A stretch of 64,000 nt of DNA from Flavobacteriales bacterium. Lineage in GTDB: Bacteria > Bacteroidota > Bacteroidia > Flavobacteriales > UBA1820. The stretch spans positions 1,944 through 65,943 of the forward strand of contig JAGAUI010000010.1 of assembly GCA_017620815.1 (NCBI GenBank), read 5' to 3'. Below the pieces are notes generated by a model. The model worked only from the letters and a program-made list of their open reading frames with translations. It made no database searches and was not told the DNA's origin. Shown piece after piece: positions 1 through 64,000 of the stretch. Within the stretch, counting starts at the first letter, position 1, and each line of letters starts with the position of its first letter. A program made the position numbers and the translations under genes.

Positions 1-100
1 GTTAATTAAAGAATTGGTTTGGTATGGACTCTTTTTGTTTTTTTGCAACCCCGCCATACTAGGGGCTTTACGTTTGGTTTTTCATCTTATATGAGTTTTA

Positions 101-307
101 TTACATTTCACTTTTATCTTCCACGGTAGAAGATTTGGTTTTACGGCGTGAGCGTCCACTACGACGCAAAGCATCAGATATTATCCACTGCAACTGCCCG
201 TTTACAGAACGGAATTCGTCGGCCGCCCATTTTTCTATGGCGTCCATCATATCTGCATCTACCCGCAAGACAAAGCTTTTGTTTTTTTCTTTTTTATCTT
301 CTGCCAT
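101..307 (-). CDS. Arc/MetJ-type ribbon-helix-helix DNA-binding protein
   Basis: 68-aa ORF. The N-terminal 'KSFVLRVDADMMDAIEKWAADEFRSVNGQLQWII' fits the strand-helix-helix layout of Arc-like repressors, and the tail is basic. It is last in a same-strand string with the SPFH gene. Confidence 0.55.
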   Translation of the reverse strand: MAEDKKEKNKSFVLRVDADMMDAIEKWAADEFRSVNGQLQWIISDALRRSGRSRRKTKSSTVEDKSEM

Positions 308-321
308 ATCTCACGCTGTTT

Positions 322-801
322 TTATTTCTTAATTATACGCAATAGTTTAACGAATGCTCGTCTTATATATTCAAGAGAACGCCCCAATATGATAAGTACA
401 AATCCCACCATCACAAAAACTGTCTCCCATACCTCATCGCTATCATTACCTCTTATCTTATTTATGATAGAGACTATCGCCACTATTCCTACCAATGTAT
501 AGGATATGGCTATCATAGCATTGGCTACACGAGCCGTAGGTGTTCCCTTTCTTACAAAACGTCTTTCACGTTTTTTACCTACTATGTCCTCACGGGTGAG
601 AGAAAAGGTAAAAAACCTCGAGATAAAACTTTTTACCTTTTCTCTGTTTACCCATAGAGACCACACCCACACTCCCAGCAACAGCACCACCGCTGCAATG
701 ACAGGACCCAGACGTCCCTCTTCTGCTCTAACGATAAGGCTATACGCCACCGTCGCCACTATGAGTATAGTCATCACAAAAGATCTCACATAACGTATCA
801 T
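322..801 (-). CDS. small polytopic membrane protein
   Basis: 159-aa ORF with about 4 hydrophobic segments (e.g. 'VMTILIVATVAYSLIV', 'VIAAVVLLLGVWVWSLWV'). No recognisable catalytic motif. Confidence 0.5.
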   Translation of the reverse strand: MIRYVRSFVMTILIVATVAYSLIVRAEEGRLGPVIAAVVLLLGVWVWSLWVNREKVKSFISRFFTFSLTREDIVGKKRERRFVRKGTPTARVANAMIAISYTLVGIVAIVSIINKIRGNDSDEVWETVFVMVGFVLIILGRSLEYIRRAFVKLLRIIKK

Positions 802-834
802 ATCTGTAGGGTGTTAAGTGTTGAAATTATTTTA

Positions 835-1773
835 TTACTGGTGCAGTGTTCCTGTATTTACAACCGGCTGAGCTGCTTCATCGGCACATAGGACTACTAG
901 AAGATTGGATACCATAGCGGCTTTACGTTCCTCGTCTAGCTCTACCACGCCATCTTCGCCCAGTTTATCCAGTGCCATCTTCACCATACCTACTGCACCT
1001 TCTACTATCTTGTGACGAGCCGAAAGTATAGCATCTGCCTGCTGACGACGCAACATCACAGCTGCAATCTCGGGTGCATAGGCTAGATGTGATATACGAG
1101 CCTCTATAACCTCTATACCTGCTATTTCCAGACTTGCTGAAATCTCGGCTTCCAGACGACGCTGTACCTCATCACCAGATGAACGCAATGTAACCTCATC
1201 GTGAGATTCTATATTGTCATAAGCATATTCGCCTGCTATACGGCGTAGTGCTGCATCGGCCTGTATTTTTACAAAGTTTTCATATGTCTTCATACGTCCG
1301 GCAGCATTGGTAACCACACCTTCTTTGGCATTGACATCGTTGTCTATATTAAACATTACCTTGTAGGTATCACGCACTTTCCATACCATAACCAGACCTA
1401 TAAGGATAGGGTTACCCGTCTTGTCGTTCACCTTGATAGGAGCAGCGTCTAGGTTACGAGCTTTAAGAGGTATCTTGGTAGCAGTATTAAAGGGGTTTAC
1501 CCAGTAGAATCCGTTACGGGTAAAAGTACCTTCATACTTACCAAAGAACATTATAACACGTGCTTCGTTGGGTTCTACCATTATAAATCCACCCAACATC
1601 ACGAGTGAAAGTAGAGAAAGCAACACTCCTAGTGTAATGCCTATCGCCATCATACCCGGCTCCATAAGGAACACAAAAGAGCATACAGCCCCTGCCACCA
1701 TCAGAAAAAATACTAGCAGCATCAGAAATCCCGATGCACACATACCCGAAAAAGTTACTTCATTGGTCTTCAT
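835..1773 (-). CDS. SPFH/band-7 (stomatin/flotillin-like) domain membrane protein
   Basis: 312 aa with N-terminal TM segments followed by SPFH-like sequence: 'VEPNEARVIMFFGKY...', 'PIKVNDKTGNPILIGLVMVWKV', and an Ala/Glu-rich helical region 'EIAAVMLRRQQADAILSAR'. Confidence 0.8.
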   Translation of the reverse strand: MKTNEVTFSGMCASGFLMLLVFFLMVAGAVCSFVFLMEPGMMAIGITLGVLLSLLSLVMLGGFIMVEPNEARVIMFFGKYEGTFTRNGFYWVNPFNTATKIPLKARNLDAAPIKVNDKTGNPILIGLVMVWKVRDTYKVMFNIDNDVNAKEGVVTNAAGRMKTYENFVKIQADAALRRIAGEYAYDNIESHDEVTLRSSGDEVQRRLEAEISASLEIAGIEVIEARISHLAYAPEIAAVMLRRQQADAILSARHKIVEGAVGMVKMALDKLGEDGVVELDEERKAAMVSNLLVVLCADEAAQPVVNTGTLHQ

Positions 1774-2203
1774 AATTTCAAAAAGTTTTAAAGTTAATTT
1801 ATTATTTTACTATTTTTTATATCACACATTAGTTCTACAATAAATACCGCTACAGCTATCCCCACAGCCAATATATCCTTCATATCTACTACTATCCCCA
1901 TCGCTAAACTCGTTTTATTTTGATATCATTTTGATATCACAAAAATAATTTAAAATTTCTGTTTTCCAAATGTTTTTTAAAAATTTTAAAAACTTTTTCT
2001 CACATTTTTCTTCTACATCTCTATACTTTTAACTACAACATACATTTTTGGCATAAAAAAGAACACTTTCATTCACTTTTTACAATAGAGTGCTTATTTT
2101 CCCTATCAAAAATTTGTTTTTTTTACTCCATAATTAAAATATATATCGGATATTTGTAGGCATATTTTAAAACACGAAGGAAATTTATAAAACAAATAAA
2201 ATT

Positions 2204-3277
2204 ATGCGTAAAATCAATTTCAGTGCAGGACCATCTGCATTACCATATGAAGTGGTAGAGAAAATGTCTGAGGCAATGATAGATTTTGAAGGCTCAGGCG
2301 TAGGTATAGGAGAGATTTCACACCGTAGCAAGGAGTTTCTCTCCATCATGGAAGAAGCCAAATCCCTAGTACGTGAACTACTGGAAGTACCAGAAGGCTA
2401 CTCCATACTATTTCTACACGGCGGAGCTACGCTACATTTCCTTATGACAGCCATGAACCTCATGAAAAAGGACGGTCGTGCTGGCTACCTCAATAGTGGC
2501 ACTTGGGCAGCAAAAGCGATGAAAGAAGCATCTATGGTAGGCGAAGTAGTAGAAGTAGCCTCTTCCAAAGCCGATGGATACACTTATATCCCCAAAGGCT
2601 ACACTATCCCTAGCGATATAGACTATTTCCATTGCACATCAAACAACACCATATATGGAACCCAGATAAAAGAGTTCCCAGAATGCCCTGTTACATATGT
2701 ATGTGATATGTCATCAGACATTTTTTCACGCCGCATAGATGTATCCAAATTTGACCTTATATATGCAGGAGCCCAGAAGAACGTAGGCCCAGCTGGTGTA
2801 ACACTAGTTATAGTTCGTGATGAAATCCTAGGCAAGACAGGTCGCGATATACCATATGTACTAGACTATCAGCAGCATATCAAGGCTGGTAGCATGTATA
2901 ACACACCATGCTGTATGGCTGTATATATGAGCGTACTTAACATGCGTCATCTTAAAGCTCGTGGAGGAGTAGCTGTAGCCGAAACATACAACCGTGAAAA
3001 AGCACAGATGCTTTATGATGAAATAGACCGCAACAGCATGTTCCGCGGAGTGGTTACAGTAAAAGAAGACCGCAGTGATATGAACGTTACATTTGTTCTT
3101 AATGAGCCAGAGAAATACAGCGAACGTTTTGCAGAATTATGTGAAGAAGCCGCTATCCGCGAAGTCAAAGGACACCGTAGCGTAGGCGGTTATCGTGTTT
3201 CGCTATACAACGCCATGACCAAAGAAAACGTTCAAGTTCTTATAGACGTAATGCAAAAACTAGAACAGGAGAAATAA
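2204..3277 (+). CDS. serC: 3-phosphoserine aminotransferase
   Basis: 357 aa. 'INFSAGPSALP', 'EISHRSKEF', 'FLHGGATLHF', 'IYAGAQKNVGPAGVT' (the PLP-Lys motif) and 'GHRSVGGYRVSLYNA' are classic SerC signatures. The gene is adjacent to serA. Confidence 0.95.
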   Translation: MRKINFSAGPSALPYEVVEKMSEAMIDFEGSGVGIGEISHRSKEFLSIMEEAKSLVRELLEVPEGYSILFLHGGATLHFLMTAMNLMKKDGRAGYLNSGTWAAKAMKEASMVGEVVEVASSKADGYTYIPKGYTIPSDIDYFHCTSNNTIYGTQIKEFPECPVTYVCDMSSDIFSRRIDVSKFDLIYAGAQKNVGPAGVTLVIVRDEILGKTGRDIPYVLDYQQHIKAGSMYNTPCCMAVYMSVLNMRHLKARGGVAVAETYNREKAQMLYDEIDRNSMFRGVVTVKEDRSDMNVTFVLNEPEKYSERFAELCEEAAIREVKGHRSVGGYRVSLYNAMTKENVQVLIDVMQKLEQEK

Positions 3278-3278
3278 A

Positions 3279-4232
3279 ATGAAAATACTTGCCAATGACG
3301 GAATGTCTGCTGCTGGTGTCAAGATACTGGAAGAAGCAGGAGCTGTGGTAATAACACAGAACGTTCCACAAGAAAACCTAGCCGAATACATAAACAGCGA
3401 AGGCGTAGAAGTCCTCACTGTACGTTCGGCTACAAAGGTACGCAAAGACCTTATAGACGCTTGCCCGGGACTTAAAGTGATAGGTCGTGCTGGTGTAGGT
3501 ATGGATAACATAGATGTAGCTTATGCTCGTAGCATAGGTCGTAAGGTGGTTAATACCCCTGCTGCATCGTCTATATCGGTTGCAGAATTGGTTATGTGCC
3601 ACATGCTTAACGTTGCTCGTATGGTAGAAGACTCAAACCGTCAAATGCCACTAGAGGGAGAAACAAGTTTTGCTGCTCTTAAAAAGAAATATGCCAAAGG
3701 TAAAGAACTACAAGGCAAGACACTGGGCGTGATAGGCTTTGGACGCATAGGTCAAGCACTTGCAAGAAAAGCCATAGGTATGGGAATGAAGGTAGTGTTC
3801 CACGACCCTTTCATCACAGCTAGCGTTTCGCTCAAGATGGAGTTCTATGACGGGCAGAGCGTAACGTTTGACATAGCACCTTCTACACTGGACGAAGTTC
3901 TTTCACAGGCAGATTTTATTTCTCTACACGTTCCTTCACAGGAAAAACCGCTTATAGATGCCGATGCTATCGCCAAGATGAAAGATGGCGTGGTGATAGT
4001 GAATGCTGCTCGTGGTGGTGTGGTAGATGAACTTGCACTATTGCAGGGTATAGATAGCGGCAAAGTATTCGGTGCGGGACTGGACGTATTTACAGGCGAA
4101 CCTACTCCACCTGTTGCTGTTCTTATGAACGAGAAAATCTCTCTTTCCCCACACATAGGTGCTTCTACTACCGATGCTCAGGACAAGATAGGTATAGAGA
4201 TCGCTTACAACATACTGGAAGCTCTCAAATAA
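3279..4232 (+). CDS. serA: D-3-phosphoglycerate dehydrogenase (short form, 2-hydroxyacid dehydrogenase family)
   Basis: 317 aa. It has the NAD Rossmann motif 'GVIGFGRIGQALARKA', plus 'NAARGGVVDE' and 'SPHIGASTTDAQ'. It starts 2 nt after serC. Confidence 0.85.
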   Translation: MKILANDGMSAAGVKILEEAGAVVITQNVPQENLAEYINSEGVEVLTVRSATKVRKDLIDACPGLKVIGRAGVGMDNIDVAYARSIGRKVVNTPAASSISVAELVMCHMLNVARMVEDSNRQMPLEGETSFAALKKKYAKGKELQGKTLGVIGFGRIGQALARKAIGMGMKVVFHDPFITASVSLKMEFYDGQSVTFDIAPSTLDEVLSQADFISLHVPSQEKPLIDADAIAKMKDGVVIVNAARGGVVDELALLQGIDSGKVFGAGLDVFTGEPTPPVAVLMNEKISLSPHIGASTTDAQDKIGIEIAYNILEALK

Positions 4233-4465
4233 GACTCACTCACATATTTATATGCACAAAGGGCAGCCCTGCGGGCAACCGTTATTTTATTTTAACTAAT
4301 TGATTATCAGTGTTAGTTTTTACGAAAATTGCGAAATCCTACATAGAAGACTATATGAAAGTCGTAATTGAGCAAAAAAACTACAAATGCAAAGGCACAT
4401 AAAACTTTTGAAAGTAAAGCACTGAAATCAAGTATCTTTCAATGATGCATTGTGAATAAACTAAG

Positions 4466-4510
4466 GTGGCGTATGAGCGAACTACACAGTTCACTACATA
4501 CGCCACTTTT
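4466..4510. terminator. two-tier GC hairpin, probable terminator of the minus-strand island operon (and/or plus-strand read-through)
   Basis: GTGGCGTATG (4466-4475) pairs with CATACGCCAC (4497-4506). An inner stem GAACT/AGTTC sits inside. TTTT follows on the plus strand. The hairpin lies 55 nt beyond the stop of the 4561..5829 gene. Confidence 0.55.
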
Positions 4511-4560
4511 GTCTTGAATTAGTTTGTATTAATGCGGACTATTTTGCAACCGTACTATGA

Positions 4561-5829
4561 TTAGCACTCATCGCTTGCTGCCACACATAGGGCTGCTCGG
4601 GTAAACTCCTCAGGGAAATGGGTTTTGAGGTAAGCTGTTGAGTAGGATAGATAGGCTAGTACCACAGCGTGTGCCTTCGGGTAGGCGTACAATCCTTGCT
4701 CGGTCATCGTTTGCCAACTCGCTTCGCCATATTTTGCTACCCAGCTAGGACGATACAACTCCAACTTTTCTATCCGTTTTCTACCCACGGCACGGCGCAA
4801 ATCGTCTGCCTCAGCCTCACTAAATCCGCAAGCCATCGCATCGCGCATAATCTCCTCTTGAAAACAATATCGTGAATCATTCTCGTTAAACATCTCAAAC
4901 GCCCCTGGTCTATTTATGGCGCAAAGACGCACCAAATCGTCAAACGAGGTCGGCGGATTAAAGTGCATCTCATTTGCCATCCCTCTGCGATTTAGGCAAT
5001 AGATTCCCGCCAAGTCGCCATAATGGAACGAGCGATAAGTCTCAGCATCATCGAGTGGTATTCGCAAATCGCAGCCATTAGACAAGTCAGTAAGCATCAA
5101 TCCGCACTTATCCCAAATCTCGTGGTTTGTCCGACTAATAAGCCCTGCGATGTTTGACGCTACAAGCGTTACGATATACCCCTCGCTCTCATCGCAAGCA
5201 ATCGCCTGCTCCAAATCTCGCAGATGAGATGGGCTCAAAATCTTACCAATAAGCAACTCCACCTCGATAAACTTTTGGCGATCCTCGGGCATAAATCGGG
5301 CAAACATAAGGTTGTGCTTTATGGGGTCTATATTCGTGATTCGCAAGCAATAAAAGACTAACGAGGCAGAATAGACTCCACGCCCTGCAATGTACGAGAT
5401 CCCCAATAGACTCATCTCCTTGGTCATCTTCGCCACGCCAAGCAGATACTCCACATAGCCACAACGCTCAAAAACCGCGACTTCGTGGTCGATGCGTTGC
5501 AGATATGCTTCTCGGTTTTCGGGTGTTAATAGACCTCTCCCTTCTGCATTGTCAATCACGATTTTTTGCAGATGCTTTGCCGGCGCTTTTGCAAATTTCT
5601 TGGGAAGTTTCAGGCGAGGAACGCTAAATACTCGCTCATTGTCGTTCTCTTTTGCGGTTAATACTCCCGACTCCTTGATTTGTCGGATAATGCGGCTTGC
5701 TCGGTTAAAACCGATGCAAAACCTCTCGCTAATGCCCGAGGCGGTCAATCTCTTTTGCACTCTGGCATACGCTACAACCTCATCAAACAGAGGGTCGCAG
5801 TTGCTTCTGTCAAAAGTTTTATTCTCCAT
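4561..5829 (-). CDS. FtsK-gamma winged-helix domain fused to a truncated, divergent DNA polymerase III alpha (DnaE)-like domain
   Basis: The N-terminus 'DPLFDEVVAYARVQKRLTASGISERFCIGFNRASRIIRQIKESGVL' matches the FtsK gamma domain (DPLF...SxxQRxxxIGYNRAARIIEQME). The rest has collinear PolIII-alpha blocks: 'GRGVYSASLVFYCLRITNIDPIKHNLMFARFMPEDR', 'IPLDDAETY', 'FDDLVRLCAINRPGAF', 'FQEEIMRDAMACGFSEAEADDLRRAVGRK' and 'YAYPKAHAVVLAYLSYSTAYLKTHFPEEF'. There is no PHP domain, most of the palm/fingers is missing, and there are no beta-binding or OB domains. Confidence 0.75.
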   Translation of the reverse strand: MENKTFDRSNCDPLFDEVVAYARVQKRLTASGISERFCIGFNRASRIIRQIKESGVLTAKENDNERVFSVPRLKLPKKFAKAPAKHLQKIVIDNAEGRGLLTPENREAYLQRIDHEVAVFERCGYVEYLLGVAKMTKEMSLLGISYIAGRGVYSASLVFYCLRITNIDPIKHNLMFARFMPEDRQKFIEVELLIGKILSPSHLRDLEQAIACDESEGYIVTLVASNIAGLISRTNHEIWDKCGLMLTDLSNGCDLRIPLDDAETYRSFHYGDLAGIYCLNRRGMANEMHFNPPTSFDDLVRLCAINRPGAFEMFNENDSRYCFQEEIMRDAMACGFSEAEADDLRRAVGRKRIEKLELYRPSWVAKYGEASWQTMTEQGLYAYPKAHAVVLAYLSYSTAYLKTHFPEEFTRAALCVAASDEC

Positions 5830-6538
5830 TGTCGTCCACTACATTTATGGTTTGCAATCTGGTTAATTTAAGGTTGTATGAGAAAAACATCTCGTCTTGT
5901 TGTGATAGAAGTGTTGCATCAGGCGTATCAAGCACCAATCTTGACTGCGATTTATCTGTAATACGGAAACAAATACGAGTCGGCATATTTGCTTTTAGGC
6001 GGCCTGAAAAGACCTTCCAACTAACTGGAATTGATGCTGCGATAAGATGAACCCCAACAAGATGACCTCGCTCGGCAATATAGACAAGCATATCCATAAA
6101 CTCTTTTTTGTACATTACAAGATAATCGAAGTCATCAATCAACACCATTTTTGGAGGGAAGGAGAGGTTTGGATTACTCATTAGTTTTTTAATATTGTCG
6201 CACAACATCTCCAACGCCTCACGAATCTCCTCCATCGTAGTCAGATATGTGTCAAAATAGGGGCGATTACCATCCATCCCTTTGGGGTCGATATAGATGA
6301 CAAAACACCCCTCAAACACCTTTTTGGGGGCATAATAAATAGACTTCGCAAAGACGTGTAGAAGGTTTGTTTTCCCTTGCCCCGTTGCCCCTCCGACCAA
6401 AATATTTCCCACCTTTGCCAAATCGACAATCAGGGGCTGGTTGTTGTCATCGTAGCCGAGAAAAATAGGCAATCCCATACACTTTGTCTGCTCCTTATGA
6501 GTGCGCATAATCGTTTTAAGTTCATTCTTGTTCTTCAT
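5819..6538 (-). CDS. soluble FtsK/SpoIIIE-family DNA translocase ATPase (motor domain only)
   Basis: 239 aa. 'LPIFLGYDDNNQPLIVDLAKVGNILVGGATGQGKTNLL' carries Walker A, 'IDPKGMD' follows, 'MVLIDDFDYLV' is Walker B, and 'GVHLIAASIPVSWKVFSGRLKANMPTRICFRITDKSQSRLVLD' is collinear with the FtsK alpha/beta core. There is no TM region. The stop overlaps the next ORF's start by 11 nt (ATGGAGAATAA). Confidence 0.85.
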   Translation of the reverse strand: MKNKNELKTIMRTHKEQTKCMGLPIFLGYDDNNQPLIVDLAKVGNILVGGATGQGKTNLLHVFAKSIYYAPKKVFEGCFVIYIDPKGMDGNRPYFDTYLTTMEEIREALEMLCDNIKKLMSNPNLSFPPKMVLIDDFDYLVMYKKEFMDMLVYIAERGHLVGVHLIAASIPVSWKVFSGRLKANMPTRICFRITDKSQSRLVLDTPDATLLSQQDEMFFSYNLKLTRLQTINVVDDNGE

Positions 6539-7031
6539 CTTCTTGCTCTATTATTTTGTCAATATAGTTATCATTGTATAGTCCTTTTTCTATCGCTTTT
6601 GCCATAAGTGCCGAGTAGATGCGCCAAAAGTTTGGACCGTGAGGAGTATCCTTCTTGCCACTGCGCCGATGCTCCGTAAAGTGGATATGGTGGGCGTATT
6701 CGTGTATAGCTATCTCCTCCAACGAGTGGACATTGCCCCAGCCACCGTGAATCGTTATACTCCGCTTTGCCGGCGCATAGTAACCCATACGGCTCTTGGG
6801 ACGTTGCTCCGTAACACGCAACTCGAAAGCAACCTGCGGGCGGTAGATTTTCATCAACATCCATTTCAGTTGCGTGGCAACCTTGGTTGTCGGGTCGGTT
6901 GAGCGATATGGCCTCTCGCAGACCTCCATAGGTTGTTCCTCAGTAGTCAGTTCTCGCCAAATGACCTTAATCTCTGCCCATAATGGAAAGAGTTTTCTAT
7001 GCCCATGCAATATGATATTCTGTAAATTCAT
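6522..7031 (-). CDS. SprT-like (zincin HExxH) metallopeptidase
   Basis: 169 aa. 'IAIHEYAHHIHF' (HExxH) is followed by 'PHGPNFWRIY', which resembles the SprT 'HELxHL...HGxxW/F' arrangement. It overlaps the FtsK-like ORF by 17 nt. Confidence 0.65.
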   Translation of the reverse strand: MNLQNIILHGHRKLFPLWAEIKVIWRELTTEEQPMEVCERPYRSTDPTTKVATQLKWMLMKIYRPQVAFELRVTEQRPKSRMGYYAPAKRSITIHGGWGNVHSLEEIAIHEYAHHIHFTEHRRSGKKDTPHGPNFWRIYSALMAKAIEKGLYNDNYIDKIIEQEDEEQE

Positions 7032-7069
7032 TGCATTATTTTATGAAAATTATGAAACACTATTTCCAA

Positions 7070-7636
7070 TCAAACATCTTCATACGCTTCATAAGTCCTC
7101 ATTAATCGTTTTAATTTTTCTATCTTCTTTTCACTTGATATATCATTATCAATAATTTTTTTTACTCTTCTTTTAAGGTCAAAACCTATCTCTTGTAGAT
7201 TGTCCCAGTGAACATACACATCTATATTTGTAAGATACTGAGAATAGTAGTCTATTGCGTTATTGAGATATTCAGGATCTGTAAGGCGTTTAACCTTCTC
7301 CACACGAGGAATATCCCATATTGCAAGTTGACTATCGGTTGTCGTAACCTCTCGCTCAACAATACTATAAGCCAATTTTTCATAATGGCCACCCAATATC
7401 TTTGCAGCCTTAAAACTTCCGGACTGTGAAGCATTGTTTAGCCAGCATATTGCGCTAAACATATCCTGTTTCACCCCTTTGCCCTCATAGTAACAGATAC
7501 CTAATCGGTATTTTCCTTCGTGGTCAGCTTTATCTTCTGCTACTAACGACCAGCAGCGAATAGCATTCGTATAATCTCCGTTTGCAGCGTATAGGTTTCC
7601 TGCCTCACATATAGCCTTGATATTGTCCAAATCCAT
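7070..7636 (-). CDS. Sel1-like (TPR-family) repeat protein
   Basis: 188 aa. 'AGNLYAANGDYTNAIRCW' and 'YRLGICYYEGKGVKQDMFSAICWLNNASQSGSFKA' are typical Sel1 repeats. The gene is visibly more AT-rich than its neighbours. Confidence 0.7.
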   Translation of the reverse strand: MDLDNIKAICEAGNLYAANGDYTNAIRCWSLVAEDKADHEGKYRLGICYYEGKGVKQDMFSAICWLNNASQSGSFKAAKILGGHYEKLAYSIVEREVTTTDSQLAIWDIPRVEKVKRLTDPEYLNNAIDYYSQYLTNIDVYVHWDNLQEIGFDLKRRVKKIIDNDISSEKKIEKLKRLMRTYEAYEDV

Positions 7637-7655
7637 AACCCAAAGTTTTATAGTG

Positions 7656-7663
7656 CAAAGCTA
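7656..7663 (-). promoter_or_regulatory. candidate Bacteroidetes -7 promoter box (TAGCTTTG) upstream of the Sel1 gene
   Basis: The minus strand reads TAGCTTTG, matching TAnnTTTG, about 20 nt upstream of the ATG at 7636. It sits inside a 155-nt intergenic gap. Confidence 0.3.
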
Positions 7664-7791
7664 CCTCCTCACACAGCCAAATATTTTCAGAGTAAATTTT
7701 AGTTCTTGTTTTATTTAGCTCCTTTCGGGGGACATGTAGTAGAGTACTCATGAGTGCCTATAAGAGTTCGTATTTTGTCATAAATAAGCTG

Positions 7792-8853
7792 TTAGAAAAT
7801 AGAGATATACTCCTTGATATCGCGCGGGCAATTAAGTAGCCTCACACTCTCCATCATAAGCCCCGAGCGTCGATTATCCTCTACCTCCCAAATTGGTGTA
7901 TGCGAGGCAAAGGCGGTAATACGGTTTATTAAATCCCACATATTTATACCGCTTCGGGCTTGGTTTATAGGAAAATGTTGTGTGGCATATCCTGCAGCCT
8001 GATACAGGCCGAGCAAATGCTCATAAGGAGCAATCTCATTGGCTATATCCTGCTCCACTCCATACCGCGACAATAGTCTATCTACCATTCTGACCTCGCC
8101 CATAGATGCCTCGGTACGCATTGCAAGTAAGGCATTGGTGCGCAGTTTGTCAAATCCAGCCATAATAAATTCGGTGCGTGGCAGAGCCAACATCTTGGCT
8201 ACATTGGTATCGTTTAATTGATAGGAGTGTGCAATTTTACGCTCCGTACGCACCATATGTCCATTTGAGCAAATCATACGCATATAGTAGTTGCCAGCCT
8301 CAACTTCGCCCAAGTTCCAGCGAAACCAAACACCATTGGTCATAAACTCCTCATCTTCTGCAATTGCGTTATAGTTTGGCGTGTTGGGCATAAGACTTAC
8401 CGTAACACCACCCTGTAACGAGCCCGATGTGTAGAAAGTGTCTGGCATATAACCATTATCATTCATAAACATCTCCAAGAAATCAAAGAAGCTCTCGGCT
8501 GGTATTGCCTCTTGTTTTAGGTGTGTTGCTCCTACTATTTTTCGCTCTTTTGGGTCGGCAATCAAGGCGAGTTTTCCCGCTTTTTCTACACTATTTGATA
8601 AAGCAAGATAGTTTCGTAAATCACGTATACCATTTGCTCCGAAAGTGTCGGTAACAGACTTCGATTGTCGGGGCGATACGCCGATAAAGGCATCTATCTG
8701 CTCGGAGATATTAGGCTCGACTTCGAGTTCCAAGCCGTGCATTAGGTAGGTATTTTCGCCAGAAGAGATTAGTTCTTGTGGTTCTACGATACGGTAAGGT
8801 AGTTGTGAGGCGATGAAATTATCACGCCACGCGGTGTAAGATTTACTATCCAT
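7792..8853 (-). CDS. DUF932-like (phage/plasmid-associated) protein
   Basis: 353 aa. 'YYMRMICSNGHMV' resembles the conserved 'FRFVCQNGLV' core that I recall from DUF932 proteins such as E. coli prophage YfjQ. The rest is not recognisable by eye. It overlaps the upstream ATPase gene by 8 nt. Confidence 0.45.
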   Translation of the reverse strand: MDSKSYTAWRDNFIASQLPYRIVEPQELISSGENTYLMHGLELEVEPNISEQIDAFIGVSPRQSKSVTDTFGANGIRDLRNYLALSNSVEKAGKLALIADPKERKIVGATHLKQEAIPAESFFDFLEMFMNDNGYMPDTFYTSGSLQGGVTVSLMPNTPNYNAIAEDEEFMTNGVWFRWNLGEVEAGNYYMRMICSNGHMVRTERKIAHSYQLNDTNVAKMLALPRTEFIMAGFDKLRTNALLAMRTEASMGEVRMVDRLLSRYGVEQDIANEIAPYEHLLGLYQAAGYATQHFPINQARSGINMWDLINRITAFASHTPIWEVEDNRRSGLMMESVRLLNCPRDIKEYISIF

Positions 8854-9700
8854 TTTTCTCTCTATTTAGATTGTTAAACAATTCATCAAATCTGTCTGCA
8901 AAGTCGTGCAGTTGATTGCGGACATTGCGTTGCATACGGCGTATGCTTTGGTCTTGCTCGTAGCGTTCCTCGTCAAAATCGACATCACCCGTAGTGGAGA
9001 GGTTGTAATATAGTTTCACACCTACATCTCCTCGGCGGTGCTTCGAGAAGGTGATATAACGGTCGGAATAGATGTTTTTCGGGTTGTCCAGACGCAACTC
9101 CATCATCGCCGTAATCATATGTTTCAGGCGATTAGAGCCGACAAATGCTCCCGACTTGGTTACCTGCTGAATAGTTAGAAAAGTGGTATTGACACCTCGG
9201 TCATTCTGCGCCTTGTTCTGCTGCTTGATAAGCGACAGGAGCATACTCTCGGCTCGTTTGTTGGTTACATTCTCCTCCTCTTTGACGACACCCTGCAACT
9301 CGTGGAACGAGTCGATAGCAACAATATCCCAACCATTATCAAGCGTATCGGCAACCGTTTGCCACGAATGGCTACACTCATCAAAGCCTCCTTCGATAAA
9401 TAGAATATTAAGGTCGCCAAACTTCGGAAAACGCTCCACATAGATTGCAAGGTCGATTTCATTCATCTCCGCACTGATAAAGAGTATGCGTGCCGAAGGC
9501 TGGGCCTTGCGTATATTGGCAAGCATATCGAGTATGATTGTTGTCTTGCCTACGCCCGGGTCGCCAATAATCATATAATTAACGCCCTTGGGTAGGCCTT
9601 GATAACTACACAGCAGATTATCGAGTATTGTTCGCGTGCGGAAGTTGATAAATAGGTCCTTATCAAACCGCACATCCCGCATTTTTACTATTCCATTCAT
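8846..9700 (-). CDS. RadA/Sms-like RecA-fold ATPase (stand-alone core, no zinc finger or Lon-like domain)
   Basis: 284 aa. It has Walker A 'IIGDPGVGKTTIILDM', 'ILFISAEM', and a Walker B-like 'IVAIDSFHEL'. 'TFLTIQQVTKSGAFVGSNRLKHMITAMMELRLD' and 'ITFSKHRRGDVG' are collinear with RadA 'GHVTKEGxIAGPRVLEHMVDTVLYFEG...KNRFG'. Confidence 0.7.
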   Translation of the reverse strand: MNGIVKMRDVRFDKDLFINFRTRTILDNLLCSYQGLPKGVNYMIIGDPGVGKTTIILDMLANIRKAQPSARILFISAEMNEIDLAIYVERFPKFGDLNILFIEGGFDECSHSWQTVADTLDNGWDIVAIDSFHELQGVVKEEENVTNKRAESMLLSLIKQQNKAQNDRGVNTTFLTIQQVTKSGAFVGSNRLKHMITAMMELRLDNPKNIYSDRYITFSKHRRGDVGVKLYYNLSTTGDVDFDEERYEQDQSIRRMQRNVRNQLHDFADRFDELFNNLNREKNG

Positions 9701-9719
9701 CGCATCCTTGATTTTGCGA

Positions 9720-9727
9720 CAAAAGTA
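9720..9727 (-). promoter_or_regulatory. candidate -7 promoter box (TACTTTTG) for the six-gene module
   Basis: The minus strand reads TACTTTTG (TAnnTTTG). It lies immediately after the terminator hairpin and about 20 nt upstream of the ATG at 9700. Confidence 0.35.
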
Positions 9728-9730
9728 AAA

Positions 9731-9761
9731 CCCCTCTCTGCCACATCAGGACAGAGAGGGG
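9731..9761 (-). terminator. intrinsic terminator after the PLD nuclease gene
   Basis: CCCCTCTCTG (9731-9740) pairs with CAGAGAGGGG (9752-9761). On the minus-strand RNA the stem is followed by UUUUACUUUU. Confidence 0.65.
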
Positions 9762-9783
9762 GTGATTTGAAAATTTTGCTCTA

Positions 9784-10317
9784 TTATTTCGTCTTTTTTA
9801 CCTGCATGGTTATTGGCATTCCACAATAGTCTTTGCGCTTGCAATTTTTACAATGTTCGCCAGACCAGACCGAGTTGAAATGGTCGGCGGCGGCATCAAC
9901 CAACGCGAGGTCGTCGGTCATAATTCCCGCCTCAAAGTTGCGCTTGCCATCGGACTTCATTCCAATACCTGCACCCGTAAGGTTTGCCGAGCCGATATAT
10001 GCCGCCTCACAATCGAAAATCATCATTTTGAAATGGACTCTCGGACAGAGTTTACGTTGCAAATTCTTTATGAGAGAAGGATACTTATCAAAATCTTCAC
10101 GGAAGTTCGGCCCCGGCTCTTTGGCGTGCAACAATCTTACCTCCACACCTCGCCTGACGAGCAAATCAAGCACCGCAAGGAACGGCTCACGACCTGCTCC
10201 GACCTTCACATAGAGGTCTTTGATATCGGCCGTACCAATCACCAGCGAATGCCTTACACTCGCCACCCGCGCCAGCACCTCATTGTAGTGCGCTATGTCA
10301 GAGATGTAGTTTATCAT
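9784..10317 (-). CDS. single-HKD phospholipase D-family (Nuc-like) nuclease
   Basis: 'HFKMMIFDCEAAYIGSANLT' matches HxK(x)4D(x)6GSxN exactly. The C-terminus is Cys-rich ('HCKNCKRKDYC'). I set the start at the internal ATG at 10317 ('MINYISD'), 4 nt after the GmrSD stop, rather than at the track's 10377. Confidence 0.85.
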   Translation of the reverse strand: MINYISDIAHYNEVLARVASVRHSLVIGTADIKDLYVKVGAGREPFLAVLDLLVRRGVEVRLLHAKEPGPNFREDFDKYPSLIKNLQRKLCPRVHFKMMIFDCEAAYIGSANLTGAGIGMKSDGKRNFEAGIMTDDLALVDAAADHFNSVWSGEHCKNCKRKDYCGMPITMQVKKTK

Positions 10318-10321
10318 TTTT

Positions 10322-12367
10322 CTAATTATAAATAAGATGATAGAAACATTTATAGATATTAACCAATCGTCGTGCAATAGCCATTGCGTGATTTATGACC
10401 ATCGATTCGTCATCTTTATTAAACCTTTCAGTCAATGTTTTCCAATATTCCAAATCTCCTTCTTCTATAAAATAATTTTTATGAGTAGAGACATCTTTTA
10501 ACCTATCACTGGGGGACAGTTTATTGCTTTCACTACGATTATCAGATAGTGACATAGCACGTAAATTGCCAATAGTATTATTCCATTTGCGAGTTAATTC
10601 ATGGATCTTTCTTTGTCCATACACCCATTCACTTGGATAGATATGATCCCAATCCCATGGAGTATTGGTATCTTCCAGTCGTTCTAGTTCATTAAATTCT
10701 GGAAATTCATCGCGAATATAAGAACTTTGAGCTATTAGTATGAGTAAACGATTATATTGTACAGAATTGATAAAGCCCCACCACGAATCTGAAATTTTAG
10801 AGTTGAACTGTTCTTTGTTGATTTCTGAAGCCCCAATACGACATTCCCAGTATTTCCATATCTCTGGGTCATTTTCTGCAGATAACGAATAATCATTATC
10901 CTTATCTTCTATCTTTTTTTCAAAAAATTTCATCAGCAACTCTGGGTCAATGAGAGGGTATTGTATAAACCGCCCATCATTAACTGGCTGACTCCAGAAA
11001 TCATCACTAGTAACACTATTCCATTTTTCATTGACATAAGTCGATACATCACCAAACCATGCAGTACGATATATCTGTGAACAAATAGCTGTCTTTAAGG
11101 AAGAATCTATAGATAAATCTTTATCTATATACTCATCAAGATAGCGAAGTAATAATAAAAATATTTCTGTTTTGGTAGCAATTACCTGTCTTACCACGAC
11201 ATTGGGAATTTCTCCATTCATTTGGAGGATTTCCACAGCTATATCATAAAGTTTTTTTATCCTTCCATCTTCACTACCTATGTAATTTTTTAATAATTGT
11301 TCTTTAAAATCAGGATTATTTATAAAATTTTGGAATTGTTTTACTCCTATATTCTTAATATAATTACCGTTATTAACCTTTGCATATACCAATTTAGATG
11401 CCAAAACAATAGTTTTAGCTGGAGAAATGATGTTTTGTGAAAGTGATTCTACCAAAGATTTAGCTTCTGGACAAGTAGATTTATAAATAGAATAAATGAG
11501 TTCTTCCCCCTCCAAGCGTGTCCCTTCAGAATTGATTCTTACAAATAAAGTGGGATCATTACCTTCATTATTTTTATCATCTAAGGACAAGACTCCTTTT
11601 TTTACTATAATTCCAGGCACCATTAGCTTTATAGCATTGTTCTTGATAGCATTGTAGATATCCTTATAGTCATTATTATTTAATTTTTCCCTATAATCTT
11701 CAGCTTTAATATATTTAGTATTGAGCCCTAAGGGAAAATGTGTTGCAACTTTTTTACAAATGATTGCCTTCCAGTCTTCATAAGATATGTCTTGATTCCC
11801 TTCAAAAGGAGCTAGGGCAAATGATAGTGGTATGGGTAAATATGAGTCATATGGGTAACGCTCTTCTGGTTTAAGGTCTATGTATTTTTTCTTTTGCTTT
11901 CCATCTTCCTCATTTTCAGAAATAAGATAATCTAGAGCCTTTACTCTATCACTCACACTCAAAATAGCATTATTATTAAAGAGCTGATACCCCCAAGGAT
12001 GAGATTGGGTTACAACCCTTATGACAAATTTCTGACCATAACTATACTTTTCAGGTTTTAAATCAATCCATACAACAGGTAATTGGTGGGCATTACCTAT
12101 GGATTTACGTTCTTCTTCCCATGGATTATATAAAGCTAGTGCTATGGACGTTGAACGTTGCTGACCATCAAACAACCACATAGTTTGATTTTCTGTTTCA
12201 GATAGCATAAAAGCTCCTATTGGATAGCCACTGAGTATAGAATCCCATACGCGTTCTATTTGTACTGGTTTCCATACAAAACCTCGTTGCATCGCAGGTA
12301 GTAATATATTTGAATTTTCACTTACCAACCATTTGCTTATTTCAAATAAATTATATACTTCTACCAT
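10322..12367 (-). CDS. GmrSD-family type IV restriction-like enzyme (DUF262 ParB-like NTPase + DUF1524 His-Me nuclease)
   Basis: 681 aa. The N-terminus 'LPAMQRGFVWKPVQIERVWDSILSGYPIGAFML...FDGQQRSTSI' carries the DGQQR motif. The C-terminus 'WDWDHIYPSEW...IGNLRAMSLSDNRSESNK' is HNH/His-Me-like. The gene is very AT-rich compared with its flanks. Confidence 0.9.
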   Translation of the reverse strand: MVEVYNLFEISKWLVSENSNILLPAMQRGFVWKPVQIERVWDSILSGYPIGAFMLSETENQTMWLFDGQQRSTSIALALYNPWEEERKSIGNAHQLPVVWIDLKPEKYSYGQKFVIRVVTQSHPWGYQLFNNNAILSVSDRVKALDYLISENEEDGKQKKKYIDLKPEERYPYDSYLPIPLSFALAPFEGNQDISYEDWKAIICKKVATHFPLGLNTKYIKAEDYREKLNNNDYKDIYNAIKNNAIKLMVPGIIVKKGVLSLDDKNNEGNDPTLFVRINSEGTRLEGEELIYSIYKSTCPEAKSLVESLSQNIISPAKTIVLASKLVYAKVNNGNYIKNIGVKQFQNFINNPDFKEQLLKNYIGSEDGRIKKLYDIAVEILQMNGEIPNVVVRQVIATKTEIFLLLLRYLDEYIDKDLSIDSSLKTAICSQIYRTAWFGDVSTYVNEKWNSVTSDDFWSQPVNDGRFIQYPLIDPELLMKFFEKKIEDKDNDYSLSAENDPEIWKYWECRIGASEINKEQFNSKISDSWWGFINSVQYNRLLILIAQSSYIRDEFPEFNELERLEDTNTPWDWDHIYPSEWVYGQRKIHELTRKWNNTIGNLRAMSLSDNRSESNKLSPSDRLKDVSTHKNYFIEEGDLEYWKTLTERFNKDDESMVINHAMAIARRLVNIYKCFYHLIYN

Positions 12368-12393
12368 TATAATGAATATTTTATTTCTTTATC

Positions 12394-12675
12394 TTACCAC
12401 TCGTTCATCTCCTCCAAATCTTCATCGTCAAACATCGCTTTGAGTTCGTCATCAGCATCAAACACATCATATTCTTCTTTAACCTGTGATAGCAGGCGAA
12501 GTGCCTTGTGACGAGTTATACTATCGGGGATTTCCATAAGACCTTGCTCGATATCCATCAATTTCTCATCAAATTCATTGTAGTCAAAATCATCTTCTTG
12601 AGTTACATCTGTAGCAAGCATTGCCTCCAATTCTTTTATATATGGACGTGCCATATCTTCTGCATATTTATACAT
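12394..12675 (-). CDS. hyper-acidic small protein (30 Asp+Glu of 93 residues)
   Basis: By hand count there are 30 D/E against 9 K/R. Acidic runs include 'QEDDFDYNEFDE' and 'FDADDELKAMFDDEDLEEMNEW'. It lies between the WYL regulator and GmrSD, with 15- and 26-nt gaps. Confidence 0.6.
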   Translation of the reverse strand: MYKYAEDMARPYIKELEAMLATDVTQEDDFDYNEFDEKLMDIEQGLMEIPDSITRHKALRLLSQVKEEYDVFDADDELKAMFDDEDLEEMNEW

Positions 12676-12690
12676 AATATTTTATTTTAA

Positions 12691-13626
12691 TTACTTTTTA
12701 TACACCTTAAACTTATACCCTGAATCCATACCTGCCGAGGCATTGTTGTTTGCGGTCTTCTCGGCCTTAGTGCGGAGCATATCTTTGAGTAGCACGGGGG
12801 CTAACACGCCTACTGAGTCGCCCATTGAGAGTATTTTCTGCTGAAAATCAAACGACGGACACAAGCGGTACTCGAAAATAGAATACTCCTCATTGCGCTC
12901 TACCTCCTTTTGCGTGTGGTGCAGTGGTAATGTACGCAAATAGTTACTCTGCCACGAATCGACCTTCAATGCCACAGGGCCAACATCAAAATCTTCATCG
13001 CCGATGATAATGCCGTAGTAGTCTTCAAAAAACTTCGCTGCATCGAACTTTTTGGGCAGTTTGAATGTACACTCTGTCTGCTCCAAAGCTTTGATGCGGT
13101 CGAGGGCATAGATGCGCAGTTTGTCGCTCATTCCGAGCATATACCATCTTTGCCTAAAAAGTTTAACGCAATATGGCTCCACCTCAAATGTCGAAGCCTC
13201 GCTTCTACCAAAACTATGGTATGTCATATGCAATGTCCTATTCTCACGCATAGCCTTGACGATAGACATAAGAAAGTTCTGTCCAGATGGAATATCTTCC
13301 AGCAGGATACGTTTTTTAAGTGCAGCACTTTCATTAAGAACACTATTTACCGAAAAAGTTTGAATTAACCATTTACGCATCTTCATATCCTCTATATCAT
13401 CATTGGCTACTACATAGCCATTGCGTTTACGGTCATACTCTATGTCTATGTCAAATAGTTCCTCTACCGCATCGGTATAACGATGGAATGTACGCTCTTC
13501 CAATACTTCTCCTGTATCAAAGTGTAGTTCAAACCTACGTTGAATATCTTTTAACGATATTGGCCCGTAATTCAATATAGTAGTTACAAACCAAACATAA
13601 CGGTTAATAAGCCCTGCGGTACTCAT
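12691..13626 (-). CDS. WYL-domain transcriptional regulator (wHTH-WYL-WCX architecture, BrxR/CapW-like)
   Basis: 311 aa. The N-terminus 'GPISLKDIQRRFELHF' is wHTH-like. The central 'VKLFRQRWYMLGMSDKLRIYALDRIKALE' is the WYL signature (WY[LM]xG...LDRI). Confidence 0.8.
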   Translation of the reverse strand: MSTAGLINRYVWFVTTILNYGPISLKDIQRRFELHFDTGEVLEERTFHRYTDAVEELFDIDIEYDRKRNGYVVANDDIEDMKMRKWLIQTFSVNSVLNESAALKKRILLEDIPSGQNFLMSIVKAMRENRTLHMTYHSFGRSEASTFEVEPYCVKLFRQRWYMLGMSDKLRIYALDRIKALEQTECTFKLPKKFDAAKFFEDYYGIIIGDEDFDVGPVALKVDSWQSNYLRTLPLHHTQKEVERNEEYSIFEYRLCPSFDFQQKILSMGDSVGVLAPVLLKDMLRTKAEKTANNNASAGMDSGYKFKVYKK

Positions 13627-13657
13627 AACGGGTTGAAATTTTAGGTAAAGTTAAAAA

Positions 13658-13927
13658 TTATAATCGAATCCAACGCTCGGGTGAGGATAAAAAGTGTATC
13701 GCCAATGTGCCGATAATCACGCCGACCACGACCGCAATAGCTGTCCGACTGCGTTGTTTGCGCTTATTTTGTGGAAACGAATCAGCCGCACGACCCCACA
13801 ACGCTGCAAGGTCATACAGCTGATTTATAATGCTTTGTCGCAGTTGTACACTAAATGGCAGCTGCTCTCGGGTTTGCTTCTGATGTTTCTTCTGCTCCAT
13901 ACTCTTTTCTATTAAATTTTGATGCAA
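13658..13927 (-). CDS. small tail-anchored membrane protein (hypothetical)
   Basis: 89 aa, with a basic/polar N-terminal half and one C-terminal TM segment 'AIAVVVGVIIGTLAIHFL'. There is no other support. Confidence 0.4.
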   Translation of the reverse strand: MHQNLIEKSMEQKKHQKQTREQLPFSVQLRQSIINQLYDLAALWGRAADSFPQNKRKQRSRTAIAVVVGVIIGTLAIHFLSSPERWIRL

Positions 13928-13967
13928 AGGTATGATTGTATACTGACAAAATGAGTCAGTGTTATGA

Positions 13968-14453
13968 CTATTTCAATAAAGCAAGTACATTGTGTTGATT
14001 AAACACAAACCACACCAAGAAACAAAGAACAAAAAAACAACGGAATGAAGTAAAGAAACGCTCAATGGTATATTTCATCTTAAACTCCAAATAATCGACA
14101 TTGCTGCTGCGATAGAAATAACGACGCGACAACACCTCTTCTGTGTGATTATACACAAAAGTTGCTGTCATAACAGCTCCAATAAGACCTATAATACCAA
14201 CTGCAATAACCCAACCTAAACCTCCAAGGATGTAGAATGTGTAGCCACACAAAGCTAAAGCAAAAACAAAGAATGTAAATCCATCACCAACTTTCTTTGT
14301 TGGCACAAGGCTGCATAACAGAATAAAACCTAAAAGACCGACAATATCTAAGTTTTCAATCTTCAAATAAAATAACAATAGGACTGGCAATGTCATTACC
14401 ATCACAATGCTCTCTATGTTTGCTATCAGCCAGCTCTTAAATGTAATCTTCAT
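13968..14453 (-). CDS. polytopic membrane protein (hypothetical, about 5 TM)
   Basis: 161 aa and strongly hydrophobic ('VMVMTLPVLLLFYL', 'VGLLGFILLCSLV', 'FTFFVFALALCGYTFYILGGLGWVIAVGIIGLIGAVMTATFV', 'FFVLCFLVWFVF'). It starts 14 nt after the preceding ORF and is AT-rich. Confidence 0.6.
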   Translation of the reverse strand: MKITFKSWLIANIESIVMVMTLPVLLLFYLKIENLDIVGLLGFILLCSLVPTKKVGDGFTFFVFALALCGYTFYILGGLGWVIAVGIIGLIGAVMTATFVYNHTEEVLSRRYFYRSSNVDYLEFKMKYTIERFFTSFRCFFVLCFLVWFVFNQHNVLALLK

Positions 14454-14467
14454 AATGATTAACTTAA

Positions 14468-15418
14468 TTAAAATAATTTAGTTAGATATTTCATTGTAGA
14501 TGTTTCTGGTAAACTATCATAAAGAATCGTTGTATATTTATCTTCTTCATCACCATCTGGTATAAAGTAAAATACACACTCTTCACCATAAACATCACAA
14601 GTAATTTTTGTCATTGGGATTGACAGGAATATCATTGAATGTGATATAACATTTCCTAGTTCTAAAGCATCTACAATCCTCATATACTCATCGTATAAAT
14701 CGAGGAGATGTCGTTCAGACAGACCAGCTTCTGAAAACATTTTTTTGCCCTCTTCAGCATCTTTTACAACATAGTTAGCATTATTTATCATTGACTGAAT
14801 TTCTACCGCTGCTGCATAATAATGGGCATAAAGAGCATTATCTATATTGACCACAACATCACTTATTTTACACCATACATTACCCATATTTAATCGTCCA
14901 GAGGGACTTACTATGTATTTCTTATTTTGGTTTAAAGACTCTAAAATTGGTGCACTTATTTCTTCGTCACAAACACCTATGGGTGAATATAATATATTAT
15001 GAGAATCTGACGTTAAAAATGAAATCCCGGCAACTTGGGTATATTTTCCATCGCTACATATCTTACCACCAAACAATAACTCGGGGTTGTAACCAGAATC
15101 CATCATCGTTCTATCAAAAGCAGGTACACTTTGGTCGCAAACATTTTTATCACATAATGTACTAAGATGATACACAAGAGTAACTTCCGTATGATTTGTG
15201 CGTATATTTGAGGCTACTTTTTTCATGATTTTTGCAGTGCGAAATTCCCCTGGCAATAAATCATCTGTCTTTTCCACATAGTGTTGAAACTCAGGTAATC
15301 CTATTTTAAGATCATATGGAATAGCATAAATATCAAGTACGTGGTGGAAAAATTCTTGGAGTTCCATTTTTACATAAAATGGGAGCTTCCCCAATTTTAC
15401 TTGCTTTAATACTTTCAT
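14468..15418 (-). CDS. hypothetical soluble protein (no recognisable motif)
   Basis: A 316-aa uninterrupted ORF in an AT-rich block, tightly followed by the membrane protein gene. I could identify no known motifs. Confidence 0.55.
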   Translation of the reverse strand: MKVLKQVKLGKLPFYVKMELQEFFHHVLDIYAIPYDLKIGLPEFQHYVEKTDDLLPGEFRTAKIMKKVASNIRTNHTEVTLVYHLSTLCDKNVCDQSVPAFDRTMMDSGYNPELLFGGKICSDGKYTQVAGISFLTSDSHNILYSPIGVCDEEISAPILESLNQNKKYIVSPSGRLNMGNVWCKISDVVVNIDNALYAHYYAAAVEIQSMINNANYVVKDAEEGKKMFSEAGLSERHLLDLYDEYMRIVDALELGNVISHSMIFLSIPMTKITCDVYGEECVFYFIPDGDEEDKYTTILYDSLPETSTMKYLTKLF

Positions 15419-15731
15419 TGTTTATTTTATTTAAGTTATCAATAAAAAAAGTGCGTACTGCTGTTTCCATACAACAACAGGCACCGCCAAGCGCCCAGTA
15501 CACATACAGATAAACAAGCAGCCCGCACCTATACTGGTGGCGAACAATATTTGTTATCCTCGTGTACATATCGAGTGCCTTGCACTCAGACAAAATTGGC
15601 GGTTTTGTTGTTTGAGGACTTTTCAGTTCTAATATGTTGTGATCCCACAGGGGACACGCTTCAAAACTAAACATTTTTTCACAAACTACAAAGTTTCGGA
15701 CTGCTTTTTACAATATTCTGTTTTTATTTGG

Positions 15732-15739
15732 CAAAACTA
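15732..15739 (-). promoter_or_regulatory. candidate -7 promoter box (TAGTTTTG) within a repeated GGTGTAGTTTTGCC motif
   Basis: The minus strand reads GGTGTAGTTTTGCC. The same 14-mer recurs at 16834-16847, upstream of the next gene. Confidence 0.3.
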
Positions 15740-15773
15740 CACCCTCAAAATACCAAATCTCGTCAGTGTAAAA

Positions 15774-16811
15774 TTATCTTCTTACAAACTCATACAACTC
15801 TCGCAGGTAGTCGTCGATGTTTTCGTCTATATAGAAACAATCTTTTTGTGGTTGCCAGCGGTAATGCACTTTGTCGGATAATGGCTCTGTCCACTGCTCC
15901 ACGCCTGGCATATCCGCGGATAAATCCTCCAAATAATCGTGAAAATATAGGCGTGTGCGATTGGCTATCTCTTGCCCGAGTCGGATTTTAGGCGCACGAT
16001 TTTGCTCGGCCTCGTGCAAAAACTTATCCCTAAACTCATCAAACGAGCAACGCTCCCACCATTTCCCACCACTGCCATCTTGCTCCTCCCAATGCTGATG
16101 CGAGACCTTGACCTCCACGCAAAAGTCGTTCATACGCAGAATGTCGGAAATGGAATAGGGCTTGTGGCAACTCAAATCGTGAATGGCATGACAGATACAG
16201 AGGTGGCTCAATTTCTCGGCGGCAGGCTGTACGGACTCATACCAAGTCGTGTCGTCATTGAGGTCATCTTTTATCCCCAACTCTTCGCATGTCATTTCGG
16301 GGCGATAGTCGGCAGGCGAGCGGAGGTACCAGCAAGACTCTACCTCCTCCAATTTCAGATGCTTGCAAGTGTATAGCCAGTCAATAATGCAAAACATCTC
16401 GTAGAATTCCGAGCCGTAATAGTCGTCATTCGCCATTGGCAAAACAGAACTGTGTCCATTCGGCGAAAACCTAAGCGAGCCCTCGACCTCCACATCGTCA
16501 TCAAATTCGGGGTCATAGGTTGTGGTCGCCATCTTGCGATAGACAGCCTCTGTACGAGCATACATCTTATGCGTAAGTTCAAATAGCCTATTATTTACTT
16601 GCTCCATACGCACCACCTCCTCAGGTGTAGCGACAAACATCTTATCGAGCAGATGTTTACGCTTCCAAATCAATTTTTCGACCTGCTCACATTTGCGCTG
16701 CGAACGAGTCCACTCGATATTAAACTCCACATTTCGTCCCGTGATGGCAAGAATCTTCTCTTCGATTTTCTGCACCTGCTCCCGCAGATGGGTATATTCA
16801 TTGTTTTTCAT
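15774..16811 (-). CDS. hypothetical protein, N-terminal coiled-coil-like region and Cys/His-rich centre
   Basis: I trimmed the ORF to the ATG at 16811 ('MKNNEYTHL'), because a TAnnTTTG box lies inside the longer track ORF. The centre reads 'HLCICHAIHDLSCHKPY'. No family was recognised. Confidence 0.55.
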   Translation of the reverse strand: MKNNEYTHLREQVQKIEEKILAITGRNVEFNIEWTRSQRKCEQVEKLIWKRKHLLDKMFVATPEEVVRMEQVNNRLFELTHKMYARTEAVYRKMATTTYDPEFDDDVEVEGSLRFSPNGHSSVLPMANDDYYGSEFYEMFCIIDWLYTCKHLKLEEVESCWYLRSPADYRPEMTCEELGIKDDLNDDTTWYESVQPAAEKLSHLCICHAIHDLSCHKPYSISDILRMNDFCVEVKVSHQHWEEQDGSGGKWWERCSFDEFRDKFLHEAEQNRAPKIRLGQEIANRTRLYFHDYLEDLSADMPGVEQWTEPLSDKVHYRWQPQKDCFYIDENIDDYLRELYEFVRR

Positions 16812-16834
16812 AATAAATGGGATGTAATTTTCGG

Positions 16835-16842
16835 CAAAACTA
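16835..16842 (-). promoter_or_regulatory. candidate -7 promoter box (TAGTTTTG) at the upstream edge of the island
   Basis: The minus strand reads GGTGTAGTTTTGCC, with the box 24 nt upstream of the ATG at 16811. Confidence 0.35.
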
Positions 16843-17049
16843 CACCACCAAACTGCCATAATATGACAGATTAGAATTTCAAAGACAAAAAGAGCAGAAT
16901 GTTGAATTTTATTTAAGCCGTACCAAGTAACACCAATTGACCTTAATTTAGACTACAAAGGAGGTTACACGAGAAGAGTAAGATTGGAGTTTTAGCGGTT
17001 TTTGTGAGCTATATCTTTTTACAGCACAACTGCCTAACATGTTGAATAT

Positions 17050-17086
17050 AAATAATTTCGGCGGTAAAATATTATTCACCGCCGAA
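17050..17086 (-). terminator. intrinsic terminator after the beta-propeller lipoprotein gene
   Basis: TTCGGCGGT (17057-17065) pairs with ACCGCCGAA (17078-17086). An A/U-rich run with U-tracts follows on the minus-strand RNA. Confidence 0.55.
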
Positions 17087-17132
17087 AAAGGACTATCCAA
17101 ATGACTGCCCTGTTTACTTTCATTTTAATATC

Positions 17133-18281
17133 TTAAAGTTTGAATTTCACCATACGGAAGAGGTCTTTTTCCTTATCGGGAGAGAGGAATGCATAAAAGA
17201 CATCGTCTTTATATCCTACTATACGCATAGGTGTATCCATAGGTATATCGCCCACCATATCATCTCCTTTATACACCTGCAATCCATAGCCTGTTTTGTC
17301 TTCTTTTACATATGAGCGGAAGATATAATCCCCATAGGCATACACATTCATATATCTTCCATATTTTTTAAGGTGAGCTCCCATATTTTCTTCTGCCTCA
17401 TCAAATGACAGCGTAACAGGGTAGTTGGTATCACCCAATGCAGATGCATAGCCTATCATTTTGCTTACATGACCTGTCTTGTCCATCACATATATAAGAC
17501 TATCTGCTACATACGATACATACATATCCCCATCTCTTACAGCCATATCATAGGAAGAGAACACTGGCATATTCTTTTCACGATACACCGCAGGAAAATG
17601 CCCAAAGAGCGTATTGGGAGAAGAGGAACACATATTCACTCCCATAAAATTATACGCCTTCTGCCAATACTCTACACTACCCATAGAAGGCGAATAACCA
17701 TTGAATTTTATGTGTTCTGTGATGGCTGGAATTATAAGAGTACTATCATCAGCCATCGCTAGGCGTCCTACATTGAAATTATACTCATACATATATGGGT
17801 TTTCGGGATTGGGGTTATTGTAAAGGTCTTCCCATTCTGCTTCACTCATTTTATTACCTCTCTGGAAATAAAAGGATTTGTTTTTCTTCTGCCACATTTT
17901 ATCATAATGATGCAGCATATTGTTGGCATCTAGGATTATGATACCGTCATTACCGTCAGCACATACCGCCCAAGGATATGTCTTCATATCATTTGGCCCA
18001 TCGCCTTTTTCTATACGGCGGGTGATGTATTTGCCATCCATAGAGAACAGGTGTGCCCCATGTGTGTATTTGTCAAACCATACCAATGTGTCCTCTTTCA
18101 TTATCCAACTTCCTTCCAACGAAAGGCTGCTACCATCCATGTAAACGGTATCACATTTAATACTGGTGATTTTAATGTCTTTTTCTCCTCTATGACGTGG
18201 TTCTTTATTATCAATATCTACGCCACAGGATGCAACTGCCATTATTACTATAGCCGATGCCAATAGATTTAATTTTTTCAT
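17133..18281 (-). CDS. 6-bladed beta-propeller-type lipoprotein (Bacteroidales family)
   Basis: The lipobox is 'AVASCG'. It is a paralog of 19056..20273: compare 'LFSMDGKYITRRIEKGDGPNDM' with 'LYDMNGKFIRQISSRGDSPESY'. Hydrophobic-Asp blade-like motifs repeat along the sequence. Confidence 0.65.
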   Translation of the reverse strand: MKKLNLLASAIVIMAVASCGVDIDNKEPRHRGEKDIKITSIKCDTVYMDGSSLSLEGSWIMKEDTLVWFDKYTHGAHLFSMDGKYITRRIEKGDGPNDMKTYPWAVCADGNDGIIILDANNMLHHYDKMWQKKNKSFYFQRGNKMSEAEWEDLYNNPNPENPYMYEYNFNVGRLAMADDSTLIIPAITEHIKFNGYSPSMGSVEYWQKAYNFMGVNMCSSSPNTLFGHFPAVYREKNMPVFSSYDMAVRDGDMYVSYVADSLIYVMDKTGHVSKMIGYASALGDTNYPVTLSFDEAEENMGAHLKKYGRYMNVYAYGDYIFRSYVKEDKTGYGLQVYKGDDMVGDIPMDTPMRIVGYKDDVFYAFLSPDKEKDLFRMVKFKL

Positions 18282-18423
18282 AACCGATATTTATATTTTT
18301 CTGCAAAGGTAAATCTTTATATCCTTTAAGCAAAGAATACACGTATTTATTTGTATGTTTTTTTTGCCTAATTTGGATATAATTTGTTACATCTAAGCAC
18401 ACTTTATGTATATAAAAACACAA

Positions 18424-18442
18424 GGCAGCCCGCAGGGCTGCC
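18424..18442. terminator. palindromic GC hairpin terminator (GGCAGCCC-GCA-GGGCTGCC)
   Basis: A perfect 8-bp stem with a 3-nt loop and T-rich sequence on both sides. It lies between two minus-strand genes. Confidence 0.65.
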
Positions 18443-18468
18443 TTTTAGGGGAAGAGGAGATTAAGATT

Positions 18469-19062
18469 TTATTTTACCACTTCAAAATACCTTTTATATA
18501 CCATATCGTGATATACATCATTGTAATGTGGTATTTCTTTTATAGGGATAAAAAAGTTTTCTATCCTCATATCTCTTTTCATCACACACACCCAAGGCAT
18601 ATTTTCATTTTTCATAATATCTCCTAGTGCATCACTTGAGATGAGTCTAACATCAGTTTTAATGTCCCTATCTATCATATAAGATAACACTTGACGTAAA
18701 CCGCTACCTTCCACAAGTATTAAAATCCTATCTCCACCTATCCTAATAGCCAAATCTGCTAAATTCTCCACCTCATTATCCACACATACCTTACAATTAT
18801 GTTCAGAGAAAACAAATATCACTTTATATTCATCATCCAATAGAGATGATAAATTTTCTTCAATTCCATTTATGTCTTTCACTCTAAAATCATTCAAAAC
18901 TCTACCCTCATACATCCATGTGGCTTTTGCGGCCGACATCATCAATTCTCCCTTCATTTCACATAGCATATAATCATCAGATACTTCTTTTTCACTCTCA
19001 CAGGACATGACAAACAAGCACAATGAAATTCCCAATATCAGGCAATTGATTTTTCTTACCAT
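18469..19062 (-). CDS. thioredoxin-fold (TlpA/redoxin-like) lipoprotein
   Basis: The lipobox is 'LFVMSCES'. 'KVIFVFSEHNCKVCVDNEV' has a CxxC at the position expected for a thioredoxin fold. It overlaps the upstream propeller gene by 7 nt. Confidence 0.55.
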   Translation of the reverse strand: MVRKINCLILGISLCLFVMSCESEKEVSDDYMLCEMKGELMMSAAKATWMYEGRVLNDFRVKDINGIEENLSSLLDDEYKVIFVFSEHNCKVCVDNEVENLADLAIRIGGDRILILVEGSGLRQVLSYMIDRDIKTDVRLISSDALGDIMKNENMPWVCVMKRDMRIENFFIPIKEIPHYNDVYHDMVYKRYFEVVK

Positions 19063-20273
19063 TGTTTCTTCATCTTAAATTTTACTATAATTGGATTGTC
19101 ATTTTTATCTACTCTATTACGCAAACTATCCAACACTGGGGACAATCTAATACTCTGAGGTAGAATTATATCCTTTGGTTCAATAACTGAATACACATAC
19201 CCATTTTCATCTCCTGCCCTCATCTGAAAGGGAGATATTTTATCCATATCATTTTTTATCATAGGAGTCTTCTTATCTCCCAGTGCCACCATCATTTCTT
19301 TATCTTCGTTTATAAAAACCATATAGCTTTTATCTGCCGAAACCAATCCTACTACATAAATCCCACCCGAGAAAACCTGCCTTTGCAAAGTATAAAATGG
19401 ATATGTTTTCCGCAGGGACAACGCTTCTTTCATATTTGTGGCACCTTTTAATCCACCTATATATTCCTGTATATTTTTTCTATTGTCTTCATTTACATAA
19501 AAGATATGTTTGACCTTTATGCCCTCCATCGTTACAGAATAGATGGTATCACAAGCATCTTGAATAAAAGCGACATCTCCTTCCGAAGTCATACATAAAG
19601 GATTTAAAGACATCACTTTTGCTCCTTGAAGTATTTCATCGTCTTGATAAACACCCACATGCAAAAGTTTTTCGCTTTTCATATCCCACAATCCTAATAG
19701 CGGATATTTACCCTTTTCATTTAACAAAGATGGATTTTTCACTTTGAAATAAAAAACCATCTTTTCGCCACCTATATACTCCATAGCATGTGCAACAAAG
19801 GGCAGTTTCACACTCTTTATAAAACTCCCATCCATAGAAAACATCAAAAGCCGCATAGTCGCTGCATCCAATATAAAAACACACCCTCCCTGTTTGTCTA
19901 TCGCCACATCTCTTAACGACACATAGCTTTCGGGAGAGTCTCCACGAGAGGATATTTGCCGGATAAATTTACCATTCATATCATAGAGAAATACCCTGTT
20001 GGCTCTTTCATTATCTACAACTACTATGGTATCTCCCACAGGAATAATCTTTGTGATATAACCTATGAGGCACTGTTCGCCTGTCTCCAATGGCATGTAT
20101 TCTATCGAGTCTATAACATCAGAAAAGAGCACTGTTTTGTCATCACACACAGACAAATCAACATAAGCATCATTTCCTTCTGCTGTATAACCACTCCTTT
20201 CTCCATCACTGCAAGAGAGGAGAAATACACAGTTGATTATTGCTAAATATAAATATCTCATAACGTGATTCAT
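19056..20273 (-). CDS. 6-bladed beta-propeller-type lipoprotein (paralog of 17133..18281)
   Basis: The lipobox is 'FLLSCSD'. Its motifs are shared with the downstream paralog. Confidence 0.65.
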   Translation of the reverse strand: MNHVMRYLYLAIINCVFLLSCSDGERSGYTAEGNDAYVDLSVCDDKTVLFSDVIDSIEYMPLETGEQCLIGYITKIIPVGDTIVVVDNERANRVFLYDMNGKFIRQISSRGDSPESYVSLRDVAIDKQGGCVFILDAATMRLLMFSMDGSFIKSVKLPFVAHAMEYIGGEKMVFYFKVKNPSLLNEKGKYPLLGLWDMKSEKLLHVGVYQDDEILQGAKVMSLNPLCMTSEGDVAFIQDACDTIYSVTMEGIKVKHIFYVNEDNRKNIQEYIGGLKGATNMKEALSLRKTYPFYTLQRQVFSGGIYVVGLVSADKSYMVFINEDKEMMVALGDKKTPMIKNDMDKISPFQMRAGDENGYVYSVIEPKDIILPQSIRLSPVLDSLRNRVDKNDNPIIVKFKMKKQW

Positions 20274-20419
20274 TTAGGCAACATAGGCAATAAAGAGCAC
20301 AAGGAACCCCCTACTTTCAATAAAGCTTCCACTATTGCATACACAAAGCTAAGAAAAAATTATAAACATAGCACATATAAACAATACAGAATCATTTTTT
20401 ACACTTTTTACAAACGCAA

Positions 20420-20438
20420 GGCAGCCCTGCGGGCTGCC
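20420..20438. terminator. palindromic GC hairpin terminator (GGCAGCCC-TGC-GGGCTGCC)
   Basis: A perfect 8-bp stem. It is the exact reverse complement of the element at 18424..18442. Confidence 0.6.
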
Positions 20439-20452
20439 TTGTTTGACATCAT

Positions 20453-21144
20453 CTATAACATATTTATATACGCCGCCAATGCTTCGGGGTCGTCACCATC
20501 TACATAGCTGTCATCTTCATCATAGACAGGTGTAGGCATATCTATTAGCATCATCTGTACATTCTGCCATGACACACCCCATAGTAGGTACTCCCTCGTC
20601 CAATGAAAATGAGCACATACAGCGGCCTCCATTCCCCATGGGCTTTTAAGACCTCTTATCTGGGCTTTTACTCTATCCGATTTTTTGCCTCTGCTAGACA
20701 AACGCCCTTTATCAATCTGATAGAGTTGATAAAATCCGCAGTACCACACATCGTGAGGATATTTACAACCAACATAAACATATCACGAGGTGTAAGTTGC
20801 CACATGATATATCTGGAAACCAATCCACCTATGCACTTTATGAGAAATTTATCGGCTAGGATAGCTGCTGCCAACGCTTGGGAGAGACGATGTGCATTCT
20901 CCTCCACCAATGCAAATCCATAGGAAAGCGGGCTCTCCTCTACTTTTTCTTCGTCTATATCTATCCCCCCAAAGGCAGATGATATATTATATAGCACCCC
21001 AAGTGTAGGCGGAGCTATCTTTATCTTAAATTGGGGGAAAACATAACTCAATAGTCCCTTACGCTTTACGGTGTAACTTACTCCTTTTTCCATAAGAGCC
21101 TCTATGGCTCTTTCTTGTGTCTCTTGTTCTGTGGTTTGTGTCAT
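20453..21144 (-). pseudogene. two overlapping ORFs (158 aa plus an ~83-aa extension in the -1 frame): a frameshifted gene or a programmed -1 frameshift
   Basis: ORF 20668..21144 and ORF 20453..20749 overlap in different frames. The downstream frame is open only from about 20782. An A_AAA_AAT heptamer (20680..20686) sits 4 codons before the first ORF's stop, and a -1 slip there reads straight into the second ORF. Confidence 0.5.
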
Positions 21145-21220
21145 TTTATTTATATGATTTGGTTATATACTAATATAACAAATTATTTCCTTTTTGACAA
21201 ATGTTTTCCCCTTTTGCATA

Positions 21221-21254
21221 TAAAAAAGCCCCTTCGACCTACGGTCGAAGGGGC
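21221..21254 (-). terminator. intrinsic terminator after rsmD
   Basis: A 12-bp stem, GCCCCTTCGACC/GGTCGAAGGGGC, followed by U6 on the minus-strand RNA. Confidence 0.75.
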
Positions 21255-21282
21255 GTATATTCACATAGCAGCTACTTTTTTT

Positions 21283-21852
21283 CTATTCTTCTGTTTCTTC
21301 CTCCTCTCTCTCCCATTCAAAGAAACTGAAATGCACCGTACCATATCGGCGTGTCTGTGTGTATTGTGGGAAAGAGCTAAGGTCTATAGACGCTGGATGT
21401 TCTACCACCAGAATACCCTCCTCGCTCAACAGATGACGGTCAAAGACTTCGCTTACTATTTTCTTGTATTTATCTTCTGCCATATCATAAGGAGGGTCTG
21501 CAAATATGATATCACTCTCCCCACGAGAAGACGACAGGTATCTGAAAACATCTGAATTGATGACCGTTATCTGCTCCTCAAACCCCAGTGTAGCAGATGT
21601 CTGTGCTATATATCTAGTACAACCTCTGTCCATATCCACACTACGCACAGAAATAGCTCCCCTCGAAGCAAACTCATATGATATATTTCCCGTTCCAGCA
21701 AAAAGGTCTGTCACTGTAACTTCGTCCATATCAAAATAGTTGTTCAGGATATTAAAGAGGGATTCTTTGGCCATATCGGTAGTGGGACGCACTGGCAAAT
21801 TACGCGGAGCGACCAGAAAACGACCTTTCCATCTTCCAGATATTATTCTCAT
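21283..21852 (-). CDS. rsmD: 16S rRNA (guanine966-N2)-methyltransferase
   Basis: 189 aa. 'MRIISGRWKGRFL', 'RPTTDMAKESLFNIL', 'DLFAGTGNISYEFASRGA' and 'IIFADPPY' form the RsmD motif set. Confidence 0.9.
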   Translation of the reverse strand: MRIISGRWKGRFLVAPRNLPVRPTTDMAKESLFNILNNYFDMDEVTVTDLFAGTGNISYEFASRGAISVRSVDMDRGCTRYIAQTSATLGFEEQITVINSDVFRYLSSSRGESDIIFADPPYDMAEDKYKKIVSEVFDRHLLSEEGILVVEHPASIDLSSFPQYTQTRRYGTVHFSFFEWEREEEETEE

Positions 21853-21864
21853 ATCATCTGTGGA

Positions 21865-22722
21865 TTAAAGATTAAAGACATTTGGTGATTCACATTCTGC
21901 TAGCATATCAAGTGATGCAGAATATAAACCCATCTCATTTCTTTTTGCAAAACGAGCATTAGGGAAATATCTCTTTATAGCATCGGCATATTCTGTATAG
22001 CGTTCTACACTTCCATAGAGAGTTATACTTACCTCTCTTTCGTTTACCCCTAGATGATTGCACACAGAAAGCATATAGTATGCAAATGCCGATTTTTCCT
22101 TTACTTTATATGTGTTCACCATTTGCAGGCCTTCACCACCTGTTACCGCCACACACATATGCGTGTTATACATATTGACATAGAGGTGTACATCGACTGT
22201 ATCCTCTGGGAGACTATCCATAAATGCACTCACCGAATGTCGTACGATTATAGAACGAGTTCTAGTGGATAGATACTGCTCCACCTTCTCCAATGATTGG
22301 TACACACACACCGCATTGTGCTTAACTACAGCATCTACCTTGATAGATTTATCTTGTGTAAGGTCTCTTCCTACCGTAAAACTTAAATAATCCTTACGAT
22401 GTCTTTCATCATATAAATCTGTAGGCATCACAGTATATATGGTGTCATTATAGAGGAGTATCACCTCTTCATACCTCAAAGTATTAAGTACAGGCGTGGT
22501 CTCTACCGTTTCTATAAGAGATGACAACAATCGCGTATATGTACTTCCATACTTGATAGTTTTGGAACCATAAGCTATATAGAGATTGTCATCTATGTCC
22601 TTTATAGAAAAAGAAAATCCATCGAGCCCTAGCTCGATGGATAGTCTTAACTTTTTATTTTTTATATCCTCTCCTTCTAGGGCGGCATCTGTATATAGCA
22701 CGTCAATGTTATCTACACCCAT
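21865..22722 (-). CDS. DUF3822-like protein (conserved rsmD neighbour in Bacteroidetes)
   Basis: 285 aa, immediately upstream of rsmD. I recall that position as typical for DUF3822. There is no catalytic motif. Confidence 0.5.
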   Translation of the reverse strand: MGVDNIDVLYTDAALEGEDIKNKKLRLSIELGLDGFSFSIKDIDDNLYIAYGSKTIKYGSTYTRLLSSLIETVETTPVLNTLRYEEVILLYNDTIYTVMPTDLYDERHRKDYLSFTVGRDLTQDKSIKVDAVVKHNAVCVYQSLEKVEQYLSTRTRSIIVRHSVSAFMDSLPEDTVDVHLYVNMYNTHMCVAVTGGEGLQMVNTYKVKEKSAFAYYMLSVCNHLGVNEREVSITLYGSVERYTEYADAIKRYFPNARFAKRNEMGLYSASLDMLAECESPNVFNL

Positions 22723-22748
22723 GTCAAGAGAGTTTATAGAGTGAGTAA

Positions 22749-23471
22749 TTATTCTTCTTTACCCCAGTTACCTTCTGTAGTAGGAACAAGCATATCACCT
22801 ATTTTGATGACATCACCTTTAACACCTACCACTGCAGCACATTCGTTGGCTACTAGGTCTGGATTCTGGTCTGCAAGGACATCTGCTTTTTTAACGCTCA
22901 CTTCAAATACAGCAACTGTATTTTTACCACGTTCTACACTACCTGCATTGATAGAATATTCTTTCACCTCGCCTTCTGGAAGACCAGGAACATATTTAAG
23001 ATTTTTATAGTCTCCATGAGTCTCTACATAGGCTGCAAATTTCTCATAGTTCTTTTTAAGGTGTTCTAGAACAGGAACCACAGCTACAGTGTCTGTAACT
23101 TTGATTTCTTTTTCTATAGTGATACGGTAGATTTTGCTGTATTCTTTTACTTTTTCTTCACGAGTCTGTGTAAGGTACACGCTATCGTTTTCTATGAATG
23201 AATACAACTGGTCAAATGTTTTGGCAAACTCACCTTTTGAGCTACGGTATAGTTTTTCAACATCTCCTATCGCTTCTAGGCTACGGAAAATTTTAGCATA
23301 ACGAGCATCACGTACTTCGTTAAATTCAATAGGAGCCATGATTGAGTTAGTCAAAAGATAAACACCTAGACCTACTACCAACCATAGGCCTGCTGCCAAA
23401 AATCTTTTTTTAATAAGTGAAAATACTGCTACTAGAGCAAATACTACTGCAATGATAATTACGTAATTCAT
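22749..23471 (-). CDS. membrane-anchored hypothetical protein
   Basis: 240 aa with two N-terminal TM segments followed by a soluble domain. Confidence 0.55.
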   Translation of the reverse strand: MNYVIIIAVVFALVAVFSLIKKRFLAAGLWLVVGLGVYLLTNSIMAPIEFNEVRDARYAKIFRSLEAIGDVEKLYRSSKGEFAKTFDQLYSFIENDSVYLTQTREEKVKEYSKIYRITIEKEIKVTDTVAVVPVLEHLKKNYEKFAAYVETHGDYKNLKYVPGLPEGEVKEYSINAGSVERGKNTVAVFEVSVKKADVLADQNPDLVANECAAVVGVKGDVIKIGDMLVPTTEGNWGKEE

Positions 23472-23621
23472 AATGATGATAGTTTTTATATATTCCCCGC
23501 AAAGCTACAATTTTTTTTCCGTTAAACATAAAAAAACTCCATGAAAAAAAAGTTTTTTAATTTTTTATCCCAAAACCTCTTTTTGAGGCTACATTTGTAT
23601 AGAATTTAGGCACAAAATCTG

Positions 23622-23629
23622 TACATTTG
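23622..23629 (+). promoter_or_regulatory. candidate -7 promoter box (TACATTTG) for the helicase gene
   Basis: TACATTTG matches TAnnTTTG. A second copy lies at 23590..23597. Confidence 0.3.
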
Positions 23630-23642
23630 CTTTTTATAAGTA

Positions 23643-25094
23643 TTGACCCATACCGCCATGAACGACGACATATTCCTAGAATCATTCCTCAAAAACTTCC
23701 CCTGTTCCCCGTCTTCCTCACAACGCGAAGGCATGGAACGTCTTTCGGCATTTGTGCAGGGAGAGTCATTGTCGCGTATATTTGTGATGAAGGGGTATGC
23801 TGGTACTGGTAAGACGACCATTATAGCTTCGCTGGTAAAAACCATACGAGATTTCAAAGGAGTGAAAGGCTCATCCATCCTGATGGCACCCACAGGACGT
23901 GCCGCCAAGATTATGAGCCAGTATTCGGGAGAAAAAGCATACACCATACATAAACAGATATATGCACTACGCACCCGTAAGGGCGGAGGGATATCATTTA
24001 CTCTTAAACCCAACCGAAGCGTAAACACACTATTCATAGTGGACGAAGCCTCTATGATAACCGATAGAAATGACAACGACTCTTATGGCTCTCTTCTCGA
24101 TGACCTATTGAGTTACGTAACATCGGGACGTGATTGTAAATTACTGCTAGTGGGGGACACTGCACAGCTACCTCCTGTGGGTTATTCAGACTCTCCAGCA
24201 CTGGATATAAGGGTACTTGAAAACAATTATGGCATGCCTACCGAAGAGATTTTCCTTACCGATGTCTATCGCCAAAGCGAGGAATCCATGATACTGCACA
24301 ACGCTACTACCCTTCGTAAGACACTGGAGAGAGACAACCTTAAAAAAGGAGACATAAAATTCCGCACAGGAGAGGATTTTGTACGGCTACGCGATGGCTA
24401 TGACATACAGTGTGCCATAGAAGGTGCTACCAATTCTCGCCGCCAGAGCGAAGCTATCATTATCACTCGTAGCAATCGCCGTGCAGGACTATTCAACGGG
24501 CAGATACGTTCACGGATAAAACTCCACGAAGGCGAGATAGCCACTGGAGACCTACTCATGGTGGTAAAAAACAACTATTTCTGGGTAGATGAAGATTCTC
24601 CTTGTGGTTTTATAGCCAATGGCGACCTAGCCGAAGTAATGGCAGTAAGAGAAAGCGGGATAATACGTTACGGCATGAGATTTGCAAGGGTGGAGCTTAA
24701 ACTGGTGGACTACCCACAGATGAGCAAATTTGAGGCACTGGTTTTACTAGACACCATTTACAGCGAGAGTGCTGCACTTAGCGAAGCTCAATCATCTGCT
24801 TTTTACAACGAAGTGATGAAAGACTATGAAAAACTATCCATGCGTCGTCGTCATGATGAACTCTCCAAAAACGAATACTACAACGCCATCCAAGTAAAAT
24901 TTGGATATGCTGTAACATGCCACAAGAGTCAAGGTGGAGGTTGGGATAATGTTTTCATAGAACAGGTATGGCTACCAGATGAAAACCTACCTAAAGACTA
25001 CATACGTTGGCTTTATACTGCTATCACTCGTGCCAAAGAAAAAGTATTTATGATAGGTTTTACAGATGATTTTTTTGAAGAAAATGACCTATGA
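23643..25094 (+). CDS. RecD-like (SF1, AAA_30/UvrD_C_2) ATP-dependent DNA helicase
   Basis: 483 aa. It has Walker A 'GYAGTGKTT', 'FIVDEASMI', 'LLLVGDTAQLPPVG', and the C-terminal 'YAVTCHKSQGGGWDNVF...LYTAITRAKEKV'. Confidence 0.85.
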   Translation: MTHTAMNDDIFLESFLKNFPCSPSSSQREGMERLSAFVQGESLSRIFVMKGYAGTGKTTIIASLVKTIRDFKGVKGSSILMAPTGRAAKIMSQYSGEKAYTIHKQIYALRTRKGGGISFTLKPNRSVNTLFIVDEASMITDRNDNDSYGSLLDDLLSYVTSGRDCKLLLVGDTAQLPPVGYSDSPALDIRVLENNYGMPTEEIFLTDVYRQSEESMILHNATTLRKTLERDNLKKGDIKFRTGEDFVRLRDGYDIQCAIEGATNSRRQSEAIIITRSNRRAGLFNGQIRSRIKLHEGEIATGDLLMVVKNNYFWVDEDSPCGFIANGDLAEVMAVRESGIIRYGMRFARVELKLVDYPQMSKFEALVLLDTIYSESAALSEAQSSAFYNEVMKDYEKLSMRRRHDELSKNEYYNAIQVKFGYAVTCHKSQGGGWDNVFIEQVWLPDENLPKDYIRWLYTAITRAKEKVFMIGFTDDFFEENDL

Positions 25095-25108
25095 CGAGCG
25101 ATGAAAAA

Positions 25109-25129
25109 AGCGGCACCCTGCGGGTGCCG
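25109..25129. terminator. bidirectional terminator (GCGGCACCC-TGC-GGGTGCCGC)
   Basis: A 9-bp stem flanked by A6 and T6, between convergent genes. Confidence 0.75.
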
Positions 25130-25146
25130 CTTTTTTCATCGCCGAC

Positions 25147-26244
25147 CTAGACCTCTATTACCTCTACACGAGGGTTACGGCGTATGTATGCTCTTATAGC
25201 ATATAAATTATCTGGAGTGCTTTCTAGCGGTGTAAGACGTGTTTTAAGCACATCTATATTATTTATCTGATAATTGAGTTCACAGTATGTATATCCTTTC
25301 AGTTCTCCTTTTTCTACCAGTATCACGCTTTTTTCAGACACATTACGTCCTCTATCTACCACTAGCAGTGTTTTCTCTCTATGAAAATAATGTCGTAATG
25401 ATTTGGACATACGGCGAGATTTTTCTTCGGGATTAAGAATAGGACGATGTACTTTTATCTGGAGGAGGAATTTGAGATATGATATAGCATCAGACGGAGT
25501 CTCTTCCCACCTTACCGATGCCATCTCTTCGCGAATGATAAGAGATATTTCGTCTTCGCTACACAGAATAGTATTTATCTCCTTATATATATTTCCCGAA
25601 CGCCCTATAAATAATATGTTTTTATCCTTATCCAGTATGTGGAATATCCCTCCAAAGGTAGGAAGAGTATCCAATATAAGACGCTGACGCATCTCCTCGC
25701 GGGATAAATGTGGGATGGGAGCCGTAGCTTGTTTTACTATCTGGTGGGAGGAGTCTTTTTCTATAAGGAGTTTGAGTAGCTCCAGTGTAGCCTGTGCATC
25801 ACCATAAGCACGATGACGTGAAGCTACTGGTATGCCCAAAGACTTACATAATTTTCCCAACGAATAACTAGGGAGGTCTGGTATTAGCCGCTGAGATTCA
25901 TGCACCGTACATATAGTATTGCGTTCATACACATACCCCAGCCTTGCAAACTCTTGACGCAACATCCTATAATCAAAATCGGCATTGTGGGCTACTATCG
26001 CACATCCTTCTGTTATCTGTATCACGCGACGAGCTATCTCATAAAATCTAGGAGCTCGCCGCAACATCTTGTTATCTATACCAGTAAGACGTGTAACATA
26101 AGGGTCTATGGGACGTAATGGATTTACCAGTGATATGAGTTGGTCAACCACCTGTGTACCATCATAACGATATATGGCTATCTCTGTGATACCTTCTTCG
26201 CTGAAACGCCCACCTGTAGTTTCCAAATCTATTACTGCATACAT
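25147..26244 (-). CDS. DnaQ-like 3'-5' exonuclease fused to a GIY-YIG-like domain
   Basis: 'YAVIDLETTGG', 'VAHNADFDYRML' and 'HRAYGDAQAT' are the DEDDh Exo I-III motifs. The downstream 'GGIFHILDKDKNILFIGRSGNIYKEI' resembles a GIY-YIG motif. Confidence 0.8.
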   Translation of the reverse strand: MYAVIDLETTGGRFSEEGITEIAIYRYDGTQVVDQLISLVNPLRPIDPYVTRLTGIDNKMLRRAPRFYEIARRVIQITEGCAIVAHNADFDYRMLRQEFARLGYVYERNTICTVHESQRLIPDLPSYSLGKLCKSLGIPVASRHRAYGDAQATLELLKLLIEKDSSHQIVKQATAPIPHLSREEMRQRLILDTLPTFGGIFHILDKDKNILFIGRSGNIYKEINTILCSEDEISLIIREEMASVRWEETPSDAISYLKFLLQIKVHRPILNPEEKSRRMSKSLRHYFHREKTLLVVDRGRNVSEKSVILVEKGELKGYTYCELNYQINNIDVLKTRLTPLESTPDNLYAIRAYIRRNPRVEVIEV

Positions 26245-26267
26245 CTTTCTTCCTCCCTACACTATTA

Positions 26268-26933
26268 TCATTTGGAGCTATAATCCCTCACTCCAAATAT
26301 ACTGCTACCCACTCTTACCATAGTACTGCCACACTGCATAGCTATCTTATAATCCCCACTCATACCCATAGACAGAGTATCAAATGCCGTATTCTTTTCC
26401 TTTATCTGGTCATAGAGATTTTTAACAGCAGTAAATTCCTTACGTATCTGCTCACTATCATCGGTAAAAGAAGCCATAGTCATAAGTCCCCTTACACGTA
26501 CGCCTGTGAGTTCTTTAAGACTAGGAGAGAGAGCTATCTCTCTCGCCTGTTCCACCGTAAGTCCAAATTTACTCTCTTCACTAGCTATGTGTACCTCCAG
26601 CAAGCAATCTATCACTCTACCTGCCTTGATTGCAGCAGCGTTTATCTTTTCCAGCAGAGCCATACTGTCCACACTCTGTATCATAGATACAAATGGAGCT
26701 ATGTATTTTATTTTATTGGATTGGAGATGACCTATCAAGTGCCACTCTATATCACTAGGCATACATTGGGCTTTGGCACACATCTCTTGGACTTTATTCT
26801 CTCCAAAGATACGCACCCCCTCATCATAGGCCTGCATCACGACATCGGCTGCATGAGTCTTGGATACTGCAACCAGAGTAACGCCACTCTCTATGCTGTC
26901 TTGAACTTTTTTAAGAGCTTCCTTTATACTCAT
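26268..26933 (-). CDS. yggS: YggS-family pyridoxal-phosphate homeostasis protein
   Basis: 221 aa. 'LVAVSKTH' carries the PLP Lys, and 'FGENKVQE', 'WHLIGHLQSNK', 'LSMGMSGDY' and 'VRVGSSIFG' follow. Confidence 0.9.
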   Translation of the reverse strand: MSIKEALKKVQDSIESGVTLVAVSKTHAADVVMQAYDEGVRIFGENKVQEMCAKAQCMPSDIEWHLIGHLQSNKIKYIAPFVSMIQSVDSMALLEKINAAAIKAGRVIDCLLEVHIASEESKFGLTVEQAREIALSPSLKELTGVRVRGLMTMASFTDDSEQIRKEFTAVKNLYDQIKEKNTAFDTLSMGMSGDYKIAMQCGSTMVRVGSSIFGVRDYSSK

Positions 26934-27319
26934 TATTTTATAAGTCCTCTTTGCAGACTATCCTTATACAGAGAATCACGCACAGCAGCATCTCTTTTTA
27001 CAAAATCTTCATAATCGTTCTGTATGCGTGCCTCCATAGCACGTTCATCTGCCTGCCCCATTTCTAGCACCTGACGATATGTAAGACCTTCTACCTTCTC
27101 TCCTTTAAGCACCATCTTCCACATCTTGGCAGAAAATATGCGAGCTTCTTCATCTGTCATAGCAGCACCTACTACCTTTATATCATCATCAAAAGTAGCA
27201 TCTACTATCACCATATCCAGAACACTTCTATTTTTCTGGGATATGTGATATGTTATGACTGCCGCAACAACAAGTGCTACCAGCCCTACTATGAGTACAT
27301 ATAATTTTTTATTCATCAT
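26933..27319 (-). CDS. membrane-anchored hypothetical protein
   Basis: 128 aa with a single N-terminal TM segment. Its stop and start abut the neighbouring genes. Confidence 0.55.
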   Translation of the reverse strand: MMNKKLYVLIVGLVALVVAAVITYHISQKNRSVLDMVIVDATFDDDIKVVGAAMTDEEARIFSAKMWKMVLKGEKVEGLTYRQVLEMGQADERAMEARIQNDYEDFVKRDAAVRDSLYKDSLQRGLIK

Positions 27320-27321
27320 TA

Positions 27322-30300
27322 TTATTTGTTTTTCTGTTCTTCAACCCATTTACGAGCATTCAAGAAAGCCAATATCCATGGAGATACCTCATCTTCACAA
27401 CGATTTTCATCATAATAAGCCCAGTTCCATGGGAATATAGAACGCTCTGGGTGAGGCATCATCACTAGATGACGACCATCTGATGATGTGATAGATGCTG
27501 CATCATATGACGAACCATTAGGATTGGCTGGATAACCGTTGTATGAGTATTTGGCAGTGATATGATATTCGTTTTCGGCTTTAGGGAGAGAGAATTTACC
27601 CTCACCATGAGCCACCCATACTCCTAGACGACTACCTGCTAGCGAACCAAACATCACAGAATGGTTTTCTGGTATGTCCACATTGACAAACGAACTTTCA
27701 AATTTATGTGAGTCATTGTGCAACATTCGTGGTTTTTCATCGTGTTCTGGTGTGATAAGTCCCAGCTCTACAAATAGCTGACAACCATTACATATACCCA
27801 GCGAAAGAGTATCTGGACGAGAGAAAAAGTTTTCCAATGCTTTACGTGCTTTTTCGTTATAACGGAATGAACCCGCCCAACCTTTGGCAGAGCCCAGTAC
27901 GTCTGAATTTGAGAAACCTCCCACCGCTGCTATAAAGTTCACGTCTGAAAGGTCGGCACGTCCTTCTATGAGGTCGGTCATATGGATATCCACCACATCA
28001 AATCCTGCTAGATACATAGCATAAGCCATCTCGCGTTCGCTGTTTGAACCCTTCTCACGTATCACAGCAGCACGTATGCCCGATGCTGTTTTGCGGTCTG
28101 GGTCTAGACCTAGGTCTTTAAGACGACCTGTAAAGCCTTCGGGGAACGTATAGCTCAATGGTTGCTGCTTATAGTTCTCATAACGTTCTGCAGCTTTCTT
28201 CTCACCACTCTGATGTATATCTAGAAGATATGACGAACGATACCAAGCATCACGCATATCTGGCAGGCAGAAAGTGTATTCTTTTTCTCCACAGCGTACA
28301 GAAAAATCATGACCTTGCTGTACATGTCCTATCACATAAGACTTAACACCTGCCTCTGCCATCACCTCAAGAGCCTTTTGCGTGTCTTTTACTTGAAGCA
28401 CTACAGCAGGGTTCTGTGCAAATAATCTCTTCACTGCATCATCACAACCCATAGGTGTAATATCTATTGTCGCACCTAGGTTTACAGCAGGGAAACACAT
28501 CTCCATAAGAGTAGTTATAAGACCACCCGCCGAAACGTCATGCCCTGCCGATACTATACCCTCATTTATAAGAGTCTGCACTGCAGCAAATGCTTTTTTG
28601 AAGTATTCGGCACTAGCGACATCTGGAGTCTTGCCTCCTACCTTGCCTAGCATCTGGAAGAATGCACTACCTCCCAACTGTGGCTCTACACCAGAAAAAT
28701 CAACATATATTATATCCTGATTTTTATCTCTCACAAAACATGGAACTACGGTCTTTTTAACATCACTCACCTCTCCGCAAGCACTTATGATAACAGTACC
28801 CGGAGCCATCACACGTTTACCATCGGGATATTTCTGTGTCATAGAAAGTGAGTCTTTACCTGTAGGCACGTTTATACCTAGCTCTATAGCATAACGAGAG
28901 ACAGCCTCTACCGCACTATATAGACGTGCATCCTCGCCTTCATTACGACAAGGCCACATCCAGTTGGCAGAAAGGGATACTCCTTTAAGACCGTGTGTAA
29001 GTGGAGCAAAGACTATATTGGTAAGTGCTTCAGATATAGACAGACGGCTACCTGCTGGAGCGTCTATAAGAGCCTCCACTGGTGCATGTCCTATGGAAGT
29101 AGCCACACCTGCCTCTCCACGATAATCTAGAGCCATCACACCCACGTCTGAAAGTGGAAGATGTAGAGGTCCTACGTTCTGCTGACGTGCCACACGACCC
29201 GTCACACAACGGTCAACTTTATTGGTAAGGTAGTCTTTACAGCCTACTGCTTCCATTTGAAGGACGGCAGTGATGTATTTTTCTATGTCTTTGTCTGTGT
29301 ATTGTGCATCGGCATAACTGTGTTTTACAGTCTTGTCTTCCATGATGGTCTTGGGAGCCGAACCAAACATATCTGAAAGCTGAAGGTCTATAGGGTTTTC
29401 TCCAGTCTTTTCACTATGGAAACGGAACTGCATATCTCCTGTCGCCTCACCCACCACATACATAGGGCAACGCTCACGACTAGCTATCTCTTCCAGCAGG
29501 GGAAGGTCTTTTTCTTTAAGCACCAGTCCCATACGTTCCTGTGATTCATTACCCACTATTTCTTTGGCAGAAAGTGTAGGGTCTCCCACTGGTAGAGCGT
29601 CTAACTGAATAGTACCACCAGTAGATTCCACCAATTCTGAAAGACAGTTAAGGTGTCCACCTGCACCGTGGTCGTGTATAGATATGATAGGATTATCACT
29701 AGATTCACATAGCGAACGTATAGCATTGGCTGCACGTTTCTGCATTTCAGGGTTGGAGCGTTGTACAGCGTTAAGCTCTACTGCCGAAGCATACTGACCT
29801 GTATCTACCGATGATACAGCGCCACCGCCCATACCTATGCGGTAGTTATCTCCACCTAGAACTACTATTTTATCTCCAGCCTTAGGTTCATCTTTAAGAG
29901 CGTCTTTCTTTTTGGCATAACCTACACCTCCGGCTAGCATTATCACTTTGTCATATCCTAGTGTACGGCCGTCTTCCTCATGTTCAAACGTAAGGACACT
30001 ACCGCATATAAGTGGCTGACCAAATTTGTTACCAAAGTCTGATGCACCATTTGATGCCTTGATAAGTATATCTAGTGGAGTCTGATACAACCAGTCGCGT
30101 TCTTTTATATCCTGCTCCCACACGCGGTTTTTCTCGCTACGAGAATACGAAGTCATATAAACAGCCGTACCAGCCATAGGCAGAGAGCCCTTACCTCCAG
30201 CTAGACGGTCGCGTATCTCTCCTCCAGAACCAGTAGCGGCACCATTAAATGGTTCTACCGTAGTAGGGAAGTTATGCGTTTCGGCCTTCATAGAGATAAC

Positions 30301-31017
30301 AGACTCTACCTCCTGTGTAGCAAATGCAGATGGTTTATCTCCTCTTTCTGGAGCAAACTGTTCTATGGTAGGTCCATCTAGGAATGCGACATTATCCTTA
30401 TATGCCGAAACGAGCAATTCGTGTTGTGCAGCCGATGTATTTTTAATCATCTGGAAGAGGGATTCGTCTTTTTTCACTCCATCTATGACAAATACACCTC
30501 CAAATATCTTATGACGGCAGTGTTCTGAATTGACCTGTGAGAAACCAAAGACTTCGCTATCTGTAAGGCTGCGTCCCAATTTTTTCCCCAGACCTTCCAG
30601 ATACTCTATCTCTTCTTCTGAAAGAGCAAGTCCTTCCTGAAGATTATATGAACGTATGTCGTCTATATAAACTATGTCTTCACTCTTGCGTGAAGTAGTA
30701 AAGAGGAACTGGTCTAGACCATCATATTTCTGGTATAGCATAGGGTCAAATACCGCTACATTTTCCTCTTTTACAAATACCTCTATACGAGATATTCCCT
30801 CTACACCCATATTTTGACATATCTCAACGGCGTTGGTACTCCATGGGGTAATCATCTCTTTGCGAGGGCCTATATAACGACCTTCATATGTAGGCTCAAG
30901 CAACATATCGGCATCGCCAAAGAGCCATTTAAGACGTTCTACATATTCGCTAGGTAGCAGGTCTTTATAACCTACCACATATATCTTATCTTCAGAATCC
31001 TTAAAAAATGATAACAT
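27322..31017 (-). CDS. purL: phosphoribosylformylglycinamidine synthase (single-chain, large form)
   Basis: 1231 aa. 'NSEHCRHKIF', 'ETHNFPTTVEPFNGAATGSGGEIRD', 'IHDHGAGGHLN' and the C-terminal glutaminase 'GICNGCQL...PHPERS' are all present. Confidence 0.97.
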   Translation of the reverse strand: MLSFFKDSEDKIYVVGYKDLLPSEYVERLKWLFGDADMLLEPTYEGRYIGPRKEMITPWSTNAVEICQNMGVEGISRIEVFVKEENVAVFDPMLYQKYDGLDQFLFTTSRKSEDIVYIDDIRSYNLQEGLALSEEEIEYLEGLGKKLGRSLTDSEVFGFSQVNSEHCRHKIFGGVFVIDGVKKDESLFQMIKNTSAAQHELLVSAYKDNVAFLDGPTIEQFAPERGDKPSAFATQEVESVISMKAETHNFPTTVEPFNGAATGSGGEIRDRLAGGKGSLPMAGTAVYMTSYSRSEKNRVWEQDIKERDWLYQTPLDILIKASNGASDFGNKFGQPLICGSVLTFEHEEDGRTLGYDKVIMLAGGVGYAKKKDALKDEPKAGDKIVVLGGDNYRIGMGGGAVSSVDTGQYASAVELNAVQRSNPEMQKRAANAIRSLCESSDNPIISIHDHGAGGHLNCLSELVESTGGTIQLDALPVGDPTLSAKEIVGNESQERMGLVLKEKDLPLLEEIASRERCPMYVVGEATGDMQFRFHSEKTGENPIDLQLSDMFGSAPKTIMEDKTVKHSYADAQYTDKDIEKYITAVLQMEAVGCKDYLTNKVDRCVTGRVARQQNVGPLHLPLSDVGVMALDYRGEAGVATSIGHAPVEALIDAPAGSRLSISEALTNIVFAPLTHGLKGVSLSANWMWPCRNEGEDARLYSAVEAVSRYAIELGINVPTGKDSLSMTQKYPDGKRVMAPGTVIISACGEVSDVKKTVVPCFVRDKNQDIIYVDFSGVEPQLGGSAFFQMLGKVGGKTPDVASAEYFKKAFAAVQTLINEGIVSAGHDVSAGGLITTLMEMCFPAVNLGATIDITPMGCDDAVKRLFAQNPAVVLQVKDTQKALEVMAEAGVKSYVIGHVQQGHDFSVRCGEKEYTFCLPDMRDAWYRSSYLLDIHQSGEKKAAERYENYKQQPLSYTFPEGFTGRLKDLGLDPDRKTASGIRAAVIREKGSNSEREMAYAMYLAGFDVVDIHMTDLIEGRADLSDVNFIAAVGGFSNSDVLGSAKGWAGSFRYNEKARKALENFFSRPDTLSLGICNGCQLFVELGLITPEHDEKPRMLHNDSHKFESSFVNVDIPENHSVMFGSLAGSRLGVWVAHGEGKFSLPKAENEYHITAKYSYNGYPANPNGSSYDAASITSSDGRHLVMMPHPERSIFPWNWAYYDENRCEDEVSPWILAFLNARKWVEEQKNK

Positions 31018-31090
31018 AATTCTAATGTGTGTATTATTTTAAAGTGCAAAATTACTCATTTTGGCTTGTATTTCTACTATTCTTTGCCTA

Positions 31091-32581
31091 CTAATTTGCA
31101 TAGCGGCTCAATATCTCTAGCAGTTCATCTATCCTCTTTTTAACCTCCCCACCATCACTGTATCGGTTTACTATGAGAGAGAAGCACAACATATCTTCTC
31201 CTTCTCCAGCATAACCTGCCGTAGCACGAGCTATGGAAAGAGAACCACTTTTAAGGTGTAGTCTGTCTCGTGTAGGCACGTCCTTGAGAGATGAACGATA
31301 TGTACCCGCCTCTCCCGGCACTGCCAACGATTTATAAAAAGCATCAAATGCCTCTGTCCCTTTCATTCCATATAGAAAACGTGTATAGTATTCTGTACAT
31401 AGAGAGGCATTACGAGATAGCCCGCTACCATCTAGTTTATTAATCATTTTTACCCCGGGAGCTATACTATCCAGTATCTCGCGTTCTTTATTTAAGGATT
31501 GGGAGGTAGAGCCTCCTTTACCCAACTCTTTACCTATGGTACGCAATATGGTTTCGGCATACATATTGTCGCTGTATTTATTGGTAAGGGCAGCTATCTG
31601 TGACAGTGATGGCGACTCATATATACATATATGTTTATGCTCAAGAGTATCTAATACCTGTACACCACTATCCCAGAGCACATACTCTACACCACTAGGG
31701 GAGTCTTGTCCTGTGAGATACTCCATAAATTCCACAGCAAGAGAGAGTCCCGATGCTCTGTTTGGCATAGTGATACGGCGGCTGGAGTATTTTATAGGCA
31801 TATTACCATGTAGGAAATAATGCCCCATATGAAGCGGCGAATTCTCAATCCACATGGTATTATATCCCTTTTCCACTGTTACAGCATCGCTATCTACTTC
31901 TAGGTTGTGTATAGAAGGATAAGTAGAGTCCACCACAGGTGTATGTCCTAGTTCTACAGCTGGTTTTATGTATAATGTCACCAGATTGTCATGAAAAGAT
32001 AGACCTCTTACCCCTGTACCAAATGTCTGGCTCACATCATCCCAAGACCACGATGATATAGCTGGTTCAAATGGGAAATAACGGTCATCGGCTACTACTC
32101 TCCCCTCTAGGCGAGCAATACCCGCTCCTTTAAGAGCCTTTTTCCACTGCTCAAACACCACAGCAGCAGCGGCAGACTCTTTAAGTTCTCCATATGTAGT
32201 ACCCAGTGTAGGGTCGCCACCTCCCACTATATATAACGTACCATGTAGTGTAGAGTCTTTCACCTCTCCAGAATACTCTATACTGGTCTTATAAGTAAAT
32301 TCCTCACCCAGAGCTGTCAACGCAGCACCCGTAGTGAGGAGTTTGGTTATAGAGGCAGCAGCGAGCAACATCTCTGAATCTCTTTCTACAACTACCCTAC
32401 CATCTTTCATATCCCTTACAGTCAATGACCATGCGGCACGAGACATAACACTATCACTTTCCATGTCCTTCACCCAGTTCCGTATCTCTCTTACCACGCG
32501 TTCGCGAGGGCCTTCGGCTTGTGCAAATGCTGCACACATAGGTAGCACAGATAGCACAACAGACAATATAATGCTTTTCAT
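31091..32581 (-). CDS. dacB: D-alanyl-D-alanine carboxypeptidase/endopeptidase (PBP4, peptidase S13)
   Basis: 496 aa with a signal peptide. It has the 'AASITKLLTTGAAL' SxxK motif, 'LDGSGLSRN' and 'LHLKSGSL' (KTG-like). Confidence 0.85.
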   Translation of the reverse strand: MKSIILSVVLSVLPMCAAFAQAEGPRERVVREIRNWVKDMESDSVMSRAAWSLTVRDMKDGRVVVERDSEMLLAAASITKLLTTGAALTALGEEFTYKTSIEYSGEVKDSTLHGTLYIVGGGDPTLGTTYGELKESAAAAVVFEQWKKALKGAGIARLEGRVVADDRYFPFEPAISSWSWDDVSQTFGTGVRGLSFHDNLVTLYIKPAVELGHTPVVDSTYPSIHNLEVDSDAVTVEKGYNTMWIENSPLHMGHYFLHGNMPIKYSSRRITMPNRASGLSLAVEFMEYLTGQDSPSGVEYVLWDSGVQVLDTLEHKHICIYESPSLSQIAALTNKYSDNMYAETILRTIGKELGKGGSTSQSLNKEREILDSIAPGVKMINKLDGSGLSRNASLCTEYYTRFLYGMKGTEAFDAFYKSLAVPGEAGTYRSSLKDVPTRDRLHLKSGSLSIARATAGYAGEGEDMLCFSLIVNRYSDGGEVKKRIDELLEILSRYAN

Positions 32582-32607
32582 ATTACACCTTATTATTATA
32601 TATATAG

Positions 32608-33363
32608 CTATTCTTCTTTTTTAAGTGTACCCAGCACCTTACGACGCAATTCAAAATTCTGCCCTAGATACACGCGGCGTACCATTTCATCGGCAGCCAA
32701 ATCTTCTGGAAGACCGCTTTTAAGGATACTACCTTGATACATAAGATATGTACGGTCTGTGATAGCAAGTGTTTCCTGCACGTTGTGGTCTGTGATAAGG
32801 ATACCTATATTACGGTCTTTAAGGTGAGATACTATGGTCTGTATATCTTCTACGGCTATAGGGTCCACACCAGCAAAAGGCTCGTCCAGCAAGACAAATT
32901 TGGGGTCATTTGCTATACAACGTGCTATCTCACAACGACGACGCTCTCCACCCGAAAGCAGGTCTCCGTTACTCTTACGCACCTTTTCAAGACCAAATTC
33001 CTCTATAAGCGAGTTCATCTTACGGCGTTGCTCTTCGGGGGATTTTTTACCCATTTGCAGTACCGAAAGGATATTTTCTTCTACCGTCAATTTACGGAAG
33101 ACACTATTTTCCTGTGCCAGATAAGCAACTCCCTCCTGTGCACGGCGGAACATAGGGAACTGTGTGATATTCATATCATCCAGAAAGACTTCACCTCCGT
33201 TGGCTTGCACCAGTCCCACTATCATATAAAACGAAGTGGTTTTTCCTGCTCCATTAGGCCCCAGCAGACCTATTATCTCCCCTTGGTTTACTTCTAGGGA
33301 CACGTCATTTACCACTGTACGATTGCGGTAAGTCTTTTTAAGATTTTTGGCTATGAGCTTCAT
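32608..33363 (-). CDS. lptB: LPS export ABC transporter ATP-binding protein
   Basis: 251 aa. It has Walker A 'GPNGAGKTT', the signature 'LSGGERRR', Walker B 'FVLLDEPFAGVDP', and an LptB-like length and C-terminus. Confidence 0.9.
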   Translation of the reverse strand: MKLIAKNLKKTYRNRTVVNDVSLEVNQGEIIGLLGPNGAGKTTSFYMIVGLVQANGGEVFLDDMNITQFPMFRRAQEGVAYLAQENSVFRKLTVEENILSVLQMGKKSPEEQRRKMNSLIEEFGLEKVRKSNGDLLSGGERRRCEIARCIANDPKFVLLDEPFAGVDPIAVEDIQTIVSHLKDRNIGILITDHNVQETLAITDRTYLMYQGSILKSGLPEDLAADEMVRRVYLGQNFELRRKVLGTLKKEE

Positions 33364-33380
33364 ATATATTTGTTTATGAT

Positions 33381-34217
33381 TTACACATTTATTTTTCCTT
33401 CGCTCTCTTCTCTATGTTTTTCTATCCTCTGTGCTATGGAGATACTTACTTGGTAAAGAGCAAATGTAGGCAGTGCTAGTATCACCTGTGATGCCACATC
33501 GGGCGGAGTAAGTATAGCCGATATTATCAATATAATCACTATGGCGTGTCGGCGATACTTTTTAAGGAATGACGATGTAATCAATCCCATTTTTGACAGC
33601 ACATATATAGCGATAGGCATCTGGAACATCATTCCCGTAGATAGAGATATATTTACTACACTGGATATATATGATGATAGTTCTATGAGGTTATCCACCT
33701 CCATCTCTCCTCCCACATGATACCCTGCAAAAAAATTAAGCGAAAGAGGAACCACCACCAGATACCCAAATGCCACCCCCATAAAAAACAATCCCGATAC
33801 ATATGCCACCACTCCACGCGATGAACGGCGTTCACCTTCGGTGAGGGCAGGAGAGATGAAACGCCATATCTCCCACACCACAAGCGGAATCGCTACTATG
33901 ATACCCGCTACTATGGATACCCATATATGAGAATTGAATTGCCCTGTTACCTCTCTGTTTTGCAGGACAAATTCTGCCGGCTTCCAGCATATATCCACTG
34001 GTACACCCATACCGTTTATCACGTCTGAAAGATAGCAGAAAAAACGATACGTTATAAAGTTCTCGCTACGGGGAGCAAATATGATATAATCATACACCAC
34101 CTCATCACATACAAAGGCAACTATCGCTCCTATCGCCACATATAGCAACATTCGCAAAAGATGACCTCTTAATATGAGCAAATGCCCAAAGAATGAAGTG
34201 TTTTCTTTTTCTCCCAT
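33381..34217 (-). CDS. tatC: twin-arginine translocase subunit TatC
   Basis: 278 aa with 6 TM segments. 'FFGHLLILRGHLLR', 'PALTEGERR' and 'SAILTPPDVASQ' are TatC-like. Confidence 0.85.
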   Translation of the reverse strand: MGEKENTSFFGHLLILRGHLLRMLLYVAIGAIVAFVCDEVVYDYIIFAPRSENFITYRFFCYLSDVINGMGVPVDICWKPAEFVLQNREVTGQFNSHIWVSIVAGIIVAIPLVVWEIWRFISPALTEGERRSSRGVVAYVSGLFFMGVAFGYLVVVPLSLNFFAGYHVGGEMEVDNLIELSSYISSVVNISLSTGMMFQMPIAIYVLSKMGLITSSFLKKYRRHAIVIILIISAILTPPDVASQVILALPTFALYQVSISIAQRIEKHREESEGKINV

Positions 34218-34225
34218 CTGCAGTT

Positions 34226-35215
34226 TTATACTATTCCCTCTCGTATAAGGTCGTGAATATGTATCACTCCCACATATTTTCCGTCTTCTCCTACCACCAG
34301 CAGGTTATTTATATCATACTTCTGGAGTATTTCCACCGCATCAAATGCCAACACCGATGCCGATACGACCTTTGGAGTGCGAGTCATAATATCACACGCT
34401 TTAAGAGCAAATATATCTTCTTCTCCTATTTTTTCCAACGTACGGCGTATATCTCCATCTGTTATCACACCACATATATTGTCATTTTCATCTACCACAG
34501 CTGTAACACCTAGACGTTTGGAAGATATCTGTCCTATGACAGCCTTCAACGGAGTATCTGGGCTTACTCGTGGGCGTTCGTTCTGGGATATAACGTCGCT
34601 CACTCTCATATATAAACGTTTACCCAATGCTCCTCCGGGATGGAATCGTGCAAAATCCTCGGTACGGAATCCTTTGGCTAGTTGTAGTGCTACGGCTAGT
34701 GCATCACCCATTACCATTTGTGTGGTAGTAGATGATGTAGGAGCTAGATTATTGGGACATACTTCGCGGTCCACATACACGTTAAGCACACAGTCTGCAC
34801 CACGAGCCATATATGAATCCACATTACCCGTCATAGCTATCACTGGGTTTGGCATAGCACGCAATATAGGCACTAGAGATTTTATTTCGGGAGTGTTGCC
34901 GCTTTTGGATATCATGATGATAACATCATCTGGGCATATCATTCCTAGGTCCCCGTGCATAGCATCGGCCGTATGCATAAAAGCCGATGGAGTACCAGTA
35001 GAATTAAGAGTGGCAACTATCTTTTGTGCCACCAATGCACTTTTACCTATACCAGTTATTACCACCCTTCCCTTGCTATTGAGTATGTATCCAATCGCTT
35101 TTTGGAAGTTTTCATCTAGCAAAGTGGCCATATTTTGCACCTGTTGAGCCTCCTTAACCATCACATCCTGAGCGACTTGTATAAAATTCATAAAATTTAT
35201 GTTTTTATTTTTCAT
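34226..35215 (-). CDS. kpsF: arabinose-5-phosphate isomerase (KpsF/GutQ family; SIS + tandem CBS)
   Basis: 'GRVVITGIGKSALVAQKIVATLNSTGTPSAFMH', 'ISKSGNTPE' and two C-terminal CBS domains. The start is uncertain: I chose the ATG at 35215, and 35191 and 35272 are alternatives. Confidence 0.88.
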   Translation of the reverse strand: MKNKNINFMNFIQVAQDVMVKEAQQVQNMATLLDENFQKAIGYILNSKGRVVITGIGKSALVAQKIVATLNSTGTPSAFMHTADAMHGDLGMICPDDVIIMISKSGNTPEIKSLVPILRAMPNPVIAMTGNVDSYMARGADCVLNVYVDREVCPNNLAPTSSTTTQMVMGDALAVALQLAKGFRTEDFARFHPGGALGKRLYMRVSDVISQNERPRVSPDTPLKAVIGQISSKRLGVTAVVDENDNICGVITDGDIRRTLEKIGEEDIFALKACDIMTRTPKVVSASVLAFDAVEILQKYDINNLLVVGEDGKYVGVIHIHDLIREGIV

Positions 35216-35316
35216 TTTAACTTGTTTTTTCAGATATATATCCATACCTTTATTCTCGACAAAAATAATCATTTTTAATATAATATAAAGCTAACTCTTT
35301 CATAAAATAAAATCTT

Positions 35317-37506
35317 ATGAAGAATGCCAATAACTATCTAGAAACACAGCTGAAAAAATTATTCGGCTTTGACTCATTCAAAGGAACACAAAAACAAGTA
35401 ATTGAGTCCCTTATGAGTGGGCAGAATACTTTTGTCATCATGCCCACAGGTGGAGGAAAATCCCTCACCTACCAGCTTCCAGCTCTCCTTTCAGAGGGTA
35501 CAGCCATAATTATTTCACCCCTTATAGCTCTTATGAAAAACCAAGTAGATGCCATAAGAGGTATATCTACTGCCGAAGGTGTAGCCCATGTGCTTAACTC
35601 TTCGCTGTCAAAAGTAGAGGTAGAACAGGTGAAAGCCGATATTTCTTCGGGACTTACCAAGATGCTCTATGTAGCACCAGAATCCCTCACCAAGGACGAA
35701 TACATAGACTTCCTGCACACAGTACCTATCTCATTCTGTGCCATAGACGAGGCTCATTGTATATCTGAATGGGGACACGACTTCCGTCCAGAATACCGCA
35801 ACATACGCGGCATCATAGACCGTATTGCAGACATTCCCATCATAGCACTCACTGCTACTGCTACGCCAAAGGTTCAAGAGGACATACAGAAAAACTTGGG
35901 TATGACAGATGCCAAAGTATTCAAATCCTCGTTTAACCGTCCAAATCTATACTATGAAGTACGTCCCAAAGTAGATGTAGAAAAAGAAATCATAAAATTC
36001 ATAAAATCACGTCCACGTCAGAGTGGTATTATTTACTGTCTGTCTCGTAAAAAAGTAGAGGAGTTATCGGAAATGCTCAATCTTAACGGCATTTCGGCAC
36101 TGCCATACCACGCTGGACTAGATGCTAAGACCCGCTCCAAAAACCAAGACGCCTTCCTGATGGAGGAAGTAGATGTGATAGTAGCTACCATAGCATTTGG
36201 TATGGGGATAGATAAACCAGACGTGAGATTTGTGATACACCACGACATTCCCAAGAGTCTGGAGAGCTATTATCAAGAGACAGGACGTGCTGGTCGCGAT
36301 GGCGGCGAAGGTCATTGTCTGGCGTTCTACTGCTATAAAGACATAGAAAAACTGGAAAAATTCCTAGTAGGTAAACCTATATCTGAACAGGAGATAGGAG
36401 CTGCTCTGCTACAAGACGTAGTATCCTATGCCGAGACTTCTATGTCCCGCCGCAAATACCTACTACACTATTTCGGAGAGGATTTTGACGAGGTAAATGG
36501 CGAGGGAGCTGGCATGGACGACAACAGCCGTCACCCAAAGGAAAAACACGAAGCCGCAAAAGAACTCAAATCCCTTATCAATGTAGTAGATAAGACATCA
36601 CAGACTTTCCGCATCAAGGAGATAACCAATATCCTAGTGGGTCGTGTATCATCGGCGGTGAAAGGATTGAGAGTGGACAGTAAGGATTTCTTTGGCTGTG
36701 GCAGTTCTCACGATGACAAATACTGGGTTGCTCTTTTCCGTCAAGCATTGGTACAAGGCTACTTACGCAAGGAAATAGAACAGTATGGTGTAATCAAAAT
36801 CACAGAAAAAGGCTATGATTTCCTAGAAAAAGGAAAATCCTTTATGATGAGCGAAGACCACGACTATGAGACCATGGAGGACGAGCTCAACAGCCGTTCA
36901 CGACAAAGCGGCGTGGCAGACGAAGCTCTACTAGAACACTTGCGTGCGTTGCGTAAAAAAGAAGCCCGTCGTTTAGGAATACCCCCATATGCTATATTCC
37001 AAGACGCTTCACTGGAAGACATGGCATTGCGTTATCCTATCACTCTGGACGAGATGAAGACTATATTTGGCGTGGGTGAAGGCAAAGCCAAAAAATATGG
37101 TACTCCTTTCATCAAGTTCATAGCCACATATGTAGAGGAAAACGACATCATACGTCCAGATGACCTAGTGGTGCGTTCCATAGCCAATAAATCTGGTCTT
37201 AAAGTACACATAATCCAGAACACCGACCGTAAAATTCCTCTTGAGGACATAGCCGTAGCCAAAGGTCTGGAAATGGACGAACTCATATCTGAAATAGAAT
37301 CCATAGTGTATTCGGGAACCAAGATTAACATAGACTACTACATAAACGACATTCTAGACGAAGACCAGCAAGACGAAATCAAAGACTACTTCATGAATGC
37401 CGAAAAAGACACCATTCGCGATGCAATGGAGGAATTTGGTGGGGACTATGAGGAAGAAGAATTACGTCTTATGCGTATAAAATTCATAAGTGATGTAGCC
37501 AACTAA
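35317..37506 (+). CDS. recQ: ATP-dependent DNA helicase RecQ
   Basis: 729 aa. 'FGFDSFKGTQKQVIES', 'MPTGGGKSLTYQLPAL', 'DEAHCISEWGHDFRPEY', 'IAFGMGIDKPDVRFVIH', 'YYQETGRAGRDG' and a C-terminal HRDC are present. Confidence 0.95.
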   Translation: MKNANNYLETQLKKLFGFDSFKGTQKQVIESLMSGQNTFVIMPTGGGKSLTYQLPALLSEGTAIIISPLIALMKNQVDAIRGISTAEGVAHVLNSSLSKVEVEQVKADISSGLTKMLYVAPESLTKDEYIDFLHTVPISFCAIDEAHCISEWGHDFRPEYRNIRGIIDRIADIPIIALTATATPKVQEDIQKNLGMTDAKVFKSSFNRPNLYYEVRPKVDVEKEIIKFIKSRPRQSGIIYCLSRKKVEELSEMLNLNGISALPYHAGLDAKTRSKNQDAFLMEEVDVIVATIAFGMGIDKPDVRFVIHHDIPKSLESYYQETGRAGRDGGEGHCLAFYCYKDIEKLEKFLVGKPISEQEIGAALLQDVVSYAETSMSRRKYLLHYFGEDFDEVNGEGAGMDDNSRHPKEKHEAAKELKSLINVVDKTSQTFRIKEITNILVGRVSSAVKGLRVDSKDFFGCGSSHDDKYWVALFRQALVQGYLRKEIEQYGVIKITEKGYDFLEKGKSFMMSEDHDYETMEDELNSRSRQSGVADEALLEHLRALRKKEARRLGIPPYAIFQDASLEDMALRYPITLDEMKTIFGVGEGKAKKYGTPFIKFIATYVEENDIIRPDDLVVRSIANKSGLKVHIIQNTDRKIPLEDIAVAKGLEMDELISEIESIVYSGTKINIDYYINDILDEDQQDEIKDYFMNAEKDTIRDAMEEFGGDYEEEELRLMRIKFISDVAN

Positions 37507-37519
37507 CGCCCTTAAAGTC

Positions 37520-38068
37520 ATGAAAATCTATACCAAAACAGGAGACAAAGGAACGACTTCACTTGTAGGTGGTACTCGTATAGGGAAAGACGACATACGT
37601 CTGGAATCATATGGTACGGTGGATGAACTTAATTCCTATATGGGACTATTGTATGACAGCATAGATGATGACACTCTACGCTCACAGATAGACACCATAC
37701 AATGCACTTTATTTAATCTAGGCAGCCAATTGGCATCACTACCTAGCGATATAGAAAAATACCACATCCCTATCATCAAGGAGGAAGACATCACGATGAT
37801 AGAAAATGCGATAGATTCTATGCAGGAAAAGCTCCCACAGTTGCGACTATTTGTACTTCCGGGAGGTCATAAAGGGAACAGCATAGCACACGTGTGCCGT
37901 TCTATATGTCGCCGCAGCGAACGCCGTGTCATCTCACTACAAAACTCTGGTGGGGAAGGACTGGAACTAGCAGTCAAATACCTCAACCGTCTATCTGACT
38001 ACCTTTTCACCGTAGCCAGATACATCAGTGTGAAAAACAATGTAGAGGAACGCACGTGGAAACCCTAG
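37520..38068 (+). CDS. PduO-type ATP:cob(I)alamin adenosyltransferase
   Basis: 182 aa. 'MKIYTKTGDKGTTSLVGG...YGTVDELNS' and 'FVLPGG' are typical of the family. Confidence 0.85.
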   Translation: MKIYTKTGDKGTTSLVGGTRIGKDDIRLESYGTVDELNSYMGLLYDSIDDDTLRSQIDTIQCTLFNLGSQLASLPSDIEKYHIPIIKEEDITMIENAIDSMQEKLPQLRLFVLPGGHKGNSIAHVCRSICRRSERRVISLQNSGGEGLELAVKYLNRLSDYLFTVARYISVKNNVEERTWKP

Positions 38069-38087
38069 CATGAAAACACATATATAG

Positions 38088-38118
38088 ACGCCCTTTTTTA
38101 AGAAAGGGCGTTTTTTTT
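38088..38118 (+). terminator. intrinsic terminator
   Basis: A 9-bp stem, ACGCCCTTT/AAAGGGCGT, followed by T8. Confidence 0.75.
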
Positions 38119-38209
38119 GGTGGTATCATCACATCTATATGGATAATAAACCCTATCTTTGCAGACTGACACATTATCATGATAAACATATCAATACCAC
38201 AATAGTACG

Positions 38210-39769
38210 ATGGCAAAAAACGAAGATTTGTTCAAAAAAGTAGTATCTCACGCAAAAGAATACGGTTTTATTTTCCCTTCTAGCGAGATTTATGACGGGC
38301 TAGGAGCTGTATATGATTACGGACCATACGGTAGCCTTATGAAAAATAACATCAAGGAATACTGGTGGAAATCCATGGTACAGATGCACGAAAACATAGT
38401 AGGCATAGATGCAGCTATATTTATGCACCCTACCACATGGAAAGCATCTGGACACGTTGACGCATTTAACGACCCTCTTATAGATAACAAAGACACAAAA
38501 CGTCGCTATCGTGCCGATGTCCTTTTGGAAGACTATGTAGCCAAAATGGAAGACAAAGTCCAGAAAGACATTCAGAAAGCCCGCAAACGTTTTGGCGAAG
38601 CATTTGATGAGGAGAAATTTGTTACCACTACTCCACACATAGTAGAGAACCGTGCCCGTCAAGCTGCTATTATGAAACGTATGGCAGCTTCGCTAGATGC
38701 CAATGACCTAGCCGACGTCAAAGCCCTCATAGAAGAACTAGAAATAGCCGACCCAGATACAGGCAGCCGCAACTGGACAGAAGTACGCCAGTTCAACCTT
38801 ATGTTTGGCACCAAACTAGGTAGCGTTGCCGATGGCAGTACAGACCTATACCTACGCCCAGAAACAGCACAAGGTATATTTGTAAACTTCCTCAACGTAC
38901 AGAAGAGTGCCCGCATGAAACTTCCATTCGGTATAGCACAGATAGGTAAGGCTGTCCGCAATGAGATAGTAGCACGTCAGTTTATATTCCGTATGCGTGA
39001 ATTTGAACAGATGGAGATGCAGTTCTTCATACGTCCAAACACAGAACTAGGAGAGAATGGTTGGTTTGACAAATGGCGTAAGACTCGTCTTAAATGGCAC
39101 CTTAATCTGGGAATGGGAGAGGAAAACTACCGCTACCACGACCACGATAAACTCGCCCACTATGCCAATGCCGCTACAGACATCGAGTTCCGTTTCCCAT
39201 TTGGATTTAAGGAACTAGAAGGCATACATTCTCGTACAGATTTTGACCTTTCGGCACACGAGAAATTCTCTGGCAAAAAAATCCAGTATTTTGACCCAGA
39301 AACCAACCAGAGCTACACTCCATATGTGGTAGAAACTTCAATAGGTCTGGACCGTATGTTCCTAGCTGTGTTCTCACATTCGCTAGTAGATGAACAGCTT
39401 CCAGATGGAACGGTGCGTACAGTATTACGCCTACCTGCTATACTAGCCCCCGTCAAGGTTGCCGTACTTCCACTCCTTAAAAAGGACGGCCTACCAGAAA
39501 AGGCTCACGAGATAGTGCGTATGCTTAAATACGACTTCAATACGGTATATGATGAAAAAGACGCCATAGGTCGCCGTTATCGTCGTCAGGATGTGATAGG
39601 TACTCCTATATGTGTTACCGTTGACCACGAGACACTTGAGGATGGTTGTGTTACTATACGTCATCGCGACAGTATGGAACAGGAACGCGTATCTATAGAA
39701 TCATTGCGTGATATCATAGCTCGCGAAGTAGATATGCGTTATGCACTAGCACGCCTAGAAGAAGAATAA
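38210..39769 (+). CDS. glyQS: glycine--tRNA ligase (homodimeric alpha2 type)
   Basis: 519 aa. 'FPSSEIYDGLGAVYDYGPYG', 'YLRPETAQGIF', 'GKAVRNEI..RQFIFRMREFEQMEMQFF' and 'PYVVETSIGLDR' are GlyRS signatures. Confidence 0.95.
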   Translation: MAKNEDLFKKVVSHAKEYGFIFPSSEIYDGLGAVYDYGPYGSLMKNNIKEYWWKSMVQMHENIVGIDAAIFMHPTTWKASGHVDAFNDPLIDNKDTKRRYRADVLLEDYVAKMEDKVQKDIQKARKRFGEAFDEEKFVTTTPHIVENRARQAAIMKRMAASLDANDLADVKALIEELEIADPDTGSRNWTEVRQFNLMFGTKLGSVADGSTDLYLRPETAQGIFVNFLNVQKSARMKLPFGIAQIGKAVRNEIVARQFIFRMREFEQMEMQFFIRPNTELGENGWFDKWRKTRLKWHLNLGMGEENYRYHDHDKLAHYANAATDIEFRFPFGFKELEGIHSRTDFDLSAHEKFSGKKIQYFDPETNQSYTPYVVETSIGLDRMFLAVFSHSLVDEQLPDGTVRTVLRLPAILAPVKVAVLPLLKKDGLPEKAHEIVRMLKYDFNTVYDEKDAIGRRYRRQDVIGTPICVTVDHETLEDGCVTIRHRDSMEQERVSIESLRDIIAREVDMRYALARLEEE

Positions 39770-39782
39770 TACATTAGGTCAT

Positions 39783-40328
39783 ATGAGAAAAGGCAAAAGC
39801 TTTACCCATAGGATATATACCATGATAGCAATGGCAGTTTTTTCACTGCTGATGGTATCTTGTGGTATATATTCGTTTTCGGGAGTGTCCATATCTCCAT
39901 CTGTCAAGACGATACAGGTAGATGTATTCCCAAACAATGCTCCGCTGGTAAACCCTACACTTAGCAGCTACTTTACCAACGAACTACAAGACATGTACTC
40001 CTCCCGCACATCACTTATGATGGTAAAAAATAACGGAGACCTTGTAGTAGAAGGAGAGATAACCCGCTATGACCAGACATCGGTAGCACCGGTTATAGAC
40101 CCTACCACAGGTAAAGCCACTGCCGCCAAAGTACGTCTTACCATAGGTGTGAAGGTACGTTTCTACAACAACAAAGACGAAGAGCAGAATTTTGAACGTA
40201 CATACACCAATTTTGCCGACCTAGACGCCAACACCACACTAAGCGGTGGCCAAGAGCAAGGTCTGGTAGAAGAGATAGTGGAACTTATCATCAACCAGAT
40301 ATTTACCGATACTGTCGCCCAATGGTAA
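39783..40328 (+). CDS. LptE-like lipoprotein
   Basis: The lipobox is 'LMVSCG'. Its size and position upstream of secG are typical of Bacteroidetes LptE-family annotations. Sequence support is weak. Confidence 0.45.
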   Translation: MRKGKSFTHRIYTMIAMAVFSLLMVSCGIYSFSGVSISPSVKTIQVDVFPNNAPLVNPTLSSYFTNELQDMYSSRTSLMMVKNNGDLVVEGEITRYDQTSVAPVIDPTTGKATAAKVRLTIGVKVRFYNNKDEEQNFERTYTNFADLDANTTLSGGQEQGLVEEIVELIINQIFTDTVAQW

Positions 40329-40384
40329 AAAGAACTACGGGCAGGAGTTAACAAGAGCAGAATAATAGATAGAAGTAAAGTAGT

Positions 40385-41011
40385 ATGGATAAAGGGCTAT
40401 ACATGCGTTATATGATACACCCAGAACTCCTCTCGGCAGAAGAGAGTGAGGCACTACGTGGTGTTATAGAACGCTATCCTTATTGTCATACGGCTCATAT
40501 GCTACTGCTTAAATCCATGCACAACTCACAGGACTTTTCATATCCTAGTCAGTTATCACATTCTGCACTTGTAATTCCAGACCGTACGGCATTATTTGAG
40601 CTTATAAATCGTATAGATATCCAGAACGTAGCATACCAAGGCAGCGAACCACAAGTAGATTCGCCTCTTGAATCACCCAAAGACCTCACTCAATGGGTAG
40701 CCGACCAGCGTGGAGATAACTCTTCGCAAGAAGACATATCTACCGATGAGCTTATAGACCGCTTTATACAGACTGCCCCTCGTATAAAACCCGCCGAAGA
40801 AGTAGATGAAGTCCCAGATGCCGAAACCTATGACGTTCCACAACAGGCCATTATGACCGAAACTTTGGCTCGCATATACCTTTCTCAGAAAAAATATGAC
40901 CATGCTATAGAAGCTTATAGCATTTTAATGTTGAAAAATCCGAAAAAAAGTAGTTTCTTTGCACTTCGAATCGAAGAGATTAAAGAACTGAAGAAAAAAA
41001 CTAAAATATAA
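40385..41011 (+). CDS. hypothetical protein with C-terminal TPR-like helix pair
   Basis: 208 aa with 'LARIYLSQKKYDHAIEAYSILMLKNP'. It is a conserved neighbour of secG. Confidence 0.5.
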   Translation: MDKGLYMRYMIHPELLSAEESEALRGVIERYPYCHTAHMLLLKSMHNSQDFSYPSQLSHSALVIPDRTALFELINRIDIQNVAYQGSEPQVDSPLESPKDLTQWVADQRGDNSSQEDISTDELIDRFIQTAPRIKPAEEVDEVPDAETYDVPQQAIMTETLARIYLSQKKYDHAIEAYSILMLKNPKKSSFFALRIEEIKELKKKTKI

Positions 41012-41016
41012 ACGAT

Positions 41017-41376
41017 ATGACATTTACATTTTTTGCTGTGATTATCAGCATAGTATGTTTCTTTCTAGTGGTTATCATCATGGTACAGAACCCTAAAGGT
41101 GGTGGTCTATCATCTACATTTGGAGGTTCGCAACAGATGATAGGTAGCGTGAGAAAAACCAACGAATTCCTAGACAAAGCTACTTGGACACTAGCAAGTG
41201 CGATAGCTGTTCTAGCTATTCTTTCTACCATCACTCTTAAAACAAATGCATCGGCTTCTTATGATGACCTAGACATGATGGAACCTGCTGTTCCTCTAGT
41301 TGACCCTGCTGCTGTTCCTACTCCAGTAGAGACCGTTCCTACTGCCGAAGTTCCTGCAGAACCCACCCAAGAGTAA
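41017..41376 (+). CDS. secG: preprotein translocase subunit SecG
   Basis: 119 aa with two TM segments and 'MVQNPKGGGLSSTFGG', the SecG hallmark. Confidence 0.85.
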   Translation: MTFTFFAVIISIVCFFLVVIIMVQNPKGGGLSSTFGGSQQMIGSVRKTNEFLDKATWTLASAIAVLAILSTITLKTNASASYDDLDMMEPAVPLVDPAAVPTPVETVPTAEVPAEPTQE

Positions 41377-41401
41377 GAAAGACAACGAGAAAAATAAAAA
41401 G

Positions 41402-41429
41402 AGCTATTCCACAAGGGATAGCTTTTTTT
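41402..41429 (+). terminator. intrinsic terminator after secG
   Basis: Stem AGCTATTCC/GGGATAGCT (one G-U pair) with loop ACAA, followed by T7. Confidence 0.7.
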
Positions 41430-41569
41430 GTAGGCTGTAATTATTTTAAAGTGAATAAAAAATTTTTCTATTTTCTGTAACCTTTTGTTCTTATCTTGCG
41501 TCTAATGTAGTGAAAGCATTTGATGCTCTCTACCCTTGATTGAATGTATAACATAAAAAAGATATAAAA

Positions 41570-42115
41570 ATGACAGAAGAAGAAGTATTTATAATAGCAT
41601 TGGGAGGCTTAGTAGTAGGATTGGTCGTATTACTTACCATACCTATTATCATTTTCTTGATAGTCAAAAAAATCCTCAATGATCGCCACAAGGAACGTCT
41701 GGCTATGATAGAGCGTGGATTTATCATGTCTCAATCCCGTCCACAGGAAAGAGCAGACAACCCACACACGATGGATAACCCACAGGCCTCTATGACACAA
41801 ATGCCATATACCGCTACTCCATCACCTAGACCCCGTGCCGAAGACTCTACCATCAAATGGATGTATATCATAGGCGGTATAGCCGCAGGTCTTGTAATAT
41901 CATCTATCGTGGTGGACTGGATAAACTATTACACTGTGATGGACACAGGAGGCATCGGTTTTTCCATAGTTGTACTATGTGCATGTGCTGGACTGTACAT
42001 ATATCATCGTCGTCGTGCTGCCCAAGTCAAAAGAGAAGAAAAAACATATTATAATTCTTCAAACCAAGCAGCAGAAGAAAGAAAACAGCCAAAGGACACC
42101 TATACCGAAGACTAA
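41570..42115 (+). CDS. membrane protein (hypothetical), upstream of ECF sigma
   Basis: 181 aa with an N-terminal TM segment, a polar linker and 2-3 C-terminal TM segments. Confidence 0.55.
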   Translation: MTEEEVFIIALGGLVVGLVVLLTIPIIIFLIVKKILNDRHKERLAMIERGFIMSQSRPQERADNPHTMDNPQASMTQMPYTATPSPRPRAEDSTIKWMYIIGGIAAGLVISSIVVDWINYYTVMDTGGIGFSIVVLCACAGLYIYHRRRAAQVKREEKTYYNSSNQAAEERKQPKDTYTED

Positions 42116-42139
42116 TACCTTCCCCTACACCTAGCGGCG

Positions 42140-42715
42140 ATGATAGACGATAACGCTCTTATAGACAGAATTAAAAAAGGCGATGGCCGTTGCTTTGCTT
42201 CTCTGGTAGAGAAGTATAAGGATATGGTATTTGCCATGTCTATGCGTATAGTCCACAACCGCGAGGACGCCGAAGACCTCACACAAGAGATATTTGTCAA
42301 GGTGTACATGGGTTTGCCCAGTTTTAAGGGAGAGTGCAAATTCTCCACTTGGCTATTCCGCATAGCCTATAACCAAGCTGTTGCACTTAAACGAGAACTA
42401 CAATTACAGACCACTCCCATAGAGGATTACACGGCATTTGATGAGCAAGGCTATGCTCCCACGATAAATGCTATGGAGCATATAAACTCACAGGATAGAA
42501 AGAAGTACATACAGATGGCTCTCGACAGAATGAAAGAAAAAGAAGCCCTCATACTCACACTATTTTATCTCAACGAACATAGTGTCGCAGAAATTGCCGA
42601 TATTTGCAACGTGAGTATAGCAAATGTAAAAGTACTCCTTCACCGTGCCCGCACACACATGGGAGATATTCTCACACAGATACTAGATAAAGAAACCATT
42701 GCAAGCCTCACATAA
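42140..42715 (+). CDS. ECF-type RNA polymerase sigma-70 family factor
   Basis: 191 aa. Region 2 reads 'DAEDLTQEIFVKVY...FSTWLFRIAYN' and region 4 reads 'LNEHSVAEIADICNVSIANVKVLLHRAR'. Confidence 0.9.
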   Translation: MIDDNALIDRIKKGDGRCFASLVEKYKDMVFAMSMRIVHNREDAEDLTQEIFVKVYMGLPSFKGECKFSTWLFRIAYNQAVALKRELQLQTTPIEDYTAFDEQGYAPTINAMEHINSQDRKKYIQMALDRMKEKEALILTLFYLNEHSVAEIADICNVSIANVKVLLHRARTHMGDILTQILDKETIASLT

Positions 42716-42719
42716 AATT

Positions 42720-43115
42720 ATGGAAAAGAAAAAATTCACATTTGATAGTATGATGCGTGAAGCATTAGGCGGGATGGGGACATCTCTATCCTTTACCCGC
42801 CGTCTAATGGTACGCATAGAGACAGAAATAGAGATGCAACGCATAGCTCGCATAGAACGCATTATACGTATATCAGGCATTACTGTAGGGATTATAACAC
42901 TACTTATAGTCGGACTTGCTCTAGGTATGACCTATGATATAATACCAGCCATAACCATAGGAGGTGAAAACATATGGACAGAACACTTAAATGCTCTTAT
43001 CATCTCTATAAAAGAAGCTTACATTCCAAAATACATAGTAGGAGCCTTTACACTGATACTCGCTATAGTAGCATTCACAGCTCTAGACAAAATCCTTAAA
43101 AGAGAATACAGCTAG
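42720..43115 (+). CDS. candidate membrane anti-sigma factor
   Basis: It starts at the ATG at 42720, 5 nt after the sigma factor stop. It has 2 TM segments. The call rests on position only. Confidence 0.45.
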   Translation: MEKKKFTFDSMMREALGGMGTSLSFTRRLMVRIETEIEMQRIARIERIIRISGITVGIITLLIVGLALGMTYDIIPAITIGGENIWTEHLNALIISIKEAYIPKYIVGAFTLILAIVAFTALDKILKREYS

Positions 43116-43143
43116 AGAAATCAATATGAACCCATATCAAAAA

Positions 43144-43164
43144 GCGGCACCCTGCGGGTGCCGC
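43144..43164. terminator. bidirectional terminator (GCGGCACCC-TGC-GGGTGCCGC)
   Basis: The 21-mer is identical to 25109..25129. It lies between convergent genes and is flanked by AAA and TTTTT. Confidence 0.75.
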
Positions 43165-43194
43165 TTTTTGATATGGTTGCCGAGTCCATTTTTA

Positions 43195-44040
43195 TCATTT
43201 GCAGGCTCTCACCATACGGTCTTTTCCATTTATATCACGACGCAATGACACATCTCTATATCCCATATCTTTTAACATCTCCACCGTCTGTTTACCATAT
43301 GCTTCGTTTATCTCAAAATACAGGCACCCTCCCTCATTGAGATGGGTTGTTGCGTAAAGAGCTATCTTACTATAAAAAAGAAGAGGCTTATCATCTGGTA
43401 CATATAGAGCGATAGAGGGTTCGTTAAGTGTTACATTGGAATGCATAGAGTCGCGTTCACTCTCTAGCACATAAGGAGGATTGGATACTATGATATCATA
43501 TTTTCCTGTTTGTGTCCACTTTTCTTCATCTAGGATATCCATACATATGAACTTAACACTGGCAGAAAGATTTTGAGCATTGGACATAGCCACCTGTATC
43601 GCATCACTGGAAACATCCATACCCTCCACTCTCCAATTTTTTCTTTCACATGAAAGGCTCACACATATAGCCCCACTACCTACACCTATATCCAGTACAT
43701 TTTTTTTAGTCTCATCATCGTGTTCACATAGTATCCACTCTACCAACTCTTCGGTCTCTCCTCTAGGTATAAGCACACGATTATCTACATTAAACATTCT
43801 CCCATAGAAATATGCTTTGCCTGTAACATACTGCACAGGGATGGATTTTTTTAATTCCTCCAGTGCCGCCAATAGTTTTTCTGCATCACTATCCTCTATG
43901 CTATCCCTTACCGCTAGTTGACTTCTAGAAACAGAACAAATGTCCTCGGCACATATGTAAAATATACTCACAGCCTCTCTCTCATCATAGAGAGAAGACA
44001 ATGTGGAGATATAAAGGTCCTTGATATGTTTTATGAGCAT
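43195..44040 (-). CDS. prmC: peptide chain release factor N5-glutamine methyltransferase
   Basis: 281 aa. 'PVQYVTGKAYFYG..F.V...VLIPRGETEELV', 'DIGVGSGAI' and 'IVSNPPYV' (NPPY) are present. Confidence 0.85.
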   Translation of the reverse strand: MLIKHIKDLYISTLSSLYDEREAVSIFYICAEDICSVSRSQLAVRDSIEDSDAEKLLAALEELKKSIPVQYVTGKAYFYGRMFNVDNRVLIPRGETEELVEWILCEHDDETKKNVLDIGVGSGAICVSLSCERKNWRVEGMDVSSDAIQVAMSNAQNLSASVKFICMDILDEEKWTQTGKYDIIVSNPPYVLESERDSMHSNVTLNEPSIALYVPDDKPLLFYSKIALYATTHLNEGGCLYFEINEAYGKQTVEMLKDMGYRDVSLRRDINGKDRMVRACK

Positions 44041-44076
44041 ATAATGTATGATTTGCTATAACTAGGCAAATATACA

Positions 44077-44445
44077 TCAATTTTCTCGGTTTTTCCATGT
44101 GAATGTGCCCTTTGCTGTGGTTACCATACGTTGGGCATATATAAAAGCATACACCTTCATAGTATCAAAATCATACACAGTTATAACATGCAAATCTCTC
44201 TTTTGGTCTGAAAAGCCCAGCAGCAGTCTTCTACGAGACACCCGTTTTATAAAATAACGATGAGTGTAATGATTGCTATTTCCGTTTGAAGAAATGCTAT
44301 GTACATGCAGAATGTCTCCACTTACAAATTCTATCACACTGGTAAAGCCTTTGAGTAGCCCATCGCTGAAGTTCTGGCTAACTATGCTATATAGAAGCTC
44401 TTCGGTAGAATGTGGAGCTTGGTGTTTGGGATTGGTATTTTTCAT
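44077..44445 (-). CDS. hypothetical protein
   Basis: A 122-aa ORF 9 nt downstream of the preceding gene, with no motif. Confidence 0.45.
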   Translation of the reverse strand: MKNTNPKHQAPHSTEELLYSIVSQNFSDGLLKGFTSVIEFVSGDILHVHSISSNGNSNHYTHRYFIKRVSRRRLLLGFSDQKRDLHVITVYDFDTMKVYAFIYAQRMVTTAKGTFTWKNREN

Positions 44446-44454
44446 AGTCTTGGT

Positions 44455-45267
44455 TTATTTACTTGTAGAAGGCAGAGTGTCATCACTGGTATAATTTCCG
44501 CGAGAGAGTATCATGTTAAGGCTTTCGTTGTAAAACCACACCAACGAAAACAGAAAAACTAGTGATATATACCACTCCATATAACGCGGGAAACGCCTGT
44601 GTTCATACCGACGGATGAGATGGAAATGATACACCGTAGATGCCGACATAAATACCGCCACCATAGCACTGAAAATTATCACATGACCTTGGTAGGAGTC
44701 ATAGTATAGCGGTATAACGTTCTTGTCATACACCCACGACAGCACCCTCATAGTAACAAATGACACAAAAAACCCCGCCAATGCTCCTATTATTATACTA
44801 CCCGTACGATGTATGGTAGATAGGACATAAAATCTCCTGAGAAGTATCATAACTATAAGCGTAACCATACTCACCACGATAGACACATTTACCATAGTGC
44901 TTATAACCCCACCTATGCCCGTTGTACCTAGTTCTCTCTCCACCCCACTACCCATAGCACCCATAGATGCTCCCAATATCACAGAAAACACCAGCGATAA
45001 TCCCCACGAAGCCTTAGGAAACACCATAGCAAATGCCACAGCGAGAGCTCCCGTTATAAAAAGCATCACCACCGCCTCTACAGGTATCTTTTCTGCCATT
45101 ATCCATGCCACCACCATGCTTATTACTACTATCATCATACAGAATAGTGTCTTGGCTAGGGTTGTATGTTCTCTCATACACCGCGATGGTTTTCCTTTGG
45201 ATGCTACATAAGACCATATACTATGGTGCATAGTAGGGTTTGAGGGGTAGTAAATAGGGCGTTTCAT
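44455..45267 (-). CDS. polytopic membrane protein (about 7 TM; possibly BAX-inhibitor/YccA-like)
   Basis: 270 aa with multiple hydrophobic segments. The family assignment is not secure. Confidence 0.55.
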   Translation of the reverse strand: MKRPIYYPSNPTMHHSIWSYVASKGKPSRCMREHTTLAKTLFCMMIVVISMVVAWIMAEKIPVEAVVMLFITGALAVAFAMVFPKASWGLSLVFSVILGASMGAMGSGVERELGTTGIGGVISTMVNVSIVVSMVTLIVMILLRRFYVLSTIHRTGSIIIGALAGFFVSFVTMRVLSWVYDKNVIPLYYDSYQGHVIIFSAMVAVFMSASTVYHFHLIRRYEHRRFPRYMEWYISLVFLFSLVWFYNESLNMILSRGNYTSDDTLPSTSK

Positions 45268-45357
45268 TTCAGGTTCTAGTGCTTTTTTGGCTATATGAAT
45301 ATAAGCATACTTTTTCTAATGAGCAATGTGATTATGGATATTGGCAGCAAAAAAAAA

Positions 45358-45376
45358 CGGCACCCTGCGGGTGCCG
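45358..45376. terminator. terminator (CGGCACCC-TGC-GGGTGCCG) after rubrerythrin
   Basis: It has the same core as 25109 and 43144, and is flanked by A9 and T8. Confidence 0.75.
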
Positions 45377-45405
45377 CTTTTTTTTGCTTACAGAGAGAGT
45401 AGCTA

Positions 45406-45981
45406 CTAGTAGTTATCTCTCTTTGGTTCAAAATATGCCTGTGGATGGATACAAGCAGGACAAGCCTTAGGAGCCGAAGTGCCTTTGTGTACATATCCAC
45501 AATTACGGCACTGCCATTCTATCTCTTCCTCACGTTCAAATACCTGTCCTTTTTCCACTCTATCCAAAAGACGCAAATAACGTTGTTCATGGAAAGCCTC
45601 TACTTCAGATATTTTTCTCCATGCAGTAGCTATGGCAGGGAAACCTTCAGAATCGGCAACTTTGGCAAATTCTGGATATAGTTCTGTCCACTCTTCGTTT
45701 TCACCTGCAGCGGCAGCACGTAGGTTTTCCATAGTATCTCCTATCACACCAGCAGGATATGCTGCTGTTATTTCCAGCATACCGCCTTCTAGGAATTTGA
45801 AGAAACGTTCTGCGTGTTCTTTTTCCTGTTCTGCTGTCTCTTCAAATACTGCAGCTATCTGTTCATAGCCTTCCTTGCGAGCTTTTGAAGCAAAAAATTT
45901 ATAACGTGAACGAGCCTGAGACTCACCTGCAAACGATTTTAGCAGATTTTTTTCTGTTTCTGTACCTTTAACGCTTTTCAT
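45406..45981 (-). CDS. rbr: rubrerythrin
   Basis: 191 aa. Diiron ferritin-like motifs 'FAGESQARSRY' and 'EEKEHAERF' are followed by a C-terminal rubredoxin 'CRNCGY...CPACIHP'. Confidence 0.95.
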   Translation of the reverse strand: MKSVKGTETEKNLLKSFAGESQARSRYKFFASKARKEGYEQIAAVFEETAEQEKEHAERFFKFLEGGMLEITAAYPAGVIGDTMENLRAAAAGENEEWTELYPEFAKVADSEGFPAIATAWRKISEVEAFHEQRYLRLLDRVEKGQVFEREEEIEWQCRNCGYVHKGTSAPKACPACIHPQAYFEPKRDNY

Positions 45982-46123
45982 AAGATTGATTTGAATTGAA
46001 TGTTTTTACTTTATTTCTTCGCAAATCTATGCAAAATTTTCAGAAAATAAATCTTCACACAAAAAAAAATAAATTTTAATTCTTTTTCACTCTATCCTAT
46101 ATTGTCATATAGAGTATTTTGCA

Positions 46124-46131
46124 TACTTTTG
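46124..46131 (+). promoter_or_regulatory. candidate -7 promoter box (TACTTTTG)
   Basis: TAnnTTTG lies 30 nt upstream of the ATG at 46161. An ACTCTAT/ATAGAGT inverted repeat (46089-46115) sits just upstream. Confidence 0.3.
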
Positions 46132-46160
46132 AGCCATAGAAACCACAAACTATTTACACA

Positions 46161-46796
46161 ATGAAAAAGATACTTACATTACTCTTTACCATAGTAGCTA
46201 TAATCACTCTCTCTGCCCAATCCAACACCAAACATTTGGCATTTCCACATTTTGTAGAGGGAGTCGTTTATTTTAAGGACGGCGGACGTCTAGATGCCAA
46301 ACTTAATTATAGTCTTATATGGGACAAACTTCTCTTTATGGAAAACGGAGAGATTATGCGAGTAAACAATGCCGAAAAAATATCCCATGCCGTACTAGGT
46401 GGTCAAGTTTTTATCCCTGTAGGCGAAGTTTTCTACCAAGTCATCCGCGAGGGAGACGATGGTCTATATTACCAATACCACGGCAAACTAATCCCAGCTG
46501 GAGCTCCTTCACTCTATGGCACTACATCACAGACATCTGGAGCTTTGTCATTGGCTGAAATAGGAGTCGTTGCCACCAAACTTGAAATGCCTGCCGACTA
46601 CAAAGTACAAGTAGAAAACAAATACATGTGGTATCGCAATGGCAAATACACTCCTTTTACCTCCGTAAAAGAGATATGCAACGCCTTCCCCGGTCATGAC
46701 AAGGAAATAAAAGCCTTTATCAAGGATAATAAAATACGCCTACGTAGCCATCAGGAATACCTAGATGTACTTGATTTCTGTGTAAGCATAAGATAA
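46161..46796 (+). CDS. secreted hypothetical protein
   Basis: 211 aa with the signal peptide 'MKKILTLLFTIVAIITLSAQS'. No motif. Confidence 0.55.
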   Translation: MKKILTLLFTIVAIITLSAQSNTKHLAFPHFVEGVVYFKDGGRLDAKLNYSLIWDKLLFMENGEIMRVNNAEKISHAVLGGQVFIPVGEVFYQVIREGDDGLYYQYHGKLIPAGAPSLYGTTSQTSGALSLAEIGVVATKLEMPADYKVQVENKYMWYRNGKYTPFTSVKEICNAFPGHDKEIKAFIKDNKIRLRSHQEYLDVLDFCVSIR

Positions 46797-46867
46797 ACTG
46801 ACATTTTGTCATATTTATATAGGGTTAATTCGTATATTTGCATACGGATTAACCCTATATAATTTCT

Positions 46868-48118
46868 ATGAACACGACACAGGAGATAAAACAGAGATTT
46901 GGCATAATAGGCACTCACCCATCACTGGACAGGGCGATAGAAAAGGCAGCGATAGTCGCCTCTACCGATATTTCTGTCTTGGTGAGTGGTGAGAGTGGTG
47001 TAGGTAAGGAGAACATACCTCGTATCATACACATGCTATCGGCTCGTAAACACCGCCCATACATAGCTGTAAACTGCGGTGCCATACCCGAAGGCACCAT
47101 AGAAAGTGAACTCTTTGGCCATGAGAAAGGAGCATTTACAGGAGCTACAGGCTCCCGCAAAGGATATTTTGAAGTAGCCGATGGAGGTACTATTTTCCTA
47201 GACGAGATAGGTGAACTCCCACTAATGACACAGGTACGTCTTTTACGCGTACTAGAGACTGGCGAATTTATGAAAGTAGGCTCTTCGATAGTGCAGAAGA
47301 CAGACGTAAGAGTTGTAGCCGCAACCAACCGCGATATGACACGAGCCATACACGAAGGCCACTTCCGCGAAGACCTTTATTATCGTCTCAATACGGTAGA
47401 GATACATCTGCCTCCTCTACGCAACCGTAAGGAAGACATACCTCTACTATTCCGCCGTTTTGCAGCCGATTTTGCAGAAAGATATAAAATGCCACCTGTA
47501 CGTCTTTCAGAAGACGCAATAGAACTCATCAAGTCATATCATTGGCCGGGAAATGTACGTCAGTTGCGTAACTTCACCGAAGAAGTTTCCATCATGGAGT
47601 CAAACAAATACATTGACGCCCAAGCTCTAGCTGCCTACCTTCCACAACCCTATGAACATAATACGTTTTTACCATCTGCCATTTCACGCAGCAGAGTAGA
47701 TGCAGACTATGATATAGACCTTATCAAGCACCAGATAAATGACCTAAGAGGAGAGATTAACGACATCAAACGTCTGTTATCTACACTCATGGGAGCCACT
47801 CCTCCAGACGTTTTCCAGAAAGCCATCATGGGAGGTATCCATAGAGCAGCTCTTCCTGCTTACATAGATGAGGATTCCGCCACAGAACTAGAAGAGGACT
47901 CATATGACATCTCCAGCGAGAAGACCTTCATAGATATTCCTCACGAGGAAACAAGCATAGAAGATGATGCTCCGCTACGTCTTGAAAAGAATGAGATACA
48001 GATGATACGTCTTGCTCTGGAGAAATACCGCGGTCGCCGCAAGGAAGCAGCCCGTGAACTAGGAATATCTGAACGTACTCTATACCGCAAGATTAAACAG
48101 TATGACCTAGACAAATAA
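46868..48118 (+). CDS. sigma-54-dependent transcriptional activator (AAA+ and Fis-type HTH, no receiver or sensor domain)
   Basis: 416 aa. 'LVSGESGVGKE', 'GAFTGA' (GAFTGA loop), 'GGTIFLDEIGE', 'RVVAATNRD', 'FREDLYYRLN' and the C-terminal 'AARELGISERTLYRKIKQY' are present. The AAA+ domain begins within about 10 residues of the N-terminus. Confidence 0.9.
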   Translation: MNTTQEIKQRFGIIGTHPSLDRAIEKAAIVASTDISVLVSGESGVGKENIPRIIHMLSARKHRPYIAVNCGAIPEGTIESELFGHEKGAFTGATGSRKGYFEVADGGTIFLDEIGELPLMTQVRLLRVLETGEFMKVGSSIVQKTDVRVVAATNRDMTRAIHEGHFREDLYYRLNTVEIHLPPLRNRKEDIPLLFRRFAADFAERYKMPPVRLSEDAIELIKSYHWPGNVRQLRNFTEEVSIMESNKYIDAQALAAYLPQPYEHNTFLPSAISRSRVDADYDIDLIKHQINDLRGEINDIKRLLSTLMGATPPDVFQKAIMGGIHRAALPAYIDEDSATELEEDSYDISSEKTFIDIPHEETSIEDDAPLRLEKNEIQMIRLALEKYRGRRKEAARELGISERTLYRKIKQYDLDK

Positions 48119-48123
48119 ATGCC

Positions 48124-48597
48124 ATGAAGATAAAACTCATAGCGGTAGGTAAGACAGACTCATCGGCCATAGAAGGCTTGTATAACGAATACATAAAACG
48201 CCTATCCCGCATGGCCGATTTTTCACTGGAGATTATTCCAGATGTAAAAAACGCCAAAAACCTATCCCAAGAGGAACAAAAGACTCGCGAAGGAGATGCT
48301 ATACTATCATCTGTAAATGGAGCAGATGTGGTCATACTTCTAGATGAAAAAGGACGTGAATACACATCGGTAGAGTTTGCGGGATACTTACAGAAACATA
48401 TGAACAGCGGGATACGCACATTGTGTTTTGTCATAGGAGGCCCATACGGTTTTTCTAGTGCGGTGTACAACCGTTCCAATGGCAAGATAAGTCTATCTCG
48501 CATGACGTTCTCCCACCAGATGATACGTCTGTTTTTCATAGAACAGATATATAGAGCCCATACCATAATAGCTGGGCTACCATACCACCACGATTAA
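48124..48597 (+). CDS. rlmH: 23S rRNA (pseudouridine1915-N3)-methyltransferase
   Basis: 157 aa. 'MKIKLIAVGK', 'VILLDEKGRE.TS.EFA', 'FVIGGPYGF' and 'LSLSRMTFSHQM.R..F.EQIYRA' are RlmH (SPOUT) signatures. Confidence 0.9.
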   Translation: MKIKLIAVGKTDSSAIEGLYNEYIKRLSRMADFSLEIIPDVKNAKNLSQEEQKTREGDAILSSVNGADVVILLDEKGREYTSVEFAGYLQKHMNSGIRTLCFVIGGPYGFSSAVYNRSNGKISLSRMTFSHQMIRLFFIEQIYRAHTIIAGLPYHHD

Positions 48598-48620
48598 AAA
48601 AACAATAAATCCACATAGTT

Positions 48621-49586
48621 ATGTATAGAACACTCATTATCATCACTCTTGCTCTATGCGTGAGCTCCTGTGTAAGCAAAAAAGTATATACCGACCTCCA
48701 GTCCCGTTATACAGCGGCACTAGATGAAAATGAACGACTTTCTAGAGAAAACCAAGAAAACAAATCGTCTTCTGCTCGTTACAAAAACCTTCTAGAGAGT
48801 GCCAATTCTCAACTTGCAGACCTCCGCAAGCAGTATGACGAAAAACAGCAGTCATACCTTTCCCTTAAAAACCAATTCAACGCTCTCCAATCCTCATACC
48901 TCGAAGCCCTTAAAAACAAAGAAAACCTTATGGACGCTTCCTCTCGTATGAGTCGTGAATATGCCGATAATCTACGCCGTCAGCAGAGTGCGATAGATTC
49001 TCTTTCGGCAGAACTTACAGAAAGAGAAAAAGATTTACGCTCTCGTGAGGCTCGTGTGGCACAGCTAGAGAATATGATAGGAGGGGTACAAGCCAAACTC
49101 GCTTCGCTTAAAAACGAACTCATGAAAGCTCTCGTGGGATATGAAGGTAAAGGACTAACGATAACACAACGCAACGGCAAGATTTATATTTCGCTTGAAA
49201 ATAGACTGCTATTCCCATCGGGTAGTTGGCAGGTGAATAGCGAAGGTCGCCGTGCGATAGATGAAATATCCCAAGTACTGGTTTCTCGTCCCGATATCAA
49301 GATAATGGTAGAAGGTCATACAGATGACGTACCATATAAAACCGGTGCTGTTATAAAAGACAACTGGGATTTAAGTGTGATGCGTGCCACTTCCATAGTA
49401 CGTCTTATCACTGCCCACAAGGGTATCAACCCACAGAATATCACCGCCGCAGGTCGTAGTCAATATGAACCTCTACTGCCCAACACCAACGCCGATAACC
49501 GCTCCCGCAACCGCCGTACCGAGGTCATCATCACACCAGACCTTGCATCTATAGAACGTATGTTACAAGATATAAGCATAGATTAA
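48621..49586 (+). CDS. OmpA-family lipoprotein with long coiled-coil N-terminal region
   Basis: The lipobox is 'CVSSCVS'. An approximately 150-aa coiled-coil-like segment precedes the C-terminal OmpA-like 'EGHTDDVPY...WDLSVMRATSIVRL...NRSRNRRTEVII'. Confidence 0.85.
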   Translation: MYRTLIIITLALCVSSCVSKKVYTDLQSRYTAALDENERLSRENQENKSSSARYKNLLESANSQLADLRKQYDEKQQSYLSLKNQFNALQSSYLEALKNKENLMDASSRMSREYADNLRRQQSAIDSLSAELTEREKDLRSREARVAQLENMIGGVQAKLASLKNELMKALVGYEGKGLTITQRNGKIYISLENRLLFPSGSWQVNSEGRRAIDEISQVLVSRPDIKIMVEGHTDDVPYKTGAVIKDNWDLSVMRATSIVRLITAHKGINPQNITAAGRSQYEPLLPNTNADNRSRNRRTEVIITPDLASIERMLQDISID

Positions 49587-49612
49587 AATATTTTCTTTAT
49601 TACATCAAAAAC

Positions 49613-49634
49613 GGGCAGCCTGCGAGGGCTGCCC
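49613..49634 (+). terminator. intrinsic terminator (GGGCAGCC-TGCGAG-GGCTGCCC)
   Basis: An 8-bp stem followed by TGTTTTT. Confidence 0.65.
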
Positions 49635-49769
49635 TGTTTTTATATGTGTAAATTCTTTAATATTTAACCACTGTACACATAATTTTTATTTGCATATATT
49701 ACAAATTGTAGCTTTATTTGCACAGCAAAAACAATTACTGTTTTTTTTCATTTGTAATTTGTGTTAAAA

Positions 49770-51242
49770 ATGCTTTATTTTAGAAAAAATTTTCTATTTT
49801 TGTTGCCTGTAGCAATTATAACTGCTATGGTAGCCTGCTCTAGGGACTCTTCTTTCTTTAAAGAAAGAACAGATGACGACCCTCAGTTAATCTCTGTGCA
49901 GATGGCTGTCATAAAAGCCAAAGCATGGCACGGGACAGAATATCCCGAAGCTAGTTATGACGTATTATGGGATGAAGCAATTATTCATCGCAGTGATACG
50001 GCATATTATGTCGAAGCACCTATAAGAGGAATAACTCCTCCTTATTTGGTAGCAAGAAGTGTATGTAAAGAACCTCTGCGTATAGTGTTCAAGGTAAAAG
50101 GCAGACACCACGAAGTTCGCCTTATGCATATATGGCCAGATAGGGAAATGCCAAATGCTAGCGAACTCACATATGCAGATGTAGGAGAATACAACGGCAG
50201 TATCAGCTATTTTCATGCCGATATGACTCCTACATACACACTGGTCTTTGAAAAAGGGAAACGCAAGTATTCTTGTTTATATAAAATAAAACCAAAGAAT
50301 ACAATCCCTCCATCAGGACTTATGCAAGTGGTAATGTTTTCTCGTGTAATATCGATAGACGATTGTTTCACAGAAGAAGAGGCAAAAAAAGCAATGGAAG
50401 ATGACTTTTCTCGTGTCTTTTATCTATCGGAAGAGCTCACACAAGCATGGGGACAAAAATGTTATCTAGAGGGCGACGGTCTTGATGATGTAATCATTAC
50501 CCCTCCCGGCGGAGGCAATCAACCTCCTGGTGGTAACTGGCCGGGAGATGATGAGGGGGATGATGATGAGTACCCTCCCCTGCCTGGAACAGGCAATGAT
50601 GGTTTTGAAGACACATTACCATCGTGGGGAGAAGGCACCGGAGGTGGTGGTTTGGAAATACCAGACTATCCTTGTATGGATTTAGAAAAAGGTTTATCAA
50701 ATCCTTTAAAAAATATGCAGATTTTAGGTTCAAAAAATAATGGAATACCTGGTGGAGATTACGGAAATGGACGAGGCAGAATGCACCATGGTATTGATTT
50801 GGCGGGATCTATAGGAACACCTGTATTTTCTATGTTTGATGGCACTGTAGTAAAAGCCGTTAATTATTTTGATCCAAACATAGAATATGCAGATTATATG
50901 GATCTAGGAAATGACAACATGAAAGCTGCTGTAACTAACCACGATGCTGCCGCAGGCAACAGAATCAACATTAGATGCACTGTTAAAGGAAGAGTAATTA
51001 TAATTAAATATTTCCATTTGAATAATTTAGCTAAAAATTTTAATATTGGGGATAATATCTACGCTGGTGAACAAATCGGCACAATTGGAAATACAGGAAG
51101 TGCCTCATCAACACAATCTTCAGGAGCTCATCTTCATTTAGAAATAAGAGATCCTTCAACAAACAACTCTATTGATCCTAAAAACTATTTCTATTCTCCA
51201 TTAGATCCAGAAACAGGAAAAAGTACAAAAGAGTGTAACTAA
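49770..51242 (+). CDS. M23 (LytM/lysostaphin-type) peptidase lipoprotein with unknown N-terminal domain and Gly/Pro/Asp-rich linker
   Basis: The lipobox is 'AMVACS'. The linker reads 'PPGGGNQPPGGNWPGDDEGDDDEYPPLPGTG'. The C-terminal 'HHGIDLAG' and 'GAHLHLEIRD' are M23 zinc ligand motifs. The track starts at a GTG at 49761; I prefer the in-frame ATG at 49770. Confidence 0.85.
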   Translation: MLYFRKNFLFLLPVAIITAMVACSRDSSFFKERTDDDPQLISVQMAVIKAKAWHGTEYPEASYDVLWDEAIIHRSDTAYYVEAPIRGITPPYLVARSVCKEPLRIVFKVKGRHHEVRLMHIWPDREMPNASELTYADVGEYNGSISYFHADMTPTYTLVFEKGKRKYSCLYKIKPKNTIPPSGLMQVVMFSRVISIDDCFTEEEAKKAMEDDFSRVFYLSEELTQAWGQKCYLEGDGLDDVIITPPGGGNQPPGGNWPGDDEGDDDEYPPLPGTGNDGFEDTLPSWGEGTGGGGLEIPDYPCMDLEKGLSNPLKNMQILGSKNNGIPGGDYGNGRGRMHHGIDLAGSIGTPVFSMFDGTVVKAVNYFDPNIEYADYMDLGNDNMKAAVTNHDAAAGNRINIRCTVKGRVIIIKYFHLNNLAKNFNIGDNIYAGEQIGTIGNTGSASSTQSSGAHLHLEIRDPSTNNSIDPKNYFYSPLDPETGKSTKECN

Positions 51243-51255
51243 ATTTTTTTTAACA

Positions 51256-51699
51256 ATGGAAAAGTTCAACATTAAATCTCTAATAATTGTAGCATTTATC
51301 TTTATCACATTTAATGTTTACAGCCAGTCCTATAATATAGGAGGTATTACAATAAACACATCATACACACATAACTCCATAATAGAGACATTGGGTGTTC
51401 CATCATCATGCGACAGCCTTATGACAGACAGCTATGGAGATGTCAAGACCTATCACTATGGTGATGATAGTTTTACATTTGCATTAGAAGATGGGACGAT
51501 GGTGGGTTGTCTTATCACAAGCACAGCTTTTAAGCTTAACGGCATAGCAGGTGTGGGTGACAACATATCTGCATTGAGTTCTACGACAGCCGTTAAAGGC
51601 AACGGGGACTACTATGCGATAGAAAGCGACACACACATTATCACCATCTATTATGAAAATGACATCATAACCAAACTAACCGTTAGTGCCAAATTATAA
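51256..51699 (+). CDS. small secreted hypothetical protein
   Basis: 147 aa with a signal peptide 'LIIVAFIFITFNVYSQS'. It starts 13 nt after the M23 gene. Confidence 0.5.
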   Translation: MEKFNIKSLIIVAFIFITFNVYSQSYNIGGITINTSYTHNSIIETLGVPSSCDSLMTDSYGDVKTYHYGDDSFTFALEDGTMVGCLITSTAFKLNGIAGVGDNISALSSTTAVKGNGDYYAIESDTHIITIYYENDIITKLTVSAKL

Positions 51700-51720
51700 A
51701 CATACTATCATTTAAAAAGT

Positions 51721-51748
51721 AAATCCCGCCCCTTTCGGGGCGGGATTT
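51721..51748. terminator. bidirectional terminator
   Basis: A 12-bp stem, AAATCCCGCCCC/GGGGCGGGATTT, with loop TTTC, between convergent genes. Confidence 0.75.
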
Positions 51749-51771
51749 ACTTTTTAAATTCCACCTTAATT

Positions 51772-53070
51772 TTATTTATTTCTCTCCAAAAATTCGGCAA
51801 CAGCACTATGACTCACAGTGCGGTCCTTAAAAAATTCTTTGGCAGCGGTTATCTGGTCATCATTAGCACCCAATGATAGCAGTATATTATTAAGGTGCAT
51901 CTTCATATGCCCACGCTGTATCCCCGAAGTAACGAGCGAAGATACCGCCCCGAAATTCTGTGCCAATCCTACGGCTGCTGTTATCATCATCAGTTCGCTG
52001 GCAGATGGATGCCCCATTATATCCATAGACAATCCCGCCAGCGGATGAAGACGTGTAAGACCTCCTACCGTACCCAGTGCTAGAGGTATATCCATCCAAA
52101 AACAGAACACACCCTCTTTTATATAGGCATGGGAAAGAGAGGAATACCTTCCCTCACGAGCCGCATAAGCATGAGCACAAGCCTCCACCGCACGGAAGTC
52201 ATTACCTGTGGCTAGCACTACCGCATCTACTCCATTCATTATGCCTTTGTTGTGGGTTACGGCACGCTCCACACATAGTTCGGCCATTTTTACAGCCCTT
52301 ACAAAACGTTCGGCAAATGTTTTTCCATCCATACCAGCATATGCCATATCCTCTACCCTAGCTTCTACCTCCACATGTGCTACACAGGCAGGAGTATAGT
52401 TGGAGAGAATGCACATTATCACCTCCAACTCTCCCGATACTTCTTGCTCCTTGAAAAGACGTTTCATCTCCCCAGCTATACATTCTAGGGTACTATTTAT
52501 AAAATTGGCACCCATACTATCCATCGTAATAGCAGATATATCCACTTGGAAATAATCGTCTTCTACATGAGTGAGGTCTTTAAGCATAAACGAACTAATA
52601 CCTCCCCCACGAGCAGTCATTTTTTCTGTGATAGGACGTGCAGCATTAAGAAGAGCCTCCCTATTGCTTTCAAAAAACTCAACAAATACACTTTTATCTC
52701 CACGATAATACAGATGTATCTGTCCTTTTTTCTCCATACCATCTACCCTAGCCTTAAAGCCCCCTCTTTCTGCCCAGAAAGCAGCAGCCTTGCTGGCGGC
52801 AGCCACCACGCTACTCTCCTCTATGACCATTGGTACGGCATATAGACGGCCGTTTACCATTACATTTGGAGCTATGCCATAAGGCAGGAAATAGTTGGAC
52901 AGTGTATTTTCTGCAAAACCATCGTGTACTTTCTGAACTGCTGCATCGTGATGTATATAGCTATTAAGCAGAGCTGTGGATTTAGCAGCATCGGCTGTAA
53001 ACATAGATGTTATACGGTCTATTTTTTCCTCTTTATCTAGGCGAGAGAAGCCTTTTATGATATTCTGCAT
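51772..53070 (-). CDS. hydroxymethylglutaryl-CoA reductase (class II, NAD(P)-dependent)
   Basis: 432 aa. 'ENTLSNYFLPYGIAPNVMVNG', 'VPMVIEESSVVAAAS', 'DSMGANFIN', 'THNKGIMNGVDAVVLATGND' and 'GTVGG' are collinear with class II HMGR. Confidence 0.88.
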   Translation of the reverse strand: MQNIIKGFSRLDKEEKIDRITSMFTADAAKSTALLNSYIHHDAAVQKVHDGFAENTLSNYFLPYGIAPNVMVNGRLYAVPMVIEESSVVAAASKAAAFWAERGGFKARVDGMEKKGQIHLYYRGDKSVFVEFFESNREALLNAARPITEKMTARGGGISSFMLKDLTHVEDDYFQVDISAITMDSMGANFINSTLECIAGEMKRLFKEQEVSGELEVIMCILSNYTPACVAHVEVEARVEDMAYAGMDGKTFAERFVRAVKMAELCVERAVTHNKGIMNGVDAVVLATGNDFRAVEACAHAYAAREGRYSSLSHAYIKEGVFCFWMDIPLALGTVGGLTRLHPLAGLSMDIMGHPSASELMMITAAVGLAQNFGAVSSLVTSGIQRGHMKMHLNNILLSLGANDDQITAAKEFFKDRTVSHSAVAEFLERNK

Positions 53071-53280
53071 ATTACTTATAGCAATTATTTTAAGGCAAAG
53101 ATATGTTTTTTCTCTCTAAAAACGTCATAAAACCTTATCAAACATCATTTTACACCTTCAAAAGATACTTGAATAAAAATTTATGTTAATATGAGAATTT
53201 GGGTTTTATCTATTAAGCAGAAAATCATATATTTGCAAGTCCAAAAAAAGCATATAACTTTAATATAAATATAAATCAAA

Positions 53281-53562
53281 ATGACAAAAGCAGACATCGT
53301 AGCTAAAATTTCAGAAGCCAAAGGCGTAGAGAAAGCCGAAGTACAGACAGTAGTAGAAGCTTTCATGCAGGAAGTAAAAAATGCATTGGAAGAAGGAAAC
53401 AATGTATATCTACGTGGCTTTGGTAGCTTCATCATTAAACACCGTGCCGAAAAAACAGGTCGTAACATTTCCAAAAAGACCACTATCAAAATCCCTGCAC
53501 ACAACATCCCAGCATTCAAACCTTCAAAGGTTTTTGTAGAAGCAGTAAAAGCAGGCAAATAA
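53281..53562 (+). CDS. hup: HU-family nucleoid DNA-binding protein
   Basis: 93 aa. 'MTKADIVAKISE', 'LRGFGSFIIKHRAEKTGRNISKKTTIKIPAHNIPAFKPSK' is the canonical HU arm. Confidence 0.95.
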   Translation: MTKADIVAKISEAKGVEKAEVQTVVEAFMQEVKNALEEGNNVYLRGFGSFIIKHRAEKTGRNISKKTTIKIPAHNIPAFKPSKVFVEAVKAGK

Positions 53563-53627
53563 TAAAGGATAGTGTAGAGTAGAAATCTACGAGAAAATAT
53601 ATTTATTAACCTTAAAACTTCATAGCC

Positions 53628-53717
53628 ATGCCAAGCGGAAAGAAACGTAAACGCCATAAAGTGGCCACTCACAAACGTAAAAAACGTAGAAGATTGGACC
53701 GTCACAAAAAGAAATAA
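53628..53717 (+). CDS. 29-aa highly basic micro-protein, bS22-like (candidate small ribosomal protein)
   Basis: ATG at 53628, TAA at 53715-53717. Translation is MPSGKKRKRHKVATHKRKKRRRLDRHKKK, with 19 K/R among 29 residues. It lies between hup and a strong terminator and falls below the ORF-track size cut-off. Confidence 0.55.
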   Translation: MPSGKKRKRHKVATHKRKKRRRLDRHKKK

Positions 53718-53781
53718 TCATTAAATTTCTTTTTAAGAAGGGGTCGCAAGACCATAGACATCACAGTGTCATAGAAAATAT

Positions 53782-53812
53782 AGCACCCTTAAAATATTAA
53801 GGGTGCTTTTTT
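53782..53812 (+). terminator. intrinsic terminator after hup and the micro-ORF
   Basis: Stem AGCACCCTT/AAGGGTGCT followed by T6. Confidence 0.75.
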
Positions 53813-53875
53813 CTAAAAAATTCCAGCTCCCATCGTGAGCATATCACACATAATTACAACACAAAATACAGAACA

Positions 53876-55420
53876 GTGAGTACCGAACTTATCATCAATG
53901 CAGACTCCAAAAAGATGGACATCGCTCTACTAGAAGATGGTCGTCTTATGGAGTATCAGACCCAAGAGACTCAGAACGAGTTTTCGGTAGGAGATATCTA
54001 CATAGGTCGTGTACGCAAAGTCCTTTCTGGACTTAATTCGGCATTTGTAGAGATAGGTCATGAAAAAGACGCTTTTCTCCACTACAATGATTTGGGGCCA
54101 CAGGTAAAATCACTGCTCAAATACATCAGACATACTCAATCTGGCGGTCAGAAGACGGCCATGCTAGATGAGTTCAAAATGGAGTCCAACATAGACAAAA
54201 ACGGACACATGTCAGACGTTTTGCCATCTGGCACGCCTGTGTTGGTACAGATAACCAAAGAAGCCATATCTACCAAAGGACCACGCCTTACATCAGAAAT
54301 TTCCATACCCGGACGCATGCTAGTGCTAGTACCTTTTAATGATAAAGTGGCTATCTCTCAAAAGATTAAACGCAAGGAAGAACGCGACCGTTTGCGTAAG
54401 GTTCTAGACGGCATACGCCCCAAAGGATTTGGACTTATAGCTCGTACCAATTCCATGGGACAGTCTATGGAAGACCTTAAAGCAGACCTTGACACGCTGG
54501 TAGCCAAATGGGAGCTTATGTTCTCACACCTTAAAAGTGAAAAAGTAAAATCCCGTGTTCTAAGCGAAGAAGACCGCATATCTGGTATCTTGCGTGATTT
54601 ATTTAATGACTCATTTACAAGTATAGTAGTAAATGATGAATCTCTATTTCTAGAGATTTCTGCCGCCGTTTCTGCTATAGAAGCAGGACGGGATAAGATA
54701 GTAAAATTACATACAGATACTGTACCTGTATTTGAAAAATACGGCGTTGACCGTCAGGTTAAGACTTCGTTTGGTCGTGCCGTACCTATGACAAAGGGTG
54801 CATATCTCATCATAGAACACACCGAAGCTCTACACGTTATAGACGTCAATAGTGGCAATAGGCTCAATGCCCGCGAAGACCAAGAGAATAATTCCCTAGA
54901 AGTAAATCTTGTAGCAGCCAAAGAAATAGCTCGTCAGTTACGACTGAGAGATATGGGAGGTATCATAGTAGTGGATTTCATAGATATGCAGAAGAGCGAA
55001 AACCGCAAGGCTCTCTATGAAAAACTATGTGAGTTTATGAAAACAGACCGTGCTCGCCACAAGATTCTACCCCCTAGCAAATTTGGACTGATACAGATAA
55101 CACGTCAGAGGGTGCGTCCAGCTACAGACATAGAAACAAGCGAACCAGACCCAGAAGGCAGCGGAGAAAACATCACCGCCCCTATCAACATCATAAGCGA
55201 GATTAACGATGCCGTAGAACGTATGGTTAAATCCTACAAAGGACGCATCATTCTACACACACATCCCTTTGTGGCGGCATACCTTACCAAAGGTCTTATA
55301 TCCATACGCATGAAATGGATATTCAAACATCACAGGTGGATAAAGATAGTGTCTCGCGATGCGTTCAGATACCTTCAGTATGGATTCTATGATGCCAAAG
55401 GCAGAAAAATAAAAAAGTAA
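53876..55420 (+). CDS. rng: ribonuclease E/G family endoribonuclease
   Basis: 514 aa with a GTG start. An S1 domain ('GDIYIGRVRKVLSGLNSAFVEIG') is followed by 'VIDVNSG' and 'RLRDMGGIIVVDFIDM', the catalytic core motifs. Confidence 0.9.
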   Translation: MSTELIINADSKKMDIALLEDGRLMEYQTQETQNEFSVGDIYIGRVRKVLSGLNSAFVEIGHEKDAFLHYNDLGPQVKSLLKYIRHTQSGGQKTAMLDEFKMESNIDKNGHMSDVLPSGTPVLVQITKEAISTKGPRLTSEISIPGRMLVLVPFNDKVAISQKIKRKEERDRLRKVLDGIRPKGFGLIARTNSMGQSMEDLKADLDTLVAKWELMFSHLKSEKVKSRVLSEEDRISGILRDLFNDSFTSIVVNDESLFLEISAAVSAIEAGRDKIVKLHTDTVPVFEKYGVDRQVKTSFGRAVPMTKGAYLIIEHTEALHVIDVNSGNRLNAREDQENNSLEVNLVAAKEIARQLRLRDMGGIIVVDFIDMQKSENRKALYEKLCEFMKTDRARHKILPPSKFGLIQITRQRVRPATDIETSEPDPEGSGENITAPINIISEINDAVERMVKSYKGRIILHTHPFVAAYLTKGLISIRMKWIFKHHRWIKIVSRDAFRYLQYGFYDAKGRKIKK

Positions 55421-55452
55421 TCTGATGTAAATGACAGAGAATCAACCCATAG

Positions 55453-55477
55453 GGAGGACATAAGTCCTCCTTTTTTT
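55453..55477 (+). terminator. intrinsic terminator after rng
   Basis: Stem GGAGGAC/GTCCTCC with loop ATAA, followed by T7. Confidence 0.7.
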
Positions 55478-55530
55478 ATACCCACAGATAAAAAATTAAA
55501 TATATCTTTTTTATTCCATAAAAAAACTTA

Positions 55531-55538
55531 TATCTTTG
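55531..55538 (+). promoter_or_regulatory. candidate -7 promoter box (TATCTTTG) driving the riboswitch leader
   Basis: TAnnTTTG lies just upstream of the first riboswitch helix. Confidence 0.4.
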
Positions 55539-55544
55539 CCCCAT

Positions 55545-55835
55545 ACAACGGTTTCTAGTACCACACCTGGTGTCGTGGTACAGAATTAAAAGGGAATCGG
55601 GTGAAAATCCCGAACAGTTCCCGCTGCTGTAAACTCCATTCTCTCACACATTTACACAGAGAGAATCGTGGGCAGACACTCTTTGCCACTGGTTAAAACT
55701 GGGAAGGCGTCTGAACCTGGAGTAAGTCAGAAGACCTGCCGTATGTAATTACATTAAAAGGATTCACAACCTACGGGAGTATGGGTTTGAAATCAGAAAA
55801 CACGGCAGGTATATTCCGTTTTTTTCTTTTTTGTT
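55545..55835 (+). promoter_or_regulatory. cobalamin (B12) riboswitch with terminator-like expression platform
   Basis: Conserved core elements are 'AAAAGGGAATCGGGTGAAAATCCCGAAC' (about 55588-55615), 'GCCACTGG...CTGGGAAGGCG', and the B12 box 'AGTCAGAAGACCTGCC' (55725-55740). ACCTGCCGT (55734-55742) can pair with ACGGCAGGT (55802-55810), and a T-rich run follows at 55819-55832. The element lies upstream of a TonB-dependent receptor. Confidence 0.88.
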
Positions 55836-55904
55836 ACAAGAGAGGACTCTTTCTTCTTTTGGTTGTAATCCGATAAATAACTCATTGTTTAATCGGATAT
55901 TTTT

Positions 55905-57941
55905 ATGTCTATCAGAATGAAAAACAATTTTTTTCTTTTGTCTGCATTTCTATGTAGTTTTTTTACAGTTGTATATGCACAGGAAACAAAAACCATGCAG
56001 GACACTACTCTATCCTCCATACATCAACTAGATGATGTAGTGATAATAGGTGTATTAGAAAAAAAAGAAGTCATACCAGTACAGGTATTGGCAGGGGAAA
56101 CTCTTAAAAAACTCAATGTCTATTCTGTAGCCGATGCTGTAAGGTATTTTTCTGGGGTACAAGTAAAAGACTATGGTGGGATTGGCGGACTTAAAACCGT
56201 AAATGTACGCAGTATGGGTTCTCATCATGTAGGAGTCTTTTATGATGGTGTAGAACTGGGCAATGCACAAAACGGGGTAATAGACTTAGGGCGTTTTTCT
56301 TTGGAAAATATGGAAGCCATATCCATGTATAACGGACAAAAAAGCTCTATTTTCCAAAGTGCCAAAGACTACGCATCGGCTAGTGCTATCTACATGACCT
56401 CTCGTCGTCCTACTTTTAAAAACGGCAAGAAAAACAACCTTAACATAGGTTTCAAATTTGGTTCTTTTGACACATACACCCCATCATTTCTATGGGAACG
56501 AAAACTCAACGACCACGTAAAACTATCCCTAAGTGCAGAATACATGCGTACATCTGGACGCTATCGTTTTTCTTACTCAAAAAAAGATGGCTATGACACT
56601 ACCGAAGTAAGACGTAACGGAGACGTAGAAATGTTGCGAATAGAAGCCGCCGCATTTGGAGAGATAAAAAAAGGCGAATGGCAAGCCAAAATGTACTTCT
56701 ATGACTCTCAACGTGGTTATCCAGGCGCATCGGTACGTGAAGAACCCGGTAAATACCATCACCAAGACCGTCAGTGGGACAACAACTTTTTCATACAAGG
56801 CTCTTTCCGCAAATACTTCAAATCGTGGTATAGTTTTATGGCAAATGCAAAATTTGCTTATGATTATCTCCACTATCTATCTGACCCTCGTGAAGATGTA
56901 ACAACTATGTATGTAAACAATCACTACAGACAAATGGAGAGCTATGGTTCTATGGCACATCTTTTTGCCATAACACAATGGTGGAGCATGTCCCTATCTT
57001 CAGACTTTCAATGGAATACACTAAGTGCAGATTTAGTTGATTTTGCATATCCAGAACGTGTTTCCATACTACAATCTGCCGCCACATCACTAGACTGGAA
57101 AAAACTCAAAATACAGGCTAGTATCCTATACACATACGTAAATGATATGACAAAAAAAGCCAACGCTCAGGCTGGAGACAAAAGCGTGTTTACACCCTCT
57201 TTTATACTATCATATCGTCCGTGGGACAGACACGACTTAAACTTCCGTGCTTTTTATAAAAAGGTATTCCGAATGCCTACACTTAACGACCTGTATTACA
57301 CATTCATAGGCAACAAATATCTAGATCCAGAATATACTATACAGTATAACATAGGAGGCACTTATTCTCGTGACTTTCAGAACAAATGGTTCTGCCGTAT
57401 AGAGTGTCAGGTAGATGCTTACTTTAACCAAATAGACGACAAAATCATAGCCATGCCCACTTCAAATCAGTTCCGTTGGACTATGATGAATCTAGGTTAT
57501 GTAGAAATAAGAGGTATAGACGCTTCCATATGCTCACATATAAAAATAGCCAATGTAAATCTTTATCCTCGCGTAAGCTATACATATCAAACCGCCCAAG
57601 ATTATACAGACCCTACCAGCCAATGGTATGGCGGTCAAATACCTTATATACCGTGGCATAGCGGCTCTTTTATATTGAGTGGAGATTATCACAATTGGTC
57701 TTGGAATTATAGTTTTATATACACCGGCGAAAGATATGAGGCTGTAGCCAATATACCTGAAAATCACGCCCAACCTTGGTACACTAGCGACATCTCTATA
57801 TCCAGGACCTTTCACCTCAAAAAATTTGACATACGTGCCACTGCCGAAATAAACAACATCTTCAACCAACAATATGAGGTGGTACAGTGCTATCCTATGC
57901 CTGGAACAAACTTCAAAATAAAACTCAATATAATACTCTAA
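55905..57941 (+). CDS. btuB: TonB-dependent outer-membrane receptor, BtuB-like (B12-riboswitch controlled)
   Basis: 678 aa with a signal peptide and a TonB-box-like 'LDDVVIIG'. The plug reads 'VADAVRYFSGVQVKDYGGIGGLKTVNVRSMGSHHVGVFYDGV'. The C-terminus is aromatic-rich, ending 'NFKIKLNIIL'. The symbol is inferred from the riboswitch context. Confidence 0.8.
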   Translation: MSIRMKNNFFLLSAFLCSFFTVVYAQETKTMQDTTLSSIHQLDDVVIIGVLEKKEVIPVQVLAGETLKKLNVYSVADAVRYFSGVQVKDYGGIGGLKTVNVRSMGSHHVGVFYDGVELGNAQNGVIDLGRFSLENMEAISMYNGQKSSIFQSAKDYASASAIYMTSRRPTFKNGKKNNLNIGFKFGSFDTYTPSFLWERKLNDHVKLSLSAEYMRTSGRYRFSYSKKDGYDTTEVRRNGDVEMLRIEAAAFGEIKKGEWQAKMYFYDSQRGYPGASVREEPGKYHHQDRQWDNNFFIQGSFRKYFKSWYSFMANAKFAYDYLHYLSDPREDVTTMYVNNHYRQMESYGSMAHLFAITQWWSMSLSSDFQWNTLSADLVDFAYPERVSILQSAATSLDWKKLKIQASILYTYVNDMTKKANAQAGDKSVFTPSFILSYRPWDRHDLNFRAFYKKVFRMPTLNDLYYTFIGNKYLDPEYTIQYNIGGTYSRDFQNKWFCRIECQVDAYFNQIDDKIIAMPTSNQFRWTMMNLGYVEIRGIDASICSHIKIANVNLYPRVSYTYQTAQDYTDPTSQWYGGQIPYIPWHSGSFILSGDYHNWSWNYSFIYTGERYEAVANIPENHAQPWYTSDISISRTFHLKKFDIRATAEINNIFNQQYEVVQCYPMPGTNFKIKLNIIL

Positions 57942-57953
57942 AAATCATCCCTC

Positions 57954-59108
57954 ATGAAAACAAATATATTTATCATATGGCTATGTTCTATCGTTCTACT
58001 ATGCTCTTGCCGCAAGGAAGAAAGTATCATCTCTTCTACCAGCACAGGCGTAACAAATGGCGAAAAAACAGAATCTATAAAAGGCTTTTTTCTCCTCAAT
58101 GAAGGAAATATGGGTAGCAACAAGGCCTCTCTAGACTATTTTGACTATGAGACAGGCATATACCATAAAAACATATATGCCGAACGCAACCCCGGTGTGG
58201 TAAAAGAACTAGGAGACGTGGGGAACGACATTCAAATATATGGAGACAAACTATATGCCGTCATTAACTGCTCTCATTTTATAGAAGTAATGGACGTAAA
58301 TACCGCCAAACACATCACACAAATTTCCATACCAAACTGTCGCTACATCACATTTAAAGATAAATACGCTTATGTGAGTTCTTATGCCGGGCCTGTACTT
58401 ATAGACCCCAATGCACGACTAGGATATGTAGCAAAAATAGACACCCTCACCATGAAAGTAGTAGACACGTGTGCTGTAGGATACCAACCCGAAGAAATGG
58501 TCATCACAGGAGACAAACTATATGTAGCCAATTCTGGAGGTTATCGTGTACCCAACTATGACAGAACAATATCTGTTATAGACCTCAAGACATTTAAAGT
58601 AACCAAAACCATAGATGTAGCTATAAATCTACATCGTATGGAAATAGACAAAAACGGATATATATATGTATCATCTCGTGGAGATTATTACAACACTCCA
58701 TCCAAAACTTATGTTATAGACAGCCATACAGACAAAGTCATAGAAGAACTCTCCCTACTTCCCAATAGCAATATGACTCTATGTGGAGACTCCTTATATG
58801 TATATAGCACACAATGGAGCTATTTAAGTAATACAAACACTATCTCTTATGCTATTTACGATATAAATACTGGCCGCACCGTATCTCGCAATTTTATAAC
58901 AGATGGCACAGAAAAAAGCATAAAAATACCATATGGGTTATCTGTACATCCTGAAACCCACGATATATATGTAACAGATGCCAAAGATTATGTTACACCT
59001 GGGACATTACATTGCTATTCTGCTTCTGGAAAACGCAAATGGTCTATTACCACAGGTGATATACCTGCACACATAGTATTCACACACAAACAATTGAAAG
59101 ATTTATAA
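57954..59108 (+). CDS. YncE/DUF5074-like beta-propeller surface lipoprotein (BtuG-like candidate)
   Basis: The lipobox is 'LLCSCR'. 'GFFLLNEGNMGSNKASLDY', repeated 'KLY(A/V)', 'VANSGG' and 'IYVTDAKDY' blade motifs are present. It sits immediately after btuB, as described for Bacteroides BtuG. Confidence 0.55.
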   Translation: MKTNIFIIWLCSIVLLCSCRKEESIISSTSTGVTNGEKTESIKGFFLLNEGNMGSNKASLDYFDYETGIYHKNIYAERNPGVVKELGDVGNDIQIYGDKLYAVINCSHFIEVMDVNTAKHITQISIPNCRYITFKDKYAYVSSYAGPVLIDPNARLGYVAKIDTLTMKVVDTCAVGYQPEEMVITGDKLYVANSGGYRVPNYDRTISVIDLKTFKVTKTIDVAINLHRMEIDKNGYIYVSSRGDYYNTPSKTYVIDSHTDKVIEELSLLPNSNMTLCGDSLYVYSTQWSYLSNTNTISYAIYDINTGRTVSRNFITDGTEKSIKIPYGLSVHPETHDIYVTDAKDYVTPGTLHCYSASGKRKWSITTGDIPAHIVFTHKQLKDL

Positions 59109-59120
59109 AATATTCACTAT

Positions 59121-60842
59121 ATGAAAAACATTATTTACTCACTCTCCACGATAGTGTTATGTATCATAGCACTATCCTTCACCTCATGCGACAAAGAGCA
59201 TGAAGAAATTCTCCCTCCTACCATAGCTCTTGATGTGCAGGACGCTATCTATTCTGTCAAGGTAGGCAAAACCTTAACCATCTCCCCCAATTACACCAAT
59301 GCCGAAAATGCTGTTTTTGCTTGGAAACTGGACGGAAATATCATCTCTACCAGTCCTACACTTGAGTACACACCCACCACACTAGGAGACAGATACCTAT
59401 CGCTTAGTGTCATAAACGATGTAGCAGAAGCTTACATAGAACTCATGATACAGGTAGTAAAACTCCTTCCTCCGTCTATATCTCTAGCCATACCAGAAGA
59501 TGGATACACCATCATACGTTCTGGAGAACTCTCATTATCTCCACAGGTGAGCAATACAGACAGCACCACATACAAATGGTTAGTTAACGGCACCGAAAAA
59601 TCCACATCAAAGGACTTTACTTTTACATCAGATACTCCAGGGGTATATTCGCTAGAAATGATAGCCACCAATCCCGATGGCGAAGACCGACTTTCCTTTC
59701 CCGTCAAAGTATGTCCTCCAGAAGACCTACCATTTCATTGGGCATTTGAGAGCAAAGAATATAACGTCGCACAAGGTCGTGATATACGCATAAAAATATG
59801 GGATATAGAAAACGATTTTGATGGAACATACACATGGACTCTAGATGGTAAAGAAATCCAAAAAGGCACAGAAGCACAGTATATATTTAAATCTTCTACT
59901 TACCCTGTGGGAGCCCACACGCTCATATGCACCATGACAAATGATTACACATCGGTATCTGAAACACTTACTGTAAATGTATGTCCTCCAGAAGGCACTT
60001 ATAAACGTGTGGCATCTGGCAGTAGCTCTTCTTCATATAACAAAGTATATGAATTTACCGCTGCCCCCGGACAGTTTATAAACGAAAACTATACTGCCAC
60101 CACTCCACAACAAGCCGCAGACTATGCTCACAGCCGTATGTCTCATGACACTCATGTTTCACTAGGAGGCTGGGGAGGATACATAGTAATAGGTTTTGAC
60201 CATAGCATAGAAAATGACGGGGACTATAACATACAAATACTAGGCAATTCGTTTGAAGGCTCATCAGAACCTGGTGTGGTATATGTTATGCAGGATGAAA
60301 ACGGCGACGGTCTGCCCAACGACACTTGGTATGAACTCAAGGGCAGTGAATACGGCACAGCTACAGAAACAAGAGATTATGCCATCACATACTATCGCCC
60401 AAAAAACCCTAATATGCCCGTACAATGGACAGACAACATGGGAGGCAATGGTTCTATAGACTATCTAGGTTCTTACCATCGTCAGCCTTATTACTATCCA
60501 GAATGGATAAAAGAGGACTCCTACACTCTACGCGGCACACGTCTTCCTTCAGTAGCCATAGAGACATCTCCCGGATACTGGAATAACGTAGATTTAGGTT
60601 GGGGTTATGCAGACAATTTCAGCAACATAGACCGTCTTACAGATGACGATAACTATAGTGCCAATGTCAATGCCAATCACTTCAAAATAAGCAATGCCGT
60701 AACCTATGATGGTCGTCCTGCTTCACTTAAATACATAGACTTTGTAAAGGTCATGACAGGCGTAAACTGCAAGGCTGGTTGGCTAGGAGAGAACTCCACC
60801 GAAGTATTTGGATTTCACGATTTTAACATGATAAAAAAATAA
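59121..60842 (+). CDS. surface lipoprotein with three Ig-like repeats and a C-terminal globular domain (possible accessory corrinoid-binding protein)
   Basis: The lipobox is 'SFTSCD'. Three repeats of about 90 aa each end in 'V..(L/C)PP(S/E)'; the repeats contain 'AWKLDGNII', 'KWLVNGTEK' and 'TWTLDGKEI'. A C-terminal domain of about 280 aa follows. Confidence 0.55.
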   Translation: MKNIIYSLSTIVLCIIALSFTSCDKEHEEILPPTIALDVQDAIYSVKVGKTLTISPNYTNAENAVFAWKLDGNIISTSPTLEYTPTTLGDRYLSLSVINDVAEAYIELMIQVVKLLPPSISLAIPEDGYTIIRSGELSLSPQVSNTDSTTYKWLVNGTEKSTSKDFTFTSDTPGVYSLEMIATNPDGEDRLSFPVKVCPPEDLPFHWAFESKEYNVAQGRDIRIKIWDIENDFDGTYTWTLDGKEIQKGTEAQYIFKSSTYPVGAHTLICTMTNDYTSVSETLTVNVCPPEGTYKRVASGSSSSSYNKVYEFTAAPGQFINENYTATTPQQAADYAHSRMSHDTHVSLGGWGGYIVIGFDHSIENDGDYNIQILGNSFEGSSEPGVVYVMQDENGDGLPNDTWYELKGSEYGTATETRDYAITYYRPKNPNMPVQWTDNMGGNGSIDYLGSYHRQPYYYPEWIKEDSYTLRGTRLPSVAIETSPGYWNNVDLGWGYADNFSNIDRLTDDDNYSANVNANHFKISNAVTYDGRPASLKYIDFVKVMTGVNCKAGWLGENSTEVFGFHDFNMIKK

Positions 60843-62864
60843 ATGATGACACACAATATAAAAATAAATATATGGGGATGGCTCATAGCCTTATTACTAT
60901 GTGTATCCTGTGAAAAAGACAGTATATTTACTGGACGTGATGCTCACATAGTTTCTTTTTCTCTCACACATGATGGAACAAAATACACAGCTGCCATCAC
61001 AGAAGACGAAATTATCATAACCGTCCCATCAAATGTAAACCTTAACCACTCACAAGTAGAATATAGTCTATGTGAAAATGCTTCCATTATGCCTCTACCA
61101 GAGAGCATAAATAACTGGAACGAAGAGCATTTGTTCCGCGTACAGGCATATAACAGTGATATTTTCTCTTCATACAAATACACTATACGCCATAGCGACA
61201 TCATAGACCAAGACAATGTAGTTCTATCCACCCAGAGCGATGTAAATGCTTTTGCTGCCAAAGGCATAAACAAAATAGAAGGAAACCTTATCATTGGCTC
61301 ATCACATGAGTCTCAAGACCCCATCACAGACCTTTCTGGACTTTCTGCTCTCAACCAAGTAAGCCTCAATGTAGTCATAAGCAACAGCTATGCAGGTAGC
61401 ACTCTGGAAGGGTTACACATGTTGGAAAAAGTGGGAGGTTTATATGTAGGTACAGAAACCTCCAAATCTTCTCCTTGTAAAAAATTATCCATAGACCTAC
61501 CTCATCTCACACAAGCGACAAATGTAGTCCTATACAGCGACAGTATAAAATCAATATCCTTGCCCTCTCTTAAAACAGCATCACGTCTTTATATAAACTC
61601 CATTCATTTGGAAAATATAGACCTTTCTATGCTGGAAGAGGTAAATGGGGACTTTACTCTCAAAGGCAACAACGGAGGCAGTGCTCTTAATGCATCCAAT
61701 AATGTTCTTACCATCATAGACCTGCCACAACTTAAAACCATACATGGGAATTTCACCCTAGAAAACTTATGGGGAGTAAGAAATGTACAACTCACATCTC
61801 TTACCGCCATAAACGGAGCTTTGGATATAAAATACATACGTACGGTAAAAAACATCTCTATGCCTAATCTCACACAAGTAGATGGAGCAGTAAACATTCA
61901 GGCAAACGATGCTATGACCCATCTATCCATCCCTATGCTTAAAAAAGCTTCTTCGCTTAATATAGCTAGTTATAATCTATATAGTATAAATCTACTTAAT
62001 ATAGATATGAAGGCTCTGGAAGATATAGACGGGACATTTACCATAAAATTCTTCGGAGGAAAAACATTAGAATTCCCAGCACTTAAACGTATAGGTGGAG
62101 CTATGACACTCAATACGCTGCAATTTTTGGAAACACTTAATACTCCTCTTCTTAAATCCTGCGGAGGAATTATATTGCAGCAATGTTCATCTTTGAAGAC
62201 GTGTAATATGTCTGGCGTAGAAGAGACAGGAACCCTTACAGTTACTGCTTGTCCTGCAATAGAGTTTTATTCTCCCAAAAAAGTCACTGGGAATGCAACT
62301 ATAGGAGGAGCTTTGGGCTCAATCATAAGTGGACCTATTGAAATAGGTGGAACACTATCTGTTACCCCTACAAACGAAATCTTCTCTATCCCTATGACAC
62401 AAAAGGTAGGCACATTCAATCATACTTCTGGTGCAACACTTGTAGAATTTTCTATGCCAGATTTGGAAGAAGCTGGAAATATAAATATTTCTTCGTTGAA
62501 TGTAGTAACCAAATACTCTATGCCTCGTCTTAACAAAGTAAATGGAAATCTATCCATAAAAGGACTATACCTAGCAAAAGATTTGGATATGTCTTCACTT
62601 ACTACCATAACAGGAACATTTACTTTTTATGGAGGCACTTACAAATCATATGCATCTCGTAGTACCATAACCAATCTAAACACGTTTTCTGCTCTCACAT
62701 CGGCAAAGAAAGTAGATATACGTTATGCTGGAGCGTTGGTAGATTATTCAGGCTTGAAAAATGTGATACCTTCTTTAAGTAGTGCATCATCATGGAAAGT
62801 TCAAGACTGTGCATATAACCCCACATACCAGGATATGATAGATGGCAAATTCACCAATAACTAA
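60843..62864 (+). CDS. surface lipoprotein with N-terminal Ig-like domain and long leucine-rich/receptor-L-like repeat region
   Basis: The lipobox is 'LLCVSCE'. Many periodic '(L/I)x(L/I)..L..(I/V).G.(L/F).(I/L)' units occur, e.g. 'LEEVNGDFTLKGN', 'LKTIHGNFTLENL', 'LTAINGALDIKYI' and 'LTQVDGAVNIQAN'. Confidence 0.6.
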   Translation: MMTHNIKINIWGWLIALLLCVSCEKDSIFTGRDAHIVSFSLTHDGTKYTAAITEDEIIITVPSNVNLNHSQVEYSLCENASIMPLPESINNWNEEHLFRVQAYNSDIFSSYKYTIRHSDIIDQDNVVLSTQSDVNAFAAKGINKIEGNLIIGSSHESQDPITDLSGLSALNQVSLNVVISNSYAGSTLEGLHMLEKVGGLYVGTETSKSSPCKKLSIDLPHLTQATNVVLYSDSIKSISLPSLKTASRLYINSIHLENIDLSMLEEVNGDFTLKGNNGGSALNASNNVLTIIDLPQLKTIHGNFTLENLWGVRNVQLTSLTAINGALDIKYIRTVKNISMPNLTQVDGAVNIQANDAMTHLSIPMLKKASSLNIASYNLYSINLLNIDMKALEDIDGTFTIKFFGGKTLEFPALKRIGGAMTLNTLQFLETLNTPLLKSCGGIILQQCSSLKTCNMSGVEETGTLTVTACPAIEFYSPKKVTGNATIGGALGSIISGPIEIGGTLSVTPTNEIFSIPMTQKVGTFNHTSGATLVEFSMPDLEEAGNINISSLNVVTKYSMPRLNKVNGNLSIKGLYLAKDLDMSSLTTITGTFTFYGGTYKSYASRSTITNLNTFSALTSAKKVDIRYAGALVDYSGLKNVIPSLSSASSWKVQDCAYNPTYQDMIDGKFTNN

Positions 62865-62875
62865 TACATAATAAG

Positions 62876-64000
62876 ATGAAAAAAATATACAATATACTCA
62901 TATCATTTCTGTGTGCATTAAGTATCGTCTCTTGTAGTAAAGAAGATGACACATTTGCAGGAACAGATTTTTACATCACTTCGTTCACTCTTTCCAAAGG
63001 AGGCATAGAATATGAAGGCCTTATAAGTACAGACCAAATAAGCATTTGCACTCCTGCCAATATTGACCTTTCTGGAGCAACAGCCATAGTAAAAATATGT
63101 GAGCACGCCAGCATATCTCCTCTTCCATCGTCTATCACAGACTGGAATGATACACATAAATTTACCATAACATCTCACAGTGGAGCCAAACGCGAATACA
63201 CATATTCTGTATCACACAGCTCCGTAAAATATGACGGCAGTGTTATTCTCACCACACAAAGCCAGGTAGACGCCTTTGCCGCACACGGAGCAACTATCAT
63301 AGACGGAGACCTTATTATAGGTGAAGACGCTCTAGAAGCCGATGCTGACACCATATTTAACATAAATGCTCTTTCCTCCATAAAACAGATAAATGGTAAC
63401 CTTACCATAAAGAACTCCTATGCAGGTAAAGACCTCTCTGGTCTATCCTCTCTTACCAAGGTTGGTAATATTTACATAGGGTCTTCTTCTACAGCAGCTA
63501 TACTTACAGATTCTGTAAGCATAAGCCTGCCAGAACTGCAAAACATAAGCGAATTAACGATAAATGACAACAAAGTAAAATCTCTGTACCTCCCAAAACT
63601 GGAATCGGCTTGGAACATATTCATAAACTGTAAATCCATTAAAAAACTGGATATGAAAGTTCTATCTACTATATATGGCAATTTGACTGTACAGAGCGGG
63701 ACATCGACCTCCACAGCCAATACCGTCATAGAAGAACTCACATTCCCTGCACTTAAAGACGTTATGGGAAATATGAGCATAAACACACTTACAGCCGTAA
63801 ATAAGATAAACCTAAGTATTCTTACATCTATAGGTGGAAACTTTACTATGAACTTGATGTCTTCCTTGAAAGAACTTATCATACCGGCATTAAACCAAGT
63901 AGATGGAAACATAGAAATAAAACAGTCCTACCTTTATTCTAACATATCTGCTCCTCGATTAAAAAAAGCAGGGTCTTTCTGTATAGAAGGCAACTATGCC
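62876..64000 (+). CDS. paralogous LRR-like surface lipoprotein (5' part; runs off the window end; absent from the ORF track)
   Basis: From the ATG at 62876 I hand-translated 375 codons to the window end with no stop: 'MKKIYNILISFLCALSIVSCSKEDD...'. It is collinear with 60843..62864 ('ITSFTLSKGG' vs 'IVSFSLTHDG'; 'LTTQSQVDAFAAHG' vs 'LSTQSDVNAFAAKG'; 'INGNLTIKNSYAG' vs 'LNVVISNSYAG'). Confidence 0.7.
   Translation, partial: MKKIYNILISFLCALSIVSCSKEDDTFAGTDFYITSFTLSKGGIEYEGLISTDQISICTPANIDLSGATAIVKICEHASISPLPSSITDWNDTHKFTITSHSGAKREYTYSVSHSSVKYDGSVILTTQSQVDAFAAHGATIIDGDLIIGEDALEADADTIFNINALSSIKQINGNLTIKNSYAGKDLSGLSSLTKVGNIYIGSSSTAAILTDSVSISLPELQNISELTINDNKVKSLYLPKLESAWNIFINCKSIKKLDMKVLSTIYGNLTVQSGTSTSTANTVIEELTFPALKDVMGNMSINTLTAVNKINLSILTSIGGNFTMNLMSSLKELIIPALNQVDGNIEIKQSYLYSNISAPRLKKAGSFCIEGNYA

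What the first reader, a model, noticed from the sequence alone, without database searches (positions are those of the whole stretch)
4561..9700. Six-gene DNA-handling module with no named counterpart: RadA-like ATPase, DUF932-like, Sel1, SprT-like Zn-protease, soluble FtsK motor, FtsK-gamma::mini-PolIII-alpha
Six ORFs lie on the same strand. Three junctions overlap: 8846-8853 by 8 nt, 6522-6538 by 17 nt, and 5819-5829 by 11 nt. That pattern points to translational coupling and fixed stoichiometry. The module is insulated upstream by a good terminator (9731-9761) followed by a TAnnTTTG box, and downstream by a 10+5 bp hairpin (4466-4506). Five of the six recognisable products (all but the Sel1 repeat protein) belong to DNA-associated families: a stand-alone RadA/RecA-fold ATPase, a DUF932-like protein (a family I associate with prophage and ICE cargo), a SprT-type HExxH protease, an FtsK alpha/beta pump without a membrane anchor, and a KOPS-reader-type gamma winged helix fused to a gutted PolIII-alpha. 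I see no integrase, relaxase, T4SS, capsid, terminase or replication initiator that would make this an ordinary ICE or phage backbone. The module sits directly beside GmrSD, PLD-nuclease and WYL genes, which is a defence-island context. I cannot match this combination to any described defence or mobile-element system. A translocase plus DNA reader plus protease plus recombinase-like ATPase could be an anti-invader DNA surveillance or exclusion machine. It could equally be the maintenance core of an unrecognised element.
Basis: partly seen in the sequence, partly recalled or inferred. Interest (0 to 1): 0.88.

Follow-up and report, generated by a model that had tools for sequence, protein, structure and literature searches.

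The report
Mosaic defence island, not one machine
The six tightly packed genes are real, but related genomes show them to be at least five independently swapped cassettes in a mobile, WYL-regulated defence island of gut Bacteroidales; two cassettes (a RadA-like ATPase with a DUF932-fold partner, and a polymerase-dead mini-DnaE with a small FtsK-gamma protein) are uncharacterised and worth testing.

Summary
Six minus-strand ORFs lie at 4561-9700 with the stated overlaps, terminator, hairpin and defence-gene neighbours, and most domain calls are confirmed. The interpretation as one fixed six-gene machine does not hold.

In 18 independent related loci the six never co-occur. The ATPase and the 353-aa protein always travel together. 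Sel1, SprT and FtsK are each present or absent independently. The "FtsK-gamma::PolIII fusion" comes from a 4-nt deletion private to this lineage; elsewhere it is two overlapping genes.

The mini-PolIIIα has lost its catalytic aspartates, thumb, PHP, clamp-binding and OB parts, so it is not a polymerase. It is still under purifying selection (dN/dS 0.14).

The genes occupy the distal half of a ~12.7-kb island (about 4285-16940). Its conserved frame is u361, u89, WYL regulator, gamma and mini-DnaE, with variable slots between them. Relatives carry a tyrosine integrase, in one case next to tRNA-Phe; the window copy has none.

The ATPase–DUF932 pair recurs down to 40% identity, usually behind a PLD nuclease and near a WYL regulator, once on an element with relaxase and integrase. 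No named system matches.

Best reading: a mosaic defence island carrying uncharacterised candidate cassettes.

The parts
8846..9700 (-). p1: stand-alone RadA/Sms-type P-loop ATPase domain (284 aa). Walker A is GDPGVGKT, and a KHRRG motif resembles RadA's KNRFG. There is no Zn finger and no Lon domain. It forms an obligate pair with p2.
   Evidence: Family and structure hits. It is always found with p2, with an 8-nt overlap, in 7 independent contexts. dN/dS is 0.046. A TAnnTTTG box upstream is conserved in all contexts.
7792..8853 (-). p2: 353-aa protein with a DUF932/TIGR03299-like fold, partner of p1.
   Evidence: No hit in Pfam, NCBIfam, PHROGs or PADLOC. The family is small, 42 clusters. 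The AF2 model has pLDDT 83.6. BFVD fold hits are to DUF932 proteins, with no PDB match. dN/dS is 0.081.
7070..7636 (-). p3: Sel1/TPR-like repeat protein (188 aa), an independently assorting cassette with its own promoter-like repeat at 7651-7699.
   Evidence: Weak Pfam Sel1/TPR hits and phrog_8741. Present in only 3 of 18 related loci. Promoter-like repeat.
6522..7031 (-). p4: SprT-like HExxH metallopeptidase (169 aa, HEYAH motif), an independently assorting cassette.
   Evidence: Pfam hit is below the cut-off, the motif is present, and there is no PDB sequence hit. Present in 6 of 18 related loci, with or without Sel1 or FtsK.
5819..6538 (-). p5: FtsK/SpoIIIE beta (RecA-like) core only (239 aa). 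Walker A is GATGQGKT, and Walker B reads DD instead of DE. There is no alpha domain, no gamma domain and no membrane anchor. It is a variable cassette.
   Evidence: Present in 6 of 18 loci at 34-86% identity. It is a clean indel relative to L016 at the same chromosomal site.
5641..5829 (-). FtsK-gamma-like winged-helix part of p6. In relatives this is a separate ~69-aa ORF that ends in TAG.
   Evidence: Pfam FtsK_gamma at 43.1 bits and PDB FtsK gamma hits. The alignment showing a 4-nt deletion in the window is, and the two-frame HSPs in relatives are.
4561..5640 (-). Polymerase-dead mini-DnaE part of p6, which is a separate 360-aa ORF with its own ATG in relatives. It keeps an N-terminal palm segment and part of the fingers. 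The catalytic motif PDxDxD has become EVE. The thumb, third Asp, PHP, clamp-binding and OB parts are absent.
   Evidence: dN/dS is 0.14.
4285..4560 (-). Conserved non-coding tail of the island, including the hairpin at 4460-4512. The island's right end is at about 4285.
9731..9761 (-). Terminator hairpin followed by a TAnnTTTG box. It marks the 5' edge of the p1-p2 cassette, whose homology block is 7752-9761.
9784..10317 (-). Single-HKD PLD-family nuclease (HFKMMIFD). Its likely start is the ATG at 10317, not the TTG at 10377. It frequently lies immediately upstream of the p1-p2 pair.
10322..12675 (-). GmrSD-family type IV restriction enzyme plus a 93-aa ORF: variable cargo in the slot between WYL and PLD.
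   Evidence: Other loci carry different genes in this slot.
12691..13927 (-). WYL-WCX (BrxR/CapW-type) regulator plus the upstream 89-aa ORF u89: conserved frame genes of the island.
15774..16938 (-). u361, the first conserved gene of the island, with its promoter region. Its fold is unknown. The island's left end lies between 16938 and 17132. The integrase found here in relatives is absent from the window.

Best explanation
The 5.1-kb stretch is the distal half of a ~12.7-kb mosaic genomic island at window ~4285-16940. The island lies between serA and host lipoprotein genes in a Bacteroidota chromosome.

It belongs to a family of islands circulating among animal-gut Rikenellaceae and other Bacteroidales. 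The family has a conserved frame: u361, u89, a WYL-WCX regulator, then a small FtsK-gamma-like wHTH protein and a polymerase-dead mini-DnaE as the last two genes. Between the frame genes are slots where self-contained cassettes are gained, lost and exchanged. Full-length relatives carry a tyrosine integrase at the u361 end, once next to tRNA-Phe. The window copy has lost it.

The six ORFs are five units:
1. RadA-type ATPase plus a DUF932-fold protein, translationally coupled and with its own promoter.
2. Sel1/TPR-like protein.
3. SprT-like metallopeptidase.
4. FtsK beta-core ATPase.
5. Gamma-wHTH plus mini-DnaE, fused here by a private 4-nt deletion.

Inferred mechanism (not shown): the island is a WYL-controlled defence island. 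The WYL repressor is released by DNA damage or ssDNA during infection. The ATPase-DUF932 pair acts as an ATP-driven DNA-sensing or remodelling module, with the adjacent single-HKD PLD nuclease as its usual effector. The mini-DnaE, guided by its gamma wHTH partner, works as a non-catalytic DNA- or replisome-binding protein (sensor, decoy or blocker) and not as a polymerase.
For: Composite nature:
- In the tblastn synteny map and the presence/absence matrix, the six genes never co-occur in 18 independent loci. Sel1, SprT and FtsK appear in every combination.
- Against L016, which has the island at the same serA site, homology comes in blocks: chromosome flank 85%, the p1-p2-Sel1-SprT block 93.5%, the GmrSD block 94.6%, WYL 73.8%. 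FtsK is a clean indel.
- The 49-nt promoter-like repeats and the conserved TAnnTTTG boxes indicate separate transcription units.

The two couples:
- ATPase and p2 keep an 8-nt overlap in 7 independent contexts, down to 40% identity.
- Gamma precedes the mini-DnaE even in L035, where the mini-DnaE is only 29% identical.

Fusion artefact: a 4-nt deletion is seen in the window against 6 relatives, and most homologues are 360 aa.

Dead polymerase: the catalytic motif is not conserved and the thumb and third-Asp segment is deleted. Only 3 other mini representatives were found among 1.84 billion proteins.

Functional genes: dN/dS is 0.05-0.31 for all island genes, and the catalytic motifs of the PLD, both ATPases and the peptidase are intact.

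Mobility:
- The mini-DnaE end abuts different housekeeping genes in different genomes.
- Relatives have a full integrase or integrase remnants, and L014 has tRNA-Phe at the integrase end.

Defence context:
- Neighbours include GmrSD, PLD, PDDEXK_4, McrBC, SLFN, RT and bpMoxR-VWA.
- Coprobacter strains swap McrBC for GmrSD at one u361-WYL site.
- WYL regulators of defence islands sense ssDNA or DNA damage according to PMC11662680 and PMC9122601.
Against: - No experiment or named-system match shows that any of the six genes is defensive. PADLOC finds only domain-level similarity.
- DUF932 proteins are typical of plasmids, ICEs and phages (the bioRxiv paper read), so the ATPase-DUF932 pair could serve the element and not the host.
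- No att repeats were found, so an excisable unit has not been demonstrated.
- Sampling was seeded with the mini-DnaE, p2 and u361. Co-occurrence of Sel1, SprT and FtsK outside mini-DnaE islands was therefore not surveyed.
- The roles proposed for the mini-DnaE and for PLD as effector are inference from gene adjacency only.
Confidence: 0.72

Rival explanations
1. One reading: the six genes encode one stoichiometric DNA-surveillance or exclusion machine made of translocase, DNA reader, protease and recombinase-like ATPase.
For: The genes share a strand and are tightly packed with three overlaps. A flanking terminator and hairpin bracket them. Most products belong to DNA-related families. All six are under purifying selection.
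Against: - The six never co-occur in 18 related loci, and each of Sel1, SprT and FtsK is individually dispensable.
- The ATPase-p2 pair occurs in 5 other contexts without any of the other four genes.
- A 155-nt gap with a promoter-like repeat separates p2 from Sel1.
- The fusion is a private 4-nt deletion.
Confidence: 0.04
2. The genes are element-serving functions of an integrative mobilizable island: leading-region-type or DNA-processing proteins, not host defence. On this reading DUF932 with a RadA-like helicase protects or processes incoming ssDNA, the SprT protein is an ArdC-like protease, the FtsK-like protein with gamma is a coupling or resolution factor acting with the tyrosine recombinase, and the mini-DnaE acts in replication control.
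For: - The DUF932 fold is typical of phages, plasmids and ICEs (the paper read).
- p5 and p1 give weak hits to TraD/TrwB coupling proteins.
- FtsK gamma is known to activate XerD, as in PDB 5dcf (listed), and relatives of the island carry tyrosine integrases.
- In L051-53 the WYL-PLD-ATPase-p2 block sits on an element with relaxase, NikA, HTH_17 and integrase.
- In L003 an IME with relaxase abuts the gamma/mini-DnaE genes.
Against: - The window and most window-type islands have no relaxase, oriT protein, primase or replication initiator.
- Every one of these genes is dispensable in some island copy, including copies that keep the integrase (L014, L021, L023).
- They are interleaved with restriction-type cargo downstream of a BrxR-type WYL regulator.
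- No relatives were found in PLSDB plasmids or IMG/VR.
Confidence: 0.2
3. It is a degraded prophage or phage-satellite remnant whose genes are decaying.
For: There are PHROG hits for p1, p5 and p6. The window copy has no integrase. The DnaE homologue is truncated and catalytically dead.
Against: - dN/dS of 0.05-0.31 shows purifying selection on every gene.
- There are no capsid, terminase, portal or primase genes in the window or in 50 related loci.
- IMG/VR has no relatives, and phage records hold only full-length DnaE at under 30% identity.
Confidence: 0.03

Closest known systems
BrxR/CapW-type WYL-regulated defence islands (PMC9122601, PMC11662680)
   Same: A wHTH-WYL-WCX regulator lies at the head of a run of same-strand defence genes, including GmrSD (BrxU-like) and nucleases. 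Cargo downstream of the regulator differs between strains.
   Different: Here the regulator is embedded in a larger conserved frame: u361 and u89 upstream, gamma and mini-DnaE at the far end. Much of the cargo is uncharacterised. Regulation by WYL was not tested.
Pipolins: integrative, polymerase-marked defence-island platforms (PMC11551731)
   Same: Both are integrase-type islands, often at tRNA genes, that hold an exchangeable reservoir of defence genes and carry an unusual DNA-polymerase homologue as a conserved landmark.
   Different: The landmark here is a family C (DnaE) fragment, not a primer-independent PolB. It is catalytically dead and is not universal in the u361-WYL islands. No att repeats were found.
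FtsK/SpoIIIE DNA translocases, and the FtsK-like components mad8 (MADS) and SspH (Ssp)
   Same: p5 shares the RecA-like beta core with a Walker A motif. The next ORF is a gamma-type winged helix, in the natural beta-then-gamma order.
   Different: There is no alpha domain and no membrane anchor. Gamma is on a separate polypeptide, fused here to the mini-DnaE. Walker B reads DD. None of the other MADS or Ssp genes is present.
RadA/Sms branch-migration helicase
   Same: The p1 ATPase domain aligns to RadA residues 83-236 and has a KNRFG-like KHRRG motif.
   Different: It lacks the N-terminal zinc finger and the C-terminal Lon-like domain. It scores far below the RadA equivalog cut-off (33.5 against 403 bits). 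It is always paired with a DUF932-fold protein.
ImuA-ImuB-DnaE2 mutasome (background in PMC12926913)
   Same: It sets a precedent: a catalytically inactive polymerase homologue can serve as a scaffold next to a RecA-family ATPase and a family C polymerase.
   Different: In this island the inactive protein is the DnaE homologue itself. There is no Y-family partner. The RadA-like ATPase and the mini-DnaE assort independently.

Membership tests
Family C DNA polymerase (DnaE / Pol III alpha) | Catalytic aspartate triad in the palm (PDxDxD plus a third Asp) | tested here: not met
   The motif is EVE in the window, ELV in P0163 and LFE in P0166. The segment holding the third Asp is deleted.
Family C DNA polymerase (DnaE / Pol III alpha) | PHP domain, thumb, beta-clamp-binding and OB domains | tested here: not met
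   The protein aligns only to Taq Pol III alpha residues 380-462 and 647-850. It has 359 residues against ~1,200 in the full-length enzyme.
FtsK/SpoIIIE translocase | RecA-like beta domain with Walker A and Walker B motifs | tested here: met
   Pfam FtsK_SpoIIIE at 43.6 bits. It aligns to P. aeruginosa FtsK residues 193-258 and 337-434. Walker A is GATGQGKT, and Walker B is DD instead of DE.
FtsK/SpoIIIE translocase | Alpha domain and gamma domain in the same polypeptide, with a membrane anchor | tested here: not met
   p5 has 239 aa, starts at the beta domain, and has nothing N-terminal to it. Gamma is encoded by the next ORF.
RadA/Sms | Zn finger, RecA-like ATPase, KNRFG motif and Lon-like C-terminal domain | tested here: not met
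   Only the ATPase domain is present, with a KHRRG variant motif. TIGR00416 scores 33.5 bits against a 403 cut-off.
DUF932 (PF06067 / TIGR03299) | Match to the family's sequence profile | tested here: not met
   No Pfam or NCBIfam hit at E up to 0.1.
DUF932 (PF06067 / TIGR03299) | Shared fold | tested here: met
   Foldseek against BFVD returns DUF932 and TIGR03299 proteins at E 2e-10 to 3e-5 with TM 0.46-0.59. The query model has pLDDT 83.6.
SprT-like metallopeptidase | HExxH motif and a profile match above the gathering score | tested here: inconclusive
   An HEYAH motif is present. Pfam SprT-like scores 21.4 bits, below the 25.6 cut-off. There is no PDB sequence hit.
MADS defence system | Eight-gene mad1-mad8 operon | tested here: not met
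   Only mad8-like hits were found (1.8e-22 for p5, 3.6e-7 for p1). No other mad model hit the six proteins or the 10 neighbouring proteins.
Ssp (SspABCD-SspFGH) and DISARM (DrmC) | Presence of the partner genes (SspA-G; DrmA/B/D/E/MI) | tested here: not met
   Only the C-terminal FtsK-like part of SspH matches p5, and DrmC matches the PLD only weakly (1e-6). No partner genes were found.
Integrative genomic island (tyrosine-recombinase type) | Integrase gene at one end | tested here: not met
   There is none in the window: tblastn with the L014 integrase gives E above 0.7. It is present in L014, L021 and L023, and as remnants in L009, L017 and L003-5.
Integrative genomic island (tyrosine-recombinase type) | Flanking direct repeats (att) or a tRNA target | tested here: inconclusive
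   L014 has tRNA-Phe abutting the integrase, and the tRNA 3' end is shared with L021. No second copy was found in L014, L021 or the window.
Pipolin | Primer-independent PolB hallmark gene | tested here: not met
   No PolB was found. The polymerase homologue is a dead DnaE fragment.
WYL (BrxR/CapW)-regulated defence island | wHTH-WYL-WCX regulator next to known defence genes | tested here: met
   WYL scores 58.7 bits and WCX is weak. PADLOC WYL is 1.3e-27. GmrSD and a PLD nuclease lie downstream.
WYL (BrxR/CapW)-regulated defence island | Repression of the downstream genes by the WYL protein, relieved by DNA damage or ssDNA | not testable with these tools
   This needs expression data or reporter assays.

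The most novel reading that the evidence does not exclude
Two cassettes in this stretch are new anti-invader systems. The first is a WYL-controlled PLD nuclease plus RadA-type ATPase plus DUF932-fold protein module. The second is an FtsK-gamma wHTH protein paired with a polymerase-dead mini-DnaE that acts as a replisome mimic or decoy, sensing or blocking phage or plasmid replication. Both ride on a previously undescribed family of Bacteroidales islands, with a u361-WYL head and a mini-DnaE tail, that trade defence cassettes.
Probability: 0.3. Interest if true: 0.72.

Novelty: new variant of a known kind. Interest (0 to 1): 0.5.

Why it matters
Defence islands of gut Bacteroidales are poorly charted, and most experimentally validated systems come from Proteobacteria and Firmicutes. 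This analysis turns an apparent six-gene "machine" into separate, testable pieces:
- A strictly coupled RadA-like ATPase and DUF932-fold pair. It could give a first functional handle on DUF932, which is widespread on plasmids, ICEs and phages.
- A narrow family of polymerase-dead DnaE fragments kept under purifying selection. This would be an example of a replicative-polymerase fold reused for something other than synthesis.
- An island family whose conserved frame and swappable slots could be mined for further cassettes.

It is also a caution. Tight packing and overlapping ORFs in one genome do not establish a functional unit.

Tried and rejected
- IMG/VR scans with p6, the p2 alignment and p5 found no relatives.
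- PLSDB plasmids have no p2 relative.
- Phage records hold only full-length DnaE at under 30% identity, with no mini form.
- PDB sequence or profile searches gave nothing meaningful for p2, p4 and u361.
- PDB fold searches for p2 and u361 gave no significant match.
- Rfam found nothing in the island, and the window has no tRNA.
- Searches for an attR copy of the tRNA-Phe 3' end in L014, L021 and the window found none.
- Long direct or inverted terminal repeats of the island were not found. There were only promoter-like 49-mers and host REP-like hairpins.
- Sigma-70-type promoter and terminator counts were no higher than in shuffles, apart from the one strong terminator.
- Literature searches for a described system combining FtsK-gamma, Pol III alpha and WYL, for DUF932 function, and for inactive truncated DnaE found no description.
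- The MADS preprint gave no domain detail for mad8.
- I considered and rejected the idea that the mini-DnaE is a decaying pseudogene (dN/dS 0.14).
- I also rejected the idea that the fusion is an assembly error: the identical 422-aa product occurs in contigs from two other metagenome samples.

Full report
**1. Observation**

Their overlaps are 8, 17 and 11 nt.

The terminator at 9731-9761 is strong (12-bp stem, dG -24.1, z -5.0) and is followed by TACTTTTG, a Bacteroidetes-type TAnnTTTG box. The hairpin at 4460-4512 is also strong (dG -30.1, z -7.9).

Upstream lie a single-HKD PLD nuclease, a GmrSD enzyme and a WYL-WCX regulator. Downstream are serA and serC. The rest of the window is ordinary chromosome: purL, recQ, RNase G, and a B12 riboswitch in front of a TonB-dependent receptor. 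The window has no tRNA and no integrase.

**2. Domain calls**

- p1 is a stand-alone RadA/Sms-type ATPase domain. It has a Walker A motif and a KHRRG motif resembling KNRFG, but no Zn finger and no Lon domain.
- p2 has no sequence-family hit anywhere. A good AF2 model (pLDDT 83.6, pTM 0.73) matches DUF932/TIGR03299 phage-plasmid proteins in BFVD at E down to 6e-16 and TM 0.5-0.59, and nothing in the PDB.
- p3 (Sel1/TPR) and p4 (SprT-like, HEYAH motif) are weak hits below Pfam's thresholds.
- p5 is only the RecA-like beta core of FtsK. It has no alpha domain, carries an internal deletion, and its Walker B reads DD. It resembles PADLOC's mad8 and the C-terminus of SspH, but no partner genes of those systems are present.
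- p6 combines FtsK_gamma with pieces of the DnaE palm and fingers.

**3. The fusion is private to this lineage**

The 120 best homologues of p6 listed (271 found in all) are 359-366 aa and cover only the PolIII part. A DNA alignment with six relatives shows that the window has a 4-nt deletion. In the relatives a ~69-aa gamma ORF ends in TAG and overlaps a 360-aa ORF that has its own ATG. The deletion joins the two frames (two-frame HSPs). The fused 422-aa product also occurs in contigs from two other metagenome samples, so it is real in this strain and not an assembly error.

**4. The mini-DnaE is not a polymerase**

It aligns to Taq Pol III alpha only at residues 380-462 and 647-850. The PDxDxD motif is EVE in the window, ELV in P0163 and LFE in P0166. 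The stretch carrying the thumb and the third catalytic Asp is deleted. The PHP, clamp-binding and OB domains are absent, and the finger RPG and KSH motifs are not conserved either.

The family is tiny. Among 1.84 billion representatives only three other full-length mini forms appear, and every other hit is a full-size DnaE matched in three stretches. Yet dN/dS is 0.14 over 25 comparisons, so the protein is maintained by selection.

**5. The six genes are not one unit**

I collected 53 related loci using the mini-DnaE, p2 and u361 as seeds and mapped every island protein onto them. In 18 independent mini-DnaE loci outside the window's own strain:

| Gene(s) | Loci with it (of 18) |
|---|---|
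| p1 + p2 (always together) | 2 |
| Sel1 | 3 |
| SprT | 6 |
| FtsK | 6 |
| All six | 0 |

Sel1, SprT and FtsK occur in every combination.

L016 has the island at the same Band7-serC-serA site, but it lacks FtsK as a clean indel. Its similarity to the window comes in blocks: chromosome flank 85%, the p1-p2-Sel1-SprT block 93.5%, the GmrSD block 94.6%, and WYL 73.8%. That pattern is the signature of recent cassette exchange.

Cassettes carry their own promoter-like elements. These are the 49-nt repeats at 7651, 15727 and 16830, and a TAnnTTTG box upstream of the ATPase that is invariant in all seven contexts.

**6. The island**

Similarity between loci ends at window ~4285 on the right, after a conserved 275-nt tail that contains the hairpin. 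On the left it ends between 16938 and 17132. The island is therefore about 12.7 kb.

Its conserved frame is u361, u89, WYL, then gamma and mini-DnaE. Between the frame genes lie the variable slots:
- u113, u316 and u161, or PDDEXK_4.
- GmrSD with u93, or PDDEXK_4 with a 219-aa protein, or a UDG-like protein, and others.
- PLD.
- An extra small gamma ORF.
- ATPase-p2.
- Sel1, SprT and FtsK.

The frame persists in L035 even though its mini-DnaE is only 29% identical.

The mini-DnaE end abuts a different host gene in different genomes: serA, catalase, an AmiA-like gene, pyrophosphatase with tRNA-Cys, or a BACON-domain protein.

A tyrosine integrase (Arm-DNA-bind_5, SAM_5 and Phage_integrase domains) lies directly upstream of u361 in L014 and L021. 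In L014 it sits next to tRNA-Phe, and the tRNA's 3' end starts the shared sequence. L023 has a divergent integrase. L009, L017 and L003-5 have only C-terminal remnants. The window and L035 have none. I could not find an attR copy, so excision has not been demonstrated.

u361 has a confident model (pLDDT 79.8) but no known fold. u361-WYL heads also exist without the mini-DnaE (L040-42). In Coprobacter they precede McrBC in one strain and a GmrSD pair in others, at the same chromosomal site.

**7. The ATPase-DUF932 pair**

In seven independent contexts, with p2 identity from 92% down to 40%, a 276-287-aa RecA/RadA-like ATPase precedes p2 with the same 8-nt overlap. A 170-aa PLD nuclease sits directly upstream, or one small ORF away, in five of the seven. 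A WYL regulator is nearby in all seven.

The neighbours are defence-type genes: GmrSD pairs, SLFN/AlbA, PDDEXK_4, a reverse transcriptase, bpMoxR-VWA and a colicin-type DNase. In L051-53 the WYL-PLD-ATPase-p2 block is cargo on an element with relaxase, NikA, HTH_17 and integrase. In L032 a different DnaE fragment, consisting only of the fingers, lies beside WYL and PLD. That suggests a recurrent association of these parts.

**8. Mechanism**

Shown:
- The stretch is composite.
- There are two obligate couples.
- The polymerase homologue is catalytically dead.
- All genes are under purifying selection.
- The context is a mobile island, with an integrase in relatives.
- The neighbourhood is made of defence-type genes.

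Inferred:
- The WYL regulator keeps the island's genes repressed until DNA damage or ssDNA appears, as shown for CapW and BrxR in PMC11662680 and PMC9122601.
- The ATPase-DUF932 pair is an ATP-driven DNA-sensing or remodelling module that usually works with the PLD nuclease.
- Gamma targets the mini-DnaE to DNA, where it acts non-catalytically as a sensor, decoy or blocker.
- Sel1, SprT and FtsK are accessory cassettes.

The main rival is that these are element-serving proteins of the leading-region or DNA-processing type. DUF932 is typical of plasmids, ICEs and phages (the paper read), and FtsK gamma activates XerD-type recombinases (PDB 5dcf, listed). Against this, every one of these genes is dispensable in some integrase-bearing copy, no relaxase or replication genes accompany them in window-type islands, and plasmid and viral collections hold no relatives.

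**9. Comparison and novelty**

No named system matches. The closest kinds are WYL-regulated defence islands and polymerase-marked integrative defence platforms (pipolins, PMC11551731). The hallmark features of pipolins, MADS, Ssp and DISARM were tested and not met. A recent survey of bacterial polymerases discarded truncated sequences and does not describe this mini-DnaE.

I rate the finding as a new variant of a known kind: a mosaic defence island carrying uncharacterised cassettes.

Noticed in passing
window 55551-55757 (+): A cobalamin riboswitch (Rfam RF00174, 89 bits) lies directly upstream of a TonB-dependent receptor gene at 55905-57941.
   Followed up: partly
window 4251-4282, 18413-18444, 20409-20440: Three copies of a GC-rich palindrome (AAGGCAGCCCGCAGGGCTGCCTT) look like REP-type host terminators. 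One follows serA, and two bracket the u197 plus DUF5128 gene pair. This suggests that the region left of ~17000 is host DNA, not island.
   Followed up: partly
window 7651-7699, 15727-15775, 16830-16878: A 49-nt repeat family (69-71% identity), each copy containing a TAnnTTTG box, sits just upstream of the Sel1, u113 and u361 genes. These are probably reused promoters, and they could also act as recombination points for cassette exchange.
   Followed up: partly
window 9784-10377 (-): The PLD ORF's TTG start at 10377 overlaps GmrSD by 56 nt and is probably wrong. Homology to relatives and their 170-aa length point to the ATG at 10317.
   Followed up: partly
window 15774-16859 (-); L044-L046 10001-11032: u361 is a conserved island-head protein. 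It has a confident predicted structure but no match to any solved fold or family. A 40%-identical homologue heads a Coprobacter hotspot where McrBC and a GmrSD pair are swapped between strains.
   Followed up: partly
L032 12650-14148: A second, unrelated-looking 237-aa DnaE fragment consisting only of the fingers lies next to WYL, followed by a DUF6140 protein and a PLD nuclease. The same island also holds the ATPase-DUF932 pair.
   Followed up: partly
L021 11320-11940 (-); L022 3076-3255 and 4279-4401: L021 has a second u361-like gene (37% identity) on the opposite strand just beyond the mini-DnaE. L022 has an extra gamma ORF and a duplicated SprT fragment. Both look like scars of tandem insertion or cassette recombination.
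   Followed up: no
window 20668-21144 (-): A 158-aa ORF outside the island matches three PHROG families of unknown function (E about 1e-12). Its role and origin were not examined.
   Followed up: no
L003 474-8926: A separate mobilizable element carrying a relaxase, NikA, DUF3408, an AbiE toxin-antitoxin pair and two tyrosine integrases is inserted right next to a reduced island consisting of an integrase remnant, HTH_17, a gamma remnant and the mini-DnaE.
   Followed up: no

Follow-up and report, generated by a model that had tools for sequence, protein, structure and literature searches.

The gamma domain of FtsK reads KOPS, an oriented 8-bp motif, and it also activates XerD. Integrative elements that exploit Xer recombination (IMEX) are inserted at a dif-like site, and dif-like repeats are found at both of their ends. 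In true C-family polymerases, the three catalytic aspartates (D401, D403, and D555 in E. coli) are absolutely conserved (PMC3919608), all members carry an N-terminal PHP domain (PMC12926913), and H760 acts as the steric gate in DnaE (PMC8485763). Inactive polymerase homologues serve as scaffolds elsewhere, as in the case of ImuB and other inactive Y-family proteins of DnaE2 mutasomes, and of inactivated PolB and PolX (PMC3919608, PMC12926913). Neither of these two surveys of the C family describes an inactive, miniaturised homologue; one of them dropped fragments without an intact active site, and the other dropped truncated sequences before phylogenetic analysis.

Within the window (the whole stretch of 64,000 nucleotides that was analysed), a single ORF joins an FtsK-gamma-type winged helix to a much reduced relative of the C-family polymerase core, hereafter mini-DnaE. 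The ORF belongs to an island whose features are listed in Table 1.

Table 1. Position of the fused ORF, its parts, and the other island features in the window.
Feature	Position	Strand	Basis or detail
Conserved non-coding segment downstream of the fused ORF	4285..4560	-	18-bp hairpin at 4460-4512
Fused ORF, FtsK-gamma winged helix + mini-DnaE, 422 aa	4561..5829	-	ATG start; stop codon 4561-4563
Proximal fingers, residues 256-422	4564..5064	-	IPLDD, RPGA, FQEE, LRRAVGRK, YPKAH, LKTHFP
Short remodelled linker, residues 196-255	5065..5244	-	hhalign gaps; AlphaFold pLDDT <50 over residues 184-256
Mini-DnaE palm, first half, residues 67-195	5245..5631	-	GRGV (DnaE: GRGS) and E189-V-E191 at PDxD positions
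Fusion junction, where 4 nt of L011/L012 are lacking	5627..5628	-	GAGTAC-AAAA-TTAAT -> GAGTAT-TTAGC, DNA alignment
FtsK-gamma-type winged helix, residues 1-66	5632..5829	-	Pfam PF09397, 43.1 bits
Ancestral mini-DnaE ATG	5637-5639	-	Sequence
FtsK/SpoIIIE-type ATPase, 239 aa, RecA-like core alone	5819..6538	-	Overlaps gamma start by 11 nt
SprT-like HExxH protein	6522-7031	-	
Sel1-repeat protein	7070-7636	-	
Variable cargo: 353-aa protein + RadA/KaiC-like ATPase, PLD nuclease, GmrSD type IV restriction enzyme, 93-aa protein	7792..12675	-	
WYL/WCX regulator, conserved island head	12691-13626	-	
89-aa predicted membrane protein, conserved island head	13658-13927	-	
Conserved left-end gene (345-361 aa, no known domain) and upstream region	15774..16976	-	

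A preliminary description of this ORF had proposed that an FtsK-gamma winged helix opens the protein and that five collinear blocks of PolIII-alpha sequence follow, and both statements agree with our searches. Above their gathering cut-offs, three Pfam families matched the translation: FtsK_gamma at residues 11-66 (43.1 bits, cut-off 30.6), DNA_pol3_alpha (PF07733) at residues 86-186, corresponding to profile positions 2-100 of 260 (70.1 bits), and DNA_pol3_finger (PF17657) at residues 256-313 (57.5 bits). Using phmmer against PDB, we matched the fused protein to E. coli FtsK gamma (2j5p, E 3.5e-9) and to Taq PolIII-alpha (2hpi, E 8e-30); the latter match consists of three collinear stretches, in which query residues 106-188, 256-325, and 321-420 align to Taq residues 380-462, 647-716, and 741-850, respectively. 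The five blocks are all present in the translation (IAGRGVYSASLVFYCLRITNIDPIKHNLMFARF; IPLDD; FDDLVRLCAINRPGAF; FQEEIM..EADDLRRAVGRK; GLYAYPKAHAVVLAYLSYSTAYLKTHFP). The similarity to PolIII-alpha also held in a profile-profile comparison, as hhalign aligned mini-DnaE residues 5-359 to DnaE consensus columns 276-774 of 1139 with probability 100 (E 3.3e-62). The top-scoring NCBIfam families were DnaE1 models, and a Foldseek search with the AlphaFold model of the fused ORF (pLDDT 59.7, with low confidence in residues 1-75 and 184-256) returned C-family polymerases only; the ~355 residues after gamma resemble that family alone.

Mini-DnaE retains only part of the polymerase. Between PDxD and IPLDD, a linker of ~60 residues stands in place of ~140-150 DnaE columns, and this region no longer contains the thumb, the remainder of the palm, or the strand that would bear the third catalytic Asp. 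The protein ends at DnaE consensus column ~774, and the distal fingers and all C-terminal domains (HhH/clamp-binding, OB, tau-binding) are absent. At the other end, the alignment begins at DnaE column 276, with no PF02811 match for a PHP domain and no remnant of one upstream. The extent of the hhalign alignment and the Pfam results are thus in line with the earlier statement that PHP, clamp, and OB regions are lacking. The further statement that most of the palm and fingers are missing stands for the second half of the palm, to which the thumb can be added, but not for the proximal fingers, which are largely kept. Mini-DnaE is mildly acidic (pI ~5.6-5.9), a charge without power to separate the hypotheses considered below.

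The position of the motif KFIEVELLIG (residues 186-195) was resolved by alignment. Both phmmer and hhalign place E189 (codon 5263-5265) and E191 (codon 5257-5259) exactly at the two Asp of PDxD, so that the register, which had earlier been read as lying within one residue of D-x-D, is fixed with no offset. The Asp pair of PD(I/F)D(I/V)DF is absent, as had been claimed, with Glu at both positions. The claimed lack of a third catalytic Asp is likewise borne out, as the KxDFLGL strand that bears it (D555) falls inside the deletion in the hhalign alignment. Compared with DnaE, D401 and D403 are replaced by Glu, D405 by Leu, and S364 by Val (GRGS to GRGV), whereas R150, R178, R345/R346, K385, and H387 correspond to the nucleotide-pocket residues R362, R390, R709/R710, K758, and H760. 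An acidic loop, CDESEG, stands before the sole remaining strand. Minimal nucleotidyltransferases of the Pol-beta type have a signature composed of an hG[GS] loop, a [DE]x[DE] motif, and a third carboxylate. In mini-DnaE, GRGV is found in place of GRGS, ExE is present, and hhalign aligned no third carboxylate, with a structural model that is weak at residues 184-256.

Across the family, the catalytic positions read EVE, EAE, EME, VVE, ELV, or xFEF, and each acidic position is lost somewhere. ELV occurs in P0121 and xFEF in the group of P0124, a subfamily with one Glu left and the steric-gate His changed to Tyr, in which length and architecture are still conserved. ExE is almost invariant in the main subfamily (115 of 117 sequences matched by the motif pattern). 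Because no catalytic position is kept throughout the family, catalysis by mini-DnaE is unlikely judging from sequence comparison; mini-DnaE may still bind metal, given the near invariance of ExE in the main subfamily. Between the two alternatives offered in the preliminary description, an inactivated scaffold is the best fit to the ExE substitution, the deleted strand, and the family-wide loss of acidic positions. C-family replicases have been regarded as fixed in their catalytic Asp triad and as always bearing PHP, and the mini-DnaE family departs from both rules. A Pol3 core can shrink to ~360 residues, lose the Asp triad, and stay under purifying selection. Two other DnaE-like proteins, P0267 and P0215, also have no thumb.

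The presence of gamma and mini-DnaE in one polypeptide is a local event. In two related loci, L011 and L012, the gamma ORF (69 aa) and the mini-DnaE ORF (360 aa) are distinct, with an overlap of 20 nt; relative to these loci, the 4-nt deletion in the window takes out the gamma stop codon and merges both frames. The gamma ORF (63-71 aa, or a remnant) and the mini-DnaE ORF (358-362 aa) were separate in 17 of 17 related loci and fused in none. A fusion of DnaE core and FtsK gamma, presented earlier as the architecture of the protein, therefore does not hold across the family. The fused allele is nevertheless real: it occurs in three distinct variants that are 99% identical, and an independent assembly (L033) encodes an identical fused protein, which rules out an assembly or sequencing error as its source. 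We conclude that the allele is shallow and lineage-specific.

The gamma domain matches E. coli FtsK gamma (2j5p) over its full length (residues 10-71, E 1.4e-10), and the recognition helix, IGFNRA(N/S)RIIRQI, hardly varies among 14 loci; it reads IGFNRASRIIRQIK here and IGYNRAARIIEQME in E. coli. The neighboring motor gene (Pfam PF01580, E 3e-11; PHROG 1358, E 3e-29; PADLOC mad8, E 2e-22) ends in another frame, so that gamma sits outside the motor polypeptide. In a TBLASTN panel of 27 loci, the motor gene proved to be variable cargo that is missing from many islands, and the gamma ORF was tied more closely to mini-DnaE than to the motor. Free-standing gamma ORFs number one or two per island. 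The pairing with mini-DnaE is not universal, since gamma does not adjoin the divergent mini-DnaE subfamilies at L028, L031, and L194. A weak ParC/GyrA match of the 100-aa partner of a second gamma, which had raised the idea that gamma is paired with fragments of host DNA enzymes, was not reproduced when a family profile was searched against PDB.

The islands share a fixed order. The 345-aa protein comes first, followed by the 89-aa membrane protein and the WYL regulator; nuclease, glycosylase-like, and ATPase cargo is shuffled between loci, and the gamma/mini-DnaE pair closes the array as a conserved module (TBLASTN panel, 27 loci). In the window, homology to the L008 island begins at 16976, and the SprT-like and Sel1-repeat genes lie between a promoter-like repeat (7651-7699) and the FtsK, gamma, and mini-DnaE genes on the same strand. 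The non-coding segment downstream of the fused ORF accompanies the gene at other chromosomal sites. Defense-type matches within the island include GmrSD/HEC-05, a DrmC-like PLD nuclease, and a mad8-like ATPase based on PADLOC, and WYL and WCX domains based on Pfam. Rfam returned nothing relevant for positions 1-20000, no tRNA genes were found, and a scan for sigma-70 promoters and terminators was uninformative for a Bacteroidetes genome.

The core genes flanking the islands vary by locus (serA, catalase, pyrophosphatase, rpsA). No integrase or transposase was recognized in the three islands with both ends in the locus (window, L004, and L008), and neither direct nor inverted repeats flank the island ends in general. 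L008 alone is bounded on both sides by a direct repeat, 19 nt long and perfect, with half-sites that are direct rather than inverted; in seven other islands, we detected no flanking repeat of ≥11 nt. The pattern RTGTAG-N6-RTGTAG occurs four times in the window versus 1.5 expected, but 6 of 100 shuffles also reached four, and it is not significantly enriched. A SerA scan of metagenome contigs for an empty site recovered only relatives at ≤71% identity. Host genomes are MAGs labelled Alistipes, Tidjanibacter, Rikenellaceae, Ca. Aphodosoma, and Paludibacteraceae, and the proteins are 74-91% identical to one another. No member of the family turned up in phage, plasmid, or viral-contig (IMG/VR) collections, which yielded only full-length DnaE-type polymerases at ≤33% identity, and an origin from phage or plasmid was rejected on that basis. 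Read from this distribution, the island (~5-13 kb) is a mobile unit that has spread horizontally among gut Bacteroidales, specifically Rikenellaceae and their relatives.

Several explanations can be set against one another. The preliminary description named a decayed second copy of dnaE as a reading that would undo its own, and an ORF that lacks most DnaE domains and owes its fusion to a 4-nt indel beside an A-run could be taken for such a fragment, or for an assembly or sequencing artifact. Both versions are very improbable. Intact mini-DnaE ORFs of conserved length (357-376 aa) occur in >270 clusters, dN/dS is 0.15 at a dS of ~0.6 (0.25 for gamma), and the flanks hold no PHP or C-terminal domain remnants, with homology that stops 4-6 nt past the stop codon or enters conserved non-coding DNA; the artifact version conflicts with the recurrence of the fused allele described above. 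Based on these substitution rates and lengths, mini-DnaE is a functional gene under purifying selection and not a pseudogene, and gamma is under selection as well. Whether it is an enzyme is a separate matter. E189, E191, and another acidic residue could bind metal in a minimal nucleotidyltransferase that makes a nucleotide product or primes DNA, and the exact placement and near invariance of ExE, the retained pocket residues with their steric-gate counterpart (PMC8485763), and the CDESEG loop would all suit such an enzyme. However, the strand for the third Asp is deleted and the GS motif has become GV, P0121 and the P0124 subfamily depart from ExE and the latter also from the steric-gate His while keeping length and architecture, and true C-family enzymes never vary at the catalytic Asp (PMC3919608). 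We consider a nucleotidyltransferase improbable.

The remaining explanations concern the island as a whole. Free gamma might activate XerD and thereby drive integration or excision of an island without its own integrase; the three islands in which no integrase was recognized, the free-standing gamma ORFs, the match of gamma to the full-length E. coli domain present in the XerD-fusion crystal structure (5dcf), and the direct repeat of L008 point in this direction. This explanation would, however, leave mini-DnaE without a role, and it sits poorly with islands located beside different genes at varied chromosomal sites instead of at one dif-like site, with the seven islands that have no flanking repeat, and with the direct half-sites of the L008 repeat; we give it little credence, less still than the enzyme. 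A better-supported but still somewhat unlikely explanation is an anti-phage sensor or adaptor, in which the dead core would serve as a decoy or would bind primer-template or 3' ends of foreign DNA during its replication, gamma would discriminate sequence, and neighboring nucleases and ATPases would be the effectors. At the head of the island is a BrxR/CapW-type WYL/WCX regulator (PMC9122601, PMC11662680), and the island's cargo includes GmrSD, PLD/DrmC-like nuclease, mad8-like FtsK ATPase, ABC ATPase, and UDG-like proteins; in addition, McrBC, a restriction-modification system, and Fic adjoin the L011 copy, and a restriction-type nuclease and WYL adjoin the L028 copy. Against a sensor or adaptor, the defense genes are the shuffled part of the island and the pair is its invariant frame, PADLOC has no model matching mini-DnaE, and the minimal island, L008, retains the pair with a UDG-like gene alone.

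We favor, at a probability of about 0.55, a lineage-specific gamma/mini-DnaE fusion within a non-catalytic pair that belongs to the island frame and serves the island's own DNA transactions or their control. Two normally separate, overlapping genes were joined in frame by the 4-nt deletion. Their overlap in relatives and the tolerance of a natural fusion suggest that gamma and mini-DnaE act as one complex, which gamma would dock onto a short double-stranded DNA motif; mini-DnaE, probably without catalysis, could hold DNA or a nucleotide through its equivalents of R362, R390, R709/R710, K758, and H760. The pair would in this way recognize island DNA for replication, transfer, or maintenance, and this role is favored over that of an anti-phage effector because the pair is part of the invariant frame, not of the exchangeable cargo. 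A bolder proposal, which we find improbable, is that the 345-aa protein, the WYL regulator, and the pair define a new class of integrase-less mobile islands, spread by a polymerase-derived protein of non-canonical activity with gamma as site reader; that activity might consist in a two-Glu nucleotidyl transfer, or in DNA-end binding or priming where the conserved, structured segment ends the island. The accidental fusion can be regarded as a natural Rosetta stone that links a DNA-reading winged helix to a polymerase relic, and the fused allele provides structural and binding studies with a single-chain construct that already exists. The mini-DnaE family also marks an undescribed type of defense-cargo island in gut Bacteroidales, with fixed ends and no recognizable recombinase.

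The gamma domain resembles that of E. coli FtsK over the whole winged helix, with a conserved recognition helix in which one position is Glu in E. coli and Arg here; however, FtsK gamma is located at the C-terminus of the translocase, whereas here gamma is at the N-terminus of mini-DnaE and in relatives it is a separate protein of 63-71 aa with an overlapping gene. The islands differ from IMEX in that their neighbors change between loci and a flanking repeat, with direct half-sites, is present in L008 alone. They resemble WYL-regulated (BrxR/CapW) defense islands (PMC9122601, PMC11662680) in having a WYL/WCX regulator lead a set of defense-type nuclease and ATPase genes that all lie on one strand, but they have a fixed two-ended frame and occur as whole units in several genera and at varied places in the chromosome. 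Pipolins, according to PMC11551731, are likewise mobile islands with exchangeable defense genes and a hallmark gene of polymerase origin; their polymerase is an active, primer-independent PolB and they are commonly integrative and repeat-flanked, whereas the hallmark here is an apparently inactive C-family relic, with no recombinase and no consistent flanking repeats detected.

Among polymerases, DnaE1-type PolIII alpha (2hnh, 2hpi, and 5lew, from E. coli, Taq, and M. tuberculosis) has proximal fingers and a first palm half homologous to those of mini-DnaE; identity is ~30% across 350 aligned columns of the profiles, and no conserved finger motif is missing from mini-DnaE. DnaE1 has ~1160 aa, whereas mini-DnaE has 360 aa and is encoded on a mobile island. 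No clamp-binding motif and no mutasome partner genes were seen with mini-DnaE. It is like the inactive scaffold polymerases in that a polymerase fold has remained under selection after the loss of catalytic carboxylates; however, those proteins are near-full-length members of the Y, B, or X families, whereas mini-DnaE is a miniaturised member of the C family.

Within the window, one ORF encodes a protein in which an FtsK-gamma winged helix (gamma) precedes a shrunken relative of the replicase alpha subunit (mini-DnaE), as the preliminary description had proposed. Based on Pfam matches above the gathering cut-off, FtsK_gamma occupies residues 11-66, DNA_pol3_alpha residues 86-186 (covering just profile positions 2-100 of 260) and DNA_pol3_finger residues 256-313. 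Using phmmer against the PDB, we matched the 422-aa protein to PolIII-alpha of Thermus aquaticus (E 8e-30), M. tuberculosis and E. coli, with three collinear stretches in each polymerase, and also to FtsK gamma structures. Each of the five motif blocks occurs in the translation, as does the string KFIEVELLIG.

Features of the fused gene and the island, with window coordinates
Feature	Size	Coordinates	Strand	Basis or position
Fused gamma/mini-DnaE ORF	422 aa	4561..5829	minus	ORF call
FtsK/SpoIIIE-type P-loop ATPase	239 aa	5819..6538		upstream of fused ORF
Island end 1: protein	345-361 aa	15774-16859		tblastn panel
Island end 1: WYL/WCX regulator		12691-13626		tblastn panel
Island end 1: membrane protein	89 aa			tblastn panel
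Island end 2: gamma + mini-DnaE				tblastn panel

A profile-profile comparison of 15 mini-DnaE family members with 20 full-length DnaE proteins aligned mini-DnaE columns 5-359 to DnaE consensus columns 276-774 of 1139 (probability 100, E 3.3e-62); the similarity is not spurious, and the reported lack of PHP, beta-clamp and OB regions agrees with this alignment. The PHP domain is absent, ~60 residues stand in for ~140-150 DnaE columns (remaining palm, thumb and KxDFLGL strand), and the C-terminus comes directly after the LKxHYP helix, so the distal fingers are missing, as are the clamp-binding, OB and C-terminal domains. AlphaFold modeled the 422-aa protein with pLDDT 59.7 and pTM 0.61, with low confidence at residues 1-75 and 184-256; C-family polymerases were the model's sole PDB matches. 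Further PHP-less or thumb-less DnaE-like proteins (P0267, 390 aa; P0215, 598 aa; P0126, 606 aa) keep DxD-type motifs, and in P0126 the first half of the palm is present twice, the second copy being degenerate.

The canonical Asp pair is missing, and the E-V-E noticed near its position can now be placed exactly: sequence-to-structure and profile-profile alignments agree in setting E189 and E191 on the PDxD aspartates, which are D401 and D403 in E. coli. The D405 position is Leu, the GRGS loop has become GRGV, and the strand bearing D555 falls in an alignment gap, consistent with the earlier failure to see a third catalytic Asp. In true C-family enzymes, the catalytic Asp are absolutely conserved (PMC3919608). 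ExE is near-invariant across the main subfamily, and equivalents of the substrate-pocket residues R362, R390, R709/R710 and K758 are retained. P0121 (61% identity) has ELV instead of ExE, and in the P0124 subfamily (34-42% identity) the site reads xFEF and the steric-gate His (H760; PMC8485763) is Tyr. Given the degenerate site and these variants, mini-DnaE is most likely a non-catalytic relic, the "inactivated polymerase scaffold" originally offered as one alternative; main-subfamily members may keep residual metal binding.

The fusion claimed for the window is genuine, but it is not family-wide. The gamma domain is absent from all homologues among the matches listed in the first database search, and at the closest loci (L011 and L012) an FtsK ATPase (239 aa) is followed by a separate 69-aa gamma ORF and a 360-aa mini-DnaE ORF, with every gene overlapping the next. 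In the DNA alignment, 4 nt are missing from the window between 5628 and 5627 (GAGTAC-AAAA-TTAAT vs GAGTAT-TTAGC), a loss that eliminates gamma's stop codon and merges the two frames. Three distinct 422-aa sequences, 99% identical, occur in the 90%-identity cluster, and the identical fused gene adjoins serA/serC in an independent metagenome assembly. These observations rule out an assembly artefact; therefore, the fusion is recent, belongs to a single shallow lineage and is tolerated.

The first database search returned 271 mini-DnaE clusters, with a 359-366-aa ORF in every one of the 120 listed; ORFs of a divergent subfamily have 369-376 aa. An intact 358-362-aa ORF was present in 17/17 related loci tested, and median dN/dS was 0.15 at dS ~0.6 (153 pairs). 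DNA homology of other loci to the window stops 4-6 nt past the stop codon or runs on into conserved non-coding DNA, and comparison of the window with related loci revealed no remnants of the missing DnaE domains in flanking sequence. The intact ORFs, the dN/dS and the clean flanks rule out a decayed second dnaE copy, a possibility raised in the preliminary description.

Gamma aligns with E. coli FtsK gamma along its full length (E 1.4e-10). Thirteen related loci encode it as an intact ORF of 63-71 aa (86 aa in L013, counted from the first ATG) whose recognition helix is almost invariant; gamma has a dN/dS of 0.25. Most main-subfamily loci have gamma immediately upstream of mini-DnaE regardless of the preceding gene (FtsK ATPase, SprT-like, Sel1, 100-aa or UDG-like); thus, what is conserved as a unit is the gamma/mini-DnaE pair rather than an FtsK motor with gamma. 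No gamma adjoins mini-DnaE in the divergent subfamilies. Many loci, among them L004 (region 4916-5560) and L011 (region 902-1519), have another free-standing gamma ORF, of 83-84 aa, often with a strongly conserved 92-100-aa protein, whose gene is adjacent in L004 and L011. A weak match of this protein to ParC/GyrA was not reproduced, and all that remains is a slight helix-hairpin-helix-like similarity to DNA glycosylases.

Based on a tblastn panel on 27 loci, the island has fixed ends with mosaic cargo between them: GmrSD, a PLD nuclease, RadA-like/ABC/FtsK-like ATPases, a SprT-like protease, a Sel1 protein, UDG-like proteins and the second gamma ORF. The 345-361-aa left-end protein had no match in Pfam, NCBIfam, PHROG or PDB; it is 75-91% identical between loci (window, L004, L008, L014, L020, L023), and in L020 a paralogue (37% identity) lies tail-to-tail directly behind mini-DnaE. 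Outside the island, the window is ordinary Bacteroidales chromosome. Neighboring core genes vary by MAG (serA in the window and L016; catalase, pyrophosphatase or rpsA elsewhere), and the hosts are labeled Alistipes, Tidjanibacter, Rikenellaceae, Ca. Aphodosoma and Paludibacteraceae with proteins 74-91% identical, a pattern that suggests horizontal spread. Among islands having both ends within the locus, none had a recognized integrase, and the mini-DnaE family was not found in phage, plasmid and viral-contig collections.

The island is itself targeted by other mobile elements: in L001 (6487-9999), an integrative element encoding two tyrosine integrases, a relaxase, MobC, HTH_17 and AbiE lies against a truncated gamma ORF that immediately precedes mini-DnaE. 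Compared with L016, cargo DNA is 93-95% identical (GmrSD, window 10239-12649; RadA-like ATPase, 353-aa protein, Sel1 and SprT, 6530-9761), whereas the chromosomal backbone and mini-DnaE are ~86% identical and gamma only 70% in protein; by these values, exchange of the cargo is more recent than that of the island frame. A 267-272-aa cargo protein beside WYL (E 1.6e-4) and a 75-aa ORF (E 5e-5) gave below-threshold UDG-superfamily matches (L008 9012-9830; L004 3347-4150, 1878-2105) and may be glycosylase-type defence genes.

Downstream of the fused gene, non-coding window segment 4285-4560 is 96-98% identical to L016 vs ~86% for flanking coding DNA. At other sites on the chromosome it likewise travels with the gene (L008, L017, L022), and in L021, L026, L027 and L015 it is cut short at differing points. 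Within the segment lie an 18-bp hairpin (4460-4512) that shows one compensatory pair, two ATGTAG-N6-RTGTAG motifs and, near 4385, a Bacteroidetes-type promoter-like TTTG..TAGTTTTT. The segment has an RNA fold z-score of -4.4; a terminator with a small RNA is one possible identity, a functional island end another. The minimal island of L008 has an exact 19-nt direct repeat, CATGTAGTCTTCTATGTAG, on either side (6530-6548 and 11287-11305). The window's right copy (about 4339-4356) has one mismatch and its left copy (about 16950) is degenerate; seven other islands had no flanking repeat. A 49-nt repeat with a TAnnTTTG-type Bacteroidetes promoter element occurs in three window copies (7651-7699, 15727-15775, 16830-16878; 69-71% identity) that precede the Sel1 operon, a 316-aa gene and a 361-aa gene, a placement suggesting that the island has three transcription units.

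Because their genes overlap and a natural fusion is tolerated, gamma and mini-DnaE would act as one complex, in which gamma would read a double-stranded DNA motif and mini-DnaE would bind DNA or nucleotide without catalysis. The pair sits in the unvarying frame, with the defence genes in the exchangeable part, which favors a part in DNA handling or control for the island itself; we assign this reading as a whole a probability of roughly 55%. That a defence sensor or adaptor is formed instead would suit the company of defence genes but not the pair's position in the frame, and we consider it possible but rather unlikely. An odd two-Glu nucleotidyltransferase would fit the main subfamily's ExE but not ELV or xFEF, and is improbable. 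More doubtful still is an Xer-activating mobility module, which would accord with an FtsK-type gamma; complete islands offered no recognizable integrase. With purifying selection and independent copies of the fused gene on record, a pseudogene or artefact hardly deserves consideration.

Sequences of this kind were removed from the two C-family surveys consulted (PMC3919608, PMC12926913), one of which dropped fragments without an intact active site and the other truncated sequences ahead of phylogenetic analysis. Source annotations call mini-DnaE hypothetical or "DNA polymerase III alpha subunit." The literature searched contained no description of an inactive miniaturized C-family core with a gamma reader, which does not prove that none exists. 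Inactive polymerase homologues, ImuB and others, are already known; what is new here is an inactive, miniaturized core of the C family, located on a mobile island and linked to a gamma reader.
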